Assembly: GCA_965203225.1 (NCBI GenBank)
Contig: CBDBBW010000006.1
Location: 352,040 to 416,039, forward strand
Source of the DNA: Bdellovibrionales bacterium
Lineage (GTDB): Bacteria; Bdellovibrionota; Bdellovibrionia; Bdellovibrionales; UBA1609
Direction of reading: 5' to 3'
Length of the DNA: 64,000 nt
Within the stretch, counting starts at the first letter, position 1. Every line of letters begins with the position of its first letter. The notes beneath the pieces were generated by a model that saw nothing but the letters and a program-made list of their open reading frames with translations, was not told the DNA's origin and ran no database searches. Made by a program: the position numbers and the translations under genes. Shown in pieces: positions 1-64,000 of this stretch.

Positions 1-434
1 GAAGACTTGATTTAAAGCAAGCAGAACTGTGGCTTCGTCAATTGATTGAAGCTACAAAAAATGAAGGAATTATTATCCTTGATTTCAAGTATTATATCGA
101 TGATTTCAATGATTTCAATGAAAAAAGCTCTAGCCATATTAGCCTGCAGGAGTTTCAGGATGTGTTGTCACTCATGGGAGTGAAGCTACCAAAAAAAATC
201 ATCGATGAGATGAGTCAGGAGAAGTTTCAGGAGCTGTTGTTAAGTGCAGTAGCCTTCACTAAAACCACGGATCGTATTAGCCGGCAGGAGTTTGAGGAGC
301 TGTTGATCAAGATGAAAGTTAAAGGAGTCATCAAGTCTTATAAAGGTTGGTATATAACAGAAGGCGATGGGTTGATGGATTCTTTTATAATTTACAAAAT
401 TAAAATAGCTTCTTCTCCGCTTTATGAGTATTAA
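1..434 (+). CDS. hypothetical protein, probably 5'-truncated by the window edge
   Basis: Frame 3 has no stop from nt 3 to the TAA at 432-434, so the listed ORF (TTG at 42) is probably the tail of a longer gene. It contains a duplicated IS(L/R)QEF(Q/E)..L helix motif. No family recognised. Confidence 0.35.
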   Translation, partial: RLDLKQAELWLRQLIEATKNEGIIILDFKYYIDDFNDFNEKSSSHISLQEFQDVLSLMGVKLPKKIIDEMSQEKFQELLLSAVAFTKTTDRISRQEFEELLIKMKVKGVIKSYKGWYITEGDGLMDSFIIYKIKIASSPLYEY

Positions 435-849
435 TAGGATATCCAGGAAAAGGAGATGTAAGATTTAGAGTTTTGTACTTTCCGGGTCGCAATTAAAAAA
501 AAATTAACCGGCTTTGCTCTTCCCGTGTTCGGATGAATTGGTTTTAGATGTTGTGATATTACAATCTGTAAGGACATACTGCAAAAATCAAGAGAAAAAT
601 CAAACCCTTAAAGCCTTTAGACTGATACTAAAGATGAACTCAGGCGGAGAGGATTTCAATTTGGAACAAAAGTGTCAAGGCTGTGGTTTAAAACACAGAT
701 GTTATTTTTTTGTGTTCTGAGTTCAAAGGAAGGTTTGAAACCGGGTATTATTTTATGATATTCTTTTACTGGAATTGAAATAACTTTCTGCCCCTATTTA
801 ATTATTAGCCGATATGTTTTATTGTCATTTTTTACTATGAGCTGAAGAT

Positions 850-2109
850 ATGAAAAGCACAAAAAAATCACTGCAATCCACATTAAACCGGCTCATCTCG
901 CCGGAAAAGCAATTGGAAAAGATCCGTTCCAATGCCGTTGATTTTGTTTCGGAAAAGGAGCTTTTAAACAAGCTTAAAAAGAGTTTTAACGAAAATCAGC
1001 CTTTGAAAATCAAAGCGGGCTTTGATCCCAGCCGTCCGGATTTGCACCTAGGCCATGTTGTTTTATTGAACAAGTTAAAATTGTTTCAGGATTTGGGGCA
1101 TGAGGTGATTTTCCTGATCGGGGATTTTACGGCGCAAATTGGAGATCCTTCCGGTGCAAATAAAACCCGATTGGTGTTAAGTCCAGCTGAAGTGAAAAAA
1201 AACGCCCAAACTTATTCCCGTCAGGTGTTTAAAATTTTGGATAAAAATAAAACAACAGTGTGTTTTAATTCCAAATGGCTGAGTAAAATGTCAGCAGGGG
1301 ATATTATCCGTCTGACAGGGCAGTATACTGTGGCGCGTATGTTGGAAAGAGATGATTTCTCAAAGCGGTTTAAAGCCAATCAATCCATCTGTGTACATGA
1401 GTTTTTATATCCTCTTTTGCAGGGCTATGATTCGATTGTCTTAAAGGCGGATGTGGAATTGGGAGGGACGGATCAGGTTTTTAATCTGCTGGTTGGGCGT
1501 GAACTGCAAAAAAAAGCCGAACAGGAGCCGCAATGTATTTTAACAGTGCCGGTGCTGGAGGGTTTGGACGGGGTTAAAAAAATGTCCAAAAGTTATGATA
1601 ACTATATTGCCATTGAAGATGCTCCAAAGGATATTTTTGGAAAAACAATGAAATTAACAGATGAATTGATGATTCGCTACTATGAATTGTTGACGAATAA
1701 AACATATCAGGAGATGGTTCAACTTAAGGCGGATTTAAAATCCGGGAAAGCCCATCCGATGCAGGTAAAAATGGATCTGGCTTCTTTTTTTGTAAAACTG
1801 TTTCATGGAGTTGAAGATGCAAAAAAAGCAAAAGAGAATTTTCAGAATGTTTTTTCCCGTCATGGACTGCCGTCGGATATGCCGGAGCACAAGTTGTCCT
1901 CCACGAAGGGTGTTTGGATCTGCCATTTAATTTGTACAACAGGTCTTGCCCCCTCCACCAGCTCAGCCAGGAGATTAATTCAGGGGCAGGCTGTGGAAAT
2001 AAACGGAAAAAAAGTGACAGATGAGAATTTGAAAATTGATCTCAGGACAGATGATAAATTGATACTTAAAGCTGGTAAAAGACGCTTTGCCAAACTAAAG
2101 GTGTTGTGA
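850..2109 (+). CDS. tyrS: tyrosine--tRNA ligase
   Basis: Class I aaRS motifs HLGH (HIGH) and KKMSKS (KMSKS), GDPSG tyrosyl signature region, and a C-terminal S4-like domain ([16 protein letters not shown]). Confidence 0.9.
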
Positions 2110-2111
2110 AG

Positions 2112-2741
2112 ATGAAAGTTAAATTTTTGCCTCAAAATGTGTCTGTGGATATAAAGCCGGGAAAAAATGTAATGGAGCTGGCTCGGGAAAACAAGCTTCC
2201 CATAAGCTCCTCTTGCAACGGTATGTGTTCCTGCGCCGAGTGCCGCGTTTATATTGTGGAAGGGGAGGCTCACATTCTGCCGCCGTCCGCCAAGGAAGTA
2301 GAACTGATAGGGGGAGGTTACTTTATTGACAACAGGCGCCTGTCCTGTCAGTTGTTTTGTTTTGGAGATGTAACTGTTGATTTGTCGGAGCAGGTGGATA
2401 GGGGAAAACAGGCAGTCAAAAAGCAGTTTTTAAAACATTTGTCTAAGGGTGGTGTGGAGGAAAGCTCTTCCGTGGGCGGCATTCTGGTGGAGCAAGATCA
2501 GGAAATCAATAAAATTAGCGTTTCTGAAGAGGAAAATACTGATCTGTTTCCGTCAGACGGGTTTTACGAAAAAAAAGCACCCGGCAGAAACAAAAACAAT
2601 AAGAACCGGCAAAACAAAAAGGATGTAAGACAAACAGCCGGCCGCTCATCTGAATTTCACACAATCAGCGCGAGGGGAAATAAACAAAAGAAAAGAAGAA
2701 ACAGAAATAAAAAAGCCAATTTCAAGTACAGAAGAAAATAG
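2112..2741 (+). CDS. 2Fe-2S ferredoxin (Fdx/adrenodoxin-type) with a long polybasic C-terminal tail
   Basis: Cys spacing C-x5-C-x2-C (CNGMCSCAEC) plus distal RLSCQ. The ORF overlaps the tyrS stop (GTG 2106 / ATG 2112). The last ~70 aa are K/R/N-rich. Confidence 0.6.
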   Translation: MKVKFLPQNVSVDIKPGKNVMELARENKLPISSSCNGMCSCAECRVYIVEGEAHILPPSAKEVELIGGGYFIDNRRLSCQLFCFGDVTVDLSEQVDRGKQAVKKQFLKHLSKGGVEESSSVGGILVEQDQEINKISVSEEENTDLFPSDGFYEKKAPGRNKNNKNRQNKKDVRQTAGRSSEFHTISARGNKQKKRRNRNKKANFKYRRK

Positions 2742-2755
2742 ATTTTAAAAGCAAA

Positions 2756-3937
2756 TTATATAAGAGATTCCATTTCTTTTGTAATATTTTTTTGCAGGGC
2801 TTCGTTGGTGCCGCCGCCGATCTCCATCAGTTTGGAGTCTCTCCACAGGCGCTCCACATGATATTCTCCCACATAGCCGTAACCTCCTAAAACCTGAATA
2901 GCTCTGTCAGCCACTCTTTTCCCCATTTGAGCGCAAATTAATTTAGCGGAATCCGAACCAAGTCTTTGCCCGGCTTTTTGTAAATCCATTGTTCTGGCTA
3001 TATCGTAGACATAAGAGCGGCAGGCCATATACTCTGCATAGCTTTCAGACAGGTATTTTTGAATTTGTCCGAAGTTTCTGATCTTTTCTCCAAAAGCCTG
3101 TCTTTCACTGGCATATTTGTTCATTTCCCTTAGGCATCTTTTGGCGATGCCCAAACTTATGGCGGCCAGACTCAATCTCTCAATTTCCAGATTTCTCATC
3201 ATGTGGGACAGAGAATCCCCTTCTTTGCCGAGGAGGTTTTTGTCGGGAACTTTACATTCATCCAAAACCAATTCGGCCGTGTTGGAAGCTCGCATACCGG
3301 TTTTACCTTTGATTATTTGGCCTACTTTAAACCCTTCAAAATCTTTTTCTACTACGAAGGAGGAAATTTTTTTTTTACTGGATTGAGTATAAAGCAAAAC
3401 ACAGTCCGCCGGAGTATTCTGTTCATCCTGAGCGCCGTTGGTGGTCCACATTTTTCTTCCGTTTAAAATAAAATGTTTGTTTTCTTTTCTGAATTGAGAT
3501 TGCATTCCAAAAACATCCGTGCCCGCAGAAGCTTCGGACATGGCCATAGCCCCTACCCATTCCCCTGAGCAAAGTTTTGTCAGCCATCTTTTTTTTTGTT
3601 CCTCACTGCCGTTGAGTGAAATATTATGGGTGCAAAGTATAGCATGGGCTAGGTAAGCCAGACAGAAACCCGGATCGGAACTGCTTAACTCCTCGTGCGC
3701 GATCACCACGGACAGAGCATCCATGCCGGCGCCTCCAAAAGCCGGATCCACTGTAATACCCAAAAGCCCCAAAGGCCCCATTTTTTTGAACAATTTCAGG
3801 TTGAACCGCTCCTCCCTGTCGTGCTGTAAAGCCTGCGTCTCCACCTCCTCTTTTACGAACGAGGACACGGCCTGTCGAAGCAGATGATGCTCCTCTGTGG
3901 GTTGGAATAAATCATATTTTTTTTGCAATGATGACAT
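2756..3937 (-). CDS. acyl-CoA dehydrogenase (isovaleryl-CoA dehydrogenase-like)
   Basis: ACAD family signatures (GSEEQKKRWL..GEWVGAMAMSEASAGTDV; C-terminal KLMEIGGGTNEA). Length of 393 aa is typical. Confidence 0.85.
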   Translation of the reverse strand: MSSLQKKYDLFQPTEEHHLLRQAVSSFVKEEVETQALQHDREERFNLKLFKKMGPLGLLGITVDPAFGGAGMDALSVVIAHEELSSSDPGFCLAYLAHAILCTHNISLNGSEEQKKRWLTKLCSGEWVGAMAMSEASAGTDVFGMQSQFRKENKHFILNGRKMWTTNGAQDEQNTPADCVLLYTQSSKKKISSFVVEKDFEGFKVGQIIKGKTGMRASNTAELVLDECKVPDKNLLGKEGDSLSHMMRNLEIERLSLAAISLGIAKRCLREMNKYASERQAFGEKIRNFGQIQKYLSESYAEYMACRSYVYDIARTMDLQKAGQRLGSDSAKLICAQMGKRVADRAIQVLGGYGYVGEYHVERLWRDSKLMEIGGGTNEALQKNITKEMESLI

Positions 3938-4013
3938 TGGACGCGTTCCTGTCTTGGGATCAAAACCGTGTTAGTATGTTCAATAGGGATTTTATCAAAA
4001 AATGAAAAATAAA

Positions 4014-4047
4014 GAAAGACAATTAAATTGTCTTTCCATGTTTTTTT
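4014..4047. terminator. orphan 10-bp perfect hairpin with T-runs on both strands
   Basis: gaaagacaat-taa-attgtctttc (4014-4036). It is followed by catg+T7 on the + strand and by TTTATTTTTCATTTTTT on the - strand. No gene reads into it on either strand. Confidence 0.3.
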
Positions 4048-4117
4048 GATTGCTCATGCGGATTTTTTTTTTGTCAGTCTCGATCCTGTGTTTTAAGATG
4101 CGCAAGGGAATTAGAAA

Positions 4118-4208
4118 ATTTGTAAAATTTACTCATTCACTAACTGTTTCAATTTTCAACTAATTTTTTTACTTACTTTTTATAAAAACTGTTATAACTA
4201 TTTATATC
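4118..4208 (+). repeat. ankyrin-cassette 5' leader DNA, copy 0
   Basis: ttgtaaaatttactca..cactaac..tcaattttcaactaattt..tataaaaactgttataa recurs upstream of every MTDLSFKQ start (8206, 9460, 10920) and once as an orphan (~12090-12180). Confidence 0.85.
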
Positions 4209-4805
4209 ATGACTGACTTAAGTTTTAAACAGATAATTGCTATAAACACCGGAGACTTAAAAAGGGCAGGGGCTGTTCTATTGCTGTTTGCCTTAAACTT
4301 CTGTTTTGCTCTTTCTTCCTTTGCTAACATTGAAACAATAGGTTCTTCCAATCCTTGTGTAAGCTTGTTTCAAACAGGTAAGCCTAAACCAGCTGATGCG
4401 CCTAAAAATATAGCTGAATTAGGTTTGGCTGTGACTCAAGGTTTAACGCTCACACCAGAACAAAAAGCATTTTGGGAAATATATCTCAATAATTTTTTTG
4501 AGAATCCTTCAAATACAATAGAAGACATAACAAGAGTTCATGATCTAATAAACCAATACCCGGGTCTTTCTAAACCTTCTTTTAGAGAGCAGGAACTGTC
4601 ATTAAAAGTGAAAAGATATTTGGTTTCAAAAGAGCTGTCGAGCTTTATACAAAGTTTTACAAAAAATAATGGAAAAAGAAGGCTGGTCTTTTTTCAAATT
4701 GAAGAGAACAGGACGGTTTTGGTTAAAAGTTTTGAATCCATCAAGAGCAAAAGAAAGTTCCAGCCAGCGGGGCAAAAGAGAGTTAGAGCCGGAGCTAAGA
4801 GCTAA
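4209..4805 (+). CDS. secreted-leader protein of the ankyrin cassette family (no ANK repeats); possibly the N-terminal piece of a frameshifted larger gene
   Basis: The first ~40 aa (MTDLSFKQIIAINTGDLKRAGAVLLLFALNFCFALSSFAN) are nearly identical to the leaders of the ANK paralogs. The ORF overlaps the out-of-frame ORFs 4669-4896 and 4883-7423. Confidence 0.5.
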   Translation: MTDLSFKQIIAINTGDLKRAGAVLLLFALNFCFALSSFANIETIGSSNPCVSLFQTGKPKPADAPKNIAELGLAVTQGLTLTPEQKAFWEIYLNNFFENPSNTIEDITRVHDLINQYPGLSKPSFREQELSLKVKRYLVSKELSSFIQSFTKNNGKRRLVFFQIEENRTVLVKSFESIKSKRKFQPAGQKRVRAGAKS

Positions 4806-4882
4806 ACTTGTTGATATTTTTGGAGGAGAAGAGTCTCTAAAAAAAATAAGGAACAGCAAGCATTTAGAAGAAGGTATGGATT

Positions 4883-7423
4883 TTGAATGTGTATAAAAAG
4901 CTTGAGGAAGAAAGACAGAAGCTGCTTTTAAAAAATGAGGACATTTCATTTATTTCAAAAGCGATGTTGGATCTTATTCATACAGCTGGTTTTTTTAATA
5001 AGGCTTGGACGAACCAGATAAAGGATAAAGACCCTTTTGTTGTGATAAGGTCTGTGACCAGGATCATTGAAAACAGGGAGCATTTATCATTAGAGCTTGG
5101 TTTTAAGAGTTTTTCAGATCTTAAACGCTCTCTTGGACTAAGCCGTATTGAGAAAGAGTTTTATGATAAAGAGGAGCTTTTGAAACGGCTTAAGTTTTTA
5201 GAGGAGCAAATTAAAGAAAGTGAATCATTTATTGAAGATCAAGAGGTTGTTTATAGAGTGAGAGCCTTAAGACTGCATGAGTCTCCTTTTAGAGGATGTG
5301 TAGGGGGAAGTGACTGTTCCAGCAGGACTTACTTTAAAAAAGGGTTGGATCCTAATTATATTTATTTTACAAAAACTGGATTAGAAGATTCCAAGTCGTC
5401 AGGACAAGTGACGGTTGTTTTAGGAACAGTGAAAGCTGAGGATGGCTCAAAGAAAAAGGTTGCTTTTATAGATAAGATACAAAATTTTTCAAAAGAAGAG
5501 TTGATACCGTTTTTATCAGCAGTTAGGGAAAGCGTGCAGGAAGAAGGTTATATTTTAGCTCTTCCCTTAAATGTGGGAGGTCATAATGGTTTATCTAATA
5601 CGACTAAATTAAGTAATTATGTATCAGAGAGTATTTTGCCTGCTCTTTTGAGGAATAATAAAGTTTTAATAAATTTTACTCCCCTGCCTCATAATTATAA
5701 TGATTTTAAAATTAGACTTATATATTCAAGAACTGAGCAAGGTTTAGATATGATAGAATTTACTTTAAACCCAGGAGATAATGTTCAAATTATACCAGGA
5801 GCTAAATATGAAGATTATAGTGTGGAAGGTTTGAATAAAAGAACTTTTATAGAAGAGCTGTCCAGTTTAAGAGAATCTAAGAACAGAGAAGATTTAAGCG
5901 TATATGTAGATAGTATATCAGCTTTAAATAAATTGAAGGATTTTAAAAAGTTGTTGGGTGAGTCGGAAAAGATTTTAAGAGAGATGTTAGAGGAGACAAG
6001 TTTTTTTAAGGTAAAGAAGAAGATTTTATATGTATTGATTTTAGAGTTTGAGATAGGTCTTTCAGATTTTTTATATATGTTTGAGAGATTTTTTACAGAA
6101 GCTGAAAAAAACTCTTTAAGGTCAGAGATAAGCAACTGGAAGAATTCGAGCAATTGGAAAAAAACAGAGTTTTATGAATTGTTAAGAATAGCGTTTCCTG
6201 TAAGGCCTCAGTTGTCTTATTTTAAAAATCTGTTTAAAAATGATAAGAAGATTATGTCTTATGAGCTAACATTTGTTTTAAAAAAAGGTAGAAAGAAAAA
6301 CCAAAAGGAGTATGAGAGAATCGTCCTGGATTTATTGGAGACAAAAAAATGGTATGATATTAAAGATAATCATAATTTTTTGGTTGCTAAAGTTGGTAAT
6401 ACAAAAATAGTGGAAGCTTTAATAAAAGCTGGAGTGGATGTAAATGCTGTAAATAACGATGGACTCACGGCTTTATGGGTCGCCGCTAGGAATGGTCATA
6501 CAGAAACAGTGGAAGCTTTAATAAGAGCTGGAGCGGATGTAAATGCTGTAAATGCTGTAAATAACGATGGACTCACGGCTTTATGGCTCGCCGCTAGGAA
6601 TGGTCATACAAAAATAGTGGAAGCTTTAATAAAAGCTGGAGTGGATGTAAATGCTGTAAATAACGATGGAAACACGGCTTTGACATTAGCCGCTATGAAT
6701 GGTCATACAGAAACAGTGGAAGCTTTAATAAGAGAGGGAGCGAATGTAAATGCTGTAAATAACGATGGACTCACGGCTTTATGGGTCGCCGCTATGAATG
6801 GTCATACAAAAATAGTGGAAGCTTTAATAAGAGAGGGAGCGAATGTAAATGCTGTAAATAACAAGGGACTCACGGCTTTATGGATCGCCGCTATGAATGG
6901 TCATACAGAAACAGTGGAAGCTTTAATAAGAGAGGGAGCGAATCTAAAGGCTGTAAATAACGATGGACTCATGGCTTTATGGCTCGCCGCTAGGAATGGT
7001 CATACAAAAATAGTGGAAGCTTTAATAAGAGAGGGAGTGGATGTAAATGCTGTAGATATAGATGGAGACACGGCTTTGATTTTTGCCGCTATGAATGGTC
7101 ATACAGAAACAGTGGAAGCTTTAATAAGAGAGGGAGCGAATGTAAATGCTGTAAATAACAAGGGACTCACGGCTTTGACATTAGCCGCTATAAAGATTCA
7201 TACAAAAAAAATAGTGGAAGCTTTAATAAGAGCTGGAGCGGATGTAGAGGCTGTAAATAACAATGGACTCACGGCTTTTTATTTTGCCCCTATGAAGCAT
7301 CATATACAAACAATGGAAGCTTTAGTAAGAGAGAGAGAGCGCGCGAAAGCGGATGTAAATGTTTTAGAAGATGGAAATGTGCGGGAAAAACTTGAGAAAG
7401 AAGATACAAAAACAAATCAGTAG
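4883..7423 (+). CDS. ankyrin-repeat protein with an unrecognised ~490-aa N-terminal region
   Basis: The C-terminal half has ~9-10 consecutive 33-aa ANK units (NNDGLTALW.AA.NGHT..VEALI..GA.VNAV). Only a TTG start is available because the frame opens at 4868. No signal peptide of its own. Confidence 0.7.
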   Translation: MNVYKKLEEERQKLLLKNEDISFISKAMLDLIHTAGFFNKAWTNQIKDKDPFVVIRSVTRIIENREHLSLELGFKSFSDLKRSLGLSRIEKEFYDKEELLKRLKFLEEQIKESESFIEDQEVVYRVRALRLHESPFRGCVGGSDCSSRTYFKKGLDPNYIYFTKTGLEDSKSSGQVTVVLGTVKAEDGSKKKVAFIDKIQNFSKEELIPFLSAVRESVQEEGYILALPLNVGGHNGLSNTTKLSNYVSESILPALLRNNKVLINFTPLPHNYNDFKIRLIYSRTEQGLDMIEFTLNPGDNVQIIPGAKYEDYSVEGLNKRTFIEELSSLRESKNREDLSVYVDSISALNKLKDFKKLLGESEKILREMLEETSFFKVKKKILYVLILEFEIGLSDFLYMFERFFTEAEKNSLRSEISNWKNSSNWKKTEFYELLRIAFPVRPQLSYFKNLFKNDKKIMSYELTFVLKKGRKKNQKEYERIVLDLLETKKWYDIKDNHNFLVAKVGNTKIVEALIKAGVDVNAVNNDGLTALWVAARNGHTETVEALIRAGADVNAVNAVNNDGLTALWLAARNGHTKIVEALIKAGVDVNAVNNDGNTALTLAAMNGHTETVEALIREGANVNAVNNDGLTALWVAAMNGHTKIVEALIREGANVNAVNNKGLTALWIAAMNGHTETVEALIREGANLKAVNNDGLMALWLAARNGHTKIVEALIREGVDVNAVDIDGDTALIFAAMNGHTETVEALIREGANVNAVNNKGLTALTLAAIKIHTKKIVEALIRAGADVEAVNNNGLTAFYFAPMKHHIQTMEALVRERERAKADVNVLEDGNVREKLEKEDTKTNQ
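6360..7330 (+). repeat. 99-bp in-frame coding tandem repeats (ANK units), highly similar at the nucleotide level
   Basis: gtggaagctttaataa.agc/gagggagc.gatgtaaatgctgtaaataa.gatgga..cacggcttt recurs with 99-bp periodicity. There is an extra 9-bp slip (gtaaatgct x3) around 6537-6563. Confidence 0.9.
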
Positions 7424-7484
7424 AAGAAGCTTCTTGTTCTCTTTGACTTATTAACAAGAGAGAGTATCTTACTTCTTAAAAGGA

Positions 7485-7628
7485 TTACACTATGGTTTCT
7501 ATAACATCCCATACTTTATGCAACTCTTTTTCCTTGATGCAATAAGGAGGAAGAATATAAATAACCCCTCCTAAAGGTCTTAAAAACACACCTTGTTTTA
7601 AAGTTTTTTGAAAAGCTTTTTCTGGAAA
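7485..7628 (-). pseudogene. bioA: C-terminal relic of adenosylmethionine-8-amino-7-oxononanoate aminotransferase (BioA-like)
   Basis: The minus-strand translation ..KQGVFLRPLGGVIYILPPYCIKEKELHKVWDVIETIV* matches the conserved BioA C-terminus (E. coli ..[21 protein letters not shown]..). Only ~47 codons remain, and the upstream part is replaced by ankyrin DNA. Confidence 0.6.
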
Positions 7629-7629
7629 A

Positions 7630-7968
7630 GTGGAAGCTTTAATAAGAGCTGGAGTGGATGTAGAGGCTGTAAATAAAAATGGAAACACGGCTTTGATATT
7701 AGCCGCTATGATGATGCGTCATACAGAAACATTGGAAGCTTTAATAAGAGCTGGAGCGGATGTAAAGGCTGTAGATATAGATGGAAACACGGCTTTGAGC
7801 TTTGCCTCTAAGAAGGGTCATACAGAAACAGTGAAAGCTTTAATAAGAGCTGGAGCGGATGTAAAGGCTGAAAATAAATATGGAGAAACAGCTTTGAGTT
7901 TAGCCTCTATGATGGGTTATAAAGAAATAGTGAAAATTTTAGTAAGAGCTGGAGCGAAGCAGATGTAA
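7630..7968 (+). pseudogene. 5'-truncated ankyrin cassette paralog (3 ANK units, no leader)
   Basis: It starts exactly at a VEALIRAG unit boundary with no MTDLSFKQ leader. It ends with the family C-terminus ..ILVRAGAKQM* and is followed by the conserved spacer. Confidence 0.6.
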
Positions 7969-8205
7969 AGGTTTTAAAAGAAATACATAAAGAAGATTAA
8001 AGAAAACAAGATGCACAGAGGCCAAGTGAAAAAGCGGCCAATAAACACTAGCCGGGAATTGTTAAAAAACTCAAAATCTATTTTCAACTAATTTTTTTGT
8101 CTATTTTTGTAAAATTTACTCACATTCACTAACTTTTTCAATTTTAAATTAATTTTTATAAAAACTGTTATAAAAATTTTTTTAGATGTAATAAATATTT
8201 ATGTC
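7969..8205 (+). repeat. conserved inter-cassette spacer, copy 1
   Basis: ..ttttaaaagaaatacataaag.agattaa.gagaaca/gagatgcacagaggccaagtgaaaaagcggccaataaacactagccgg.. plus leader DNA. Near-identical copies follow each ANK gene. Confidence 0.9.
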
Positions 8206-9210
8206 ATGACTGATTTAAGTTTTAAACAGATAATTGCTATAAACGCCGGAACCTTAAAAAAGGCAGGGTCCGTTCTATTGCCGTTTGCCTTAAACTTCTT
8301 TTTTGCTCTTTCTTCCTTTGCTAACAGTAAAACAGGTTCTTCCGACAATTGTTTAAACTTGTTTCAAACAGATAAGACTAACCCAACTGATGCGACTACA
8401 AATATCGCGGATGTAAAGGAATATAAAAACAAGGATTTACTGAACGCCGCTAGGATGAGTGATATAGAAAAAGTGAAAGATTTAATAAGAGATGGAGCGG
8501 AGGTAGAGGCTGTAGATATAAATGGAAAAACGGCTTTGATTTTTGCTGCTATTAAGGGTAATACAGAAATAGTGGAAGCTTTAATAAGAGCTGGAGCGGA
8601 GGTAGAAGCTGTAGATATAAATGGAAAAACGGCTTTGATTTTTGCCGCTATGAATGATCATACAAAAATAGTGAAAGCTTTAATAAAAGCTGGAGTGGAT
8701 GTAAAGGCTGTAGATAGCTTTGGAAACACGGCTTTGATTTTTGCCGCTATTAAGGGTAATACAGAAATAGTGGAAGCTTTAATAAAAGCTGGAGCGGATG
8801 TAAAGGCTGTAACTATCTCTGGAATCACGACTTTGATGTTTGCCGCTATAAAGGATCATGGTCATACAAAAATAGTGAAAGCTTTAATAAAAGCTGGAGT
8901 GGATGTAAAGGCTGTAGATAGCTTTGGAAACACGGCTTTGATTTTTGCCGCTATTAAGGGTAATACAGAAATAGTGAAAGCTTTAATAAAAGCTGGAGCG
9001 GATGTAAAGGCTGTAAATAAAAATGGAGACACGGCTTTGATTTTAGCCGCTAGTGAGGGTCATACAGAAATAGTGGAAGCTTTAATAAAAGCTGGAGCAG
9101 ATTTAAAGGCTGTAAATAAATATAGAGAAACAGCTTTGAGTTCAGCCTATATGAATGGTCATGAAAAAACAGTGAAAGTTTTAGTAGAAGCTGGAGCGAA
9201 GCGGATGTAA
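8206..9210 (+). CDS. secreted ankyrin-repeat protein (8 ANK units)
   Basis: Conserved leader MTDLSFKQIIAINAGTLKKAGSVLLPFALNFFFALSSFAN (Sec-like h-region, SFA-N cleavage-like site), then ANK units, then the family C-terminus VLVEAGAKRM*. Confidence 0.85.
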   Translation: MTDLSFKQIIAINAGTLKKAGSVLLPFALNFFFALSSFANSKTGSSDNCLNLFQTDKTNPTDATTNIADVKEYKNKDLLNAARMSDIEKVKDLIRDGAEVEAVDINGKTALIFAAIKGNTEIVEALIRAGAEVEAVDINGKTALIFAAMNDHTKIVKALIKAGVDVKAVDSFGNTALIFAAIKGNTEIVEALIKAGADVKAVTISGITTLMFAAIKDHGHTKIVKALIKAGVDVKAVDSFGNTALIFAAIKGNTEIVKALIKAGADVKAVNKNGDTALILAASEGHTEIVEALIKAGADLKAVNKYRETALSSAYMNGHEKTVKVLVEAGAKRM

Positions 9211-9459
9211 ATGTTTTAAAAGAAATACATAAAGGAGATTAAGGAGAACAAGATGCACAGAGGCCAAGTGAAAAAGCGGCCAATAAACACTAGCCGGAAA
9301 GTGTTAAAAAACTCAAAACCTATTTTCAACTAATTTTTTTGTCTATTTTTGTAAAATTTACTCACATTCACTAACTTTTTCAATTTTCAACTAATTTTCT
9401 TACTTATGTTTATAAAAACTGTTATAAAATTTTTTTTAGATATTATAAATATTTATAAT
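9211..9459 (+). repeat. conserved inter-cassette spacer, copy 2
   Basis: Same sequence family as 7969-8205. Confidence 0.9.
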
Positions 9460-10656
9460 ATGACTGACTTAAGTTTTAAACAGATAATTGCTATAAACGC
9501 CGGAAACTTAAAAAAGGCAGGGGCTGTTCTATTGCCGTTTGCCTTAAACTTCTGTTTTGCTCTTTCTTCCTTTGCTAACAGTAAAACAGGTTCTTCCGAC
9601 AATTGTTTAAACTTGTTTCAAACAGATAAGACTAACCCAGCTGATGCGACTACAAATATCGCGGATGTAAAGGAATATAAAAACAAGGATTTACTGACCG
9701 CCGCTAGGATGGGTGATATACAAAAATTGAAAGATTTAATAAAAGATGGAGCGGATGTAAAGTTTGCAGATAACGATGGAGTCACGGCTTTGATAGTAGC
9801 CGCTAGGGAGGGTCATACAAAAATAGTGGAAGCTTTAATAAATGCTGGAGCGGAGGTAAATGCAAATAGCTTTGGAGTCACGGCTTTGATAGTAGCCTCT
9901 ATAATGGGTCATATAAAAATAGTGAAAGCTTTAATAAGTGCTGGAGCGAATGTAGAGGCTGTAAATAGATTTGGACACACGGCTTTGATAGTAGCCGCTA
10001 GGGAGGGTCATACAAAAATAGTGGAAGCTTTAATAAATGCTGGAGCGGAGGTAAAGGCTGTAGATATACATGGAGAACCGGCTTTGATATTTGCGGTTAT
10101 GATGGGTCATACAAAAATAGTGGAAGCTTTAATAAGTGCTGGAGCGGATGCAAAGTTTGCAAATAGCTTTGGAGTCACGGCTTTGATAGTAGCCGCTATA
10201 GAGGGTCATACAAAAACAGTGAAAGCTTTAATAAGTGCTGGAGCGGAGGTAAATGCAAATAGCTTTGGACTCGAACTCACGGCTTTGATAGTAGCCTCTA
10301 TAATGGGTCATATAAAAACAGTGAAAGCTTTAATAAGTGCTGGAGCGGAGGTAAAGGCTGTAAATAGCCGTAGAAACACGGCTTTGATTTTTGCCTCTAT
10401 AATGGGTGATATAAAAATAGTGAAAGCTTTAATAAATGCTGGAGCGGAGGTAAAGGCTGTAAATAGCAGTAGAAATACGGCTTTGATATTTGCGGTTATG
10501 ATGGGTCATACAAAAATAGTGGAAGCTCTAATAAGTGCTGGAGCGGAGGTAAAGGCTGTAAATAAATATGGAGAAACAGCTTTGAGTTTAGCCTCTATGA
10601 GGGGTTATAAAGAAATAGTGAAAGTTTTAGTAAAAGCTGGAGCGAAGCGGATGTAA
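9460..10656 (+). CDS. secreted ankyrin-repeat protein (10 ANK units)
   Basis: The ATG at 9460 gives the conserved MTDLSFKQ leader. The 9406 start in the ORF track runs through leader DNA that is non-coding in the paralogs. Ends VLVKAGAKRM*. Confidence 0.85.
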   Translation: MTDLSFKQIIAINAGNLKKAGAVLLPFALNFCFALSSFANSKTGSSDNCLNLFQTDKTNPADATTNIADVKEYKNKDLLTAARMGDIQKLKDLIKDGADVKFADNDGVTALIVAAREGHTKIVEALINAGAEVNANSFGVTALIVASIMGHIKIVKALISAGANVEAVNRFGHTALIVAAREGHTKIVEALINAGAEVKAVDIHGEPALIFAVMMGHTKIVEALISAGADAKFANSFGVTALIVAAIEGHTKTVKALISAGAEVNANSFGLELTALIVASIMGHIKTVKALISAGAEVKAVNSRRNTALIFASIMGDIKIVKALINAGAEVKAVNSSRNTALIFAVMMGHTKIVEALISAGAEVKAVNKYGETALSLASMRGYKEIVKVLVKAGAKRM

Positions 10657-10919
10657 ATGTTTTAAAAGAAATACATAAAGGAGATTAAGGAGAACGAGAT
10701 GCACAGAGGCCAAGTGAAAAAGCGGCCAATAAACACTAGCCGGAAAGTGTTAAAAAACTTAAAAACTATTTTCAACTAATTTTTTATCTATTTTTGTAAA
10801 ATTTACTCACATTCACTAACTTTTTCAATTTTCAACTAATTTTCTTACTTATTTTTATAAAAACTGTTATAAAAATTTTTTTAGATATTATAAATATTTA
10901 TGTTATAAATATTTATAAT
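10657..10919 (+). repeat. conserved inter-cassette spacer, copy 3
   Basis: Same family, with a small internal duplication (ataaatatttat x2) just before the ATG. Confidence 0.9.
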
Positions 10920-11987
10920 ATGACTGATTTAAGTTTTAAGCAGATAATTGCTATAAACGCCGGAACCTTAAAAAAGGCAGGGTCTGTTCTATTGCTGTTT
11001 GCCTTAAACTTCTTTTTTGCTCTTTCTTCCTTTGCTAACATTAAAACAGTTCATTCCAACAATTGTTCAAAATTGTTTCAAGATAAGCCTAAACCTAAAA
11101 ATATAGCGGATATAAAGGAATATAAAAACAAGGATTTACTGAACGCCGCTAGGATGGGTGATATACAAAAAGTGGAAGATTTAATAAACGATGGAGCGGA
11201 TGTAAAGTTTGAAGATAACGATGGAGTCACAGCTTTGATATTAGCCGCTATGGAAGGTCATACAAAAATAGTGAAAGCTTTAATAAGTGCTGGAGCGGAG
11301 GTAAATGCAAATAGCTCTGGACTCACGGCTTTGATAGTAGCCTCTATAAAGGGTTATAAAGAAATAGTGGAAATTTTAACAAGAGCTGGAGCGGAGGTAG
11401 AGGCTGTAAATATAGCTGGAAAAACAGCTTTGATGTCAGCCGCTATTGAGGGTTATATAAAAGCTTCAATAAGTGCTGGAACAGATGTAAAGTTTGCAGA
11501 TAACGATGGAGTCACGGCTTTGATATTAGCCGCTATGGAGGGTCATAAAAACACAGTGAAAGCTTTAATAAGAGCTGGAGCGGATGTAAAGGCAAATAGC
11601 TCTGGACTCACGGCTTTGATTTTTGCCGCTATGAATGGTCATATAAAAACAATGGAACCTTTAATAAGCGCTGGAGCTGATGTAGAGGCTGTAGATATCT
11701 TTGGAAAAACGGCTTTGATTTACGCCGCTATGAATGGTCATATAAAAACAATGGAACTTTTAATAAGTTTTGAAGCGGATGTAAAGGCTGTAGATATAGA
11801 TGGAAACACGGCTTTGATTTACGCCGCTATGAATGGTCATATAAAAACAATGGAACTTTTAATAAGTGCTGGAGTGGATGTAAAGGCTGTAAATAAATAT
11901 GGAGAAACAGCTTTGAGTTTAGCCCTTATTATGGGTCATGAAAAAACAGCGAAAGTTTTAGTAAAAGCTGGAGCGAAGCGGATGTAA
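10920..11987 (+). CDS. secreted ankyrin-repeat protein (9 ANK units)
   Basis: Conserved leader, ANK units, and C-terminus VLVKAGAKRM*. Confidence 0.85.
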   Translation: MTDLSFKQIIAINAGTLKKAGSVLLLFALNFFFALSSFANIKTVHSNNCSKLFQDKPKPKNIADIKEYKNKDLLNAARMGDIQKVEDLINDGADVKFEDNDGVTALILAAMEGHTKIVKALISAGAEVNANSSGLTALIVASIKGYKEIVEILTRAGAEVEAVNIAGKTALMSAAIEGYIKASISAGTDVKFADNDGVTALILAAMEGHKNTVKALIRAGADVKANSSGLTALIFAAMNGHIKTMEPLISAGADVEAVDIFGKTALIYAAMNGHIKTMELLISFEADVKAVDIDGNTALIYAAMNGHIKTMELLISAGVDVKAVNKYGETALSLALIMGHEKTAKVLVKAGAKRM

Positions 11988-12180
11988 ATGTTTTAAAAGA
12001 AATACATAAAGGAGATTAAGGAGAACAAGATGCACAGAGGCCAAGTGAAAAAGCGGCCAATAAACACTAGTCGGAATTTGTTAAAAAACTCAAAACCTAT
12101 TTTCAACTAATTTTTTTACTGAATTTTTATAAAAACTGTTATAAAATTTTTTTTAGATGTAATAAATATTTATTATAATT
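11988..12180 (+). repeat. orphan inter-cassette spacer (trailer + leader DNA with no gene after it)
   Basis: The full 3' trailer is present, plus leader DNA shortened by a deletion between the two ttcaactaattt sub-repeats. It ends ..aataaatatttattataattaaagg where the paralogs have ATGACTGA. Confidence 0.85.
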
Positions 12181-12202
12181 AAAGGAAATGGCCGGCGCCG
12201 AC

Positions 12203-14302
12203 TTAAGATGAGCTGGAAAGAATTTGTTTTGACATTTTATTCGGTACAGGCAGATATTCACACATTCTCATGGAAAAGGAGGCTCGTCCCTGACTGATGG
12301 AGCGAAGCTCAGTGGCGTAACCAAACAAATGCAGTAAGGGAGCCTGCGCCTTTATCACCTGTAGATGATTTTCCAAACTTACACTCTCCACCTTGGCTCG
12401 ACGAGCGTTCAGATCACTCATTATACCGCCTAAAAATTCGTCCGGCGTGGTAATCTCCAAATCAAATATTGGTTCCAGAAGCTGGCTCACGCCGTTAATC
12501 AAAGCATTTCTGAAAGCCTGAACCCCCGCCGCCTGAAACGCCGTTTTCACAGCAGACTCATTTTCCCCTTGATACTCCGCTTTGAGCAAAGATACCTTGA
12601 TTCCCAAAAGACGATACCCCATCAATACCCCCGTATACGAGGAATCCTCCACCGCTTTTTGAATAGCCGACACAAAATCCTCCGGCAGTGATTCTGCAAG
12701 ATGATTTTCAAACACCGGACTTTTTAGATTTTTATCCGGATCTATTTTTAAAGTAACCCGGGCACAGTATTTCTGTCCGCCGGTTTCCTTGTTAAAAGAC
12801 CCTTCACCTTGCGTTGTATTCAACACAGTTTCCCTGTAAGACACTCTGGGCAAGCCCGTATTCACCTTCACTTTATAGTCCTGCACAAGACGATGAATCA
12901 AAACTTCCAGATGCAATTCCCCCATTCCCATCAGAAGAGTTTGCCCTGTCTCCACATCAGAGGAAATCTGACAGGAAGGATCCTCTATTTGCACAGTTTT
13001 CAAGGCATTTATCATTTTTTTCTGATCCACCGAAGACTTAGGTTCCACAACCATGGAAATCACCGGTTCGGGAAAAGAAATGGACTCCAGGGAAACAAGG
13101 TGGGGGGGCTGGCAGAGAGTATCTCCCGTGCCGGTCCACTTAAGCCCCAAAACAGCTCCTATATCCCCTGCTTTTAAAAAAGGCACTTCCTCTCTTGCTT
13201 TGGAATGAATTTTCAACAATTTTTGTATTCTTTCTTTTTTGCCTTCTCTTGTGTTCAATAATTGAATCCCTTTTTTTAACACTCCAGAGTACACGCGAAT
13301 ATAAGTAAGATGGCCCACAAAGGAATCCTCCATCAATTTAAAGGCGAACGCGCAGGCCGGCTGTTCAAAATCAGTAAAGCATGAAATCTTCTGTCCTTGT
13401 TTTGTTCCGTATCCCTCACCTTCAATAGGAGGCAGATCCAGAGGCCCGGGCAGGTAATCCAATACGGCGGAGATGATCTGCTGAACTCCCTTGTTTTTAA
13501 AAGCGGATCCGCAAAATATGGGAGTGATTTGCAAATTTAACACCGCTTTCCTGAGAGCCTGTTTTATGTCCTCCACGGAAATAACTGATTCGGTAAGATA
13601 CTGTTTCATCACTTTGTCGTCTGCCGTAGCCAATTGCTCAATAATCCGTTCTCTCATTTCCCGCACAGACGATTCATACTCCTTAGGAATGGGAACAGTG
13701 GAATACTTCTCCCCCAATTCATCCTGATCCCATACAAAGGCTTTCATCTCCACCAGATCAATGACACCTGCAAAATCCCCTTCCGCTCCAATAGGAATCT
13801 GCAGACACACTGGAACGGCTTTCAGTTTGTCAGAAATAGAACGCACGCCGGCCGTAAAATCAGCTCCTACACGATCCATTTTATTTATGAAACAAATACG
13901 CGGAACATGATATTTATCCGCCTGCCGCCACACGGTTTCACTTTGCGGCTCCACTCCGTTGACGGCGTCAAAAACAACAACAGCTCCATCCAAAACTCTT
14001 AACGATCTTTCCACCTCCACGGTGAAATCCACATGGCCGGGGGTGTCTATGATATTAATGCGATGATCTTTCCAAAAACAGGTGGTGGCGGCAGAGGTGA
14101 TAGTGATACCTCTTTCCTGCTCCTGCTCCATCCAGTCCATAATGGTGTTGCCTTCATGCACTTCACCCATTTTATGGCTTCGGCCCGTATAAAATAAAAT
14201 TCGCTCTGTCAAAGTGGTTTTGCCGGCGTCAATATGAGCGATAATCCCTATATTGCGAGTGCGCTTCAGGTCTTCAACTGTTTTAATTTGCAGGGCTGGC
14301 AA
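12203..14302 (-). CDS. fusA: elongation factor G
   Basis: GTPase motifs [17 protein letters not shown] and NKMD. 699 aa. Lies downstream of rpsL-rpsG. Confidence 0.95.
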
Positions 14303-14342
14303 ATTTTGCCTCTCTTGAATTCATCCGAATTGAATTTTCACA

Positions 14343-14819
14343 CTACCAATTATAATGAGAAAAAGCGCGATTGGATTCGGCCATACGATGCACATCTTCT
14401 TTTTTCTTTATGGAAGCGCCTTTCTTGTTATAAGCGTCCATCAATTCCCCGGCCAGACGATCCACCATTGTTTTTTCTTTTCGAGCGCGGGAATACACAA
14501 TCAACCATCGAACAGCCAAAGCGGATCGGCGAACAGGACGCACATCCACAGGCACCTGATAAGTGGCGCCCCCCACTCGACGGGAACGCACCTCCAAATT
14601 GGGTTTACAGTTGTCTATGGCTTTTTTAAATACGGACACTGCACTTTCTTTGGGATACTGTTTACTGAGAATCTCCAAAGCGCGATACACAATGTTTCGA
14701 GCCAGCTCTTTTTTGCCGTCCCACATGATTTTATTTATAAAATAGGTAATAGTTGTATCCGAATAAACAGGATCCGCTTTGATTTCCCTTTTATGAATTT
14801 TACGATTGCGACGGGACAT
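14343..14819 (-). CDS. rpsG: 30S ribosomal protein S7
   Basis: Typical S7 sequence (MSRRNR..KADPVY.., 158 aa) in the str operon position. Confidence 0.95.
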
Positions 14820-14836
14820 AAATACACCTCATGCTT

Positions 14837-15214
14837 TTAACTTTTTTTTGCTCTTTTTGTGCCGTATCGGGAACGGCTCTGTTTTCTGTCTTTCACGCCC
14901 TGAGTATCCAAATGACCCCGAACAATATGATACTTGACCCCTGGTAAATCCTGCACACGGCCACCTCTAACCAAAACCACAGAGTGTTCCTGAAGATTAT
15001 GCCCCTCTCCCGGAATATAAGAGTTAACTTCAAACCCATTGGTCAAACGCACCCGGGCTACCTTACGAATGGCTGAATTGGGTTTTTTGGGTGAACGGGT
15101 GAATACACGGGTACACACCCCCCGCCGTTGAGGACAGCGGGTAAGCGCCGGCGATTTTGTTCTGGCTCTCTGTACTTTTCTGCTGTCGCGAATCAACTGA
15201 TTCAAAGTAGGCAT
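14837..15214 (-). CDS. rpsL: 30S ribosomal protein S12
   Basis: [39 protein letters not shown], 125 aa. Confidence 0.95.
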
Positions 15215-15443
15215 AATACTCCCTTCAAAATAATTGAAATATAATAAATTAAAATCAATGTCAGCCTTTTTTTGACCTTTTGTAAAGCTCTTTCACCTAA
15301 ACCCCCTGATTTCCCCTTTTTATCCTCTTTTTTTTTTAAATATCCAATAAATAATTGCTGTGTCCCGTGACTTGATAAAAATGCAATTGAAAAGCTAAAA
15401 AAACCTCCAGCCTGGGAAAATTTTAAATTAACCGGCAGGATTT

Positions 15444-16328
15444 TCAGTAAGTGTAAAAACCTTTACCGGATTTTTTGCCCAGCCGGCCTTCCTTGACATA
15501 TTTTTTCAACAAAGGACAGGGAGCGTACTTCTCCCCCAATCCCTCTTCCAAAACCTCCATGATGGAAAGACAGGTATCCAAGCCGATCAAGTCCGCCAGA
15601 GCCAACGGCCCTACAGGATGATGACAGCCGAGGCGCATGGCTTTATCAATATCCTCCACTTTGGAAACAGAGTCCATCAGAACGAACACAGCGGAGTTAA
15701 TCATGGGCATAAGAACCCGATTCACTATAAACCCAGGCTGATCCCCGGAATACACCGCCACCTTATCCAAAAACAAAGTAAACTGATATAATTTTTCAGA
15801 AACCGCCTCCGCTGTCTGACCTGTTCGAATCACCTCCACCAATTTCATCAAAGGCACCGGATTCATAAAGTGAAGTCCAGCCACCCTTTCCGGATGAGAG
15901 ACCGCTTCGGCCAGCCGAGCAAGAGGAATGGAGGAGGTGTTGCTGACAATAATAGTGCCCGTGGAAGACACATCAGAAATCTGTTTAAACACTTTTTGTT
16001 TCAACTTCTGATTTTCCGGCACAGCTTCAATCACCAGTTCGTCACCCGCAAAGCGGACAAACTCCTCATCCGCTGCGCCCCCGGCCTTCTTTTTTATATC
16101 ACCGATTTCAGAAACAAAATGGATTTTTCGCAATACCTCATCGGGAGTTAGGGTGATAAGCTTTTTCTCATAAAGTTTATTTAAACTGCTTGTGATTTTT
16201 TTTCGCGCGTTTTCCAAACTCCCCACTCCGGGATCCAACAAACAAACAAATATATTTTTTTGAGCTATGACCTGAGCAATACCACTGCCCATCTGACCTG
16301 CCCCTACAACAGTCACTCGTGAAAACAT
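15444..16328 (-). CDS. hbd: 3-hydroxybutyryl-CoA / 3-hydroxyacyl-CoA dehydrogenase
   Basis: N-terminal Rossmann motif VVGAGQMGSGIA, NTSS, and the HFMNPVPLMKLVEVI catalytic region. 294 aa. Confidence 0.85.
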   Translation of the reverse strand: MFSRVTVVGAGQMGSGIAQVIAQKNIFVCLLDPGVGSLENARKKITSSLNKLYEKKLITLTPDEVLRKIHFVSEIGDIKKKAGGAADEEFVRFAGDELVIEAVPENQKLKQKVFKQISDVSSTGTIIVSNTSSIPLARLAEAVSHPERVAGLHFMNPVPLMKLVEVIRTGQTAEAVSEKLYQFTLFLDKVAVYSGDQPGFIVNRVLMPMINSAVFVLMDSVSKVEDIDKAMRLGCHHPVGPLALADLIGLDTCLSIMEVLEEGLGEKYAPCPLLKKYVKEGRLGKKSGKGFYTY

Positions 16329-16512
16329 AAGAAACTCTCCTTTTCCCTTTTTGTAAATATCTCAAAACTGCTCTGAACACTTTTCAACTTTATGGGTCTG
16401 ACAATCCCTTTTTTACCGGTTGCACCGGCAAAGAAAATCCATTTGAAGACCTCCATAGAACTCTTAAGGACAAAATAAAATAGGGAGAATGCAATGCATC
16501 AAAAGATATCGC

Positions 16513-17217
16513 CTAGCTTGAGGTAAATACAGAACAAGTGTGAATTTTAAAATTACCCAACACGCCGCTGGCTCCCGGTGTTCTTCCATCCCAATACTGA
16601 GCGTTTTCGAAACCAATCTGTCCGGTAAAAAAATTGGAATTAAATGTGCCTTTCAAAGTGACTTTCTTTAAACCATTTGAGCCAGTGAAAGTAAAAAGCA
16701 AATTGGCCTGATTACCGTTCACAGTTCCGCTAACCCCGTTAAATACCACACTAATAGGCTGTAGGGCCTGACCTGTTGTGTACTTTTCCCCGACTATACT
16801 GTCTTGGATAATCATTTCAATTTGGGAAGAGGCCGGATTCATGGTTAAATTCTGATTGGGGCCATTGCTGTTAAAATTGCCATTCAACACCACTGTAGCA
16901 CGAAACAAAATACCACCATTATCACTTGGTTTACAACTGATACTTTTGACTCCCTGTTTAGGGTCGTTGGGATCAGTGCTTGATCCACTGGACACAAAAC
17001 CCAAAAAGCCCTGATCCTGATCACTGCCGCTAATGCAGGTTATACCACCATATTTACCGTCAGACGCCGCACAGGCGGCACTGGAATTAGGACTTCCAAG
17101 GTTGCTTCCTCCCGGATTAAAAGGTGCATTACCACTTCCACCTCCATATTTATCGTTCTCCGCACAGGAAATAATCCAAAATATCGTCAAAAATAAAACT
17201 ACGTTTCGAGTTATCAT
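16513..17217 (-). CDS. putative lipoprotein, Gly/Ser/Asn-rich
   Basis: An internal ATG (17217) gives MITRNVVLFLTIFWIISC with a lipobox-like IISC. No family recognised. Confidence 0.45.
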   Translation of the reverse strand: MITRNVVLFLTIFWIISCAENDKYGGGSGNAPFNPGGSNLGSPNSSAACAASDGKYGGITCISGSDQDQGFLGFVSSGSSTDPNDPKQGVKSISCKPSDNGGILFRATVVLNGNFNSNGPNQNLTMNPASSQIEMIIQDSIVGEKYTTGQALQPISVVFNGVSGTVNGNQANLLFTFTGSNGLKKVTLKGTFNSNFFTGQIGFENAQYWDGRTPGASGVLGNFKIHTCSVFTSS

Positions 17218-17270
17218 ATATCCCCTTTTGAACAAAGATAAATCTTTATCGGCGCACAATCACTGTTTAT

Positions 17271-19577
17271 TTACATAATAATTTTTCCTTTGTTTTCCTG
17301 TGTCAAAAGAGCTTTGGAAGGGCGAAAACGTTTTCCGTGAGTATTCGAAAAGTTATTTAAACCGGCTACAATGGTTTTTAAACTGATTTCATCCGCGTAT
17401 TTCAGCAGACCCCCTCTAAAGGCCGGAAATCCTATACCAAGGATCAGGGCCAGATCTAATTCCGTCGGTTCCGCCACCACCTGCTCTTCCAAAACCCGAG
17501 CGGATTCATTAACCATGCGGTAAAGCCCCCGCTTTAAACATTCCTCTGAAGATATGCCTTTAATAGAAGGTTTTAGTTTCAAATCCTGATAAACAAGATT
17601 GTTAACCGCCTCCACTTTCATTTTGTCATCATAGATATAAAATCCGCTTTTGTTTTTTTTACCCAAAAACACAGGTCTTAGTTTGAAAAATTCCTCTGGA
17701 AAATCCAGCTCATTGAATTGAGAGGATTTTATTAATTTGGCGCAAATATCCAAACCCAGTTCATCCATCAGACGAAAAGGCCCCATATAAAAACCAAAAG
17801 AACGGTACACCTGATCCACCTGCTGAATAGGGACCCCTTCCCGCAAAAACCATAAAGCTTCTGATATTAAAGGCAAAAACAGACGATGCACCAGAAAGCC
17901 CGGTCTGTCCTTTACGACAAAAGGAATTTTTCCCATCTGCTTGACCCACTGAACCGCGAAGGCAATGACTGAGTCGCTGCTTTGCTGACCTCGCACCACC
18001 TCCACTAAAGGGGTTTGATACACAGGATAGAAAAAGTGCAAGCCAAAAAAGCGCTCAGGATTCGGATGCGCTTTCGCCAGTTCGGTGACACTGAAAGAGG
18101 ATGTGTTGGTGGCAAACAAACATTTGTCGGAAAGCCGTCCGGCTGTTTCAGCAATTACCTTTTTTTTAATTTCGATATCCTCCACCACTGTTTCAATCAC
18201 CATATCCACATTATGAAACCCGGAGTAATCCATCTGCGGACGTATTTTGTCCGCGCTGTTTTTTTTTTCAAACACATTCCATTTCCCTTTCAAGGGAGAA
18301 AAAGCCTGTGCCCGCTCCCCTGAACCAGCCTGCGGGAAGGACAAAGTATTTACAGGAAGGGGCGGCCGTTTTGAGCTTATATGGGAAAAAGGATTGAAAG
18401 CATAATCTTCGCCATTTACATCAATTCCATAATTCCTTTTTTCTTTTGAACCTATTGGAAAATTCCAGCCTTTCTTTCTCTGCCGTTTATTCCATACAGA
18501 GTGAATCTTTATTAAAGTGGAGGAAAGAGAGGGGGAATGAATATCCTTTAACAAAACCGGAACATGAGCATTCGCCAGCCAATGGGTGATTCCCCCTCCC
18601 ATGACTCCCGCCCCCATCACCGCCGCTTTTTTTATTTTTTCATTTTGTTTATAAGTCACCTCACACTGTCTTTGAATTTTTTCCTTAGCCAAATACAAGG
18701 ATATTAAATGTCCTGTCGTGGGGGAAACAATCAAATCACAAAAAGCGTCGCTCTCTTCCTTGAGAGCTGTCTTCAGGAATTTTACCGGATAGGTATTTTT
18801 AATCACTTCCAAAACCTTCAAAGGAGCGGGATAAAAACCTCTGGTTTCAGATAATAGCCGTTTTTTGGTTATGTAAAAAAGTATTTGCCGGCTGAGGGGG
18901 ATTTCAAAACATTTATCCAAAAATCGAAGAGGCGTGTATTTCTGCAAAGGTTTGGGAGAAATGTGTCCGGCATTGATTTGTTCAGTTAAATCGCGCGCGC
19001 GTTTTTGCAGTTCCAAAGGATGAGTGAGCTGATCCACTAAGCCAATGCGACAAGCGGAGGAAGAGGAAATAACCGAACTTTTTAATATTATTTCTAAAGT
19101 TTTTTTTACACCTATCAAGCGAGGAAGCCGGATACAAGCCCCAAAGCAGGGAATCAAACCAAGAGGCAGTTCAGAAACACAAAATTGCGCGCTGAAGTCA
19201 GCAATACGATAATCACAGGCCAAAGCCAGCTCAAGGTGATTTCCTGAACAAGCTCCCTGAAGAACAGCAATCCATGAGACATCGGCGTTTTCAATCATGT
19301 GAAACAGCTCATGCACTTCATCCAACAGTCTTTCCCATTTTTCCCGCCCATGAATTTTTTCCACTTGCTTGACTAAATCCGTTTCAAACGAACGGAAAGA
19401 GGCTTGAGAGGGAGTGTTTTTAAATATTAAAAGGGCTGTATGAACGGCCGGATTTTTAATAATCTGATCTATGTAATTTTTGAATTGCTCCCGCGATTTC
19501 CGAGACAAAATATTAAAACAGTTGAGTTCCACTACAGCCAGATTTTTTTCCATCTTCAATTTTATATTTTCCGCCAT
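17271..19577 (-). CDS. fatty-acid oxidation multifunctional protein (enoyl-CoA hydratase / 3-hydroxyacyl-CoA dehydrogenase, FadJ/FadB-like)
   Basis: N-terminal crotonase fold (..ACDYRIA..SELPLGLIP..), central GAGVMGGGI Rossmann motif, NTSS and HFFYPV..LVEVV. Carries an extra ~50-aa segment in the NAD-binding domain. Confidence 0.8.
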   Translation of the reverse strand: MAENIKLKMEKNLAVVELNCFNILSRKSREQFKNYIDQIIKNPAVHTALLIFKNTPSQASFRSFETDLVKQVEKIHGREKWERLLDEVHELFHMIENADVSWIAVLQGACSGNHLELALACDYRIADFSAQFCVSELPLGLIPCFGACIRLPRLIGVKKTLEIILKSSVISSSSACRIGLVDQLTHPLELQKRARDLTEQINAGHISPKPLQKYTPLRFLDKCFEIPLSRQILFYITKKRLLSETRGFYPAPLKVLEVIKNTYPVKFLKTALKEESDAFCDLIVSPTTGHLISLYLAKEKIQRQCEVTYKQNEKIKKAAVMGAGVMGGGITHWLANAHVPVLLKDIHSPSLSSTLIKIHSVWNKRQRKKGWNFPIGSKEKRNYGIDVNGEDYAFNPFSHISSKRPPLPVNTLSFPQAGSGERAQAFSPLKGKWNVFEKKNSADKIRPQMDYSGFHNVDMVIETVVEDIEIKKKVIAETAGRLSDKCLFATNTSSFSVTELAKAHPNPERFFGLHFFYPVYQTPLVEVVRGQQSSDSVIAFAVQWVKQMGKIPFVVKDRPGFLVHRLFLPLISEALWFLREGVPIQQVDQVYRSFGFYMGPFRLMDELGLDICAKLIKSSQFNELDFPEEFFKLRPVFLGKKNKSGFYIYDDKMKVEAVNNLVYQDLKLKPSIKGISSEECLKRGLYRMVNESARVLEEQVVAEPTELDLALILGIGFPAFRGGLLKYADEISLKTIVAGLNNFSNTHGKRFRPSKALLTQENKGKIIM

Positions 19578-19616
19578 TGAATATCCTCAATTATCGATTT
19601 GCGCATAAACTGTATT

Positions 19617-20921
19617 TTAATCGGAAATATTTTTCAAAAGAAGAGCGCCGGCCTGTTCATTATGGATCCCTTCCGCCATCAGCCCCCATTCCACTTTCCT
19701 TCTGCGCATCTCTTTCGCCAAATTTAAAATCATACGAACCGGAGTGGCGCTCAGAGGATTTCCCAGAGCCAACGCTCCTCCGTTCACATTGCATTTTTCC
19801 GGATTCATTTCCCCGAAACCGGCCCCCCCCTTTGCACAGCCTTTTCCGAACAGAAAAGACCCTAAAGTTTTTAAACAGGCAAGAGCCTGCACGGAAAAAG
19901 ATTCATCCACTTCAAATAAATCAATGTTTTTTATCTTCAACCCGGCGGGCTGTAATACCTTTTCCACAGCACGCGCCAAACCCAAATTATCCAGCTGAAA
20001 TCCCGCTCCGTCGCGAGCAAAGGAATGAACGGACACAAGAGGCCGGTATCCCAAAGCTTTGGCTTTTTCCCTGCTCATCATTAAAAGGACTGCCGAACCA
20101 TCCGCATAGGCACTGCTGTTTCCGACAGTGACAGAACCATGATCCTCCTTAAAATAAGCCGGCAATTCAGACAGATAATGCATGGACGGCTCGCTGTCCA
20201 GCCCCTTGTCCTTTTCAATCAGCTCGAAATCACCAGGGGGAAACACCGGCACAATTTCCTCTTTCCATCTTCCCTCTTTCTGCGCCCTACGGGCTTTTTC
20301 ACAACTCACTAAAACAAATGCATCCTGCTCTTCACGAGAGATATAAAATATTTCAGACAATATTTCCGCTATTTGCCTTCGATTCAAACCAGAAAGGGAA
20401 TTTATACACAATTTTTTATCTGCAAATTGAAACCTTATATCGGACTGCCGCAAGGAAAACACACTTTTCACCTTTTCTTTCCATGTTTTGGACTGAATGA
20501 TTTTTTTTATCGCTTTTGTCAGACCGGACTCAAGCAAAATCGGAGCTTGTGACATACTCTCCACTCCTCCGGCAATGAGAGTATCCGCAAGTCCACAGCG
20601 GATTTTATCGGCGGACACAAACACGCTTTCCAAAGAGGAAATATCCATTCTTCGCACTGTCGTTGCGAAAATAGAGTGCGGCAGACCGGCTCTGACGGCT
20701 ATGGTATAAGCGATATTGGAATGGCCCGAAGAGTTTACAATATTACTTAAAACAACTTCCTCTACCTCATCTAAAGCTATTTCCGTCCGCTCCAGTAATT
20801 CTCTGATCAGCCAGGCGCCCAATTCCTCCGCCGGCATATTCTGAAAATTCTGACCGGAGGGAACAAAAGGAGTGCGAAAGCCCTCAACAATAACCACTTC
20901 TCTATTGTTTTTGAACATCAC
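19617..20921 (-). CDS. thiolase-fold protein, FadI/FadA-like but with catalytic residues substituted
   Basis: Collinear with FadI over its whole length (..AGGVESMS.., NVNGGALALG.P). However, the motif positions read RRMDISS (no Cys), VDESF (no Asn), GNP (no His) and MAEGIHNEQAG (no Cys). Confidence 0.75.
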   Translation of the reverse strand: MMFKNNREVVIVEGFRTPFVPSGQNFQNMPAEELGAWLIRELLERTEIALDEVEEVVLSNIVNSSGHSNIAYTIAVRAGLPHSIFATTVRRMDISSLESVFVSADKIRCGLADTLIAGGVESMSQAPILLESGLTKAIKKIIQSKTWKEKVKSVFSLRQSDIRFQFADKKLCINSLSGLNRRQIAEILSEIFYISREEQDAFVLVSCEKARRAQKEGRWKEEIVPVFPPGDFELIEKDKGLDSEPSMHYLSELPAYFKEDHGSVTVGNSSAYADGSAVLLMMSREKAKALGYRPLVSVHSFARDGAGFQLDNLGLARAVEKVLQPAGLKIKNIDLFEVDESFSVQALACLKTLGSFLFGKGCAKGGAGFGEMNPEKCNVNGGALALGNPLSATPVRMILNLAKEMRRRKVEWGLMAEGIHNEQAGALLLKNISD

Positions 20922-21221
20922 ACTTTCTCAATAATGGATTTGTTAAATAATGAAGCACTGCTTTGCGAATACACACATTTTCCCTTAAATACCATTTCAT
21001 TTCAAGTGATTTCCCCTGCCTGAAAATTCCTTTCCCTTGTAACTGTTTTTTTAATAAAGCTAAAGGGTATTTTTAACACCCGTGGCAGCCATAAAACCGC
21101 AGTGCGATAAAAAAGATGGTATTTTAAGCGGTCAATGTGTCTTTTCTTTGTCAATGTAAGGTGAGAGTAGTATTTTATTCCTGCACGGCAAATAAAAACC
21201 AATGGTCAAGGAAGCGATATA

Positions 21222-23543
21222 ATGAAAAAAAAAGAAAAATTAAAACCTTCCCAAAAAATAAACAAGCAGGCCCTGGCTTACCACCAACAGGAGCCTAAGG
21301 GAAAAATACTTGTCATCCCCAGCAAACCCGTGGACACGGATGAGGAATTGTCTCTCGCTTATAGCCCCGGGGTGGCGGCCCCCTGTCTTGAGATATCCAA
21401 AAAGCCGGACAAGGTGTATGACTACACAATAAAGAGCAATTTGGTGGCGGTTATCAGTAATGGAAGCGCCGTATTGGGCCTGGGAAACATTGGGCCTTTG
21501 GCCGCCAAGCCCGTCATGGAAGGTAAAGGCATCTTATTCAAACAGTTTGCCGGCATCAATGTATTTGATATTGAACTGAAAACAAAAACAATCGAGGAGT
21601 TTATTTCTGTTTGTAAGGCTTTGGAGCCTACTTTTGGCGGAATCAATTTAGAGGATATTGCCGCTCCCGACTGCTTTGAAATAGAAAAGCGCCTGGAAGA
21701 GGAATTAAGCATTCCTGTTTTCCATGATGACCAACACGGCACGGCCATCATTACAGCCTCTGCTCTGTTGAATGCCTGCCATATAGTGGGAAAAAAGCTA
21801 AGTCAAATTTCTGTGGTGTTTAACGGGGCCGGAGCGGCGGCCATCGCCTGCGCCCACCTCATCATCAGTATGGGAGTCAAAAAGAAAAATATTATTATGT
21901 GTGATTCCAAAGGGGTTATTCACTCCGAACGCAAGGAAAACATGAATGTTTATAAACAGGAGTTTGCTCTTCGCACAAATAAAAAAACACTTTCGGACGC
22001 TATTGCCAAAGCTGATGTTTTTATCGGTCTTTCGGTTAAAGATACTCTTACGCCCAATATGTTGAAAACCATGAACTCCAAACCTATTGTGTTTGCGATG
22101 GCAAATCCCGATCCTGAAATAACACCGGATATAGCCAAAAAGACCGTGCCGGATGTGATTATCGCCACCGGACGCAGTGATTACCCCAATCAGGTAAACA
22201 ATGTTCTGGGATTTCCCTCCATTTTCAGAGGCGCCCTTGATGTGCGCGCCACTCATATAAATTCAGCCATGAAAAAAGCGGCTGTGTTTGCCTTGGCGGA
22301 ACTGGCCAGAGAAGATGTTCCGGACAGCGTGTCTCGTGCATATCAGGATGAAATTTTTCATTTTGGCCCCAATTACATTTTGCCAAAACCTTTTGACATG
22401 AGAGTGCTGACCCGTGTGGCTCCCGCCGTAGCCAAAGCCGCAATGGAATCCGGTGTGGCTCAAAACCCCATCACTGATTTTGAAAAATACAGGCTCAAGC
22501 TGGCCGAATTTCAAGGCAGAAGAAAAGGCTTTATAAGAGGAATCATCAACAAAGTGAAACGAAAAAACAAATCCCGATCCTACAACCTGCCACGCATTGT
22601 TTTTCCCGAAGGAAACAGTAAAAGAACTTTAAAGGCTATAAATATGCTTTATGAGGAAAAACTGATGCATCCTGTTTTGCTGGGGGACACGGAGGAAATC
22701 CGCCAACTGATTCAGGAAATGGAATTGGACAATATGGATGAAGTGGCAATACTCAACCCTTCCCAAAGCGCTCAATTCAAAAAATACATGAACACTTTTT
22801 ATGAAATGAAAAAACGAAAAGGCATTCTGAAAAAGGAAGCCGGCCGGCTAATGAAAGACCCGAATTATTTTGGAGCTATGATGTTGGAGCTGAAAGCCGC
22901 GGACGCGCTGATCACCGGCGCCACACAAAACTATGTGGACAGTATACGACCTATTCTGCAGATTATTGGAACGGGAAAAAGAAAAATCGCTTCCGGGATG
23001 AACATTGTCCTAATCAAGGACCAGATTTTGTTTTTCGCGGACACGACAGTAAATATAAACCCAAGCGCACAGGATATTGCCAATATTGCCGTACATACCG
23101 CTCGTGTGGCCAGAGGCCTGAATGTAACACCGCGAATAGCCATGCTCAGTTTCTCCAATTTTACGAGCCGGCAGGAGAACCCCAGAAAAATGCACGAGGC
23201 GGCTTTGCTTATAAAACAATGGTATCCCGACTGGACAGTGGATGGAGAAATGCAGGCAGACACCGCTGTGAATCCCAATATTGTGAAAAATATCTTCCCG
23301 TTTTGCCAGATTCAACAGGGAGCCAATGTCTTGATTTTTCCCAATTTGGATTCAGGAAATATCGCTTACAAGCTGGTCCAACAACTGGGTTCAGGGGAAG
23401 TGCTTGGACCGTTCCTGATGGGGGTTAAAAAACCCGCCAATGTAGTACAAAGGACAGGCACAACGGAGGATGTAGCTAACACTATTGTTATGACCTGTCT
23501 TAAGGTGCAAACTTACAGAGAGTTTGCCGAAAAAAACAAGTAA
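21222..23543 (+). CDS. maeB: NADP-dependent malic enzyme (malic enzyme + PTA-like domain)
   Basis: 773 aa. N-terminal malic enzyme domain (..LAYSPGVA..VISNGSAVLGLGNIG..FHDDQHGTA..) and a C-terminal phosphate acetyltransferase-like domain. Confidence 0.9.
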   Translation: MKKKEKLKPSQKINKQALAYHQQEPKGKILVIPSKPVDTDEELSLAYSPGVAAPCLEISKKPDKVYDYTIKSNLVAVISNGSAVLGLGNIGPLAAKPVMEGKGILFKQFAGINVFDIELKTKTIEEFISVCKALEPTFGGINLEDIAAPDCFEIEKRLEEELSIPVFHDDQHGTAIITASALLNACHIVGKKLSQISVVFNGAGAAAIACAHLIISMGVKKKNIIMCDSKGVIHSERKENMNVYKQEFALRTNKKTLSDAIAKADVFIGLSVKDTLTPNMLKTMNSKPIVFAMANPDPEITPDIAKKTVPDVIIATGRSDYPNQVNNVLGFPSIFRGALDVRATHINSAMKKAAVFALAELAREDVPDSVSRAYQDEIFHFGPNYILPKPFDMRVLTRVAPAVAKAAMESGVAQNPITDFEKYRLKLAEFQGRRKGFIRGIINKVKRKNKSRSYNLPRIVFPEGNSKRTLKAINMLYEEKLMHPVLLGDTEEIRQLIQEMELDNMDEVAILNPSQSAQFKKYMNTFYEMKKRKGILKKEAGRLMKDPNYFGAMMLELKAADALITGATQNYVDSIRPILQIIGTGKRKIASGMNIVLIKDQILFFADTTVNINPSAQDIANIAVHTARVARGLNVTPRIAMLSFSNFTSRQENPRKMHEAALLIKQWYPDWTVDGEMQADTAVNPNIVKNIFPFCQIQQGANVLIFPNLDSGNIAYKLVQQLGSGEVLGPFLMGVKKPANVVQRTGTTEDVANTIVMTCLKVQTYREFAEKNK

Positions 23544-23874
23544 GTTATATTATTGCACTGATCCCCTGCTTATAGTTGTTTTCGTTTCTGTTGATAATGG
23601 CATTGTCCCAATATCAGAAAACAAACCAATTAAGTCCATCTTGAACCAACTTTTTTTCCTGACTTTTGCTATTTATCCATTGCATACAGCAACCCCTCTT
23701 TCATTACACTTGTATATTGCTTACAGATTATGTTTCCCTGTTGCTGTGCTGATAAATTACAAAGCTGATTCAGTTTAAGTATAGTAATTTTTTTCTTGTT
23801 TTTTATAAATAGCGGCTGCTTCTTGATTACAAGCTACAAACAGATGACAGCCAGAATAAACACTTATAAGTCCA

Positions 23875-25050
23875 CTAATAAGTGACATGATGGGACAGAG
23901 ATTCCTGCTCACGAGGATCTTGTAAAGGCACAGGAGAATGTTTCTGCAGGAAAGTAAACACAGTGCGAACAAACACAGAGAGAAAAAACAGAAAAACACC
24001 TGCCTCCAGCCAGGAAAACCGGGGAAATGAAGAATCCAAATGAGGATAAATCAACCAGTAAATATCCACAAACTGCATAAACAAAATCAAAACGGCTATG
24101 GGAACCATTGTCTCCCACTTTCTTTTTACCTGACGAGGCAGAAGAATCAAAAAAGGAATAATAAATTTAAAAAAAATAAGAGAGAGAGAGACCCCGGCCC
24201 ATATTCCTTTTGACCTGGGAATAAAGAAGGTGGTTTCTTCCGGTAAGTTGGCATACCAAATCAGCATATACTGGCTGAACGCAATGTAAGCCCAAAACAC
24301 TGTGGCGGCAAACAGAAATTTACTCATATCGTGCAAATGATTTTCATTAATCCATCTTTTATATTTGTCTCCCTCCTGCTGTATCAACCAGTAGCTCAGT
24401 AAAATCAGGACAGCAAACACGGACTGAAACAAACCGGCAAACACATACACTCCAAAGATAGTGGAAAACCAGTGCGCATCCAAACTCATTATCAAATCCA
24501 CACTAAAAAGAGAAAGAGATAAAGCAAAAAATAATAAAAAACCAACTGAATATTTTGCACTTTTTTTTGTCCACTTCACATCCCCATCCTGATCCTGCCT
24601 GAGAGAAAAAGACACCAGCTTCCTGGCAAAGAAAATCCAACCGGCGAAAAACACTCCCAACCGAATCAGAAAAAATGTCATATTTAAGTAAGGGATCTTA
24701 TGAAGCAGAAGGGGATCTTTGGCCACTTTGGCTGTGTCCAGCCAATCATAAAGAGAACCGGCGCCGTAAATAAGCGGCAGAGTCAACAGGCCAGCTACAG
24801 GAAGATAAGCTGTCAGAGCCTCGGAAAGCCGCCGGACGCTCACACTCCAGCCGGCGCTCGTAAGATGCTGAACACTCATAAAAAACAATCCACCCAGAGG
24901 GAGAAGCATAAAGTAAAAATAAGACAACAGGTAACTGTGCCAGACTCTTTCCTGCATACCAAAGAAAAAGGCTGAGATAAAAATCAACCCGCCGATAAAA
25001 ATAAACACGGTGGATAAAGTTTTTATTTTTTCCATATTTTTTATTACCAT
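23875..25050 (-). CDS. actF: alternative complex III subunit ActF-like (polytopic membrane protein)
   Basis: 391-aa multi-TM protein in the last position of an actABCDEF-ordered cluster. Confidence 0.65.
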   Translation of the reverse strand: MVIKNMEKIKTLSTVFIFIGGLIFISAFFFGMQERVWHSYLLSYFYFMLLPLGGLFFMSVQHLTSAGWSVSVRRLSEALTAYLPVAGLLTLPLIYGAGSLYDWLDTAKVAKDPLLLHKIPYLNMTFFLIRLGVFFAGWIFFARKLVSFSLRQDQDGDVKWTKKSAKYSVGFLLFFALSLSLFSVDLIMSLDAHWFSTIFGVYVFAGLFQSVFAVLILLSYWLIQQEGDKYKRWINENHLHDMSKFLFAATVFWAYIAFSQYMLIWYANLPEETTFFIPRSKGIWAGVSLSLIFFKFIIPFLILLPRQVKRKWETMVPIAVLILFMQFVDIYWLIYPHLDSSFPRFSWLEAGVFLFFLSVFVRTVFTFLQKHSPVPLQDPREQESLSHHVTY

Positions 25051-25074
25051 TACTTATCTCCAATATAAAACGAA

Positions 25075-25749
25075 CTATTTTTTTGCCTTTTCCCGCAGAG
25101 CGGTTTTTTGAAGTAGGCGAACATAATTGACCAAAGCCCACCTTTCCTTCTCACCTCTCACTTGCTTGCGATAACCGCTCATCAAGCCCTGCCCTTCGTG
25201 AATAATATGATATAATTTTCCGTCAGAGTAATTTACAGCTTTTTCCGTCAACAGAGATGGAGGTTTGACTGTCATTTTTTGCGCCACTTTTCCATTTCCG
25301 TCCCCGGCAGTTCCATGACAATAGATACAGGCTCTTTCGTATTGCCTTTTGCCGATACCGATGATCTCAGCTGAAAAAGCATTCTGAAAGGGGTTTTTCA
25401 GTTTTTTTTCCGCTCCTTCCGGATCTCCTTTATAGGGATAGTATTTTTTGTTTCGGGCGCGGGTGTTTTCAGGAGGAACACGCATAAAAGTTCCTTCCTC
25501 ATCCCCTTCCTGAGCTTTGATATTTTTTTGTTGAATCATATCGTGAAAAATCTCAAAATCCGTGCGATTTTTTCCGCCGCTGCAGGTACAGCCGGACAGC
25601 CATACAAACAAAACGGAAAGGCTAAACCAGCCAAAACAGTTTCTGTTCGTTACTCCAGCTAAAAACTCCAACGCGGAAAACATATTCACCAGCTTTAAGC
25701 GCAATCCGATCCCCGGTTTTTTTTGTTTCCTGCTCTTGTTCTGTTTCAA
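25075..25749 (-). CDS. actE: alternative complex III monohaem cytochrome c subunit ActE-like (lipoprotein)
   Basis: Single CxxCH (CIYCH). Lipobox-like LSGC after a hydrophobic segment. The true start may be the internal MFSALEF (25683). Confidence 0.7.
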   Translation of the reverse strand: MKQNKSRKQKKPGIGLRLKLVNMFSALEFLAGVTNRNCFGWFSLSVLFVWLSGCTCSGGKNRTDFEIFHDMIQQKNIKAQEGDEEGTFMRVPPENTRARNKKYYPYKGDPEGAEKKLKNPFQNAFSAEIIGIGKRQYERACIYCHGTAGDGNGKVAQKMTVKPPSLLTEKAVNYSDGKLYHIIHEGQGLMSGYRKQVRGEKERWALVNYVRLLQKTALREKAKK

Positions 25750-25759
25750 TTTAATTCCC

Positions 25760-26332
25760 TCAAAATTCCGATTGAATTACCCTCTCCGCTCCAAAAAAAA
25801 TCAATTCCCGCTCCAATTCCTCTGAAGTTTGTTTTTTATCTTTCAACTTAAAATAAATGGCGAATTTATGAGAGGTGAGGTCTTTATCCAAAATCGGCGG
25901 ATCCACAGAAGGAATACCGCAGGCGTAAAACAAAGCCCCCACGGAAGACAAGGCGCCCAATAAAATAGTGCATTCAAAAATCACTGGAATAAAAGCCGGC
26001 AGAGACCAAAAAGGCTTTCCGCCGATGATTAAAGGCCAATCCACCGCGGAAGTCCACCAGGTAAACCACAAACCAAAAAAACAGCCGATGGAACCAAATA
26101 CAAAAGTCACCCAAGGAATCCAGGATCTTTTTATCTCCAACAACTCCTCCAAACCATGAACAGGACAAGGAGTGATAGCGGAAAACTGTTCATAATTTTT
26201 TTGTTTCAGCCCCTTTACCGCGGATAAGAACGACTTTTCATCCGGCCATATACCGGCCAGCACCGGCTCTGTCTGAGAAGCCGCCTTATCCTTGATTTTC
26301 ATCAAAATATTTAATAATTTTTTACTCATCAT
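25760..26332 (-). CDS. actD: alternative complex III subunit ActD-like
   Basis: 190 aa with two TM helices, positioned between actC and actE. Confidence 0.6.
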   Translation of the reverse strand: MMSKKLLNILMKIKDKAASQTEPVLAGIWPDEKSFLSAVKGLKQKNYEQFSAITPCPVHGLEELLEIKRSWIPWVTFVFGSIGCFFGLWFTWWTSAVDWPLIIGGKPFWSLPAFIPVIFECTILLGALSSVGALFYACGIPSVDPPILDKDLTSHKFAIYFKLKDKKQTSEELERELIFFGAERVIQSEF

Positions 26333-26413
26333 TTCCTTTTTTTACTGTTTTCTATTTAACTCGAATTTGTATTCCATTTATCCTGTTATCCAACATTCTC
26401 TTCATCTTGTTAT

Positions 26414-27802
26414 CTAATGGCCTTCATGCGCCACTGTTTTCACCTCCGCCACGGAAATAGCAGGCAAAGTCCTGATATAAAGCAGGAACAAAGTGAAAAA
26501 CATTCCGAAACTTCCAATAAGAGCGCCAAAATCAAAAAAGCTGAGATCAAACATTCCCCAATTAGCCGGCAAAAAATCCCGATGCAGAGAGGTGACCACT
26601 ATGACATATCTTTCAAACCACATACCAATATTCACAAAAATAGACACTATGAACATGGCGATAATATTACGGCGGATTTTTTTGAACCAAAACACCTGAG
26701 GAATAAAAACATTACAACTCACCATAATCCAATAAGACCACCAATAAGGCCCCATAGCCCTGTTCAAAAAAACATATTGTTCAAAACTTGAACCGGAGTA
26801 CCAGGAGATAAAAAATTCAGAAGCGTAGGCGTAGCCCACCATCATTCCCGTCAACATGATAATTTTGTTCATGGCTTCCATGTGATTCAAGGTCACATAA
26901 TCCTTAAACCGAGGAACAAAAAGCCTCACCAGACACATAAGCGTCACCACCATACCGAAACCGGAAAAAATAGCTCCGGCAACAAAATAAGGAGGAAAGA
27001 TGGTGGTGTGCCAGCCCGGCAGACTAGCCGTGGCAAAATCAAAAGACACAATACTGTGCACGGATAAAACGAGAGGAGTGGACAAGGCCGCCAACAGCAT
27101 ATAAGTCATTTCATAATGGCTCCAGTTACGAGCCGTTCCCCTCCAACCCATAGATAAAATCCCGTAAATATGCCGGCGAATGCCCTTGGCTCTGTCTCTC
27201 AAAGTAGCCATGTCCGGGACCATTCCGATATACCAAAACACAATGGAGACAGTGGCGTAAGTGGAAACCGCAAACACATCCCACACCAAAGGGGATCGAA
27301 AGTTCACCCACAAAGGACCTCTTTGATTGGGATAAGGCAACAGCCAGTAAGCCAACCAGGGGCGGCCTGTGTGTAGTAAAGGAAAAATTCCCGCTGTCAT
27401 CACGGCAAAAACTGTCATGGCCTCCGCTGTGCGGGCAATAGAGGTTCGCCACTTTTGACGAAACAAAAATAAAATGGCGGAAATTAAAGTGCCCGCATGT
27501 CCGATACCAATCCAAAATACAAAGGTGATAATATCCGTCCCCCAACCAACGGGATTATTAACACCCATCAAACCCATACCCACAGCCACGATAGTACCCA
27601 TCACGGCAATATAAAAAAGAAACAGGAGTTTTGCGCTGAACAAAGCGGCAAAATACCTTTTGCCCGGCCATTTTTCCGTCAGAGAACAAATATCATCCGT
27701 GATATTCTTAAAGGATTTTTTACCGGCGACCAGAGCCGGCCGGCGAAGAGGTTTGCTTTTAATATGATTCCGGTTCGCATTTGAAACTTCTTTCTTCATC
27801 AA
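26414..27802 (-). CDS. actC: alternative complex III quinol-interacting membrane subunit ActC (NrfD/PsrC family)
   Basis: 462-aa polytopic NrfD-like protein immediately downstream of the ActB-like gene. Confidence 0.8.
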   Translation of the reverse strand: MMKKEVSNANRNHIKSKPLRRPALVAGKKSFKNITDDICSLTEKWPGKRYFAALFSAKLLFLFYIAVMGTIVAVGMGLMGVNNPVGWGTDIITFVFWIGIGHAGTLISAILFLFRQKWRTSIARTAEAMTVFAVMTAGIFPLLHTGRPWLAYWLLPYPNQRGPLWVNFRSPLVWDVFAVSTYATVSIVFWYIGMVPDMATLRDRAKGIRRHIYGILSMGWRGTARNWSHYEMTYMLLAALSTPLVLSVHSIVSFDFATASLPGWHTTIFPPYFVAGAIFSGFGMVVTLMCLVRLFVPRFKDYVTLNHMEAMNKIIMLTGMMVGYAYASEFFISWYSGSSFEQYVFLNRAMGPYWWSYWIMVSCNVFIPQVFWFKKIRRNIIAMFIVSIFVNIGMWFERYVIVVTSLHRDFLPANWGMFDLSFFDFGALIGSFGMFFTLFLLYIRTLPAISVAEVKTVAHEGH

Positions 27803-27812
27803 TCATTATTCT

Positions 27813-27920
27813 CCTGTAAAACGCGGCCGTTAAAAAGGCTCATCCATAACTGAAGATTCAACAAAATACTCACTCTCTCAAAAACCTGTAAAACCCGGCC
27901 GTTAAAAAAGGCTCATCCAT
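27813..27920. repeat. direct repeat (~35 bp x2, 72-bp period) duplicating the actB 3' end
   Basis: cctgtaaaac(gc/cc)ggccgttaaaaa(a)ggctcatccat occurs at 27813-27847 and 27885-27920. The second copy includes the actB stop and its last codons. Confidence 0.85.
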
Positions 27921-30900
27921 GATGATGGTCTTCTCCATCGGCTGAGTCTGACTCCTTTTTGTTTCTCACTTTCACTTGATAGCGCACCGCTGGCTGAGTG
28001 TTTAACTCCTCCAATAAGGAATAACTGCTTTCCGCCTGAAACAGGCGATGCACCTCAGAATTTTTATCTTTCAGGTCGCCAAACACAATAGCTCCGGTCG
28101 GGCAGGATTGCTGACAGGCTGTTTGTATATCCCCATCTTTCAGATCTCGATTGTCCAGCTTGGCTTTAGCCTGTGCCGATCGAATACGATGCAGGCAAAA
28201 AGTGCATTTTTCCATCACTCCACGAGAGCGCACGGTCACATCCGGGTTCATAGCCATATTCAAAGGCTTTTCCACTTTTTTGGCATAGTTAAACCAATTA
28301 AACCGCCGCACCTTATAAGGGCAGTTATTGGCACAGTAACGGGTTCCTACGCAGCGATTATAGATCATATCATTGGTTCCTTCATCACTGTGAACTGTAG
28401 CCGCCACAGGGCAAACTGTTTCACAGGGAGCGTTATCACAATGCATACACACAACCGGCTGATGCAAAGTCTCAGGCTCTTCAGGTGAACCTTTATAGTA
28501 ACGATCAACGCGTATCCAGTGCATTTCCCTTCCCTGCAGGACAAGGTTTTTCCCCACAGTGGGAATATTGTTTTCAGACTGACAGGCCGTTATGCAGGCG
28601 GAACAGCCTGTACAGGAATTAAGATCAATCACCATTCCCCATTTATGTTTTGGATATTGATGAGAGGCCCACATACTGAAAACTTTATGACGATGAATAG
28701 CCCCTCCCGGATTCTTCAAATATTTTTTCAAAGTGGTTTCCACCACAATCTGACGCCCTTCCATGGAATGATGACCCTGTGTATTGGCCAAAAGAATTTT
28801 TTCCGAAGTGGCTTGTATGTCCACCGGCAAAGAGGAGGAAAGGATATGACCTTCATTGGATATGTCCGCCATAACCCAGGCATTGACTCCCACTTTGTCA
28901 GCCACTTTTCCCGCCCGCTCTCTGCCATAACCAAAAGCCAAAGCCAATACCCCATCCGCCTGACCGGGTTGAATATGCACCGGCGCTTTTAATCCTCTGC
29001 CGGACTTTCCAATAAGCCGCACCACCTGCCCTTCTTTTAAATTCCTCTTACGGGCGGTCACCGGGGAAACACATAAGTAGTTGTCCCAGCAAATTTTAGT
29101 GACAGGGTCGGGAAACTCCTGAAGCCAGGATACATTAGCCAAAGTGCCGTCCTTTAAACCGCTGGTGGGATAAAGCACCAATTCATAGTGTCCTGCTTTA
29201 CTCTGAGAGGAAATAAGGGATGACAAAGCCGAATATCGAAAACTTCTCGCAGGAGCTCTTTTATTTCTTTGAGTGGGATTTTTAACATGAACTCCGGTTT
29301 TGAGAAAATGATTCCATGAAAATCCGGCTCCTGCGCCGGATACAACATTTCTTTTTAAATATTCATACCACGATTTTTTTTTGGGCTTTATTTTGTTCGA
29401 TTCTCCCCCTTCAAGCAGATAAGCCCACTCAATCAAAGCAGACTCAAAAGCTCTACTGCGGTAAAGAGGGCGAATGGTGGGCTGTTGGATACTCAATACC
29501 CCTTTTTGAAATTCCCAATCCGACCATTTTTCCAGATCATGGTGATCCGGTAAAATATAGTGAGCCAGTCGGCCGGTTTCATCCTCCCGATCACCGGTGT
29601 AAACCACCAGTTCGGCCTTTTTCACGGCTTTTTCAAGCCGTTCTTTATCAGGATAAGTGTAAAGAGGGTTGGTTTTATGAATAATAAGAGTGTTTGTATT
29701 TCCTTTCTCCAGACTCTCAATGAGCTTTTCCATGTTTCTGTCAGACCATGTCCATGTACGATAAGGATGACGGTAATCCACTGTCCAGCCGTCATTTCCC
29801 AACAAATGATTCAACCACGCTACCGCCACTTGTAAACTTTTGGAATTGTTTGCACCATAACCTCCGGCCAACACCAAACTCTGCCCCCGGTTTTTCCACA
29901 GATCACTTATCAGCTGATCCCAACTCTCCTTAGCAATATGAAAATCCTTATAGGGAGCGGAAGGCACTGGTAAATGAGAAGGCCATTTTTTCTTTACAAA
30001 ACCTTTTTGAATCAAAGAGTATATCAAAGCAAATACCAAATCCAACTGTCGGGAGGGTTCGATTCTGACTCTCCAGTCCGCATTGGTTCCCGTCAGGGAA
30101 AGCAAAGATTCAAACACAATCAGGCGGTTCATATCTCTGTTCACCCGGCGTCCTTCACCGTACATACGGTTAAACTCCGTAGGGTAAAGGTAGGTGCCTA
30201 AAAAATCACAATTAACACTTATAATTAACCGGGCGCGGTCCAAAGCCCAGTGCGGAACCATCGCCGTTCCGTAACACAGTTGTTGCGCTGAACTCAGAGC
30301 GGAATGATTTAAAGGGTTCCATACAAAGTGTGAACAGGAATGTTTTTTGCAAAATCCCCTGAGCAGTTTTTCTGAAGAGGGGGAGGGCCATTCGCCTGTT
30401 AAAAAAGCCGTCCGGCCTTTTTGTAAATGACTGACTATTTCCTTGTCAGCTAAAGGATACTGAGCGCGAATAAACTCCCTGTTGCTTTTTTCTTTGTTAA
30501 ACAAATTCTTCTGCGGATCTTTTAATCTCTCAGGGTCATACAAGCTCAATAGATGAGAATGCGCCCGGGCGGACAGTTTACCTTGATTGACGGGATGATT
30601 TTTATTGCCTTCAATTTTAACAGGCCGCCCTTCACGCGTTTTAACGAGGACACCGAACCCCTCCTCCCCATCATAATAGGAGGAAGAATAAAAGTTAGCT
30701 GAACCAAGAGAAATATCATCCGGCCTTTTAACATAAGGAACAATTTTTTCCGTAGGGCGGCGTACACAGCCAAAGCCGGCCAAGGCCATAGAAGCCGCCA
30801 TTAATTGCAAAAACTCTCTTCTCTCCCACAGATCTTCCGCCTCTTTTTCCGTAGGAAGCTCCTGCATAAACTCCCGATCACTGCCGGCCAGTTTCTGAAA

Positions 30901-30969
30901 CTCCCTGTCCTGACCCCACTGCTCCAGACTTAACCAGTATTTTGTATTTGTGTCCCTGTTGTCTTTCAT
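27913..30969 (-). CDS. actB: alternative complex III subunit ActB (molybdopterin-oxidoreductase-like + 4Fe-4S domains)
   Basis: Tat-like RREFLQLMAASMALAG, a large MopB-like domain, and C-terminal ferredoxin Cys clusters (CTGCSACITAC, CMHCDNAPCETVCP, CVGTRYCANNCP). 1018 aa. Confidence 0.85.
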   Translation of the reverse strand: MKDNRDTNTKYWLSLEQWGQDREFQKLAGSDREFMQELPTEKEAEDLWERREFLQLMAASMALAGFGCVRRPTEKIVPYVKRPDDISLGSANFYSSSYYDGEEGFGVLVKTREGRPVKIEGNKNHPVNQGKLSARAHSHLLSLYDPERLKDPQKNLFNKEKSNREFIRAQYPLADKEIVSHLQKGRTAFLTGEWPSPSSEKLLRGFCKKHSCSHFVWNPLNHSALSSAQQLCYGTAMVPHWALDRARLIISVNCDFLGTYLYPTEFNRMYGEGRRVNRDMNRLIVFESLLSLTGTNADWRVRIEPSRQLDLVFALIYSLIQKGFVKKKWPSHLPVPSAPYKDFHIAKESWDQLISDLWKNRGQSLVLAGGYGANNSKSLQVAVAWLNHLLGNDGWTVDYRHPYRTWTWSDRNMEKLIESLEKGNTNTLIIHKTNPLYTYPDKERLEKAVKKAELVVYTGDREDETGRLAHYILPDHHDLEKWSDWEFQKGVLSIQQPTIRPLYRSRAFESALIEWAYLLEGGESNKIKPKKKSWYEYLKRNVVSGAGAGFSWNHFLKTGVHVKNPTQRNKRAPARSFRYSALSSLISSQSKAGHYELVLYPTSGLKDGTLANVSWLQEFPDPVTKICWDNYLCVSPVTARKRNLKEGQVVRLIGKSGRGLKAPVHIQPGQADGVLALAFGYGRERAGKVADKVGVNAWVMADISNEGHILSSSLPVDIQATSEKILLANTQGHHSMEGRQIVVETTLKKYLKNPGGAIHRHKVFSMWASHQYPKHKWGMVIDLNSCTGCSACITACQSENNIPTVGKNLVLQGREMHWIRVDRYYKGSPEEPETLHQPVVCMHCDNAPCETVCPVAATVHSDEGTNDMIYNRCVGTRYCANNCPYKVRRFNWFNYAKKVEKPLNMAMNPDVTVRSRGVMEKCTFCLHRIRSAQAKAKLDNRDLKDGDIQTACQQSCPTGAIVFGDLKDKNSEVHRLFQAESSYSLLEELNTQPAVRYQVKVRNKKESDSADGEDHHHG

Positions 30970-30995
30970 TTCAATATCTTCTCCATAAAAATAAT

Positions 30996-31103
30996 CCGTA
31001 AAAAGGAATTAAACCGAAGATCGTTTTCTACCCAATACAACACTTTATACCAACTCTTTTAAAAAAGCCGTAAAAAGAAATTAAACCGAAGATCGTTTTC
31101 TAC
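30996..31103. repeat. direct repeat (36 bp x2, 72-bp period) in the actA-actB spacer
   Basis: ccgtaaaaag(g/a)aattaaaccgaagatcgttttctac occurs at 30996-31031 and 31068-31103. Confidence 0.85.
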
Positions 31104-31139
31104 TTTATAAGTAGTTGAATTTTTACGGTTGTTCCAGCT

Positions 31140-31235
31140 TGTCTCCCGCTCCAATAATTTGTCTCCTGTTCCAGTATATTTGCCTCCCGCTCCAATAATT
31201 TATCTCCTATTCCAATATATTTGCTCCCGTTCCAC
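31140..31235. repeat. ~41-bp tandem repeat (~2.3 copies) in the actA-actB spacer
   Basis: (t)g(t/c)ctcccgctccaataattt(g/a)tctcct(g/a)ttcca(g/a)tatattt is repeated head-to-tail. Confidence 0.8.
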
Positions 31236-31298
31236 TACAGCTCTGAAGACTCAACCCGCATTATTATAAACTTCTATCTTTTCGCAATTTTTCAAAAA

Positions 31299-31898
31299 TC
31301 AATAGTGGCAAGTACTGCAATTCACCGGCGCCTGATGTTCTTCCTTTCTGTGGCACTGTACACACCAGCCCATTGATAAAGACTCATGTTGATACATAAT
31401 TTTCATATTTTCAACTTTTCCGTGGCAAGTGACACAAGTGTTTCGTATCTTCTCACCGGAAGGGGGAAGAGATTGAGCTGTAGCACTGCCGGATAAAGCT
31501 TTAATATGAAGAGAGTGATTAAATTTTACAAAATCAGGCAGTAGATGCACTTTTTCCCAGACAATAGGCTTATTATTTTCGTAAGCTGTCCTCATCTGTT
31601 GAATCCAGGGGCTGTCCGGCTTCACTGTTAAGTGACAATTCATACAAATATCCAGGCTGGGCACCCCGGCATGGCGACCCTCCTCCACGACAGTATGACA
31701 ATACCGACAGTCCATCTCGTACTCGCCCACATGGATGGCGTGAGAAAAAGGAATAGGCTGATCCGGTTGATAATTGTTGTTATAAGCCAATCGAATTTTA
31801 TTATTTGAAATTAAAAAAATAAACAATGAAAAAATTAACAAAACAAATAAGAATACCAAAGCTGGTATTGTTTTTCGTCCACTTAATTTATGATCCAT
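31299..31898 (-). CDS. actA: alternative complex III pentahaem cytochrome c subunit ActA
   Basis: Five CxxCH motifs (CRYCH, CMNCH, CVTCH, CVQCH, CSTCH), an N-terminal TM anchor, 199 aa. Confidence 0.85.
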   Translation of the reverse strand: MDHKLSGRKTIPALVFLFVLLIFSLFIFLISNNKIRLAYNNNYQPDQPIPFSHAIHVGEYEMDCRYCHTVVEEGRHAGVPSLDICMNCHLTVKPDSPWIQQMRTAYENNKPIVWEKVHLLPDFVKFNHSLHIKALSGSATAQSLPPSGEKIRNTCVTCHGKVENMKIMYQHESLSMGWCVQCHRKEEHQAPVNCSTCHY

Positions 31899-31905
31899 TG
31901 ATTGT

Positions 31906-32007
31906 CCTTAATTCATATTATTCTGCGTCGCCTGTCAAAATAGAAGCTTCTTTAAGCTTTCTTCTTTCCTTTAATTCATGTTATTTCGTGTCGCCTGTCA
32001 AAATGAA
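31906..32007. repeat. duplicated ~40-bp motif upstream of actA (62-bp period)
   Basis: cct(t)taattcat(a/g)ttatt(ctgc/tcgt)gtcgcctgtcaaaat(a/g)gaa occurs at 31906-31945 and 31968-32007. On the act-coding strand each copy contains TTGACA. Confidence 0.8.
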
Positions 32008-32786
32008 TTTTCGGCACACACCTGCCAACTATCTCTGCCCGATTTCATTCACCTACTCTGAGTTTTCCATTCTCAGACCCGGTTTACGCCCGAAACACAA
32101 CCTGAATATAAAGAGAACAAAGCCGAAAGTGTTAAAATATGGTTTTTTTCAATATTTCACAATCCTGCGAAAATATAAAGCACTTTTTATAATACCGTGA
32201 CGCTTGACTCTTTATACCAATAAACACGACTATTTGCTCAGAAACAGCCCGTTCATCCCACTGCTTGAACATCACACTTTTTAAAATCCACCACTTTTAG
32301 CATTTAAGAAAATATCGTCTTATTTCAAGTCCTTGCATACCCTAAACATTTAGGCAGTCAGCATTTCACTGTGTTTATTTCCAAGTATTTCCCGGTACTT
32401 CAATGTCCTTTGGCTGTATGGATTCGGGCTGGTTGAGAGTGTCTCTGGCAAGTAAAAAAATATTCACAATGTACTGTTATAGTGAAAAATATTCCTTGTT
32501 AAATTGATTATTACGCTTTCTCTATCTTGAAAACCATTCTCAAGAGGATTGTACTATCAAATAAATTAACAATTTTTTGACCATAAATATTTAATAAATG
32601 TAAAAATAAAGCGCAAAATTAGCATTTTATCGCTTAGCAACATAAGGGCTAAAAAGTTCATGAGCCAAACAGCCATCACAATTTTCATAAAATGATGCCT
32701 AATACACTGCCGCTTTTCGGGACCGATCCAGAGTATCAAAAACCGATGTTCTGCAATTTTTAAACGATAAATTAAAAAAGAAAATT

Positions 32787-35408
32787 TTAAATCTTACCAG
32801 CATGATTGTTCACTAAATCACTTAAAAAAGGGGCTGTCATACTTTTGGAAGAACAGGCCACCTGTTCCGGCGTGCCTTTCGCCACTACTTTTCCACCGTG
32901 TTTTCCCCCGCCAGGGCCTAAATCAATCAGGTAATCACAGGATTTTATCACATCCATCTGGTGTTCTATCACAATGACCGTACTGCCTTTGTCTGTTAAT
33001 TTTTTCAGCACAAAAATCAACTGCTCAATATCCTTAAAATGAAGGCCGGTGGTAGGTTCATCTAAAATATACAGAGTTTGATCAATATTTTTTTTCGCCA
33101 ATTCTCTTGTGAGTTTGATCCTTTGCGCCTCCCCTCCCGACAAAGTCATTGAATTTTGACCTAAAGTCAAATATCCCAGACCCACCTGCTCCAATAATTG
33201 CAGTTGACGGCAGATCAGGAAATGATGGGTGAAAAACCGCCGGGCTGTGGAAACATTCATATTTAAAATATTATCTATATTTTTACCTTTATACAAAATC
33301 TCCAAAATTTCGTCTGAATACCGGCGTCCCTGACAAATATCACAAGGCAGTACGGCGGAGGGTAAAAAAAGCATTTCCTGCTTTATTTGCCCTGTACCGG
33401 AACAACATTCACAACGTCCTCCTTTAATATTAAAACTAAAATCACCTGGAGTGTATCCACGAATACGGGCAGAGGGAAGCTGAGCCATTAAAGAACGGAT
33501 AAAAGACATTATGCCCACATAAGTAGCCGGCACGGAGCGAGGTGTTCTACCAATAGGCTTTTGATTCACAGCCACGACCCGATCCAAAAATTCCACACCG
33601 TTTATTTCCGTATATGCGCAAGGTTCAGTGAAAGAATACCGACTGAGCTGGCGCAGGAGGGCTTTGTAAAGAGTGTCCATAATCAAAGTGCTTTTTCCGC
33701 TCCCTGAAACCCCAGTAACACCCACTAAACAGGATAACGGTATTTTGACATTCACTTTTTGTAAATTGTTTCCGCTGGCTCCTCTTATCTCCAACATTTT
33801 GCCATTGCTGGTTTTTCTTTTATCCGGCAGAGGAATCTTTTTTGTGCCAGACAAGTAATGACCCGTAATGGACTTGGAGGATTGCATAATGTCCTTCACC
33901 GACCCTTCCGCGACAATACGCCCTCCCTGCTTTCCAGCCAAAGGCCCTAAATCAATAATGTGCTCAGCGGAACGAATGGTTTTCTCATCATGCTCCACCA
34001 TCAAAATAGTATTTCCCCCATCTCTTATATGAAACAAAATGTTCAGCAGACGTTCATGGTCCCGAGGATGCAATCCGATACTGGGTTCATCCAACACATA
34101 CAACACCCCTATCAAAGGAGAGGAAATCTGAGACATCAATCGGATTCGCTGCGCCTCCCCTCCCGACAAAGTACGAATGGGCCGACTCAAACTCAGATAC
34201 CCTAAACCGATTTTTTTCATAAAACTCAGATCATAATTAATTTTTTCCAGAATTTTATCCGCCACAATTTTATACCGGGAGGGAAACTTCAAACCGGTAC
34301 AAAACCTACTCAGTTGTTCCATACTAAAAGAGGACAACTCCGAAATATTTTTATCTTTGATTTTCACACTTAAAGCAGAAGGCTGAAGGCGTGTTCCTTT
34401 ACAACCGGGACAGACCTGCGCGGGAATACTCCCGTCCTCTGAAATATCATCTCCCTTATCTGTTGTATCGGCCGTCTCCGCTCGGTTCTCCCCATCCACC
34501 CAATCTTCCGCTGGCGCCTCCCATTCCTCCCGCAAATATCCCAGGCCGTTGCACCGTGGACAAGCCCCTTTGGGATTGTTAAAACTGAAAAGCTTAGGAT
34601 CTAATTCGGGAAAACCCGTTAAACAGACAGGGCAGTTGGCGTGAATAGAGTACTGCTTTGCCTGTTCTGTTGAATCCATAAGTTCAATTTTAATTTGCCC
34701 CTCTGTTAGATCCACCGCTTTTTGCAGACTCTCTTTTAACCGGGTTATAAACCGAGGCTCCGCAACCAGGCGATCAATCAGCAAATCAATAAAGTGGTCT
34801 TTTCTTTTGGCCAGCTTTTTAGCTGAGGAAAGCTCAATCCACTTTCCATTCACTCGCGCACGGGTGTAGCCGGCAGATAAAAACTGTTCAAACTCCCTTA
34901 AAAACTCACCTTTTTTTCCGCGCGCCACAGGGGCCAGCACGAAAAACCGCTTCCCTTTGGGAAGAGTCATTATCTCTTTCGCGATATGGCTGATAGAGCT
35001 TTTTTCCAAAGGTTTTTGATGTTCCACACAGTAAGGGGTGCCCAGCTTGGCGAACAGTAATCGCAGATAATCGTAAATCTCCGTCACCGTTCCCACAGTG
35101 GAGCGCGGACTGGTGTTGATGGACCTTTGGTCAATAGCCACCGCGGGGGACAGCCCCGTGATGGCATCTATATCCGGCTTCTTCATCTGAGAAATAAAGA
35201 AACGAGCATAAGAGGACAGACTTTCCACATATCGGCGCTGTCCTTCCGCATAAACAGTATCAAACACCAATGAGGATTTTCCGCTTCCACTGAGTCCCGT
35301 CACAATGGTTATTTTGTTTCGAGGAACAAAAGTATTGATAGATTGAAGATTATGTTCCCTGGCACCGTAAATATAAATGCCTTCTTCCGTTTTTTTTCTT
35401 TTACGCAT
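32787..35408 (-). CDS. uvrA: excinuclease ABC subunit A (short form lacking the insertion domain)
   Basis: Two ABC ATPase modules (GLSGSGKSS; GVSGSGKST; LSGGEAQR x2) and zinc modules. The likely start is MRKRKK at 35408 rather than 35468. Confidence 0.9.
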   Translation of the reverse strand: MRKRKKTEEGIYIYGAREHNLQSINTFVPRNKITIVTGLSGSGKSSLVFDTVYAEGQRRYVESLSSYARFFISQMKKPDIDAITGLSPAVAIDQRSINTSPRSTVGTVTEIYDYLRLLFAKLGTPYCVEHQKPLEKSSISHIAKEIMTLPKGKRFFVLAPVARGKKGEFLREFEQFLSAGYTRARVNGKWIELSSAKKLAKRKDHFIDLLIDRLVAEPRFITRLKESLQKAVDLTEGQIKIELMDSTEQAKQYSIHANCPVCLTGFPELDPKLFSFNNPKGACPRCNGLGYLREEWEAPAEDWVDGENRAETADTTDKGDDISEDGSIPAQVCPGCKGTRLQPSALSVKIKDKNISELSSFSMEQLSRFCTGLKFPSRYKIVADKILEKINYDLSFMKKIGLGYLSLSRPIRTLSGGEAQRIRLMSQISSPLIGVLYVLDEPSIGLHPRDHERLLNILFHIRDGGNTILMVEHDEKTIRSAEHIIDLGPLAGKQGGRIVAEGSVKDIMQSSKSITGHYLSGTKKIPLPDKRKTSNGKMLEIRGASGNNLQKVNVKIPLSCLVGVTGVSGSGKSTLIMDTLYKALLRQLSRYSFTEPCAYTEINGVEFLDRVVAVNQKPIGRTPRSVPATYVGIMSFIRSLMAQLPSARIRGYTPGDFSFNIKGGRCECCSGTGQIKQEMLFLPSAVLPCDICQGRRYSDEILEILYKGKNIDNILNMNVSTARRFFTHHFLICRQLQLLEQVGLGYLTLGQNSMTLSGGEAQRIKLTRELAKKNIDQTLYILDEPTTGLHFKDIEQLIFVLKKLTDKGSTVIVIEHQMDVIKSCDYLIDLGPGGGKHGGKVVAKGTPEQVACSSKSMTAPFLSDLVNNHAGKI

Positions 35409-35505
35409 TAGGAGAGTTTTCCTTTTTGCCTTATTCTTAGAGATGTGCAGACGAAACGGGGTACACAAACAGTCACGAACCAGTCACGAATAAAAAACTC
35501 TTTAT

Positions 35506-36438
35506 TCAAGCGGAAAAGCCACCTGAAACTCCCTTTGTAACATGACAAGCCACTTCAAAAGGATGTAAACTTTCAAAATGTTTTACATGAATATGGAAAT
35601 CCTCAATCCAGGTTTTTGTATTTAACAAGTTTTTAATTCTCCGCCCCACATCCTCAGAAAACATTAAGTTTTCACTATTGAGTTTGGCAAACTCCTGCTC
35701 ATCCGCTTTTTTTACCGCCGTTTGAACAGGCGTCCCCAACACCACCTCCACTTCGTCAACGAGATCAATTAATTTTTGTTTTTCCTCTTTTACTTTTAAT
35801 TTTATATCGGCAAGGCTTTTTTGCGCGTGCGGAGTGGCGGAAATAGACTCTTCCTTTCCCAGCCAATGAAACATTTTTTCTTTATCCAATGAGACAGAGG
35901 ATAAATCTTCTTGAAACTTTTTTTGAATAAGTGCACGAGCCAGGCTGGCGGAACAGGGGCAAGTGGAACTATAAGTGATTTGCACACCCATTATCAACTC
36001 TATGTCACCGTTTTTCAAAAAACGACTTTCGTAAAATACAGGATAGTAACGCCATCCTTCCAAAAGATCACTTTTAAGCGCCTTTCTTTTTATCGGCCAC
36101 TTCCAATCAAACCGAAGATAGGCTCTGTTGGAAATGCCATTTTGTGATTTCACTAAATGATTTAAAAGTTCTTTTATTGTGTTTAAGGTCAGTATTCGAT
36201 TTCCCAGAAAATCATGTAAAGTTAAATAAATACGAGACATGTGAATCCCGCGCATATTTTCATCGTCCAAAGATACCATTGCCGTTACATTGGAATGAAG
36301 TTGAAGAATTTCAGAATGATGCCGAACCCGTATAGGTATCTCCAAATCTTCAATTCCCACTCGGTCAATAACTCCACCCACAAAAGGCTTTTGTTTTGAC
36401 ACATCCTCTTCAATTCGCTCCACATTCAATTTATCCAT
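35506..36438 (-). CDS. folE2: GTP cyclohydrolase FolE2/MptA family (type IB)
   Basis: ~310 aa, with ..VGIEDLEIPIRV.. near the N-terminus and the SSTCPCS motif characteristic of the FolE2 family as I recall it. Confidence 0.55.
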   Translation of the reverse strand: MDKLNVERIEEDVSKQKPFVGGVIDRVGIEDLEIPIRVRHHSEILQLHSNVTAMVSLDDENMRGIHMSRIYLTLHDFLGNRILTLNTIKELLNHLVKSQNGISNRAYLRFDWKWPIKRKALKSDLLEGWRYYPVFYESRFLKNGDIELIMGVQITYSSTCPCSASLARALIQKKFQEDLSSVSLDKEKMFHWLGKEESISATPHAQKSLADIKLKVKEEKQKLIDLVDEVEVVLGTPVQTAVKKADEQEFAKLNSENLMFSEDVGRRIKNLLNTKTWIEDFHIHVKHFESLHPFEVACHVTKGVSGGFSA

Positions 36439-36686
36439 AACCCTGTATGCCTCGTGTTTTTATATTGCTCTTTTTTTAATTTTTTTTCACTCGCCGATTT
36501 TTTCACATACCAAGATAGCCCCATACCCGGCGCTTTTCATAAGTAAGCTGATTTCATATTTAAGCTTTTTTCTCCGGGCTTTTCCTAAAATGAAGCTTTT
36601 TCATAGCTTCAGAACTTATGGCTTACTGCACAATGTGATTTGAAACCATAAAGCGGTACACTACTTACAAAATCAACTTTCTGTCA

Positions 36687-36799
36687 ATTTATTTTAATCC
36701 GCGACGGGGGCTTAATTTTTTCAGAAGATTTGAAATTCACTTCCTCACTCTATAAGCCGGCACAGTTAACTTCTATCTTATACGCTTTTACAATTATTT
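36687..36799. repeat. 105-bp repeat unit (solo copy plus start of the next unit), separated from the main array by the inserted element
   Basis: aatt(t)attttaatccgcgacgggggcttaattttttcagaagatttgaaattcacttcctcactctataagccggcaca..taacttctatcttatac.cttttac. Same unit as 37271-37690. Confidence 0.9.
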
Positions 36800-36860
36800 C
36801 ATAGTGGCTAAATTAATGTGTGCTATTTATCCAGAATCCGAACTCGTCTTTTTGAGGATT

Positions 36861-36992
36861 TTACCTTTTCTTCATAAAGGGCTTGGTATTCTTCCATTCT
36901 ATTGAATTATCAGGAATAAAAGGAAGCCAGTCTTTACAATCTCCAAAAACAAGATTGTTTTCATTCAGGTCAATTTTCAGTTTATATTTCAT
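36861..36992 (-). pseudogene. 43-codon ORF resembling the N-terminus of an N6/N4 DNA methyltransferase (truncated)
   Basis: MKYKLKIDLNENNLVFGDCKDWLPFIPDNSIE.. resembles the ..GDC...L..IPDNS(I/V)D leader that precedes DPPY in many beta-class methylases. It stops before any catalytic motif. Confidence 0.3.
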
Positions 36993-37024
36993 ACCGGGCG
37001 AATCGGTATTCTCTCCAGTCTATC

Positions 37025-37180
37025 TTAAGAGGCTCTCTTCACATTGTGATAATCAGCATAAAGGTCAAGGTGGTTTTGAAGCTGGTCCAGCCTCTTGGTG
37101 GTTGATAAAGTTTTCCTTCCAAGACGATTTAAGTCTTGTCTCATCCGCCGGAAAACTCTATCAATTTTTTTATGTTCTAT
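37025..37180 (-). pseudogene. C-terminal fragment of an IS1-family transposase
   Basis: The minus-strand translation ..IEHKKIDRVFRRMRQDLNRLGRKTLSTTKRLDQLQNHLDLYADYHNVKRAS* parallels the IS1 InsB tail ([44 protein letters not shown]). There is no DDE region upstream. Confidence 0.6.
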
Positions 37181-37270
37181 TGATCGGCGGGCAACACTTA
37201 AAACTTTAATTTTTATTAGTGATTTTAAATAGTTATTTCAATTCAAGCACACATTAACTTAGCCACTATG

Positions 37271-37690
37271 AATTATTTTAATCCGCGCCGAGATCTTAAT
37301 TTTTTCAGAAGATTTGAATTTCGCTTCCTCACTCTATAAGCCGGCACACCTAACTTCTATCTTATACCCTTTTACAATTATTTTAATCCGCGCCGAGATC
37401 TTAATTTTTTCAGAAGATTTGAATTTCGCTTCCTCACTCTATAAGCCGGCACACCTAACTTCTATCTTATACCCTTTTACAATTATTTTAATCCGCGACG
37501 GGGGCTTAATTTTTTCAGAAGATTTGAAATTCACTTCCTCACTCTATAAGCCGGCACACCTAACTTCTATCTTATACCCTTTTACAATTATTTTAATCCG
37601 CGCCGGGATCTTAATTTTTTCAGAAGGTTTGAAATTCGCTTCCTCACTCTATAAGCCGGCACACCTAACTTCTATCTTATACGCTTTTCC
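37271..37690. repeat. 105-bp tandem repeat, 4 copies
   Basis: Units start at 37271, 37376, 37481 and 37586. There are two sequence variants (..gccgagatctt..gaatttcgc.. and ..gacgggggctt..gaaattcac..). Because 105 = 35 codons, the array produces the artefactual ORF 37314-37793. Confidence 0.9.
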
Positions 37691-37855
37691 AACATATCAA
37701 TGCAATCTTCAAGTGTTTTTATATCTCTATTTCAGGCTTTTGCATAAGCTCTTTATGGCTTTATCTTTATCCTTTGTGATTTTCACCAGCTAAAGGAAAA
37801 ACGAACTTAACAGAAAAACAAACTGAACAAAGAAAAAGTGAACTTACTAAAGAAT

Positions 37856-38026
37856 CTATAAATATTCCGAGTAAAAAATCCAAAAAAAACCTACCTTAAG
37901 GAAAAAAATCTTCACTGATACATGGAAAAATGAGAATAATTATGTATTTTTTTCGCGGCCTCCATTTCACCTACACTACTGATATATGGAAGAAATACGG
38001 GAATATTCATGAACTCTGCAATAACA
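37856..38026 (+). repeat. dispersed intergenic repeat, copy A
   Basis: ct.taaatattc.gagtaaaaa..cc.aaaaaaa..c .. tactgatatatggaa.aaa.a....aatatt.atgaactct.caataaca is shared with 48490-48608 in the same orientation. Copy A has an internal duplication of the actgata.atggaaaaa module. Confidence 0.75.
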
Positions 38027-38028
38027 GC

Positions 38029-38733
38029 TTACGCAAAAACATAGACTAAAAAACACAAAGCGACAGCCAGTATCAGTGCATCAAAAGCGTAACTGTTGCA
38101 CCAGTCTTTTGCTTTAAGCAACATCTTTTTGAATGTTAGTTTGGGAAGAGACATTTCCTCCTCGAAAAACCAGGTCAGAGATTCCATCCTTTTAATCATT
38201 TCCTTTGCTTTTTTGTTATCCTTGTCTTCTTTCAGGATTCTTCCATAACAGGAAATGCCGTAAACCAATTCATTTTGTTTATGACAGTTAATGAGAAAGT
38301 CATCATGCATTTTCTCATTATGCCAGTTTTTAACCACTTTTCCCCACATACCTCTGAGCTGAAAAGAGGATTCCACCCCTTCAATAATTTTAATAAAAAC
38401 CACGCCACAATAGGTACACTCCTGATCTCCTATGGGCACCTCTTCGGTGCACCTGGGGCATATTTTGGTGGTCACCCCCAACCCACTAACAGGGGAGGAA
38501 TACACCCCTTTTTGCATATCTCCCGGTGTTCCAAGAATCACTTCAGATGTATCCTTTGAGTTAATACAAAATTTTTCATGGCATACGGAACACTGAAAAT
38601 CCGGCATATCCTCTGCCAATTCATGCTTAAATGTTTTAAACACCTGAAAACAATACGGGCATCTGATACGAAGCTCAGACGGAGTCAAACTTCTTTGCTC
38701 TTCATGAAACTGTCTCATAATGGGATTATACAT
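38029..38733 (-). CDS. double zinc-ribbon (MJ0042-type CxxC) protein with a C-terminal TM anchor
   Basis: IRCPYCFQVF..FQCSVCHEKF and ICPRCTEEV..CTYCGVVF ribbons, with a hydrophobic tail DALILAVALCFLVYVFA. Confidence 0.55.
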   Translation of the reverse strand: MYNPIMRQFHEEQRSLTPSELRIRCPYCFQVFKTFKHELAEDMPDFQCSVCHEKFCINSKDTSEVILGTPGDMQKGVYSSPVSGLGVTTKICPRCTEEVPIGDQECTYCGVVFIKIIEGVESSFQLRGMWGKVVKNWHNEKMHDDFLINCHKQNELVYGISCYGRILKEDKDNKKAKEMIKRMESLTWFFEEEMSLPKLTFKKMLLKAKDWCNSYAFDALILAVALCFLVYVFA

Positions 38734-38776
38734 AAAAGCGGTAAAAAAGCTAATTTTTTTGTTTTTTAATCAGCCC

Positions 38777-40732
38777 ATGGAGAGAAAAACAGGAAAAAAA
38801 CTGACTATTTCCTCCTGTATCTGTAAAAAAATAAGAAAACAAATTGATTATTTCTTCCTGTATTCGTACAAAAACGATAGCAAAATTAGGAAAAAATCAA
38901 AATTGAACATTATAAAATGTCTTAAATTTTACTCCCTTCCTCTGCTGTCCAGTGTTTTAATAGGCACAAGCTACATACCCTTTCCCCCTTGGGCCTTGTT
39001 CTTTTGTTATGTGCCGCTTTGGCTTTTCACTCTAAGACAGAACCGATTAAAACCCCTTTTGACAGGGGCCTGGCTTTGTCAATTTGTAACCTCTGTAATT
39101 GGATTTAATTGGGTGTTTTATACCATCAGGGAATTTGGCTTCTTTCCCTGGCCTCTATCTGTAATGGGGCTTTTGATTTTTGCCAGCTTCGCCAACCTGC
39201 ATATTCCCATTGTTTTATATTTCTGGTTTATCTCACAAAAAAAATTGAAAAAAATAAAAAATTCCTCACTCCGATTTTTTTGCATTTTGATTTTATTGCC
39301 TCTGTATTCCGCTCTCGGTATGGAATATTACCCCATGATTTTTGAATGGAATTTCGGATACACATGGTTTTACGCAAAATGGCCCGCCAGTCAGACAGCG
39401 GAAATCTGGGGCTTTAAATTCTTAAACACCTTAAGCTTATTTTTCAACCTATTGTCTTTATATATTTATTTTAGTTTGGCACCCAAAATACGCTCAGGAT
39501 CGATCCGTGTTATAAAGACCGCTTTATGTAAAAAAATAATCAGCTTGTTTCCAAAAAGATCTCTTTCCTTCATACGAAACACACAAACCTCCTTTATCAG
39601 AAGCAATGCTGAAATTGATAATCACATTGCAACACCTTCCGTTCGCGCCTCTTTATGGATCCTGGCAATCTGGACTCTGTTTTTTGCCGGCCTGAATTTT
39701 TACGGACAATACTTAAAAAACCGCTGGCCCCAACCCAACCGGACAGCCCGTGTATTGATTGTACAGCCAAATATTAAAAATTTAAACAAGCTGTATAAAG
39801 AATCAAAAATAGACCCCAGGCCGGCTGTGCTGTCACAACTGATTAAAAAAACAGAAAAATATTTTAAAAATACCTCCTTTTCCACACCAGAGGAGGAGAC
39901 ACGCACCCGCTCTTCACAAACATCTTATCAAACTGCTGAAAAACAACTCAACCACCGCCGCCTGCAGAAGGCAAAACTTGATTTTATTCTCTGGCCGGAA
40001 GGAACCTATCCTTACAGTATTAAACACGATACGAAAAAAACAACAGGCAGTTTCGCTCAGAGGCAGGCACGAAAATGGAATACCTCCATAATGCTTTCCG
40101 CAACAGGAAAAAGCCCAAGAGGAACCACCAACTCCATTTTCACCTTTAATAACAACGGGGAATTAATACAAGCTCCTTATGACAAAACCCTTCTTTTAGC
40201 TTTTGGAGAATATCTCCCCGGAGAACAATGGTTTCCCGTAGAAAAACTTTTCTCTTACTACGGCCGCTCTTTCGCAAGAGGCACAGGGGAAAACAAGGTA
40301 ATCAAATTAAATGAAATGAATGTAGGCCTCCAAATTTGCTATGAAGGTCTTTTTGATTTTTTTACCAGAGATCTGAGCCTGGAAAAAGCCCAGATTATTG
40401 TAAATGTCACCAACGATTCGTGGTATGGAAGCTGGCAACAGCCCTGGCAGCATCTGTATATGACATTAAGTAGAGCTATAGAAGTCAGAAGACCCCTTGT
40501 CAGAGGAACCAATACCGGATTTTCGGCCTTTATCTCAGCCAAAGGGGAGATCGGCCCTATTTCCACCCTTAACAAAAGCATGAGCTGGGTGCAGGAGATC
40601 CCTTACAACAGCCGGAAAAAATACACTGTTTTCACTCTATGGGGTTATTATATCAACCAATATTTTTTATGGGGACTGCTCCTGATTGTTTTTGGGCTTT
40701 TCTGCCTGACAAATAAAAAGGAATCACCATGA
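38777..40732 (+). CDS. lnt: apolipoprotein N-acyltransferase
   Basis: N-terminal multi-TM region followed by a CN-hydrolase domain with ILWPEG (Glu) and LQICYEGLF (Cys). The start is uncertain (ATG 38777 versus 38720). It is longer than usual because of an insert between the TM block and the hydrolase domain. Confidence 0.8.
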   Translation: MERKTGKKLTISSCICKKIRKQIDYFFLYSYKNDSKIRKKSKLNIIKCLKFYSLPLLSSVLIGTSYIPFPPWALFFCYVPLWLFTLRQNRLKPLLTGAWLCQFVTSVIGFNWVFYTIREFGFFPWPLSVMGLLIFASFANLHIPIVLYFWFISQKKLKKIKNSSLRFFCILILLPLYSALGMEYYPMIFEWNFGYTWFYAKWPASQTAEIWGFKFLNTLSLFFNLLSLYIYFSLAPKIRSGSIRVIKTALCKKIISLFPKRSLSFIRNTQTSFIRSNAEIDNHIATPSVRASLWILAIWTLFFAGLNFYGQYLKNRWPQPNRTARVLIVQPNIKNLNKLYKESKIDPRPAVLSQLIKKTEKYFKNTSFSTPEEETRTRSSQTSYQTAEKQLNHRRLQKAKLDFILWPEGTYPYSIKHDTKKTTGSFAQRQARKWNTSIMLSATGKSPRGTTNSIFTFNNNGELIQAPYDKTLLLAFGEYLPGEQWFPVEKLFSYYGRSFARGTGENKVIKLNEMNVGLQICYEGLFDFFTRDLSLEKAQIIVNVTNDSWYGSWQQPWQHLYMTLSRAIEVRRPLVRGTNTGFSAFISAKGEIGPISTLNKSMSWVQEIPYNSRKKYTVFTLWGYYINQYFLWGLLLIVFGLFCLTNKKESP

Positions 40733-40872
40733 TTGGACCTTATTAAAAATAAATACATTGGTTCCTAATTGTTTATTGGCTCCTAATTATGTCCGTGATC
40801 CTCATTTTGCTTACACACTTAACATTGATAATCATACACTTGGGGGCGAAATGAGGTACACAGACAAAAAAA

Positions 40873-41703
40873 TTAACTCTGTAAAAAAGAGCAGGCTACA
40901 ACAAGATATTTAAAAAAACAGGCAAAACCTTGTCCTTGTATGTTTTTTTCCTCCACAGAAAATTGATAATCATACACTTGGGAATGAGAAACGGCCTGCC
41001 AGCCAAAAACAGATATTTGCCTAATATAAGCACGATCCTGAAATGCATTTATACTTTTATAGGCTGACTCCTTAGCTGACCACAAAGCGGTGGGAGAGGG
41101 GGCTTTGATTAATTCATTGTTATTTGAAATACGCAAAACTGTTTTTTTCTTTGCTCTCCCTGGCGATTCCAAATCAATACCCACAAAAGGCTGAAGAAAA
41201 AATCCGTGCTCCTTTGCTCCAAGATGACTTTTGTGCGGCAAAATTTCTTTTTCTACACTAACATCCGCCCTGGAAACTGCGCAATGGCTGTGAGACGGGG
41301 ATTTCCACTTACGAGAGAATGATAGACTTGTTGAAGCGTTGTTTTCTTTTTCAGATGGCTGCGGATCTGTCACTATTTTATTCGAAACAAAAGGGGCAAT
41401 AATAAAACCGCCCGTAAAAGCAGAATGGGAAACAGATACAGAAGCAAACGGAACTCGCGGAGGCACCCCTGGCGTCAACAACACTTTTTTTTGTTCCGAG
41501 GAAAGCTTTTTCCCACTTAAGCTTTCCACTTTCCACACAAGCCGTTTACGCAGGATTTTTTTATTCTCCATAGCGGAATTTTGTTTATCGAAAGCGGTTA
41601 AAAAGCAATTTAACTCACAACCCAATCGAAAGCTGTGTTTCTTAACCACCCCTTCATAAGACCTCAGCTCCTCTTCCTCTACAAAAGCGGGTGGCGACAT
41701 CAC
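40873..41703 (-). CDS. putative 4'-phosphopantetheinyl transferase superfamily protein
   Basis: GIDLE .. WSAKESAYK resembles the PPTase GxDxE / WxxKE(A/S)xxK motifs. The rest is unrecognised. Confidence 0.4.
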   Translation of the reverse strand: MMSPPAFVEEEELRSYEGVVKKHSFRLGCELNCFLTAFDKQNSAMENKKILRKRLVWKVESLSGKKLSSEQKKVLLTPGVPPRVPFASVSVSHSAFTGGFIIAPFVSNKIVTDPQPSEKENNASTSLSFSRKWKSPSHSHCAVSRADVSVEKEILPHKSHLGAKEHGFFLQPFVGIDLESPGRAKKKTVLRISNNNELIKAPSPTALWSAKESAYKSINAFQDRAYIRQISVFGWQAVSHSQVYDYQFSVEEKNIQGQGFACFFKYLVVACSFLQS

Positions 41704-41730
41704 ACGATTCCTTTCAACGGCAAAAGAAAG

Positions 41731-42540
41731 TTACCAAGGTTGATAGCTGCCTTTTTTCAAAGTCCACACAGCTACGAGATGAAACAAGAGCAACCCCAGA
41801 AGGGAAACCCAAAAGGCTGTGCCCACAGAGACATCCGACATTCCCAGCACCCCATAACGAACTCCGTTTATAAAATAAAGTAAAGGGTTAAAATAGGAGA
41901 CCTTAATCCAAAAAGGATTTAAGTTATTGAGTGAAAAAAAGACTCCTCCCAAATAAATTAAAGGCAGAATAATAAACCCGCCAATCGCACTGACATGATC
42001 GAAAGTTTTAGCCCAAAAAGCAACAGCAATACCCAGCTTGGTGAAAGCCAGGCCTCCAATAACACAAAAAATAAAAAAATAAAAAGGGTGGGCGGGAATC
42101 AACCAAGCGCTTTCATAAAAATAATAAAATAGCTCTCCTGAAATCAACACCACAAGGCCCACAACCAGGCCGCGGCACAGCCCTCCGAGAGACATAGCCC
42201 AGATAATCTGCTGAATTGTCAAAGGAGAAGCTTTAATATCCACAATCTCCCCTCCAAATTTCATACCCAGCAGGGAACTTGAACCATTTTGATAACTATT
42301 GTTCATACATCCCATCATAATCAAACCAGGTATCAGAAACTCCAGATAAGAAACACCCTCCAGCACTTGAATGCTTTTTCCAAGACTCACACCAAAGATA
42401 AGCAAATAAATAAAAGAGTTGATAGCGGGGATAAAAATGGTCTGCGCAAGCACCTTAAAGAAACGTTGAATTTCACGAGACAGGAGTGCAAAAAATGGCG
42501 CCCATACCAACTCTTGTTTTTTTGCATAATTATTTTCCAA
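41731..42540 (-). CDS. ABC-2 type transporter permease
   Basis: 269 aa with ~6 TM helices and the typical ABC-2 layout. Strong RBS (AGAGGTGA) upstream. Partner ATPase lies at 43262-44158. Confidence 0.75.
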   Translation of the reverse strand: MENNYAKKQELVWAPFFALLSREIQRFFKVLAQTIFIPAINSFIYLLIFGVSLGKSIQVLEGVSYLEFLIPGLIMMGCMNNSYQNGSSSLLGMKFGGEIVDIKASPLTIQQIIWAMSLGGLCRGLVVGLVVLISGELFYYFYESAWLIPAHPFYFFIFCVIGGLAFTKLGIAVAFWAKTFDHVSAIGGFIILPLIYLGGVFFSLNNLNPFWIKVSYFNPLLYFINGVRYGVLGMSDVSVGTAFWVSLLGLLLFHLVAVWTLKKGSYQPW

Positions 42541-42592
42541 AAATCACCTCTTAAAAAACATATTTTTTTATTTGTTTAATAATGTCCCACAG

Positions 42593-43176
42593 CGAAATCA
42601 GGCCTGAAAACAAATTCACAATCCGAAATCAGGCCTGAAAACAAATTCACAATCCGAAATCAGGCCTGAAAACAAATTCACAATCCGAAATCAGGCCTGA
42701 AAACAAATTCACAATCCGAAATCAGGCCTGAAAACAAATTCACAATCCGAAATCAGGCCTGAAAACAAATTCACAATCCGAAATCAGGCCTGAAAACAAA
42801 TTCACAATCCGAAATCAGGCCTGAAAACAAATTCACAATCCGAAATCAGGCCTGAAAACAAATTCACAATCCGAAATCAGGCCTGAAAACAAATTCACAA
42901 TCCGAAATCAGGCCTGAAAACAAATTCACAATCCGAAATCAGGCCTGAAAACAAATTCACAATCCGAAATCAGGCCTGAAAACAAATTCACAATCCGAAA
43001 TCAGGCCTGAAAACAAATTCACAATCCGAAATCAGGCCTGAAAACAAATTCACAATCCGAAATCAGGCCTGAAAACAAATTCACAATCCGAAATCAGGCC
43101 TGAAAACAAATTCACAATCCGAAATCAGGCCTGAAAACAAATTCACAATCCGAAATCAGGCCTGAAAACAAATTCA
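42593..43176. repeat. perfect 31-bp tandem repeat, ~18.8 copies
   Basis: Unit gaaatcaggcctgaaaacaaattcacaatcc. No mismatches seen over 584 bp. Each unit contains the 10-bp palindrome tcaggcctga. Confidence 0.95.
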
Positions 43177-43261
43177 TCACAGGCTATACACAGTATCAAA
43201 AAAACCAGTGGAGGAAAACTCACATCACACAACCAGGGGTGTTTATGACTTTCACATTTCT

Positions 43262-44158
43262 TCACAACTCACCTTCATTCAACACATATTTAAAAGCCTC
43301 TTCCAAGGTGCCTTCCCGGATTTTCATATCCAAAATATTATCACTTTGAAAATTTAACTCAGAAAGAAACTGCCCCATCTCCGTCGAATAAGGAACACGA
43401 AACTCCAAAGTATTGCCCTGAAAATTAACTAGAGCGGAATGAGAACACTGAATTTTATTTTTTAAAGTGACAGTCAAATGGCGAGAAGTGAGTTTTTGCA
43501 CAAGCTGTTTGGTTTCTCCCTGTTTTTGGATTTGCCCTTTGTGAATAATAGCCACTCTGTCACAAAGCTGTTCCGCCTCCTCCAAATAATGCGTAGTAAA
43601 TAAAATAGCCACACCGTTTTTTTTCAACTCCCGCACCTGCTCCCATATAGAATATCTCAATTCCACATCCACTCCGGCCGTAGGTTCGTCCAAAAGTAAC
43701 AACCGGGGGAAGTGTGCCAAGGCCTTGGCAATCATCAGCCGACGTTTCATTCCTCCACTGAGCTGACGGACTTTTTTATGCCGGTGATCCCACAAATTGA
43801 GCTGTTTCATCAATTCATGGATTTTTTTTTGATTGTTAGTTAATCCATAATAACCTGACTGAAACTTTAAAATTTCCTCCACATTAAAATATCCGTGAGT
43901 GACCACCTCCTGCGGTACAACACCGGTGATAGCTTTTGTGGCTCTTTCATAACGAGTGACATCCATGTCATTTATGGTAATCGAACCGGAAGTGGGCTGT
44001 TCCAAAGTAATAATAGTAGATATAATAGAGGTTTTTCCGGCACCATTCGGGCCTAACAAACCAAATACCTCTCCTGAATGCACTTCAAAGGAGACTTGAT
44101 TTACCGCCCGGAAAGAGTTGTAATTTTTCACTAAATTTTCCACTTTTAATACAACCAC
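43262..44158 (-). CDS. ABC transporter ATP-binding protein
   Basis: Walker A GPNGAGKTS, signature LSGGMKRR, Walker B LLLLDEPT. 298 aa. Confidence 0.9.
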   Translation of the reverse strand: MVVLKVENLVKNYNSFRAVNQVSFEVHSGEVFGLLGPNGAGKTSIISTIITLEQPTSGSITINDMDVTRYERATKAITGVVPQEVVTHGYFNVEEILKFQSGYYGLTNNQKKIHELMKQLNLWDHRHKKVRQLSGGMKRRLMIAKALAHFPRLLLLDEPTAGVDVELRYSIWEQVRELKKNGVAILFTTHYLEEAEQLCDRVAIIHKGQIQKQGETKQLVQKLTSRHLTVTLKNKIQCSHSALVNFQGNTLEFRVPYSTEMGQFLSELNFQSDNILDMKIREGTLEEAFKYVLNEGEL

Positions 44159-44215
44159 GGATAATTCTCCTTCTTAAGTAAATTCCCTGTTGTCAAAACA
44201 ACCTCTTATTTCCCA

Positions 44216-44530
44216 TTGACATCGTCTCATCCTGTTGCCATGTAATATCATCCTGACCATATCAGCAATCAGTATGTCCCGGATTGACATCGTCTCATCC
44301 CCGTTGCCATGTAATATCATCCTGACCACATCAGCAATCAGTATGTCCCGGATTGACATCGTCTCATCTGTTGCCATGTAATATCATCCTGACCATATCA
44401 GCAATCAGTATGTCCCGGATTGACATCGTCTTCATCCTGTTACTATGTAATATCATCCTGACCATATCAGCAAGTATGCAGTATGTCCCGGTCCGTGATT
44501 GACATCGTCTCATCCTGTTGCTATAATATA
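44216..44530 (+). repeat. 67-79-bp tandem repeat, ~4.6 copies, each starting with TTGACA
   Basis: Units start at 44216, 44284, 44353, 44420 and 44499: ttgacatcgtctcatcctgttgccatgtaatatcatcctgaccatatcagcaatcagtatgtcccgga, with small indels. Confidence 0.9.
44499..44527 (+). promoter_or_regulatory. perfect consensus sigma70-type promoter (TTGACA-N17-TATAAT) facing trhO
   Basis: TTGACA at 44499-44504, a 17-nt spacer, and TATAAT at 44522-44527. It forms the last (partial) unit of the 68-bp array, ~220 bp upstream of the 44746 start. Confidence 0.5.
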
Positions 44531-44745
44531 CTCCAGCAAAAATAAATTCACTCATTTCCTAAACAACCTTATAACATGGAATTTTAAAACACGCTTTTCA
44601 AGTGGGATATTGTGGCAAAAAACCGTCTAAAGCGGGTTGAAACTGGGAAAACAACCGAACTAAGACTTAAATTGTCTTCTCACAAAAACAAGGAAAAAAA
44701 CTAAGATCCAAAAAAGGAAATCAGACGGCAAATCGTTTTGCTGAG

Positions 44746-45696
44746 GTGAATGTGATAACCGATTCCGCAAAAAACAGCAGTAAACCATATCAAATAGTGA
44801 GCTTCTATCGCTTCGTTTCATTTTCAAATGCAAAATTGCGGGAAATGCATCCGGCTTTTTTGAAAAAAGGAAAAGAAAACAACATTATAGGTTTGATTTT
44901 ACTCGGTAAAGAAGGCATTAATGCCACCATTTCCGGCAAACCGGAAAATATAAACGATTACCTACGTCTCGTGGAGAAAATCACCGACATAAACGACTTC
45001 CTGTACAAAAAATGCCCTTCCGCCATCCCTGCTTTTAAACAATTAAGAATAAAAATCAAAAAGGAAATTATCACCTTTGGAAAAAATATTTCAGCTGACT
45101 TCGGATTGCACGATTTGGAACCGGATGAATGGGAGTCCATGTTGAATGAAAAACAAATAACCATATTGGATATCAGAAATGATTATGAAGTGGAGTTGGG
45201 GCAATTTAACAGAGCAAAAAATCTCGGACTCACAGAGTTTAAGGAATTTCCCCGGAAGTTAAAATCAGCTCAACTGCCCAAGGAACAAAAAACATTGCTC
45301 TATTGCACTGGAGGTATTCGCTGTAAAAAAGCGATAGAAGAAATGCGAAAACAAGGATTTAAAGAATTGTATCAACTAAAAGGCGGTATTCTACACTACC
45401 TGAAATTATTTCCAAATAAAAACTTTGCAGGAGAGTGTTTTGTCTTCGATCATCGTGTTGCAGTAGATCAAACATTAAACCCCTCTCGCCAATATTCCCT
45501 TTGTCCGCATTGCGGCCAACCGGCCAAAGAACAAATTAACTGCTTATATTGTAAACAGCCGGGAAAAGTATGTGGGTCTTGTCTGAAAAAGGGGCAGGAA
45601 CACTTAATGACTTGCACAAAAAATTGTGCGCATCATTTTCGCCTGCGGCATAAATGCAAAACACCTAAGAACCAAAAAATCAAAGAACCAACATAA
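44746..45696 (+). CDS. trhO: rhodanese-domain tRNA uridine(34) hydroxylase family protein (TrhO/YceA, UPF0176)
   Basis: N-terminal UPF0176 region, rhodanese active-site loop YCTGGIRC, and a Cys-rich C-terminus. GTG start (44746, or 44752 after GAGG). Confidence 0.75.
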   Translation: MNVITDSAKNSSKPYQIVSFYRFVSFSNAKLREMHPAFLKKGKENNIIGLILLGKEGINATISGKPENINDYLRLVEKITDINDFLYKKCPSAIPAFKQLRIKIKKEIITFGKNISADFGLHDLEPDEWESMLNEKQITILDIRNDYEVELGQFNRAKNLGLTEFKEFPRKLKSAQLPKEQKTLLYCTGGIRCKKAIEEMRKQGFKELYQLKGGILHYLKLFPNKNFAGECFVFDHRVAVDQTLNPSRQYSLCPHCGQPAKEQINCLYCKQPGKVCGSCLKKGQEHLMTCTKNCAHHFRLRHKCKTPKNQKIKEPT

Positions 45697-45942
45697 AAAG
45701 TAATATCGCACACTGTTATATCTCAATGCAGTTTACAGAAAAGACAAAGGAGGAATGAAACCGGGCCGGGTGGGAAAGTGAGAGATATGTTTAAATTCTT
45801 TGCCATGACCGCGCACAGCAGATCGGGTGAGGGGAAATGAGAGGAATGGAATTAAGGTAAAACACACACAATCCCATCGCGAAAGGAATCGAACAAAATA
45901 TTGTATTGCACAACCTGATTTTGAACTTTAAACTATAAAAAT

Positions 45943-46857
45943 ATGAAATCTATAGTAACGATATTTGTTATTTTGCTCCTTTCCCCTTGGGGATCAGCGG
46001 ATTGGTTTGCTCCAAACTTGAGTTTGGAGGATAAAATCAAACTGACACGACAAATAAGAGAACAAATGACAAGAAATGCTCCTCCACATAAAACACAAAG
46101 CCAAAATCATCATGGGAGAAAAACAGCAAATTATTCCCGATCCCCAACTATATCAGCCAAAGATCATCATAATATTAAAATGATCCTCAGTCTGCCTTTG
46201 GAAAACAGAATACAGGCTTTATCCAACTACAAAGCAAATATTTTTTTTATATTAAAACAACTGGCATTTTCAAATAAAGAAAAAATGCCGATCCAGTGGA
46301 AAGCCTTAATCAGCCTGGCTCGTTTGTATCCTGAACAGTCTCACCCTTTGGTATTAAAGGCCCTCCGAAGTTCCACTTGGTTTTTGAGAAATGCCGGTTT
46401 GATCGCTATGGAAATCATCAACTCCAAGGAGAGTATAAGGTGGGCCGGTCGTTTTCTGAATGACCCCTCTTTGATTGTCAGAACAGCCGCGGTGGGAATA
46501 ATTAAAAAACACAAAGCCACTCAATATAAAATTCAGTTATTGCAAAAACTAAATGCGCCGGATAGCTTTCATAAAAATCAGAGTTTATGGATTCGTCATC
46601 ATATTGTATCCGCTCTGGCAGATTTTTGTGAACCTGGTGAAGAAAAACGGTTTATTTCCTTTCTACATGATCCGGATGAGACTCTTCACCCTTTTGCCAT
46701 CACCGCTTTAGAAAAATTAACCGGAAAAACATTTCCCTACTCCGCCAATGACGAAAAGAAAACTGTAGTGGAAATGCAAAAAAACAAATGGATCAATTGG
46801 TGGTCCAAGTCCCGAAACAATTCAGCGCCGGCACGAAACAATTCAGCGCAACTATAA
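45943..46857 (+). CDS. secreted HEAT-like repeat protein
   Basis: N-terminal signal-like MKSIVTIFVILLLSPWGSA. Helical repeats of the type ..VR.AA...I.. (LRSSTWFLRNAGLIAME; DPSLIVRTAAVGIIKK). Confidence 0.4.
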   Translation: MKSIVTIFVILLLSPWGSADWFAPNLSLEDKIKLTRQIREQMTRNAPPHKTQSQNHHGRKTANYSRSPTISAKDHHNIKMILSLPLENRIQALSNYKANIFFILKQLAFSNKEKMPIQWKALISLARLYPEQSHPLVLKALRSSTWFLRNAGLIAMEIINSKESIRWAGRFLNDPSLIVRTAAVGIIKKHKATQYKIQLLQKLNAPDSFHKNQSLWIRHHIVSALADFCEPGEEKRFISFLHDPDETLHPFAITALEKLTGKTFPYSANDEKKTVVEMQKNKWINWWSKSRNNSAPARNNSAQL

Positions 46858-46889
46858 AGTCATGTACAACGAACGATCATGAACAATAT

Positions 46890-47378
46890 TTATGAAGAAC
46901 TTTGATGGTAATTGGTGATAGCCTGTTCTATATTAATTTCACGAAAAATACGGTACAAAATAGTTTGTTCCTCCAAGCCATCGGAAGGCACTTGTTCGGG
47001 ATCGCTCATAAAGCCTTTTTGAGTAAATATTTTCTTCAGAACAAGCACTCGCACCACGGGAAGAGAATCCATTTTTCCCTTGATAAGTTTTATATGAATA
47101 GTGTATTTGAACTCATTAAAATGTTTATCTCTGTCAAACGGTAATTTCCAAACTGTTTCATTTTTAATAGATTCAGTTTTTAAATAACCCTTTTCGTTGT
47201 TTTCCGTTTCTATAGGATAATCCTCTAAAACCAACATGGTCGCTCTCCATGTTTTTTGATAATCTGCATGGAACACTTTTGAAACGGGGCGAATAATTTG
47301 TACCTGTTCAAGAGTCGTACAGCCACAGAATAGAACAAAAACAATAAATAAAGATAAGAATTTCATAATTGTTTTCAT
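46890..47378 (-). CDS. putative lipoprotein
   Basis: An internal ATG (47378) gives MKTIMKFLSLFIVFVLFCGC with a lipobox-like FCGC. Function unknown. Confidence 0.45.
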   Translation of the reverse strand: MKTIMKFLSLFIVFVLFCGCTTLEQVQIIRPVSKVFHADYQKTWRATMLVLEDYPIETENNEKGYLKTESIKNETVWKLPFDRDKHFNEFKYTIHIKLIKGKMDSLPVVRVLVLKKIFTQKGFMSDPEQVPSDGLEEQTILYRIFREINIEQAITNYHQSSS

Positions 47379-47474
47379 TGTGCAAATTATACTCTTTTTC
47401 TCCATTTTTGATGAATATTTCGCTTCGTAAGAGCCTTATTTTATAAATAAAAACAAAGTATAAATCAGCTGAGA

Positions 47475-47503
47475 TTGACATACCAGAATAAAATAAAGAA
47501 AAT
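47475..47503 (+). promoter_or_regulatory. possible promoter of the tRNA gene
   Basis: TTGACA (47475-47480), N17, then GAAAAT (47498-47503), ~15 nt before the mature tRNA 5' end. Confidence 0.3.
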
Positions 47504-47518
47504 GGTTCAATTGACAAT

Positions 47519-47592
47519 GGCGGGGTAGCTCAGGCGGTTAGAGCAGCGGAATCATAATCCGCGTGTCGGGGGTTCGAATCCCTCCCTCGCTA
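47519..47592 (+). tRNA. tRNA with anticodon CAT (elongator Met or lysidine-modified Ile2; not an initiator)
   Basis: The cloverleaf folds by hand: acceptor GGCGGGG/CCTCGCT (G1-U72 and G5-U68 wobbles), D arm GCTC-AGGCGGTTA-GAGC, anticodon arm GCGGA-ATCATAA-TCCGC (CAT at 47553-47555), variable loop GTGTC, T arm GGGGG-TTCGAAT-CCCTC, discriminator A. CCA is not encoded. Confidence 0.85.
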
Positions 47593-47684
47593 CTTCCGTG
47601 TTTTTCAAAAAATTTTTAATAATCAATACAAAGACAATTTACACAATACGAGGTATCGTATCGTGAAAAGAGAGAAAAACCTGA

Positions 47685-48395
47685 TTAATTACCAGCCAAT
47701 TGCTGACCGACCGGCACAGTCAGAGCACTTTTGACTTGTTCTTTTCTCATCCCTGCTCTTAATCTGTTATCATACAAAATGCGAATCACCTCTTTGTCAA
47801 TTGACGAATATTCCGTAGGCATATATTGAGGATCTTGTTGAAAAATACTATTTTGATATCGATAAGAATCCCGTTGTAAACCAAAAGTCTGAGTCAGTTC
47901 CTCTCTTAACAAATGATGTTTCTTTTTTTCAGTTAACCCATTTTCGATACAAATAACTGCTCTAACAATAAATTTGCTGGATTGGTCATACACGGTTGCG
48001 AATAAACCTTCCTGCGCATTGCTTTCATCGTAACCGGAAATATATCTTTTAAAATCGCTGTGTTTTACGAAATAAATATTTATGTTAGCGTTGCTCGTCA
48101 CTCTTGTAATGGACAACCTGGTGAGTTCAGACAGCTCGGATATAATGGAATTCAGTTCTGCTTCGTCCGCGGAGTTATACGCTCCATGTATTTGAATACG
48201 TACACCGGAGTTCCATCTTTTAATCGTAGGGCTTGCACAAATGCCAAATTCAGGACATAATCCGATTTCCAAAAAATAATTTACAGCCGCTTGTGAGTAA
48301 TTACCATAAGGGCTTTGAAAAAAATCATCAGGAATAGGCGGCCCACAGGCTCCCAGAACAATCATTAAAATCAAAATTAAAAAATAATTGAACAT
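47685..48395 (-). CDS. putative lipoprotein with an HxxxE-containing conserved core
   Basis: The internal start MFNYFLILILMIVLGAC gives lipobox LGAC. Contains ..KKHHLLREELTQTFGL... Family uncertain. Confidence 0.4.
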   Translation of the reverse strand: MFNYFLILILMIVLGACGPPIPDDFFQSPYGNYSQAAVNYFLEIGLCPEFGICASPTIKRWNSGVRIQIHGAYNSADEAELNSIISELSELTRLSITRVTSNANINIYFVKHSDFKRYISGYDESNAQEGLFATVYDQSSKFIVRAVICIENGLTEKKKHHLLREELTQTFGLQRDSYRYQNSIFQQDPQYMPTEYSSIDKEVIRILYDNRLRAGMRKEQVKSALTVPVGQQLAGN

Positions 48396-48489
48396 AAGTT
48401 TATATAAGCATGATAATAAATTAAAGATATTTATATTGCAAAGCATAATTTCCAGACTATTTGTAAAGAAGATTCTTTTAATAAAGAGG

Positions 48490-48608
48490 CTGTAAATATT
48501 CTGAGTAAAAATCCCAAAAAAAGCCCTGACACTAATGGAAAAAGGAAAGAATTTTCCTTACTGATATATGGAAAAAACATAAAAATATTTATGAACTCTT
48601 CAATAACA
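48490..48608 (+). repeat. dispersed intergenic repeat, copy B
   Basis: See 37856-38026. Confidence 0.75.
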
Positions 48609-48669
48609 TTGCAGTAAAGTAAATAGTCTGCCTAAGCTGAATTTCTACTGTAAAGAGTTTTTTTTCATA

Positions 48670-49165
48670 TTTCCCATATCCAACCCGGCTAAAGGTGTGT
48701 AGATGAACCAGGGTAGGGATCAAAGATATTTGTATATATATTCCACACATACTATCGGTAAAAGCATTTTATAATATATACACTGACAGGAATTTACAAA
48801 ACAAACCGCCAGCACCAACCGGCAGAATCACACAATTCCTGTGCCTGAACTATTAAAAGCTCCAAACAATATAAGCCCATTTTCCCATATCCAACCCGGC
48901 TAAAGGTGTGTAGATGAACCAGGGTAGGGATCAAAGATATTTGTATATATATTCCACACATACTATCGGTAAAAGCATTTTATAATATATACACTGACAG
49001 GAATTTACAAAACAAACCGCCAGCACCAACCGGCAGAATCACACAATTCCTGTCCTCCTTCCCGGTGAGGAGAATTTCCGGCTTTGACCGCCAGCACCAA
49101 CCGGCAGAATCACACAATTCCTGTGCCTGAACTATTAAAAGCTCCAAATAATATAAGCCCATTTT
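48670..49165. repeat. 211-bp tandem duplication (~2.2 copies) that includes the last ~31 nt of dacB
   Basis: Copy 1 is 48670-48880 and copy 2 is 48881-49052. A 35-bp insert follows, then a partial third copy at 49088-49165 that is the native dacB 3' end. ttaaaagctccaaa(c/t)aatataagcccatttt occurs at 48853-48884 and 49135-49165. Confidence 0.85.
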
Positions 49166-50604
49166 CGAAACAGATCTTCCGCTTTTTTCTTCAGGGAGAC
49201 AGAACCATTGAAAAGAAAAACAAAGACTCTTTTTTTACTGCTTCGTGTTATTACATAGCCAGCCAACCCTGAAACTCCGTTTATACTTCCTGTTTTAGCG
49301 TGGATGCGACCTCTTAATGCAGAATTTTTAAAATATTTTTTTAAAGTGCCGTCTTCACCGGACAGCGGCAAAGCGGATTCAAACTCCGGTTGCAAAGGAT
49401 GGTTCAGCCAGTACCTTAAAACCGTCAATAGATGCTTCGGCTTTACCCTATTTTCCCGGCTTAAGCCGGAAGCCTGAATCATACTATATTCCTGAGGTGC
49501 AATACCGATTTTTTGAATGTGTTTTTTGATTATTTTCAGCCCGTCTTTTAAATTACCCGTTTTCCCCGTCAACTCCACAACCATATTTTTCACCAACATC
49601 TCCACCATGAAATTATTGGAATATTTCATCATCAATTCAATATGCTCCGTGATCTGCCGGCTTTGCCATTCGGCCATAACAAAGGCATTATGCGGCGCCT
49701 TTCCGCGTCTGAGCTTCCCGGTAATATTGATTCCTCTTTGCTTCAGAAACTCAATAGCATTCCGGCCGGCCCATATTTCCGGATGAAGGATATTCCTATA
49801 AACAAGCACTTCTTTATGATGAGCAGAAAGGTATCCGCTTATTTTTAAAGACTCCCCTGAACTAGTTTCCCTCTTTCGTTGAATGGATATATGTTTTTTT
49901 CGCCGTCCATTTACTGTTTTTGTTTGATTTTCAATGGAAAAAAAATAAGAAGAGGCAGGATCAACTGTTACTCTCAAGAGGCTTCCCTCTTTTCTTCCCG
50001 GACGCAAATACAGGTTGGCTGTGTTCCAGTTAAAGGACAAAGCCCCTACAGGGGCGTCATAACTGGAATGAGAAGACCGGGGAAGCCGACGGCCTTTTCT
50101 CTTTCCGTCAAAACGGCTGTCATCCACGACCAAATCACCTTCAATTCTCTTTAACTCAGTTCGGGTTAGATTATTAATCAGATTCCACAGACTTTCCGAA
50201 ACAAACCCCGGATCTCCTCCTCCTTTCAAATAAAGATCCTCTTTTAAAACAGCGGTTTTTGCTTTATTTTTCGCCAAAAAACGGGTGCTGAATTGAAGAG
50301 AGGGTGGTAATAAATCCAACAAAGCTGAAGCGGTAAAAATTTTTATCAGGGAAGCTGGAATAAAACTCTGATCCGCGTTCAGTTGATAGAAAATCCGATC
50401 CGCATCAGCCACAATCACTCCCAGTTGACGGGATGAAACAGCACTTTCCTTCAGCGCTTTCCTAAGTTCCTCACTAAGAGACCTTTCTTTTTTTAACTCC
50501 CCCCGATTGTCAACAGCCCATAAGGAACCACTCCACAAAGGAATGAGAACAATGCACCCAAAAAGCAAAAGTAATCTTACTGATCTTTTTTTTTCCTTTT
50601 GCAT
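49135..50604 (-). CDS. dacB: D-alanyl-D-alanine carboxypeptidase/endopeptidase (PBP4 family)
   Basis: SxxK (ASLIK), SxN (YSNN) and KTG (HAKTGS) motifs. Signal peptide after the internal start MQKEKKRSV (50604). Confidence 0.85.
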   Translation of the reverse strand: MQKEKKRSVRLLLLFGCIVLIPLWSGSLWAVDNRGELKKERSLSEELRKALKESAVSSRQLGVIVADADRIFYQLNADQSFIPASLIKIFTASALLDLLPPSLQFSTRFLAKNKAKTAVLKEDLYLKGGGDPGFVSESLWNLINNLTRTELKRIEGDLVVDDSRFDGKRKGRRLPRSSHSSYDAPVGALSFNWNTANLYLRPGRKEGSLLRVTVDPASSYFFSIENQTKTVNGRRKKHISIQRKRETSSGESLKISGYLSAHHKEVLVYRNILHPEIWAGRNAIEFLKQRGINITGKLRRGKAPHNAFVMAEWQSRQITEHIELMMKYSNNFMVEMLVKNMVVELTGKTGNLKDGLKIIKKHIQKIGIAPQEYSMIQASGLSRENRVKPKHLLTVLRYWLNHPLQPEFESALPLSGEDGTLKKYFKNSALRGRIHAKTGSINGVSGLAGYVITRSSKKRVFVFLFNGSVSLKKKAEDLFRKWAYIIWSF

Positions 50605-50691
50605 ATAATAACCTTGAAAAACAGAAATTAATTCATAGACTACACTGTAGTGCAAAAAATATCACTTTACCACCGTATTCTTTTTAATATC

Positions 50692-52305
50692 ATGTGCGAA
50701 AAGAAAAACCGAAATTTTCAATTTGTTAAAACCTCTGGCAAAATATTATTGATATTCAGTCTTTTATGTGTTTTTTCCTTCTCTTCTCCGGCGTTTATTT
50801 TTTCTCTCTTCAAGTCAGATAAGAAAAAACATCCCTCCCTCAATGAAAAAAGCGTCATTGTAGCTTTGGGATCCGAACCAAGAACTTTAGACCCCCGCAA
50901 AGCCACAGACGCCAACGGGATGCGCATATTGAATCTGTTATTTCAATCGTTGGTGCGCATTGGTCCGCATTCGGAAATACGACCGTCTGCCGCTCACAGC
51001 TGGAGTTATAAAGATAAAACCTACACTTTTCTCATAAATACAAATCTCAAGTTTTCCCATGGAAGAAAAATTAATAAAGAAGACCTCCTGTTCAGCTTTG
51101 ATGAATACCGCGCTCCAAACAACCCTTTTTCCTCCTCTTTTCAAATTATTGAATCCGTAAATGTAGAGGAAAAACCGGACAATTTTATATTAAAAATCAA
51201 ACTGAAAAAGGAATCCGCTAAATTTCTCAGTTCAGATCTGCCCGTATTGAAAATTCTTCCCGCAGAGGAAACTGTGTCAGCCGGACTGAACTTTCAAAAA
51301 AAAATCATTGGCACAGGCCCTTTTAAATTAACAGGGAGAAACTCCAGCCAAATTGTTTTAAGCGCACGCACGGATACTGTTCCGGCCCCAAAAATAGACA
51401 AAGTGATATTTAAAATCATACGAGACGATTTTACCCGCTTTCAAAAAATGATGAATGAAGAAATTGATATCGCCCAGTCTGAAATTTCCTTCCAGAAAAT
51501 CCATCGGTTTTTAGATAAAAAAAATACTTTTCAGGTATTTAGACAGCCGGGGCTGTCCATGACCTACCTACTTATTAACTTTCAGGACAAATGCCTGAAA
51601 AAGAAAGACTTTCGCAAAGTTGTAGCCCTTTCTATCAACCGGCCAAAAATCATACACCACAAATTAAAAAATTTTGCACTTGAAGCTGTCACTATATTAG
51701 GCCCAAATAACTCTTTCTTTAACAAAAGTATTAAAAATACTCCTTACAACCTCCAGAAGTCCCAAGATCTTTTCAACCGGCTTCCAGCTTCCTGCCGGCA
51801 AAAAACATTTTCATTTAAAACATCCAATGCCCGTTCAGCAATGAACCACGGGAAAATATTGGCTTTGCAATTAAAAAGAGCTGGTTTAAAAATTCACACT
51901 GAAAGTTTTGAATGGGGCACTTTTTACGGAGATCTGAATGCTGGAAGATTTCAACTAGCCCTTTTGAAATGGGTAGGAGCGATGGATCCGGATATCTACC
52001 GCTTGGCTTTTCACTCAAAAGAACACCCCCCAAAAGGAAGAAACAGGAGTTTTTATGTAAATAAAACACTGGATCACCTTCTAAACCGAGGGCTCACCGA
52101 GATGAATTCTGAAAAAAGGAAGATTATCTACCATCAAGTACAAAAAATAATACAGGAGGACCTTGTTTTTATCCCTTTATGGCATGAAAAACAAATAGCA
52201 GTTGTGCGAAAAAACATTATAAATTACCATTTAAGTGACAACGGGGGATTTTATTATCTTACGCAGATTACAAAAAATCAGGATGAACATTTAGAGTCAA
52301 AATAA
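50692..52305 (+). CDS. ABC transporter substrate-binding protein, family 5 (peptide/nickel type)
   Basis: SBP_bac_5-like sequence (..LDPRKATDANGMRILNLLFQSLVR..). N-terminal signal/anchor. ATG at 50692 is preferred over GTG at 50650. Confidence 0.8.
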   Translation: MCEKKNRNFQFVKTSGKILLIFSLLCVFSFSSPAFIFSLFKSDKKKHPSLNEKSVIVALGSEPRTLDPRKATDANGMRILNLLFQSLVRIGPHSEIRPSAAHSWSYKDKTYTFLINTNLKFSHGRKINKEDLLFSFDEYRAPNNPFSSSFQIIESVNVEEKPDNFILKIKLKKESAKFLSSDLPVLKILPAEETVSAGLNFQKKIIGTGPFKLTGRNSSQIVLSARTDTVPAPKIDKVIFKIIRDDFTRFQKMMNEEIDIAQSEISFQKIHRFLDKKNTFQVFRQPGLSMTYLLINFQDKCLKKKDFRKVVALSINRPKIIHHKLKNFALEAVTILGPNNSFFNKSIKNTPYNLQKSQDLFNRLPASCRQKTFSFKTSNARSAMNHGKILALQLKRAGLKIHTESFEWGTFYGDLNAGRFQLALLKWVGAMDPDIYRLAFHSKEHPPKGRNRSFYVNKTLDHLLNRGLTEMNSEKRKIIYHQVQKIIQEDLVFIPLWHEKQIAVVRKNIINYHLSDNGGFYYLTQITKNQDEHLESK

Positions 52306-52318
52306 GAAGGAGAGAGGG

Positions 52319-53203
52319 ATGAAAAAAAAGGATTGGTATATTGTTACAGGGGCACTTATTGTGCTCATAGTGGTGGATCAATTAAGCAAATGGATAGCTG
52401 TATTGCTGCTCAGCAGTAAGGAATTCATGTCTGCGCCGATTGGGTTTGCACTACATAAAAAACCTCTAATCTTATCCGATGCATTAAATGTCTTTGAATA
52501 TATAAGAACTATTTCCTCTTTTGGTTTCTCTATATTTTTTCTTTTTCTATTTTTTGTTCTAAATCTGGTGCTAACTCACAGACTGATGGGATTTAGAATC
52601 AGTTTCGCTTTTTTCACCGCAGGAATACTGGGAGAGAGTGTGGACATAATTTTTCGTGGAAGCACTCTGGAATGGATTGTATTTTTTAACTACAATATCA
52701 ATTTAACACAAATATACATACTTATCGGAACCGTATTCACATTATTATTTTGTATTAAGGATCGTGCTATTTTTTTCCACAAGAACAATTTAAGAAACAA
52801 AATGTTTGTGGAAAAAGACCAGAGTATATTTTGCTGTCAGATATTATTTTGCTATGTCCTGTTCATTGGCGCGTATTATATGTTCTTCCTGTCTTTTATG
52901 AATATTATTTTTAGTCATTTTGTGCAAACTTCAGAGAATTTACAAGGGCAATTAATGAACACCTTCTTTATATTATTTTCTATTTTATCTATATGTTTCC
53001 TGCTTATTATGTGCATGTTTTCCGTATATCTTTCCAATAAAATTTACGGACCGGTTTATGCGTTTAAAAAATACCTAAAGGATGTTTTTCTGAACGAAAT
53101 GCCCGTACGCCCCTTTAAAACAAGAAAAGGGGATCATTTTGATGATATACCGGATTTAATTAATGAATTGCAATCCAAGTATATAAAAAGAGAAAAAGAG
53201 TAG
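52319..53203 (+). CDS. LspA-like membrane protein with a degenerate active site and a C-terminal extension
   Basis: The N-terminus LIVLIVVDQLSKWIA and GILGESVDIIFRG..FFNYNINLTQI parallel the signal peptidase II motifs (..D.(L/G)(S/T)K.., GN..DR, FN.AD), but the second catalytic Asp is missing. An extra ~130 aa carries 2 TM helices plus a HAMP-like IYGPVYAFKKYL. Confidence 0.45.
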   Translation: MKKKDWYIVTGALIVLIVVDQLSKWIAVLLLSSKEFMSAPIGFALHKKPLILSDALNVFEYIRTISSFGFSIFFLFLFFVLNLVLTHRLMGFRISFAFFTAGILGESVDIIFRGSTLEWIVFFNYNINLTQIYILIGTVFTLLFCIKDRAIFFHKNNLRNKMFVEKDQSIFCCQILFCYVLFIGAYYMFFLSFMNIIFSHFVQTSENLQGQLMNTFFILFSILSICFLLIMCMFSVYLSNKIYGPVYAFKKYLKDVFLNEMPVRPFKTRKGDHFDDIPDLINELQSKYIKREKE

Positions 53204-53290
53204 TTTTGCATATTTTTCTTGTTTTTTTTCTGCTAACATGTATTGTAACGATTTGTTACAACCTTTTTACAGGAAAAGGAGCGCATAAAA

Positions 53291-53536
53291 ATGGTGGTAA
53301 TTCGTCTTTCCCGATGCGGTGCCAGACATAAACCCAAGTATCGTGTGACAGTGGCCGACTCACGACGCGGTACAAGAGGACGTTTTATTGAGATAATTGG
53401 TCAATATGATTCCATGAGAAAAGATAAAAAAGAGGCTTTTCAGGTGGATATCGACAAATACAAAAAATGGATCACTCAGGGAGCCAAGCCCAGTCAAACA
53501 CTACGTTCTTTAGTGAAAAAAGTGTACTCTATATAA
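53291..53536 (+). CDS. rpsP: 30S ribosomal protein S16
   Basis: MVVIRLSRCGARHKPKYRVTVADSR..RGRFIE.IG.YD. Confidence 0.95.
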   Translation: MVVIRLSRCGARHKPKYRVTVADSRRGTRGRFIEIIGQYDSMRKDKKEAFQVDIDKYKKWITQGAKPSQTLRSLVKKVYSI

Positions 53537-53553
53537 TAATATGAGGTGCGAAT

Positions 53554-53805
53554 ATGGAAACAACAATTGCCGAAATTATCGAAATGCTTATTAAAGCTTT
53601 AGTGGATGAACCGGACCAGGTCCGGGTAACAGAAAGCAAAGGAGAAAAAACCACAATTTTTGAAGCCAGTGTCTCAAAAAAAGACATGGGTAAAGTCATT
53701 GGCAGAAATGGAAGAACCATTGAATCACTGAGAACCATTGTAGGGGCTTGTGGAGCCAAAAGAAAACAAAGGTGTATCTTTCAAATCATTGACGAAGAAA
53801 ACTAA
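53554..53805 (+). CDS. KH-domain RNA-binding protein (YlqC/UPF0109)
   Basis: ..KALVDEPDQVRV..GKVIGRNGRTIESLRTIV... Conserved position between rpsP and rimM. Confidence 0.8.
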   Translation: METTIAEIIEMLIKALVDEPDQVRVTESKGEKTTIFEASVSKKDMGKVIGRNGRTIESLRTIVGACGAKRKQRCIFQIIDEEN

Positions 53806-53827
53806 TTTCATTTTTAGTGTACTGAAT

Positions 53828-54469
53828 GTGTCTGAAAACAACAAAGCTTCTTACAGCGGTAAAAAATTAGCGATTCAGGGCAGTCCCAAGGCCAAAACAA
53901 GATTCAAGCCCACAGCGATTCCTGACACTGAAACAGGAAAAATCAGTCACTCCTCTTTTTTAAAAATAGGCAAGATCACTCATATTCATGGACTGAAAGG
54001 CGAATTTTTTATTTCCCTTTTTTCCCACTCGACGGATATACCTCTGACCAATCAAACTGTTCAAATCAGAAAAAATTCAAATATTTTACTTGAAACTGTG
54101 GTTCAGGCAGTTCGCCCGCATAAAACAGGACTGATTTTGTGGTTAAAGGGCCTGAACACACGACAGGAAGCGGAGTGTTTAAAGGGTGCCGAACTGTTTG
54201 TGCCAAAAAAGCTATTTTCCTCCGTCAAAGGAGAAAATATTTATCTCTGTGAGGTACTGCATTTTGAAGTACAGGATAAAAAAAGAGGTGTTCTGGGGAA
54301 AATATTTGCCTTTTCCGATAACAGCCAGCAGGATTTCCTTTTAGTTCAAGACAATCATGGCATACAGGTGGAGATCCCTTTTATCAGGGCATTTGTAACT
54401 CATATTGACTTTGAATCAAAAAAGATACAGGTGAATTTGCCGCTCAACTGGCCAGGTATTTTAGATTAA
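53828..54469 (+). CDS. rimM: 16S rRNA processing protein RimM
   Basis: ..LKIGKITHIHGLKGEFFI.. PRC-barrel protein downstream of rpsP-KH. The start is uncertain: GTG 53828 is chosen because the 53750 start overlaps the KH gene. Confidence 0.7.
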   Translation: MSENNKASYSGKKLAIQGSPKAKTRFKPTAIPDTETGKISHSSFLKIGKITHIHGLKGEFFISLFSHSTDIPLTNQTVQIRKNSNILLETVVQAVRPHKTGLILWLKGLNTRQEAECLKGAELFVPKKLFSSVKGENIYLCEVLHFEVQDKKRGVLGKIFAFSDNSQQDFLLVQDNHGIQVEIPFIRAFVTHIDFESKKIQVNLPLNWPGILD

Positions 54470-54495
54470 ACCCGGCGTAGAGGAGAAAACAGGCT

Positions 54496-55263
54496 ATGCG
54501 GAAAAAAAACATTTTTTCAGAAAAATTTTCATTCTATGCCAACTGGAAAATGAATAAAAACCCACAAGATGCCCAGGCTTATATTCACCATATAACTCAT
54601 CTGCTGTCCGCACAGGAACAAAAGCAATTTGTTTTTTTTGTTCCCGCTCTCACCCTGTCCGCACTAACTGAAAAGCTGAGCGCCACCCAGTTCGGCTGGG
54701 GAGCGCAAAACTGCCATTTCGAAGATCAGGGCGCTTTTACCGGTGAAAACTCCCCTCTGGTTTTAAAACAAATGGGCGCCACCCACTGCCTCGTGGGGCA
54801 TAGTGAAAGAAGACAGCTTTTCTTAGAAAATGATGCTCTAATCCGAAAAAAAGTGTCTGCTTTGTTAAAGCACTCTCTTCAACCCATAATATGCGTGGGG
54901 GAAACAGCGGAAGAACGAAAAAAAGGGAACTCCCTTCTGGTAGTCGAAAGGCAATTATCCGGTATTTTGCAAAACAAGGGTTTTCCATCATCTTTTATTT
55001 GTGTCGCCTACGAACCGGTATGGGCTATCGGAAGCGCCCGGCCCGCCAGTATACAGCAAATCTCCGACATGCAGACATATATTCAACAGCTCTGCGAATC
55101 AGAAGGAAAAAAACTGCATTTTTTATACGGAGGCAGTGTAAGTGAAAAAAATGTAAAAGAACTGTCTCAAATTCCAGGAGTAAACGGCTTTTTAATAGGA
55201 GGAGCTTCCCTGGATCCTGAAAGATTTTTTAATCTGTTTCAAAAAATAAAAGGAGCGGGATAA
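54496..55263 (+). CDS. tpiA: triosephosphate isomerase
   Basis: ANWKMN, VGHSERR and AYEPVWAIGS motifs. 255 aa. Confidence 0.9.
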   Translation: MRKKNIFSEKFSFYANWKMNKNPQDAQAYIHHITHLLSAQEQKQFVFFVPALTLSALTEKLSATQFGWGAQNCHFEDQGAFTGENSPLVLKQMGATHCLVGHSERRQLFLENDALIRKKVSALLKHSLQPIICVGETAEERKKGNSLLVVERQLSGILQNKGFPSSFICVAYEPVWAIGSARPASIQQISDMQTYIQQLCESEGKKLHFLYGGSVSEKNVKELSQIPGVNGFLIGGASLDPERFFNLFQKIKGAG

Positions 55264-55432
55264 CTGATTATGATTAGACATATCCAAAAATCAAAAATAT
55301 ATGGATAATTTTATGAAAATTTATTCTCAAGTATAAAATGAAAAAATGAACTGAATACATTTCAAGAAAAATAAAAGCGGACTTAAAACCAATGAAATTA
55401 TAAGAGGAAAATGCAAAGGAAAATATAGGAAC

Positions 55433-56656
55433 ATGAAAACGGTATCATTGAAAGAATTTACACAAGATAGAGAGAAGATTTCACCTTGGATTCAAAAAAG
55501 CGCGTTCAATCACTTCCGCACTTTAAGTGAACGAACCGGCACTGAAGTGTATCTGAAAATGGAAAATGAACAAAGGACAGGCAGTTTCAAAGTGCGGGGA
55601 GCTTTAAACAAGATTTTACATTTGAGCATGGAAGAAAAAAAAAGAGGACTTATTGCCTGCTCAGCCGGCAATCATGCTCAGGGAGTGGCTTATGCCGCTC
55701 AGTGCGTAAAAACCTCAGCTTTATTGGTGCTTCCTGAAAGCATTTCTATTGTCAAAGAGAAGGCCCTTCGTAATTATTCCGCTGAACTGATCTTGCATGG
55801 CAGAATATATGATGAAAGCTATTCCCATGCTCTCCAGCTTTCTAAAGAAACAAATAGAGTGTTCATTCACCCTTTTCAGGATCATAAAGTGATCGCCGGC
55901 CAGGGCAGTATTGGCTTGGAAATGCTGGAGCAGGAACCGGACCTGGATTCAGTCATTGTGCCAATCGGAGGCGGGGGATTAATCAGCGGCGTGGCTTGTG
56001 TGCTCAAACAAATTAAACCGAATTGCCGTGTTTACGGTGTAGTGTCCTCTTTGGCGCCGGCTATGGAGTATTTGTTTCACAAAAAAGCCTATGCTCCAGA
56101 ACGGCATTTTACCACCGGGGGGCTGGCAGACGGTATTATTGTAAAACAAGCCAGTCAGGAAATATTTGAAAATTACATTACCAAATATGTGGATGATGTG
56201 ATCAGCGTAACAGATGATGAAGTGGCCGAAGCCATTGTGCTTTTACTGGAAAGAGGAAAAACACTGGTGGAAGGGGCGGGAATTGTATCCGTAGCCGCTT
56301 TACTTAAACAAAAGAACAAATGGAATATTGGAAAAAAATGCGGACTTATCATTTCCGGAGGTAACATTGACTTGAATATCATTGCCCAAGTGATTGAGAG
56401 AGGTTTAAAAGCCACCGGAAGACTTGGAAGACTGTCCGTTTTGGTCAAGGATCAACCGGGCGCTTTGAGTCAAATCACGGATTTGTTATTTCGCGCAAAA
56501 TCCAATATTCTCTCCGTCCGGCATGAAAGAAATAATCCGCACCTGCCGCATGGCTTGGCTCAAATTGAACTGCTGATTGAAACAAGAGGCGCCGAACATT
56601 TGAAACAAATTCACTCCGCTTTAAAAAAATACACAACGAAGGAGAATCAGCTATGA
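55433..56656 (+). CDS. ilvA: threonine ammonia-lyase (short IlvA/TdcB type with one ACT-like domain)
   Basis: PLP-lysine motif GSFKVRGALNK, GGGGL loop, and a C-terminal regulatory domain. 407 aa. Confidence 0.85.
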   Translation: MKTVSLKEFTQDREKISPWIQKSAFNHFRTLSERTGTEVYLKMENEQRTGSFKVRGALNKILHLSMEEKKRGLIACSAGNHAQGVAYAAQCVKTSALLVLPESISIVKEKALRNYSAELILHGRIYDESYSHALQLSKETNRVFIHPFQDHKVIAGQGSIGLEMLEQEPDLDSVIVPIGGGGLISGVACVLKQIKPNCRVYGVVSSLAPAMEYLFHKKAYAPERHFTTGGLADGIIVKQASQEIFENYITKYVDDVISVTDDEVAEAIVLLLERGKTLVEGAGIVSVAALLKQKNKWNIGKKCGLIISGGNIDLNIIAQVIERGLKATGRLGRLSVLVKDQPGALSQITDLLFRAKSNILSVRHERNNPHLPHGLAQIELLIETRGAEHLKQIHSALKKYTTKENQL

Positions 56657-57744
56657 TCGCAAACCGGACCGGGAAAACAAAAACCTATATCCCCGGGCTA
56701 TCCATTGAAGAGGTTAAAAAAAAATATTCCCTGAAAACAGTATATAAAATGGCCAGTAATGAAAATCCCCTCCCTCCGCCTAAAGACCTTGTACAGGTTC
56801 TACAGGACAATTTGAAGAATATTTATCGCTATCCTTCTTATATACACCCGATGATAGAGGCAATCAGTCAATATTATCAGATACCACCTCAACAGATCAT
56901 AGTGGGCAATGGTTCCAGTGAATTGATTGACAAATTGACACACGCTTACGGTGGACCCGGCTCCGGGGTTTTAATATCGGAGAAATCCTTCCCGCTTTAT
57001 GATTTATGCGCACGGGCACATCATCTGTGTATATACAAAGCGCGCACAACACCGGATTTAAAAGTGAATATACAGGAAATGCTGTCCATAATTCAAAAAA
57101 ATAAAAATATTCGACTTGTTTTCATCAGCAACCCCAATAATCCCACAGGATCTTATGTGACCCGTTCCGAAATGGAGGCCCTGCTTTCCGAAACTCAGAA
57201 CAAAAACATATTAATTATTTTGGATGAAGCGTACTGGGGATATGTTCGGGCAGAAGATTTTCCAGATGCACTGACTTTAATGCAAAAATATCCGCATTTG
57301 GTTTTATTAAGATCCATGAGCAAAATCATGGGGCTGGCGGGGTTAAGAGCCGGTATTATGTTGGCACATCCCTCAGTGACGGAAAAAATAAAAAAAGTAA
57401 TTTATCCTTTTAATGTAAATATCATGGCGGTAAAAGCCCTCATATTCTGCCTGTCCGATCACCCTTCTATTAAAAAATATTTATCGGATTCAAAAAAACT
57501 GGTATGGAACAGCTTAGATTATTTTTATAGTGAATTAAAAAAAATGGATTTGGTGTTTTATCCGTCTCAGGGAAATTTTTTGCTTTTCTCCACCGGTCGG
57601 CCATCCGCCTTTTCCGCTTTATTAGAGAAAGGTTTGATTTTACGCTCTTTAAATAACCCGGGCCTGGAAAATCATCTGAGGATGAGTGTGGGCCTGGAGC
57701 ACGAAAACAAAAAAGCGATAGAATTAATAAAGGAAATCTGTTGA
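56653..57744 (+). CDS. hisC: histidinol-phosphate aminotransferase
   Basis: Class II aminotransferase. NPNNPTG, and RSMSKIMGLAGLRAG with the PLP lysine. Overlaps the ilvA stop. Confidence 0.8.
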   Translation: MIANRTGKTKTYIPGLSIEEVKKKYSLKTVYKMASNENPLPPPKDLVQVLQDNLKNIYRYPSYIHPMIEAISQYYQIPPQQIIVGNGSSELIDKLTHAYGGPGSGVLISEKSFPLYDLCARAHHLCIYKARTTPDLKVNIQEMLSIIQKNKNIRLVFISNPNNPTGSYVTRSEMEALLSETQNKNILIILDEAYWGYVRAEDFPDALTLMQKYPHLVLLRSMSKIMGLAGLRAGIMLAHPSVTEKIKKVIYPFNVNIMAVKALIFCLSDHPSIKKYLSDSKKLVWNSLDYFYSELKKMDLVFYPSQGNFLLFSTGRPSAFSALLEKGLILRSLNNPGLENHLRMSVGLEHENKKAIELIKEIC

Positions 57745-58433
57745 TGAGTTTAAAAAAAAAGAATTTTCTGATTACGGTGGACGGCCCTGCGGCCTCCGGA
57801 AAAAGTTCACTCAGCCGCTCTCTTTCTAAGAGAATGTCCTGGCAATGGCTTTCCACAGGAGTGTTTTATCGAGGGATAGCCTACCTGGCTATCTTAAAAA
57901 ATGCAAAAACAGAAAACGAAATAGTCTATTTGATTAACGCGGAAAACTGGTGTGTTCGTCTCGATGACGACCAAACCACTTTTATACATAGAGGGCGGGA
58001 TATAACTCAAGAAGCGGTATATACGGAACAGGTGGATGAACTGGCCTCTACCCTGGCCAGTTTCCCCTTAGTCAGAAAAGCTCTCCTGTCCCACCAAAGG
58101 GATTGTTTTCAACACAATCCCCGAGGATTGGTAGCTGAGGGTAGAGACTGCGGAACTGTGGTGTTTCCGTTTGCCGGCTTGAAAATTTACCTGAAAGCGG
58201 CAGATCATATTCGAGCAATGAGAAGAGCGGACCAAAGAGGCTCCCTGCCTGTGGATGATGTGATTACATTGCAGAAAAAAAGAGATGAGCAGGATATCAG
58301 CCGCGCGGACAGCCCTCTTCGTCAGCCGGAAGGCGCTTTTATCATTGACACCGATACCTGCAATTTCAATGAAATGGTTGAAAAAGCTTATAAAAAATCA
58401 TACGAATTATTTTATTCGAATTCCAATGAATGA
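57741..58433 (+). CDS. cmk: cytidylate kinase
   Basis: P-loop ITVDGPAASGKSS..., ~230 aa, typical Cmk layout. Confidence 0.9.
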   Translation: MMSLKKKNFLITVDGPAASGKSSLSRSLSKRMSWQWLSTGVFYRGIAYLAILKNAKTENEIVYLINAENWCVRLDDDQTTFIHRGRDITQEAVYTEQVDELASTLASFPLVRKALLSHQRDCFQHNPRGLVAEGRDCGTVVFPFAGLKIYLKAADHIRAMRRADQRGSLPVDDVITLQKKRDEQDISRADSPLRQPEGAFIIDTDTCNFNEMVEKAYKKSYELFYSNSNE

Positions 58434-58463
58434 AAGCAGATAACATAATGCCCATGACCCTTA

Positions 58464-58484
58464 GCCAATCTTTTGGCCTTTTTT
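58464..58484 (+). terminator. weak rho-independent terminator candidate after cmk
   Basis: gccaa-tctt-ttggc stem-loop (58464-58477) followed by c+T6. Confidence 0.3.
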
Positions 58485-58747
58485 CCACATTTTAGAGATT
58501 TTTTTCTATAAAACAACCCTTTAATTATAAGGAAAAAGCAACTATTCAAAAAAATTGAATAGTTCGACATTAAGGACGCCTCTCTATAAAATGGAGGCTT
58601 TTTCTTTTATTCAATTCTATTAAAGCTTCCCTTTCGGTTTGCTTGCTTTCCTCTCTATTGTTTTTACACTTTGGTTGCTCTGCTTTGACCGGACAATTCT
58701 TCAAATTGTCCTCAAGAAAAAAAATGGTTCCCTCATTCGCTGACGCT

Positions 58748-61489
58748 TTAGTTTCCGCCCAATATCTCAGCTATTATTCTATGAACTTGGCCGCCGGTGG
58801 AGTCCTGAGAGATTTTAAAATGCCAATTTTGTTTCAAATCTTCTGAAACAGCTTTGCACCAATTTTTCATAAAATCCCATTTCTGAATATCTCTTTTCTT
58901 TTTAATTCCTTTCACTTCAAGTATTAAATGATCTCCATTGAACAGCTTTACAATAAAGTCCGGTGTGTAATTTCTCATTTTGCCTTTCTCATCTATATAA
59001 TCAATGTTAAATCCAAGGTGATCATTTTTTACCCATGCAAAAACTTCCGTGTTCTTATCCAATTCCCTGGCATGAGTGTATTCCCAAGAGCTATCTACTA
59101 CGCATTGGTTCATGTGAGTTTTTTTGAAAATAGCTGTCTTCTTTTTTGTCCACCATTCCTGAATCTCACTTGTGGAGGAAAACTGAGAGTTTTCATTATA
59201 TATGACAGATAATTCTTCAATAGAATATTTTTGTATTAAGTTAAAAACTTTATTTACAATTTCATGCATTTTTATCATTACAATCAGGTCTTTTCTTTCT
59301 TTTTCATAACTTGGTTTTATTCTGAACTTTGAAGAATTTATAAATTGCTCTACAAGTTGAAAAATCATTTTAATAGCATAATGTTTTAAAATTCCTTTTT
59401 TCCATTCAAGTTGGCTTTTATCATAAATTTGGGCTGTAATTCTCAACATCAAAGTTTGCATCCTGTCAGGCTGATACTCTTTTTCAAAAAATTCCTGAAG
59501 ACTTGTAATTTCTATATTTGCATAGCTTCGTTTCCCGTCAATCACGGGAGCTAATTCCTGGATTTTTGGAATACTGGAAACATCAACTGTAAATACAGGC
59601 ATGGATTTAAAATCAATTCTTAATTCCGGCCTTAGTTGATAATCTATTCTCTCTACATTAGGCCATGTTATTGCATATTGAGATTTTTCCTTTTCAGGAA
59701 AAATGCAATTTCTTGGAATTTCCTCTTTTTTGCCTGTGTCACTGCCTTCTTGAGGAAGATAAGCAAAAGGAACACCAAGAACATTGACATATTCTGATTC
59801 AAACATTCCATTCTCGTTCAACTCGTAAGACATTCGTCTTAAGCCTCTTCCAATAGTCTGTTCACAAAGCAACTGACTGCTGAAAGCCCTTAGCCCCATG
59901 ATATGGCTTACTGTTTGACAATTCCAACCTTCAGACAACATAGCAACAGAAATAATATGATGTATATATTGTCCACCAGACTTGATTTTTCCGACAACAG
60001 CAAGTCTATCCCGTGTGGCTTCATCCTCTTCCATTCCTGAATAAATTTTTAACATTTTTTCTGAACCTTTAAATATCTCAGGAGCAGGAATATCATTATT
60101 GTTAAAGCTGTATTCCACTCTGTCCGCTGTCTCTTTTCTGTTTACAATGGAAATCATTACAGGAGGACAAAACTCTTTTGAATTTTTACAATTCTCTTTC
60201 CAATCATCATACTTTTTGCTCCAACTGTGTGAAAGATGTGTATAAGCCATTTTTACTATGTCTGGTAAAGACTCTGTTTCTTTTGCTTTTCTATTCAAGT
60301 CAGGCTTCACTTCCTCATTTTCGTAAATATGATAAAGTTTGGGCTTTAAATGTTTGGCATCGGCTGAAGCATCATCACCTACTGCAAATTTTGGAGTTTT
60401 AACAAGCCCGGATTCAATAGCATCAGTCAGTCCAAAATCACTGATAATCCATTCAAATAAATTTCTCTCATCTGCTGTTTTTCCTGTTGGGGCATAAGGA
60501 GTGGCGGAAAAATCAAATATCCGGTTGATGCCAATTTTCCTATTGATGCGATCCAAGCCTTCAATCCATTTTGTTGCTTTTTCTATATCTTCTTTCGTCA
60601 AGTCATCCGTTTTTTTTATTTTCATTTCTGAACGATACCGCCAGGCATGGTGAGCTTCATCATTTAAAACAACAATGTTTTTTGATGTAGCTAAATCTTC
60701 CAACACTTCTCTTGTATAAGCATAGTCGCTTTTAACACCTCTTTTGTCCAGGCCTTTTCTTTTCTCTATTTGTTCTTCCGTTTCCCATTGAAGCTGATGC
60801 CAGTTTTTTATCAGCACTTTACCCTGTCTGAATTTTTCCTGCCATTCATTTGGTATAATTTTATATTCTCTGTAATAATTACTTTCTGATGATATGTCTA
60901 AAACACGCAGTCTTTCCTTAACTGTCAAATTAGGAGCAACAATAAATATGTTCTTAGAAAATCTTGTGTCTCTTGGATAAGCGACCTTATTAAGAATTTG
61001 CCAGGCAATGGTCATAGCCATAACGACTGTTTTCCCTGTCCCTGTGGCCATTTTACAGCAAAGCCTATCTAATTTTTCATCTTTGGGTATTTTAAGCCCC
61101 TGTCTGAAAGCATCCCTGGCTTCTGTAAGAAAAATAAGGGTTTCAATAGCTTCCAACTGACAGAAAAAGAAATCATATTTTCTTCCTGAATCTTCTGATT
61201 TTGTATTCCAAAATTCCAGTAACCTTCTGGTGACTCCTGTTATTCCTGAATAGTCGTCTTTTTTCCATTTTTGCATTCTTTCTCTTATTCCATTCACAAG
61301 TGGAATTTCTTTAACTATTCCATACTCGTCATAAGATTTGTGTTTGGAACTGGCTATAATATAACTGGCCGGTCTTCTGCCTTGTTTAAGGACAAATTCT
61401 TTTATTGTTTTGTCAAATTTCCAATGTTGATTGGGTTCTTTAAAAGGGGAATTGATTATAAGTTGTTTAATGGGTTTTGGTGAGGACAT
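58748..61489 (-). CDS. res: type III restriction enzyme Res subunit (SF2 helicase + C-terminal PD-(D/E)xK nuclease)
   Basis: Motif I KMATGTGKT, motif II VLNDEAHHAW (DEAH), a later SEGWN..Q.IGRGLRR region, and a C-terminal ..YTPDFIV..LILEVKG nuclease-like motif. It starts 5 bp after mod. Confidence 0.85.
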   Translation of the reverse strand: MSSPKPIKQLIINSPFKEPNQHWKFDKTIKEFVLKQGRRPASYIIASSKHKSYDEYGIVKEIPLVNGIRERMQKWKKDDYSGITGVTRRLLEFWNTKSEDSGRKYDFFFCQLEAIETLIFLTEARDAFRQGLKIPKDEKLDRLCCKMATGTGKTVVMAMTIAWQILNKVAYPRDTRFSKNIFIVAPNLTVKERLRVLDISSESNYYREYKIIPNEWQEKFRQGKVLIKNWHQLQWETEEQIEKRKGLDKRGVKSDYAYTREVLEDLATSKNIVVLNDEAHHAWRYRSEMKIKKTDDLTKEDIEKATKWIEGLDRINRKIGINRIFDFSATPYAPTGKTADERNLFEWIISDFGLTDAIESGLVKTPKFAVGDDASADAKHLKPKLYHIYENEEVKPDLNRKAKETESLPDIVKMAYTHLSHSWSKKYDDWKENCKNSKEFCPPVMISIVNRKETADRVEYSFNNNDIPAPEIFKGSEKMLKIYSGMEEDEATRDRLAVVGKIKSGGQYIHHIISVAMLSEGWNCQTVSHIMGLRAFSSQLLCEQTIGRGLRRMSYELNENGMFESEYVNVLGVPFAYLPQEGSDTGKKEEIPRNCIFPEKEKSQYAITWPNVERIDYQLRPELRIDFKSMPVFTVDVSSIPKIQELAPVIDGKRSYANIEITSLQEFFEKEYQPDRMQTLMLRITAQIYDKSQLEWKKGILKHYAIKMIFQLVEQFINSSKFRIKPSYEKERKDLIVMIKMHEIVNKVFNLIQKYSIEELSVIYNENSQFSSTSEIQEWWTKKKTAIFKKTHMNQCVVDSSWEYTHARELDKNTEVFAWVKNDHLGFNIDYIDEKGKMRNYTPDFIVKLFNGDHLILEVKGIKKKRDIQKWDFMKNWCKAVSEDLKQNWHFKISQDSTGGQVHRIIAEILGGN

Positions 61490-61494
61490 ACAAT

Positions 61495-64000
61495 TTAATC
61501 CAATGTTTTGATAATCAGGCTTTCAATGCCTCTGTCATCAATAATTTTTATGGCAATTTTTTTATAATTTTCCGCTTTAAAAGAAATAGACTCTGTTCCT
61601 TTAAATTTATCCATCAACTCTAAGTTCAATTCTGATTTTAAACTTTTTTTTAACTTTTCCCAGCCGTCTTTGTTTCCTGAAAGAGGGAAAAATACCTGTC
61701 TGGGATATAAAGACCTTTCATCATAATTAGTATCCAACATCCATATTGCAATTTTGTCTTTGCCGCCTTTTTCAAGTTCATTTGTTTTTGTGTTGTAATA
61801 GTCAAAGCCCTGAATGCTAACAGTATATTTTCCTTTATGATCCCCTTTAGTGATTTTTTGAACTTTAACATCAGGCTGGCCGACCAGCCAAAAGCTTTCC
61901 CCTTTTGTGTTCTTTTTTAGATCATGGGTTAAAAGATCACTGTTCATTTGAACTTTTAAAACTTTTGTCCATTTTAAATCCAGTTCGTCAACATCTTTGC
62001 CAGCTTCAGGATCAAATTGAAAGGCACAAAAAATTATAATGTCAGGCCGAAACTGCTTTGCTTCTTTTAAAGCTTCTTCTACTTGCCTTTGCTCTAAGGG
62101 AGCAAACTCTGAACCAAAACAAACAATAGCTCTTTTTCCAGTTTCTTTTATTTCCCCTTCACCATAAATATATTGAGTGTCACTGATCATTTCTAATCTT
62201 GTAAATTCAATATCTTTGCTTAATCCTTTTTTCCCTTTTATTCCATGCTCTTTAAGTGCATGAAACCAATCCTGTTTTACAAAGCTGTTTGCTCCATTTA
62301 ACATTTCCCCTGATAAAGTTTCCACTTTAACAGCGGGGATTGCTTCAACAGTAAAAGGGCCGGAAACTCGGAATTTGCTTCTGTCTATATGAGGCTGATC
62401 GACTAATTTTTCTTTGGGAGCATGACGGGCTATAACTGACTCTATTTCTTGTTTTGTCATGCCTTCTCTTATGTCTGGGTTATTAGCAATGGACTTTAAA
62501 GTGATATGAGGAACTTCTTTATATTTAAACCCTCCACTGACACCTTGTTTGTCGTCCGTTAATTCATAGTAGTCAAAGTTGGCTGTCATAAGCCTTTGCT
62601 TTGCAAGAGCAATGGCTACACGGGAAGTGTCACAAGTAATCCACCGGCGCCCCCATTTTTCAGCAACATAAGCTGTTGTGCCACTACCGCAAGTAGGGTC
62701 TAAAACTAAGTCCCCTGGGTCTGTGGTCATTAAAAGACATCTTTGGATGACTTTATCAGATGTTTGAACAACATATTTTTTATCAAAAACTCCAGCGGTA
62801 TCAGACCAAGGATTTGTCAACTTGGAAAATGGAAAATCATTATAATATAAAATATACCCTGGCAAACTTCCTTCAACCTGCAAACGATTTTGTTTAGCTA
62901 ATATATTCATCTTTTCAAGAGTTGTAACCCAACATTGTCCTTTAGATGGGCAATATACTTTACCTTTAAATTCAAAATCATAAACAGACCTTTCAGAATA
63001 TGAAGGGGCTAATTGAGACACGATCCTATAAACTCTTCCTCCTTTAGGAAGAGAGGCAAAACCTGTTCTTTCTTCCTTAGTTAATTTGCGTCTTGTTCCA
63101 TCTGCAAATTCTATAAACTTCCACATACCTTTAAGGTTAGGAAAAGTATGTATGTATAATTGATTATATTTTACTATTTTTTTATCTCTTGAATACCAAA
63201 GTAAATAGTCGCACATACTTTCAATAGTCTTACTACCTAAAGGCATTAACTTTTTACGGAATGGTATCAATGCAACAAAATTTTCCACTCCAAAAACTTC
63301 ATCCATTAAATTGCGAACAAGATGCACATTTTCATCAGAAATTTGAACAAAGCAAGAACCACTTTCTGTAAGCAATTCCTTAGCCAAAAACAATCTGTCT
63401 CTCAAGTAAGTTAAATAAGAATGAATCCCAAGCTCCCAAGTGTCCCGAAAGGCTTTTATCATTTCCGGTTCGGCAGTCAGGTCTTCATCTTTTTTGTCTT
63501 TTACATCCCTTTTATTTATAAAAGGCTGAAAGTTAGAACCATATTTAATCCCATAAGGAGGATCAATATAAATACACTGAACTTTGCCTGCCATCCCCTC
63601 TTTTTGAAGGAGAGAGTTCATCACTAAAAGAGAGTCGCCCGCAATCAAACGATTGCTCCAAAGTTTTTCGTGTTTATAAAATTCAATCTCTTTTTCTAAT
63701 GGTCTTCTTTCAGTAGGATCATGGAATAAAGACATTTGTTCATAATCTACAGAATTTCTTGTTCTGACAGTTTCAATGATGCTCCTTGGATCTATTTTTT
63801 CGTGAATATGTAAAGGAACAGTCGGGACTTCAAAAGACAGCCTTTCTGCTCTGCCAGCCCATTGAAGTTCAGGGTCTATATTAGGATCATATTTGTATTT
63901 CTTTGTCTTAACTTTTGGATTGTCTGTTTCAGAAGTAACAGCTCCCACTTGAGGATTATTCTTCCTCTTTTGAGTTTTATGTTTATAAATTTCTATAGAT
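61495..64000 (-). CDS. mod: type III DNA methyltransferase Mod subunit (beta-class N6A/N4C), possibly 5'-partial
   Basis: Motif IV IYIDPPYG precedes motif I VLDPTCGSGTT (beta order). The listed GTG start (63948) is doubtful because the frame stays open to the window end. Confidence 0.85.
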   Translation of the reverse strand, partial: SIEIYKHKTQKRKNNPQVGAVTSETDNPKVKTKKYKYDPNIDPELQWAGRAERLSFEVPTVPLHIHEKIDPRSIIETVRTRNSVDYEQMSLFHDPTERRPLEKEIEFYKHEKLWSNRLIAGDSLLVMNSLLQKEGMAGKVQCIYIDPPYGIKYGSNFQPFINKRDVKDKKDEDLTAEPEMIKAFRDTWELGIHSYLTYLRDRLFLAKELLTESGSCFVQISDENVHLVRNLMDEVFGVENFVALIPFRKKLMPLGSKTIESMCDYLLWYSRDKKIVKYNQLYIHTFPNLKGMWKFIEFADGTRRKLTKEERTGFASLPKGGRVYRIVSQLAPSYSERSVYDFEFKGKVYCPSKGQCWVTTLEKMNILAKQNRLQVEGSLPGYILYYNDFPFSKLTNPWSDTAGVFDKKYVVQTSDKVIQRCLLMTTDPGDLVLDPTCGSGTTAYVAEKWGRRWITCDTSRVAIALAKQRLMTANFDYYELTDDKQGVSGGFKYKEVPHITLKSIANNPDIREGMTKQEIESVIARHAPKEKLVDQPHIDRSKFRVSGPFTVEAIPAVKVETLSGEMLNGANSFVKQDWFHALKEHGIKGKKGLSKDIEFTRLEMISDTQYIYGEGEIKETGKRAIVCFGSEFAPLEQRQVEEALKEAKQFRPDIIIFCAFQFDPEAGKDVDELDLKWTKVLKVQMNSDLLTHDLKKNTKGESFWLVGQPDVKVQKITKGDHKGKYTVSIQGFDYYNTKTNELEKGGKDKIAIWMLDTNYDERSLYPRQVFFPLSGNKDGWEKLKKSLKSELNLELMDKFKGTESISFKAENYKKIAIKIIDDRGIESLIIKTLD

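Follow-up and report, generated by a model that had tools for sequence, protein, structure and literature searches.

Multi-copy, recombining ankyrin genes with export signals are already well documented in other bacteria. Signal-peptide ankyrin proteins of uncultured sponge symbionts reportedly alter amoebal phagocytosis, and for a Bdellovibrionota MAG associated with a sponge 12 Ank domains have been described. The ANK genes of Wolbachia are multi-copy and change in size by gain and loss of repeats via short direct repeats and intragenic recombination (PMC3563639). Bd3460 of Bdellovibrio bacteriovorus consists of a signal peptide and six ankyrin repeats only and acts in periplasmic self-protection (Lambert et al., 2015, PMC4686830). 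Here we analyzed an ankyrin gene array of about 8 kb in a window of 64,000 nucleotides (the whole stretch of DNA examined), which comes from a host that protein searches showed to be Bdellovibrionota-like.

We confirmed that the tandem array is real. Flanked by an acyl-CoA dehydrogenase gene and fusA, it comprises five gene copies and an orphan block, six loci in all. On the plus strand three short genes are intact: g2 (8206-9210, 334 aa), g3 (9460-10656, 398 aa from the conserved MTDL start) and g4 (10920-11987, 355 aa). The listed ORF of g3 begins at 9406, with an extension that the other copies do not conserve. The three genes have in common a 40-aa N-terminal leader, followed by a linker (shortened in g4), 8-10 ankyrin units and an AGAKRM-stop end (VLVEAGAKRM in g2, VLVKAGAKRM in g3 and g4). 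Our unit counts agree with the 8-10 given by the initial annotation: N-cap plus 7 in g2 (8 units, with a C-cap), N-cap plus 9 in g3 (10 units) and N-cap plus 8 in g4 (9 units, one of only 30 aa). Pfam Ank_2 E-values for the three full genes were 2e-94, 1e-84, and 2e-67, and Ank_2 bit scores of 392, 311, 280, and 224 against a gathering cut-off of 27.3 place the array proteins among ankyrin-repeat proteins. Their top PDB match was a consensus-designed 12-repeat DARPin (E 5.8e-135). A 99-bp period makes ankyrin arrays difficult to assemble, and one gene could in principle be expanded to several by repeat mis-assembly. However, the copies differ by 5-15% and are unlike in unit order, unit length and linker indels, unique sequence anchors the array on both sides, a unique aminotransferase remnant lies inside it, and the 562,677-bp contig carries housekeeping genes of which the large ones in the window are intact. 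We concluded that the array is not an assembly error; such an artefact is extremely improbable.

The conserved trailer and the conserved upstream DNA, first described as two elements, are indeed conserved, but they form a single contiguous intergenic block of 190-260 bp. The block lies on the plus strand at 7969-8205 (copy 1), 9211-9459 (copy 2), 10657-10919 (copy 3) and 11988 to ∼12180 (the orphan), with pairwise identities of 92-97%: copies 2 and 3 are 97% identical to each other, while copy 1 and the orphan are each 92-94% identical to the other copies. Copy 1 contains a hairpin at 8035-8054. The 90 bp upstream of the first leader (4119-4208, plus strand) are homologous to the 3' part of the block that precedes g2, g3, and g4. 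A 21-mer from the upstream part of the block was found five times in the window (4177, 8153, 9407, 10852, and, in the orphan, 12124) against a chance expectation of 0.01, in agreement with the five loci recognized earlier. The orphan block has an internal deletion, is not followed by a gene, and stops 22 nt short of the stop codon of fusA (12203, minus strand). The cassettes recur with periods of 1254, 1460, and ∼1271 bp. These had been thought to differ only by the number of 99-bp units, which did not hold: units of 90, 96, 102, and 105 bp are also present, g4 has a 12-15-nt deletion in its linker, and intergenic indels likewise alter the spacing.

No convincing promoter was found for the array, no plus-strand terminator was detected in the intergenic blocks, and an Rfam search of the array gave no RNA family. 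Several mobile or variable systems were considered and rejected. There was no integrase among the ORFs scanned, and, unlike the cassettes of an integron array, the genes are paralogous and were duplicated along with their spacers; the inverted repeats of the intergenic blocks are A+T-rich low-complexity matches only and not attC sites. A diversity-generating retroelement was dismissed, no reverse transcriptase being found among the annotated ORFs. The homopolymer tracts of the upstream block vary by A/T substitution and not in length, and were not regarded as phase-variable.

A fifth gene copy, which the initial annotation had overlooked, lies at 7626-7968 (plus strand). It is 5'-truncated and lacks a leader, consisting of part of a unit and three further units with a RAGAKQM-stop end, and it has its own trailer (TRF array at 7625-7956; Pfam Ank E 6.6e-26). 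The last units of this copy and of g3 share 95% identity. Adjacent to it, at 7485-7625 on the minus strand, is the C-terminal remnant (∼46 aa) of a class-III, BioA-like aminotransferase; the Pfam Aminotran_3 match covers profile positions 357-403 of 403 with E 2.5e-5, which is below the gathering score. The remnant is cut where the ankyrin fragment starts. In relatives at 78-79% EF-G identity the gene order mae-thl-fadJ-hbd-rpsL-rpsG-fusA is kept, purD follows fusA, and there is no array at the locus. A GTDB scan with EF-G was uninformative on taxonomy and synteny, with only ∼50% identical sequences among the matches listed.

The first leader-bearing locus (g1, 4209-7423, plus strand) had been grouped with the cassettes, but it is a gene of another type, large and split by two frameshifts; that it represents a parent-type gene, and the short genes its domain-loss derivatives, had been overlooked. 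Piece A (4209-4712, frame 0) encodes the 40-aa leader together with a conserved Cys and the beginning of the family N-terminal region, and its listed ORF extends out of frame to 4805. The first frame change is near 4710-4716, within AACAGGACGG. Piece B (4713-4882, frame 1) joins piece A to the long ORF in a three-frame translation, and a T4 run (4881-4884) is the site of the second frameshift. Piece C (4883-7423) is an ORF of 846 aa. Two helical regions flank a GNAT-like core at 5225-5812, and about 10 ankyrin units follow at 6350-7420; Pfam matched this piece to Ank families and to no others. The protein family consensus (QxxANLGxW..K.. and ILxLYKKLxxER) runs on across both frameshifts. In tblastn the N-termini of family members aligned to the 4209 ORF and resumed at 4880 in another frame, residues 8-165 of members P0003, P0005, P0006, and P0007 aligning to piece A. 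The match to the long g1 ORF begins at residue ∼190-270 of family proteins that are 800-1200 aa in length.

The g1 family contains at least 295 representative clusters at E <= 1e-3, and 200 at E <= 1e-30 (representatives were labeled P0003-P0151). Its layout is a signal peptide-like N-terminus, a Cys, a helical region, the GNAT-like core and C-terminal ankyrin repeats. The best match to g1 is P0003 (52% identity, E 5.5e-125), and g1 has the invariant family motif R..L...E.PFR.C..G.DCS...DPN..Y.T.T, whose invariant Cys, Asp and Cys are C139, D144 and C145 in the g1 ORF. Some members lack a long ankyrin array and have few or weak ankyrin matches, with an FGE-sulfatase domain on the C-terminal side of these. 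The family is uncharacterised: it has no Pfam model, and a cluster look-up of ten members gave no name. At 13 other loci the family genes are single, in one case paired, and have no ankyrin-only neighbors.

An AF2 model of the core domain (pLDDT 80.4, pTM 0.81) was compared with the PDB by Foldseek. All best matches were GNAT-fold proteins or domains, at moderate strength (best E 1.7e-4, TM 0.43-0.55), and a 489-aa model gave the same outcome. The g1 core is thus predicted to have a GNAT fold, with a moderate match. The acetyl-CoA motif A (Q/R-x-x-G-x-G/A) is absent, the loop after strand 4 (DKIQNFSKEEL) having no glycine. Pfam gave no acetyltransferase match for g1 (E <= 0.01) or six homologues (E <= 0.1), and a PDB profile search gave ankyrin proteins only among the 60 best matches listed.

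Comparison of g2 with g1 by blastn showed 83% identity over 310 nt (8106-8411 vs. 4119-4417). Past that stretch, no homology is seen until the ankyrin repeats. The short genes therefore retain 300 nt of the 5' end of a g1-type gene (upstream DNA, leader and linker) fused to ankyrin repeats, and the entire ∼650-aa non-ankyrin part of the g1 family is missing from g2, g3, and g4. As judged from these alignments, the comparison demonstrates that the three genes are domain-loss derivatives of the parent-type gene, the putative enzyme-like domain being gone.

The caps, the leader and the intergenic DNA behave as positional homologues between genes, and C-caps are up to 95% identical. The internal units have their closest relatives in their own gene at fixed offsets of two, three or four units. 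The nearest-relative units are u2-u6 and u3-u7 within g1, u2-u4 and u3-u5 within g2, u1-u5 and u2-u6 within g3, and u1-u4 within g4. The higher-order periods reported by TRF were 198, 303, 399, and 285 bp. Blocks of internal units have probably been duplicated independently in each gene. The earlier proposal of a locally amplified family with a common leader was borne out, and that of unit-number change by recombination is supported by this pattern. A full-length gene followed by partial copies with common flanking homology could also be a silent reservoir, in which an expressed parent-type gene takes up units from ankyrin-only copies by gene conversion and so changes its target specificity, as in antigenic variation. 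But start codon, leader and upstream block are present in every cassette, the units of g1 are closest to other g1 units and not to cassette units, and g1 is itself frameshifted. We give hardly any credence to a reservoir.

Substitution rates differ between the leader and the mature parts. The leader has 92-97% nucleotide identity and a pN/pS of 0.15-1.0 in five gene pairs out of six (synonymous changes are absent from the remaining pair, g1 vs. g3), whereas the mature parts are 85-93% identical with a pN/pS of 1.2-7.6. The mature-part ratios at or above 1 are based on 40-55 substitutions per pair, and by our own binomial estimate from the counts a clear departure from neutrality was seen in the g2/g4 pair only. 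Fast amino acid change in the mature part is supported by its contrast with the leader. The seven highest-entropy unit positions include 2, 10, 11, 32, and 33, that is five of the seven are positions that we take to be those randomised in designed ankyrin binders (DARPins). A check of rates per ankyrin position gave a different outcome from the one anticipated: in 22 units of exactly 33 aa, pN/pS was 1.09 at surface positions and 2.6 elsewhere. Surface positions were not singled out because synonymous differences are likewise high at the variable codons. As the position-specific contrast did not hold, no site-specific positive selection is claimed. We consider unlikely a more far-reaching reading, in which the parent family would be undescribed exported acyltransferase-type effectors of uncultured Bdellovibrionota and the array a positively selected, targeting-module-only offshoot, with proteins of prey or protist hosts countered by a diversifying set of adaptors or decoys.

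The same pN/pS would arise from relaxed constraint, and the array could be a set of decaying, largely non-functional duplicates that drift neutrally and head for loss. Ratios near or above 1 speak for it, and three of the six loci are already dead (g1 frameshifted, 7626-7968 truncated, 11988-12180 an orphan). A Shine-Dalgarno motif is absent at all four leader ATGs and present in ∼60% of the other window ORFs, GC3 is 27-30% vs. 39-49% in housekeeping genes, and a relative (L001) has only fragments of g1-type genes. On the other side, three ORFs of 334-398 codons are intact, the variation clusters at canonical binding positions, and the leader and intergenic DNA are better conserved than the mature coding part, where uniform drift predicts otherwise. 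We consider general decay of the array to be unlikely.

The first 39 nt of the leader matched four sites (4209, 8206, 9460, and 10920) at <=1 mismatch, with zero expected by chance, and as protein the leader occurs within the 64 kb only at those sites; the four near-identical leaders reported at the outset are therefore well founded. In a search of 5.8 billion proteins the leader had one match, an 85-aa remnant, and in JGI metagenomes none. It has an n-region (residues 1-19, with K7, K18, and K19), an h-region (residues 20-39, 11-residue hydropathy windows of 1.4-2.1) and a c-region that reads S-F-A|N. Parent-family members have shorter, classical signals, and 94-110 of 131 full-length members have an N-terminal hydrophobic signal-like segment. 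From these features and the family context, Sec export of g2, g3, and g4 via the leader is plausible. The hydrophobic core is 19-20 residues, long for a cleaved signal, with a mean hydropathy of 1.63 (hand calculation), and for this reason it could alternatively be an uncleaved membrane anchor. Other leader types were rejected: there is no lipoprotein motif (L-[AS]-[GA]-C), the sole Cys being 9-10 residues past SFA|N (SDNC, SNPC, SNNC); no RR was present within residues 1-40 of any copy, which excluded a Tat leader; and a prepilin-type leader was ruled out from sequence. No secretion system other than Sec was visible in the 64 kb, and no T4SS gene was among its annotated ORFs.

The initial annotation had pointed to a eukaryotic target. 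This was not upheld, as the host is Bdellovibrionota-like and that group has a signal-peptide ankyrin protein with a periplasmic self-protection role (PMC4686830). The exported paralogues might accordingly be immunity proteins that remain in the periplasm and block secreted lytic or toxic enzymes of the producer itself, as Bd3460 does for DD-endopeptidases. The array proteins also have a signal-like leader and ankyrin repeats only, Bd3460 is a small signal-peptide ankyrin protein working in the periplasm (PMC4686830), and the parent gene codes for a putative exported enzyme. However, g1, the sole candidate partner, is frameshifted, and the cassettes have no partner gene for an enzyme or toxin; Bd3460 adjoins a DD-endopeptidase gene, while the neighbors here are acyl-CoA dehydrogenase and fusA. 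The only Peptidase_S13 gene in the window (49135-50655) is full length and lies 37 kb away. The proteins also look like consensus ankyrin designs, and Bd3460 was not represented among the 60 best PDB sequence matches listed. Self-protection of this kind seems to us improbable.

On balance we think it fairly probable that the array arose by recent amplification and represents a lineage-specific family of ankyrin-repeat binding proteins, probably with an export signal, in an uncultured Bdellovibrionota-like host. As the sequence shows, a g1-type gene was copied with ∼90 bp of upstream DNA, and the copy shed ∼1.9 kb internally, which joined the leader and a 26-30-residue linker straight to the ankyrin repeats. 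The short gene and its ∼250-bp block were then probably multiplied head-to-tail by unequal homologous recombination, and blocks of two to four units may subsequently have been duplicated inside each copy. Decay shows in the two frameshifts in g1, in the intergenic block left geneless, and in the loss of the 5' half of one copy and most of the aminotransferase gene, most simply by a single deletion. The leader would direct Sec export, by cleavage after SFA or as an N-terminal anchor, and the near-consensus ankyrin solenoid would bind extracytoplasmic protein targets through its variable positions. Paralogues would differ chiefly at those positions and in repeat number, and the target could be prey, host or self.

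Within 8 kb the locus records an ankyrin family at different points of its history: loss of the enzyme-like domain from the parent, tandem amplification, independent change in repeat number, fast amino acid change at predicted binding positions, and gene death of three kinds. The analysis also draws attention to a large unnamed family (predicted export, GNAT-like core, ankyrin repeats) in Bdellovibrionota-like metagenomic genomes, which could bear on how these predators or symbionts handle prey or hosts. The array itself is a real but fairly ordinary case of family growth, variation and decay. Like the ANK families of Wolbachia, it is multi-copy and changes in unit number, and the Wolbachia families vary between close relatives (Siozios et al., 2013, PMC3563639). 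Wolbachia ANK genes are mostly dispersed and often phage-associated, and head-to-tail cassettes with a common leader and block are not described there (PMC3563639); Wolbachia is also an obligate intracellular alphaproteobacterium, whereas the host here is Bdellovibrionota-like and its array proteins bear an N-terminal Sec-like leader. That hydrophobic leader is atypical for the T4SS Ank effectors of Legionella and Coxiella, which have a C-terminal translocation signal and no Sec leader. The ankyrin proteins of sponge symbionts belong to a eukaryotic-host setting, which for the present organism would be hypothetical. Bd3460 comes from the same phylum-level group and shares the signal-like leader and the ankyrin-only architecture, but it is a single gene adjoining the endopeptidase gene bd3459, in contrast to a tandem family without a partner enzyme gene (PMC4686830). 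The signal peptide/GNAT-like/ankyrin family has g1 as a member, and the leader and linker of g2, g3, and g4 come from its 5' end.

In the region 4118-12202, four open reading frames, at 4209, 8206, 9460 and 10920, begin with a common 40-residue leader, MTDLSFKQIIAIN.G.LK.AG.VLL.FALNF.FALSSFAN. Its first 39 nt were found in 4 copies at ≤1 mismatch and in none of 100 window shuffles, which confirms the shared leader of the initial annotation. The claim of common upstream DNA at five loci was borne out by a 21-mer present five times (0.01 expected by chance), the fifth copy being an orphan at 12124. Three of the frames are complete short ankyrin genes on the plus strand, each encoding an N-terminal capping unit plus ankyrin units: g2 (8206-9210, 334 aa, 7 units), g3 (9460-10656, 398 aa, 9 units) and g4 (10920-11987, 355 aa, 8 units). 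Pfam Ank_2 E-values were 2e-94 to 2e-67, and all three end in VLV[EK]AGAKRM and a stop codon, in agreement with the earlier description of three full genes of 8-10 ANK units ending AGAKRM. The trailer and upstream DNA are conserved as described, but they are not separate elements: together they form one continuous intergenic block of 190-260 bp, present in four copies (7969-8205, 9211-9459, 10657-10919 and 11988-~12180; pairwise identity 92-97%). The cassettes (short gene plus spacer) do not differ solely by whole 99-bp units, as had been proposed. Their periods are 1254, 1460 and about 1271 bp, units of 90, 96, 102 and 105 bp also occur, the g4 linker carries a 12-15-nt deletion, and the spacers contain small indels. 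We concluded that the array is a real feature and that its first description was mostly correct.

The locus at 4209 has the common leader but is a larger, broken gene of another kind. The ORF at 4209-4805 and an 846-aa ORF at 4883-7423 are parts of a single gene, g1, which needs two frame changes, near 4710-4716 (in AACAGGACGG) and at a T4 run at 4881-4884. Away from this locus, conserved genes of large size have unbroken frames (fusA, 699 aa; fadJ, 768 aa; malic enzyme, 773 aa; ActB-like, 1018 aa), which makes the two frameshifts within 170 bp more likely real than sequencing noise. Comparison of g2 (8106-8411) with g1 (4119-4417) gave a DNA match of 83% over 310 nt, which takes in the leader together with the ~90 bp ahead of it and runs through the linker as far as ..NIA[ED]; beyond it, similarity returns only inside the ankyrin repeats. 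Genes g2-g4 are therefore domain-loss derivatives in which the parent 5' end is fused directly to ankyrin repeats and the GNAT-like part, which takes up about 1.9 kb of g1, is lost. The C-terminal cap (..AGAKRM) and trailer of g2-g4 are absent from the 3' end of the present g1, and the ankyrin portion may therefore stem from another family member.

The non-ankyrin part (489 aa; window 4883-6349) of the 846-aa ORF of g1 served as query in an exhaustive HMMER search, which detected 295 representative proteins at E ≤ 1e-3, 200 of them at E ≤ 1e-30. The parent family comprises at least 295 clusters at 50% identity (homologues P0003-P0151), and among the matches listed the proteins are mostly 800-1200 aa long, with the match typically starting at residue 190-270. 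Over roughly the first 200 residues these proteins have an N-terminus resembling a signal peptide, followed within a few residues by a Cys, and a conserved stretch to which the 4209 ORF aligns (..ELG.A.T.GL.L...Q......Y...FF..P....PxLSKPxFREQ..). A strongly hydrophobic 12-residue window lies inside the first 90 residues in 94-110 of 131 representatives (≥700 aa). The C-terminal modules differ across the family: most members carry ankyrin repeats, and two of 11 proteins from a word-index search (P0274 and P0053) have an FGE-sulfatase domain, with few or weak ankyrin matches. At 13 other loci the parent-family genes are single, apart from one pair, and none has ankyrin-only neighbors.

The ~650-aa non-ankyrin part gave no Pfam match in g1 or six homologues, the best 60 matches listed in a PDB profile search were ankyrin proteins only, and neither a Pfam model nor a name for the family was found in any source. 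AlphaFold models were obtained for the 489-aa segment (11 sequences; mean pLDDT 72.7) and for the alpha/beta core alone (window 5225-5812; pLDDT 80.4, pTM 0.81). Foldseek comparison of both models with the PDB returned GNAT-fold proteins almost exclusively (best E 1.7e-4, TM-scores 0.43-0.55), including aminoglycoside acetyltransferases, Eis-like proteins and the GNAT toxins TacT, AtaT and GmvT, so a GNAT fold of the g1 core is moderately supported by modeling. We use the term "GNAT-like" rather than GNAT member because the loop that follows strand 4 in the g1 core reads DKIQNFSKEEL and lacks the canonical acetyl-CoA motif, and because the most conserved family residues (the invariant motif R..L...E.PFR.C..G.DCS, then DPN..Y.T.T) lie partly in a low-confidence loop.

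We compared the ankyrin units of g1-g4 and a truncated copy unit by unit at the DNA level. Internal units are most similar to units of their own gene that lie a fixed number of units away, the closest pairs being u2-u6 and u3-u7 in g1, u2-u4 and u3-u5 in g2, u1-u5 and u2-u6 in g3, and u1-u4 and u6-u7 in g4 (units numbered per gene). Higher-order TRF periods differ from gene to gene (198, 303, 399 and 285 bp) and agree with these pairs. The units at the gene ends follow another pattern, in which the last units, and in g3 and g4 also the first, are homologous by position from one gene to another: the truncated copy and g3 share 95% identity in their last unit, g3 and g4 93% in their first. This pattern points to gene duplication first, followed by multi-unit duplications arising independently inside each copy, the order predicted by the unequal recombination suggested initially. 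Dead members are the frameshifted g1, the copy at 7626-7968, which starts mid-unit, and the orphan block at 11988-12180, which 22 nt of unique sequence separate from the fusA stop codon. A class-III aminotransferase (BioA-like) remnant on the minus strand (7485-7625, last ~46 codons; Pfam Aminotran_3 positions 357-403, E 2.5e-5) ends exactly where the truncated copy begins (7626). One deletion running from inside the aminotransferase gene through its 5' end and the cassette upstream block into the ankyrin repeats probably explains both truncations, that of the aminotransferase gene and that of the 5' half of the cassette. Array anatomy, parentage, duplication pattern and decay are all demonstrated at the sequence level.

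Nei-Gojobori counts were restricted to positionally homologous segments. The leader (92-97% nt identity) gave pN/pS of 0.15-1.0, with no synonymous change between g1 and g3; the linker plus N-cap (86-93%) gave 1.9-6.8 and the last two units (85-89%) 1.2-7.6. Intergenic DNA, to which pN/pS is not applicable, is 92-97% identical. The mature coding sequence is therefore less conserved than the non-coding spacer and the leader, and most coding differences among the array genes alter the amino acid. The counts are small, with 40-55 substitutions per gene pair, and g2 vs. g4 alone is clearly off neutrality (rough binomial estimate); strong purifying selection on the mature part is excluded, and positive selection and relaxed constraint both fit. 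In the 22 units that are exactly 33 residues long, entropy is highest at positions 33, 2, 32, 7, 22, 10 and 11, five of which correspond to positions randomized in designed ankyrin binders (DARPin design). The proposal of a diversifying locus agrees with the fast amino-acid change in the mature part, but the per-position pN/pS contrast over the same units did not single out the variable positions.

The leader has an n-region of 19 residues with three lysines and a hydrophobic stretch of 19-20 residues (11-residue hydropathy windows 1.4-2.1), and ends in S-F-A|N; it contains neither a lipobox nor a twin arginine. The long hydrophobic stretch could be an uncleaved anchor, and the ankyrin domain would face the periplasm under the cleaved-signal and anchor readings alike. 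A second exported protein of the window, an SBP_bac_5 protein at 50650, may share the long n-region if its start codon is right, in which case this style would seem not to be unique to the array. Another exported-type alpha-solenoid in the window is a 304-aa HEAT-repeat protein (45943-46857) with a classical short signal peptide (MKSIVTIFVILLLSPWGSA). No Shine-Dalgarno motif precedes any of the four leader ATGs (4184-4208, 8181-8205, 9435-9459 and 10895-10919), vs. ~60% of other long ORFs in the window that have one. The DNA before these ATGs is A+T-rich, and g3 and g4 have a TATAAT-like hexamer directly against the start codon. The intergenic blocks contain no plus-strand intrinsic terminator. 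A G+C-rich trailer hairpin with its T-run on the minus strand is found at 8035-8054, 9277-9296 and 10723-10742, with a mutated copy near 12055-12075. These hairpins are oriented as minus-strand terminators, against transcription from the fusA side and not from the ankyrin genes; in the hairpin closest to fusA the stem is mutated from GCCGG to GTCGG.

The window, which lies on a 562,677-bp contig, encodes an EF-G with 74-79% identity to MAG proteins labeled "Bdellovibrionales bacterium" at NCBI and about 55% to Bdellovibrio and Pseudobdellovibrionaceae proteins. The comparison of gene order took in two relatives with an EF-G identity of 78-79% (loci L082 and L083; L084 is a duplicate of the latter). 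Both keep the order malic enzyme, thiolase, fadJ, unknown gene, hbd, rpsL, rpsG and fusA. In L082 (12103-13350) and L083 (12215-13462), purD directly follows fusA, then variable genes, and neither relative has an ankyrin gene after fusA; in the window, the fusA 3' end (12203) is followed by the array and then acyl-CoA dehydrogenase, ferredoxin and tyrS. This places the array at a break in synteny. The GC3 of the array genes is 27-30% vs. 39-49% for housekeeping genes, a low value of the sort typically seen in accessory DNA. A type III restriction-modification pair on the minus strand (58748-63948; ResIII helicase with a TnsA-like endonuclease domain, and an N6/N4 methylase) has a GC3 of 27-29%, similar to the array and well under housekeeping genes. 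A 2Fe-2S ferredoxin-like protein at 2106-2741 carries a very basic Lys/Arg/Asn-rich C-terminal tail of ~100 residues (...KNNKNRQNKK...KQKKRRNRNKKANFKYRRK). Searched against 5.8 billion proteins, the leader gave a single match, an 85-aa remnant on a 1.9-Mb ENA contig (L001), and none in JGI metagenomes. L001 also holds a second g1-like fragment, about 85% identical to the matching g1 part by reading of the sequence. The two remnants of g1-type genes are separate (2283-2630 and 10001-10258); in one, a piece from mid-domain runs straight into an ankyrin unit, and the other is a leader piece adjoining an RloB/AAA_21 gene pair, which suggests the same birth-and-death process in that genome.

The array is best read as a family that is specific to its lineage, was amplified recently and encodes ankyrin binding proteins with a probable export signal; it goes back, through domain loss, to a protein that combined a GNAT-like core with ankyrin repeats, and it is shaped by birth-and-death evolution. 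We infer export, extracytoplasmic target binding and adaptive diversification of its putative products. The eukaryotic target proposed initially found no support; an ankyrin protein of this phylum, Bd3460, has a signal peptide and shields the wall of the predator itself from the endopeptidases that it secretes (PMC4686830). That precedent makes self-protection of the Bd3460 type a live rival by analogy, although the Bd3460 model expects an adjacent enzyme gene and the array lacks one. The amplified ankyrin family exemplifies an already known kind of gene family, and the unnamed parent family is the more novel element. Sponge Bdellovibrionota MAGs rich in ankyrin are on record (PMC9944714). The closest documented parallel for the dynamics of the array is the Wolbachia ANK gene families, which grow and shrink via direct repeats and intragenic recombination (PMC3563639).
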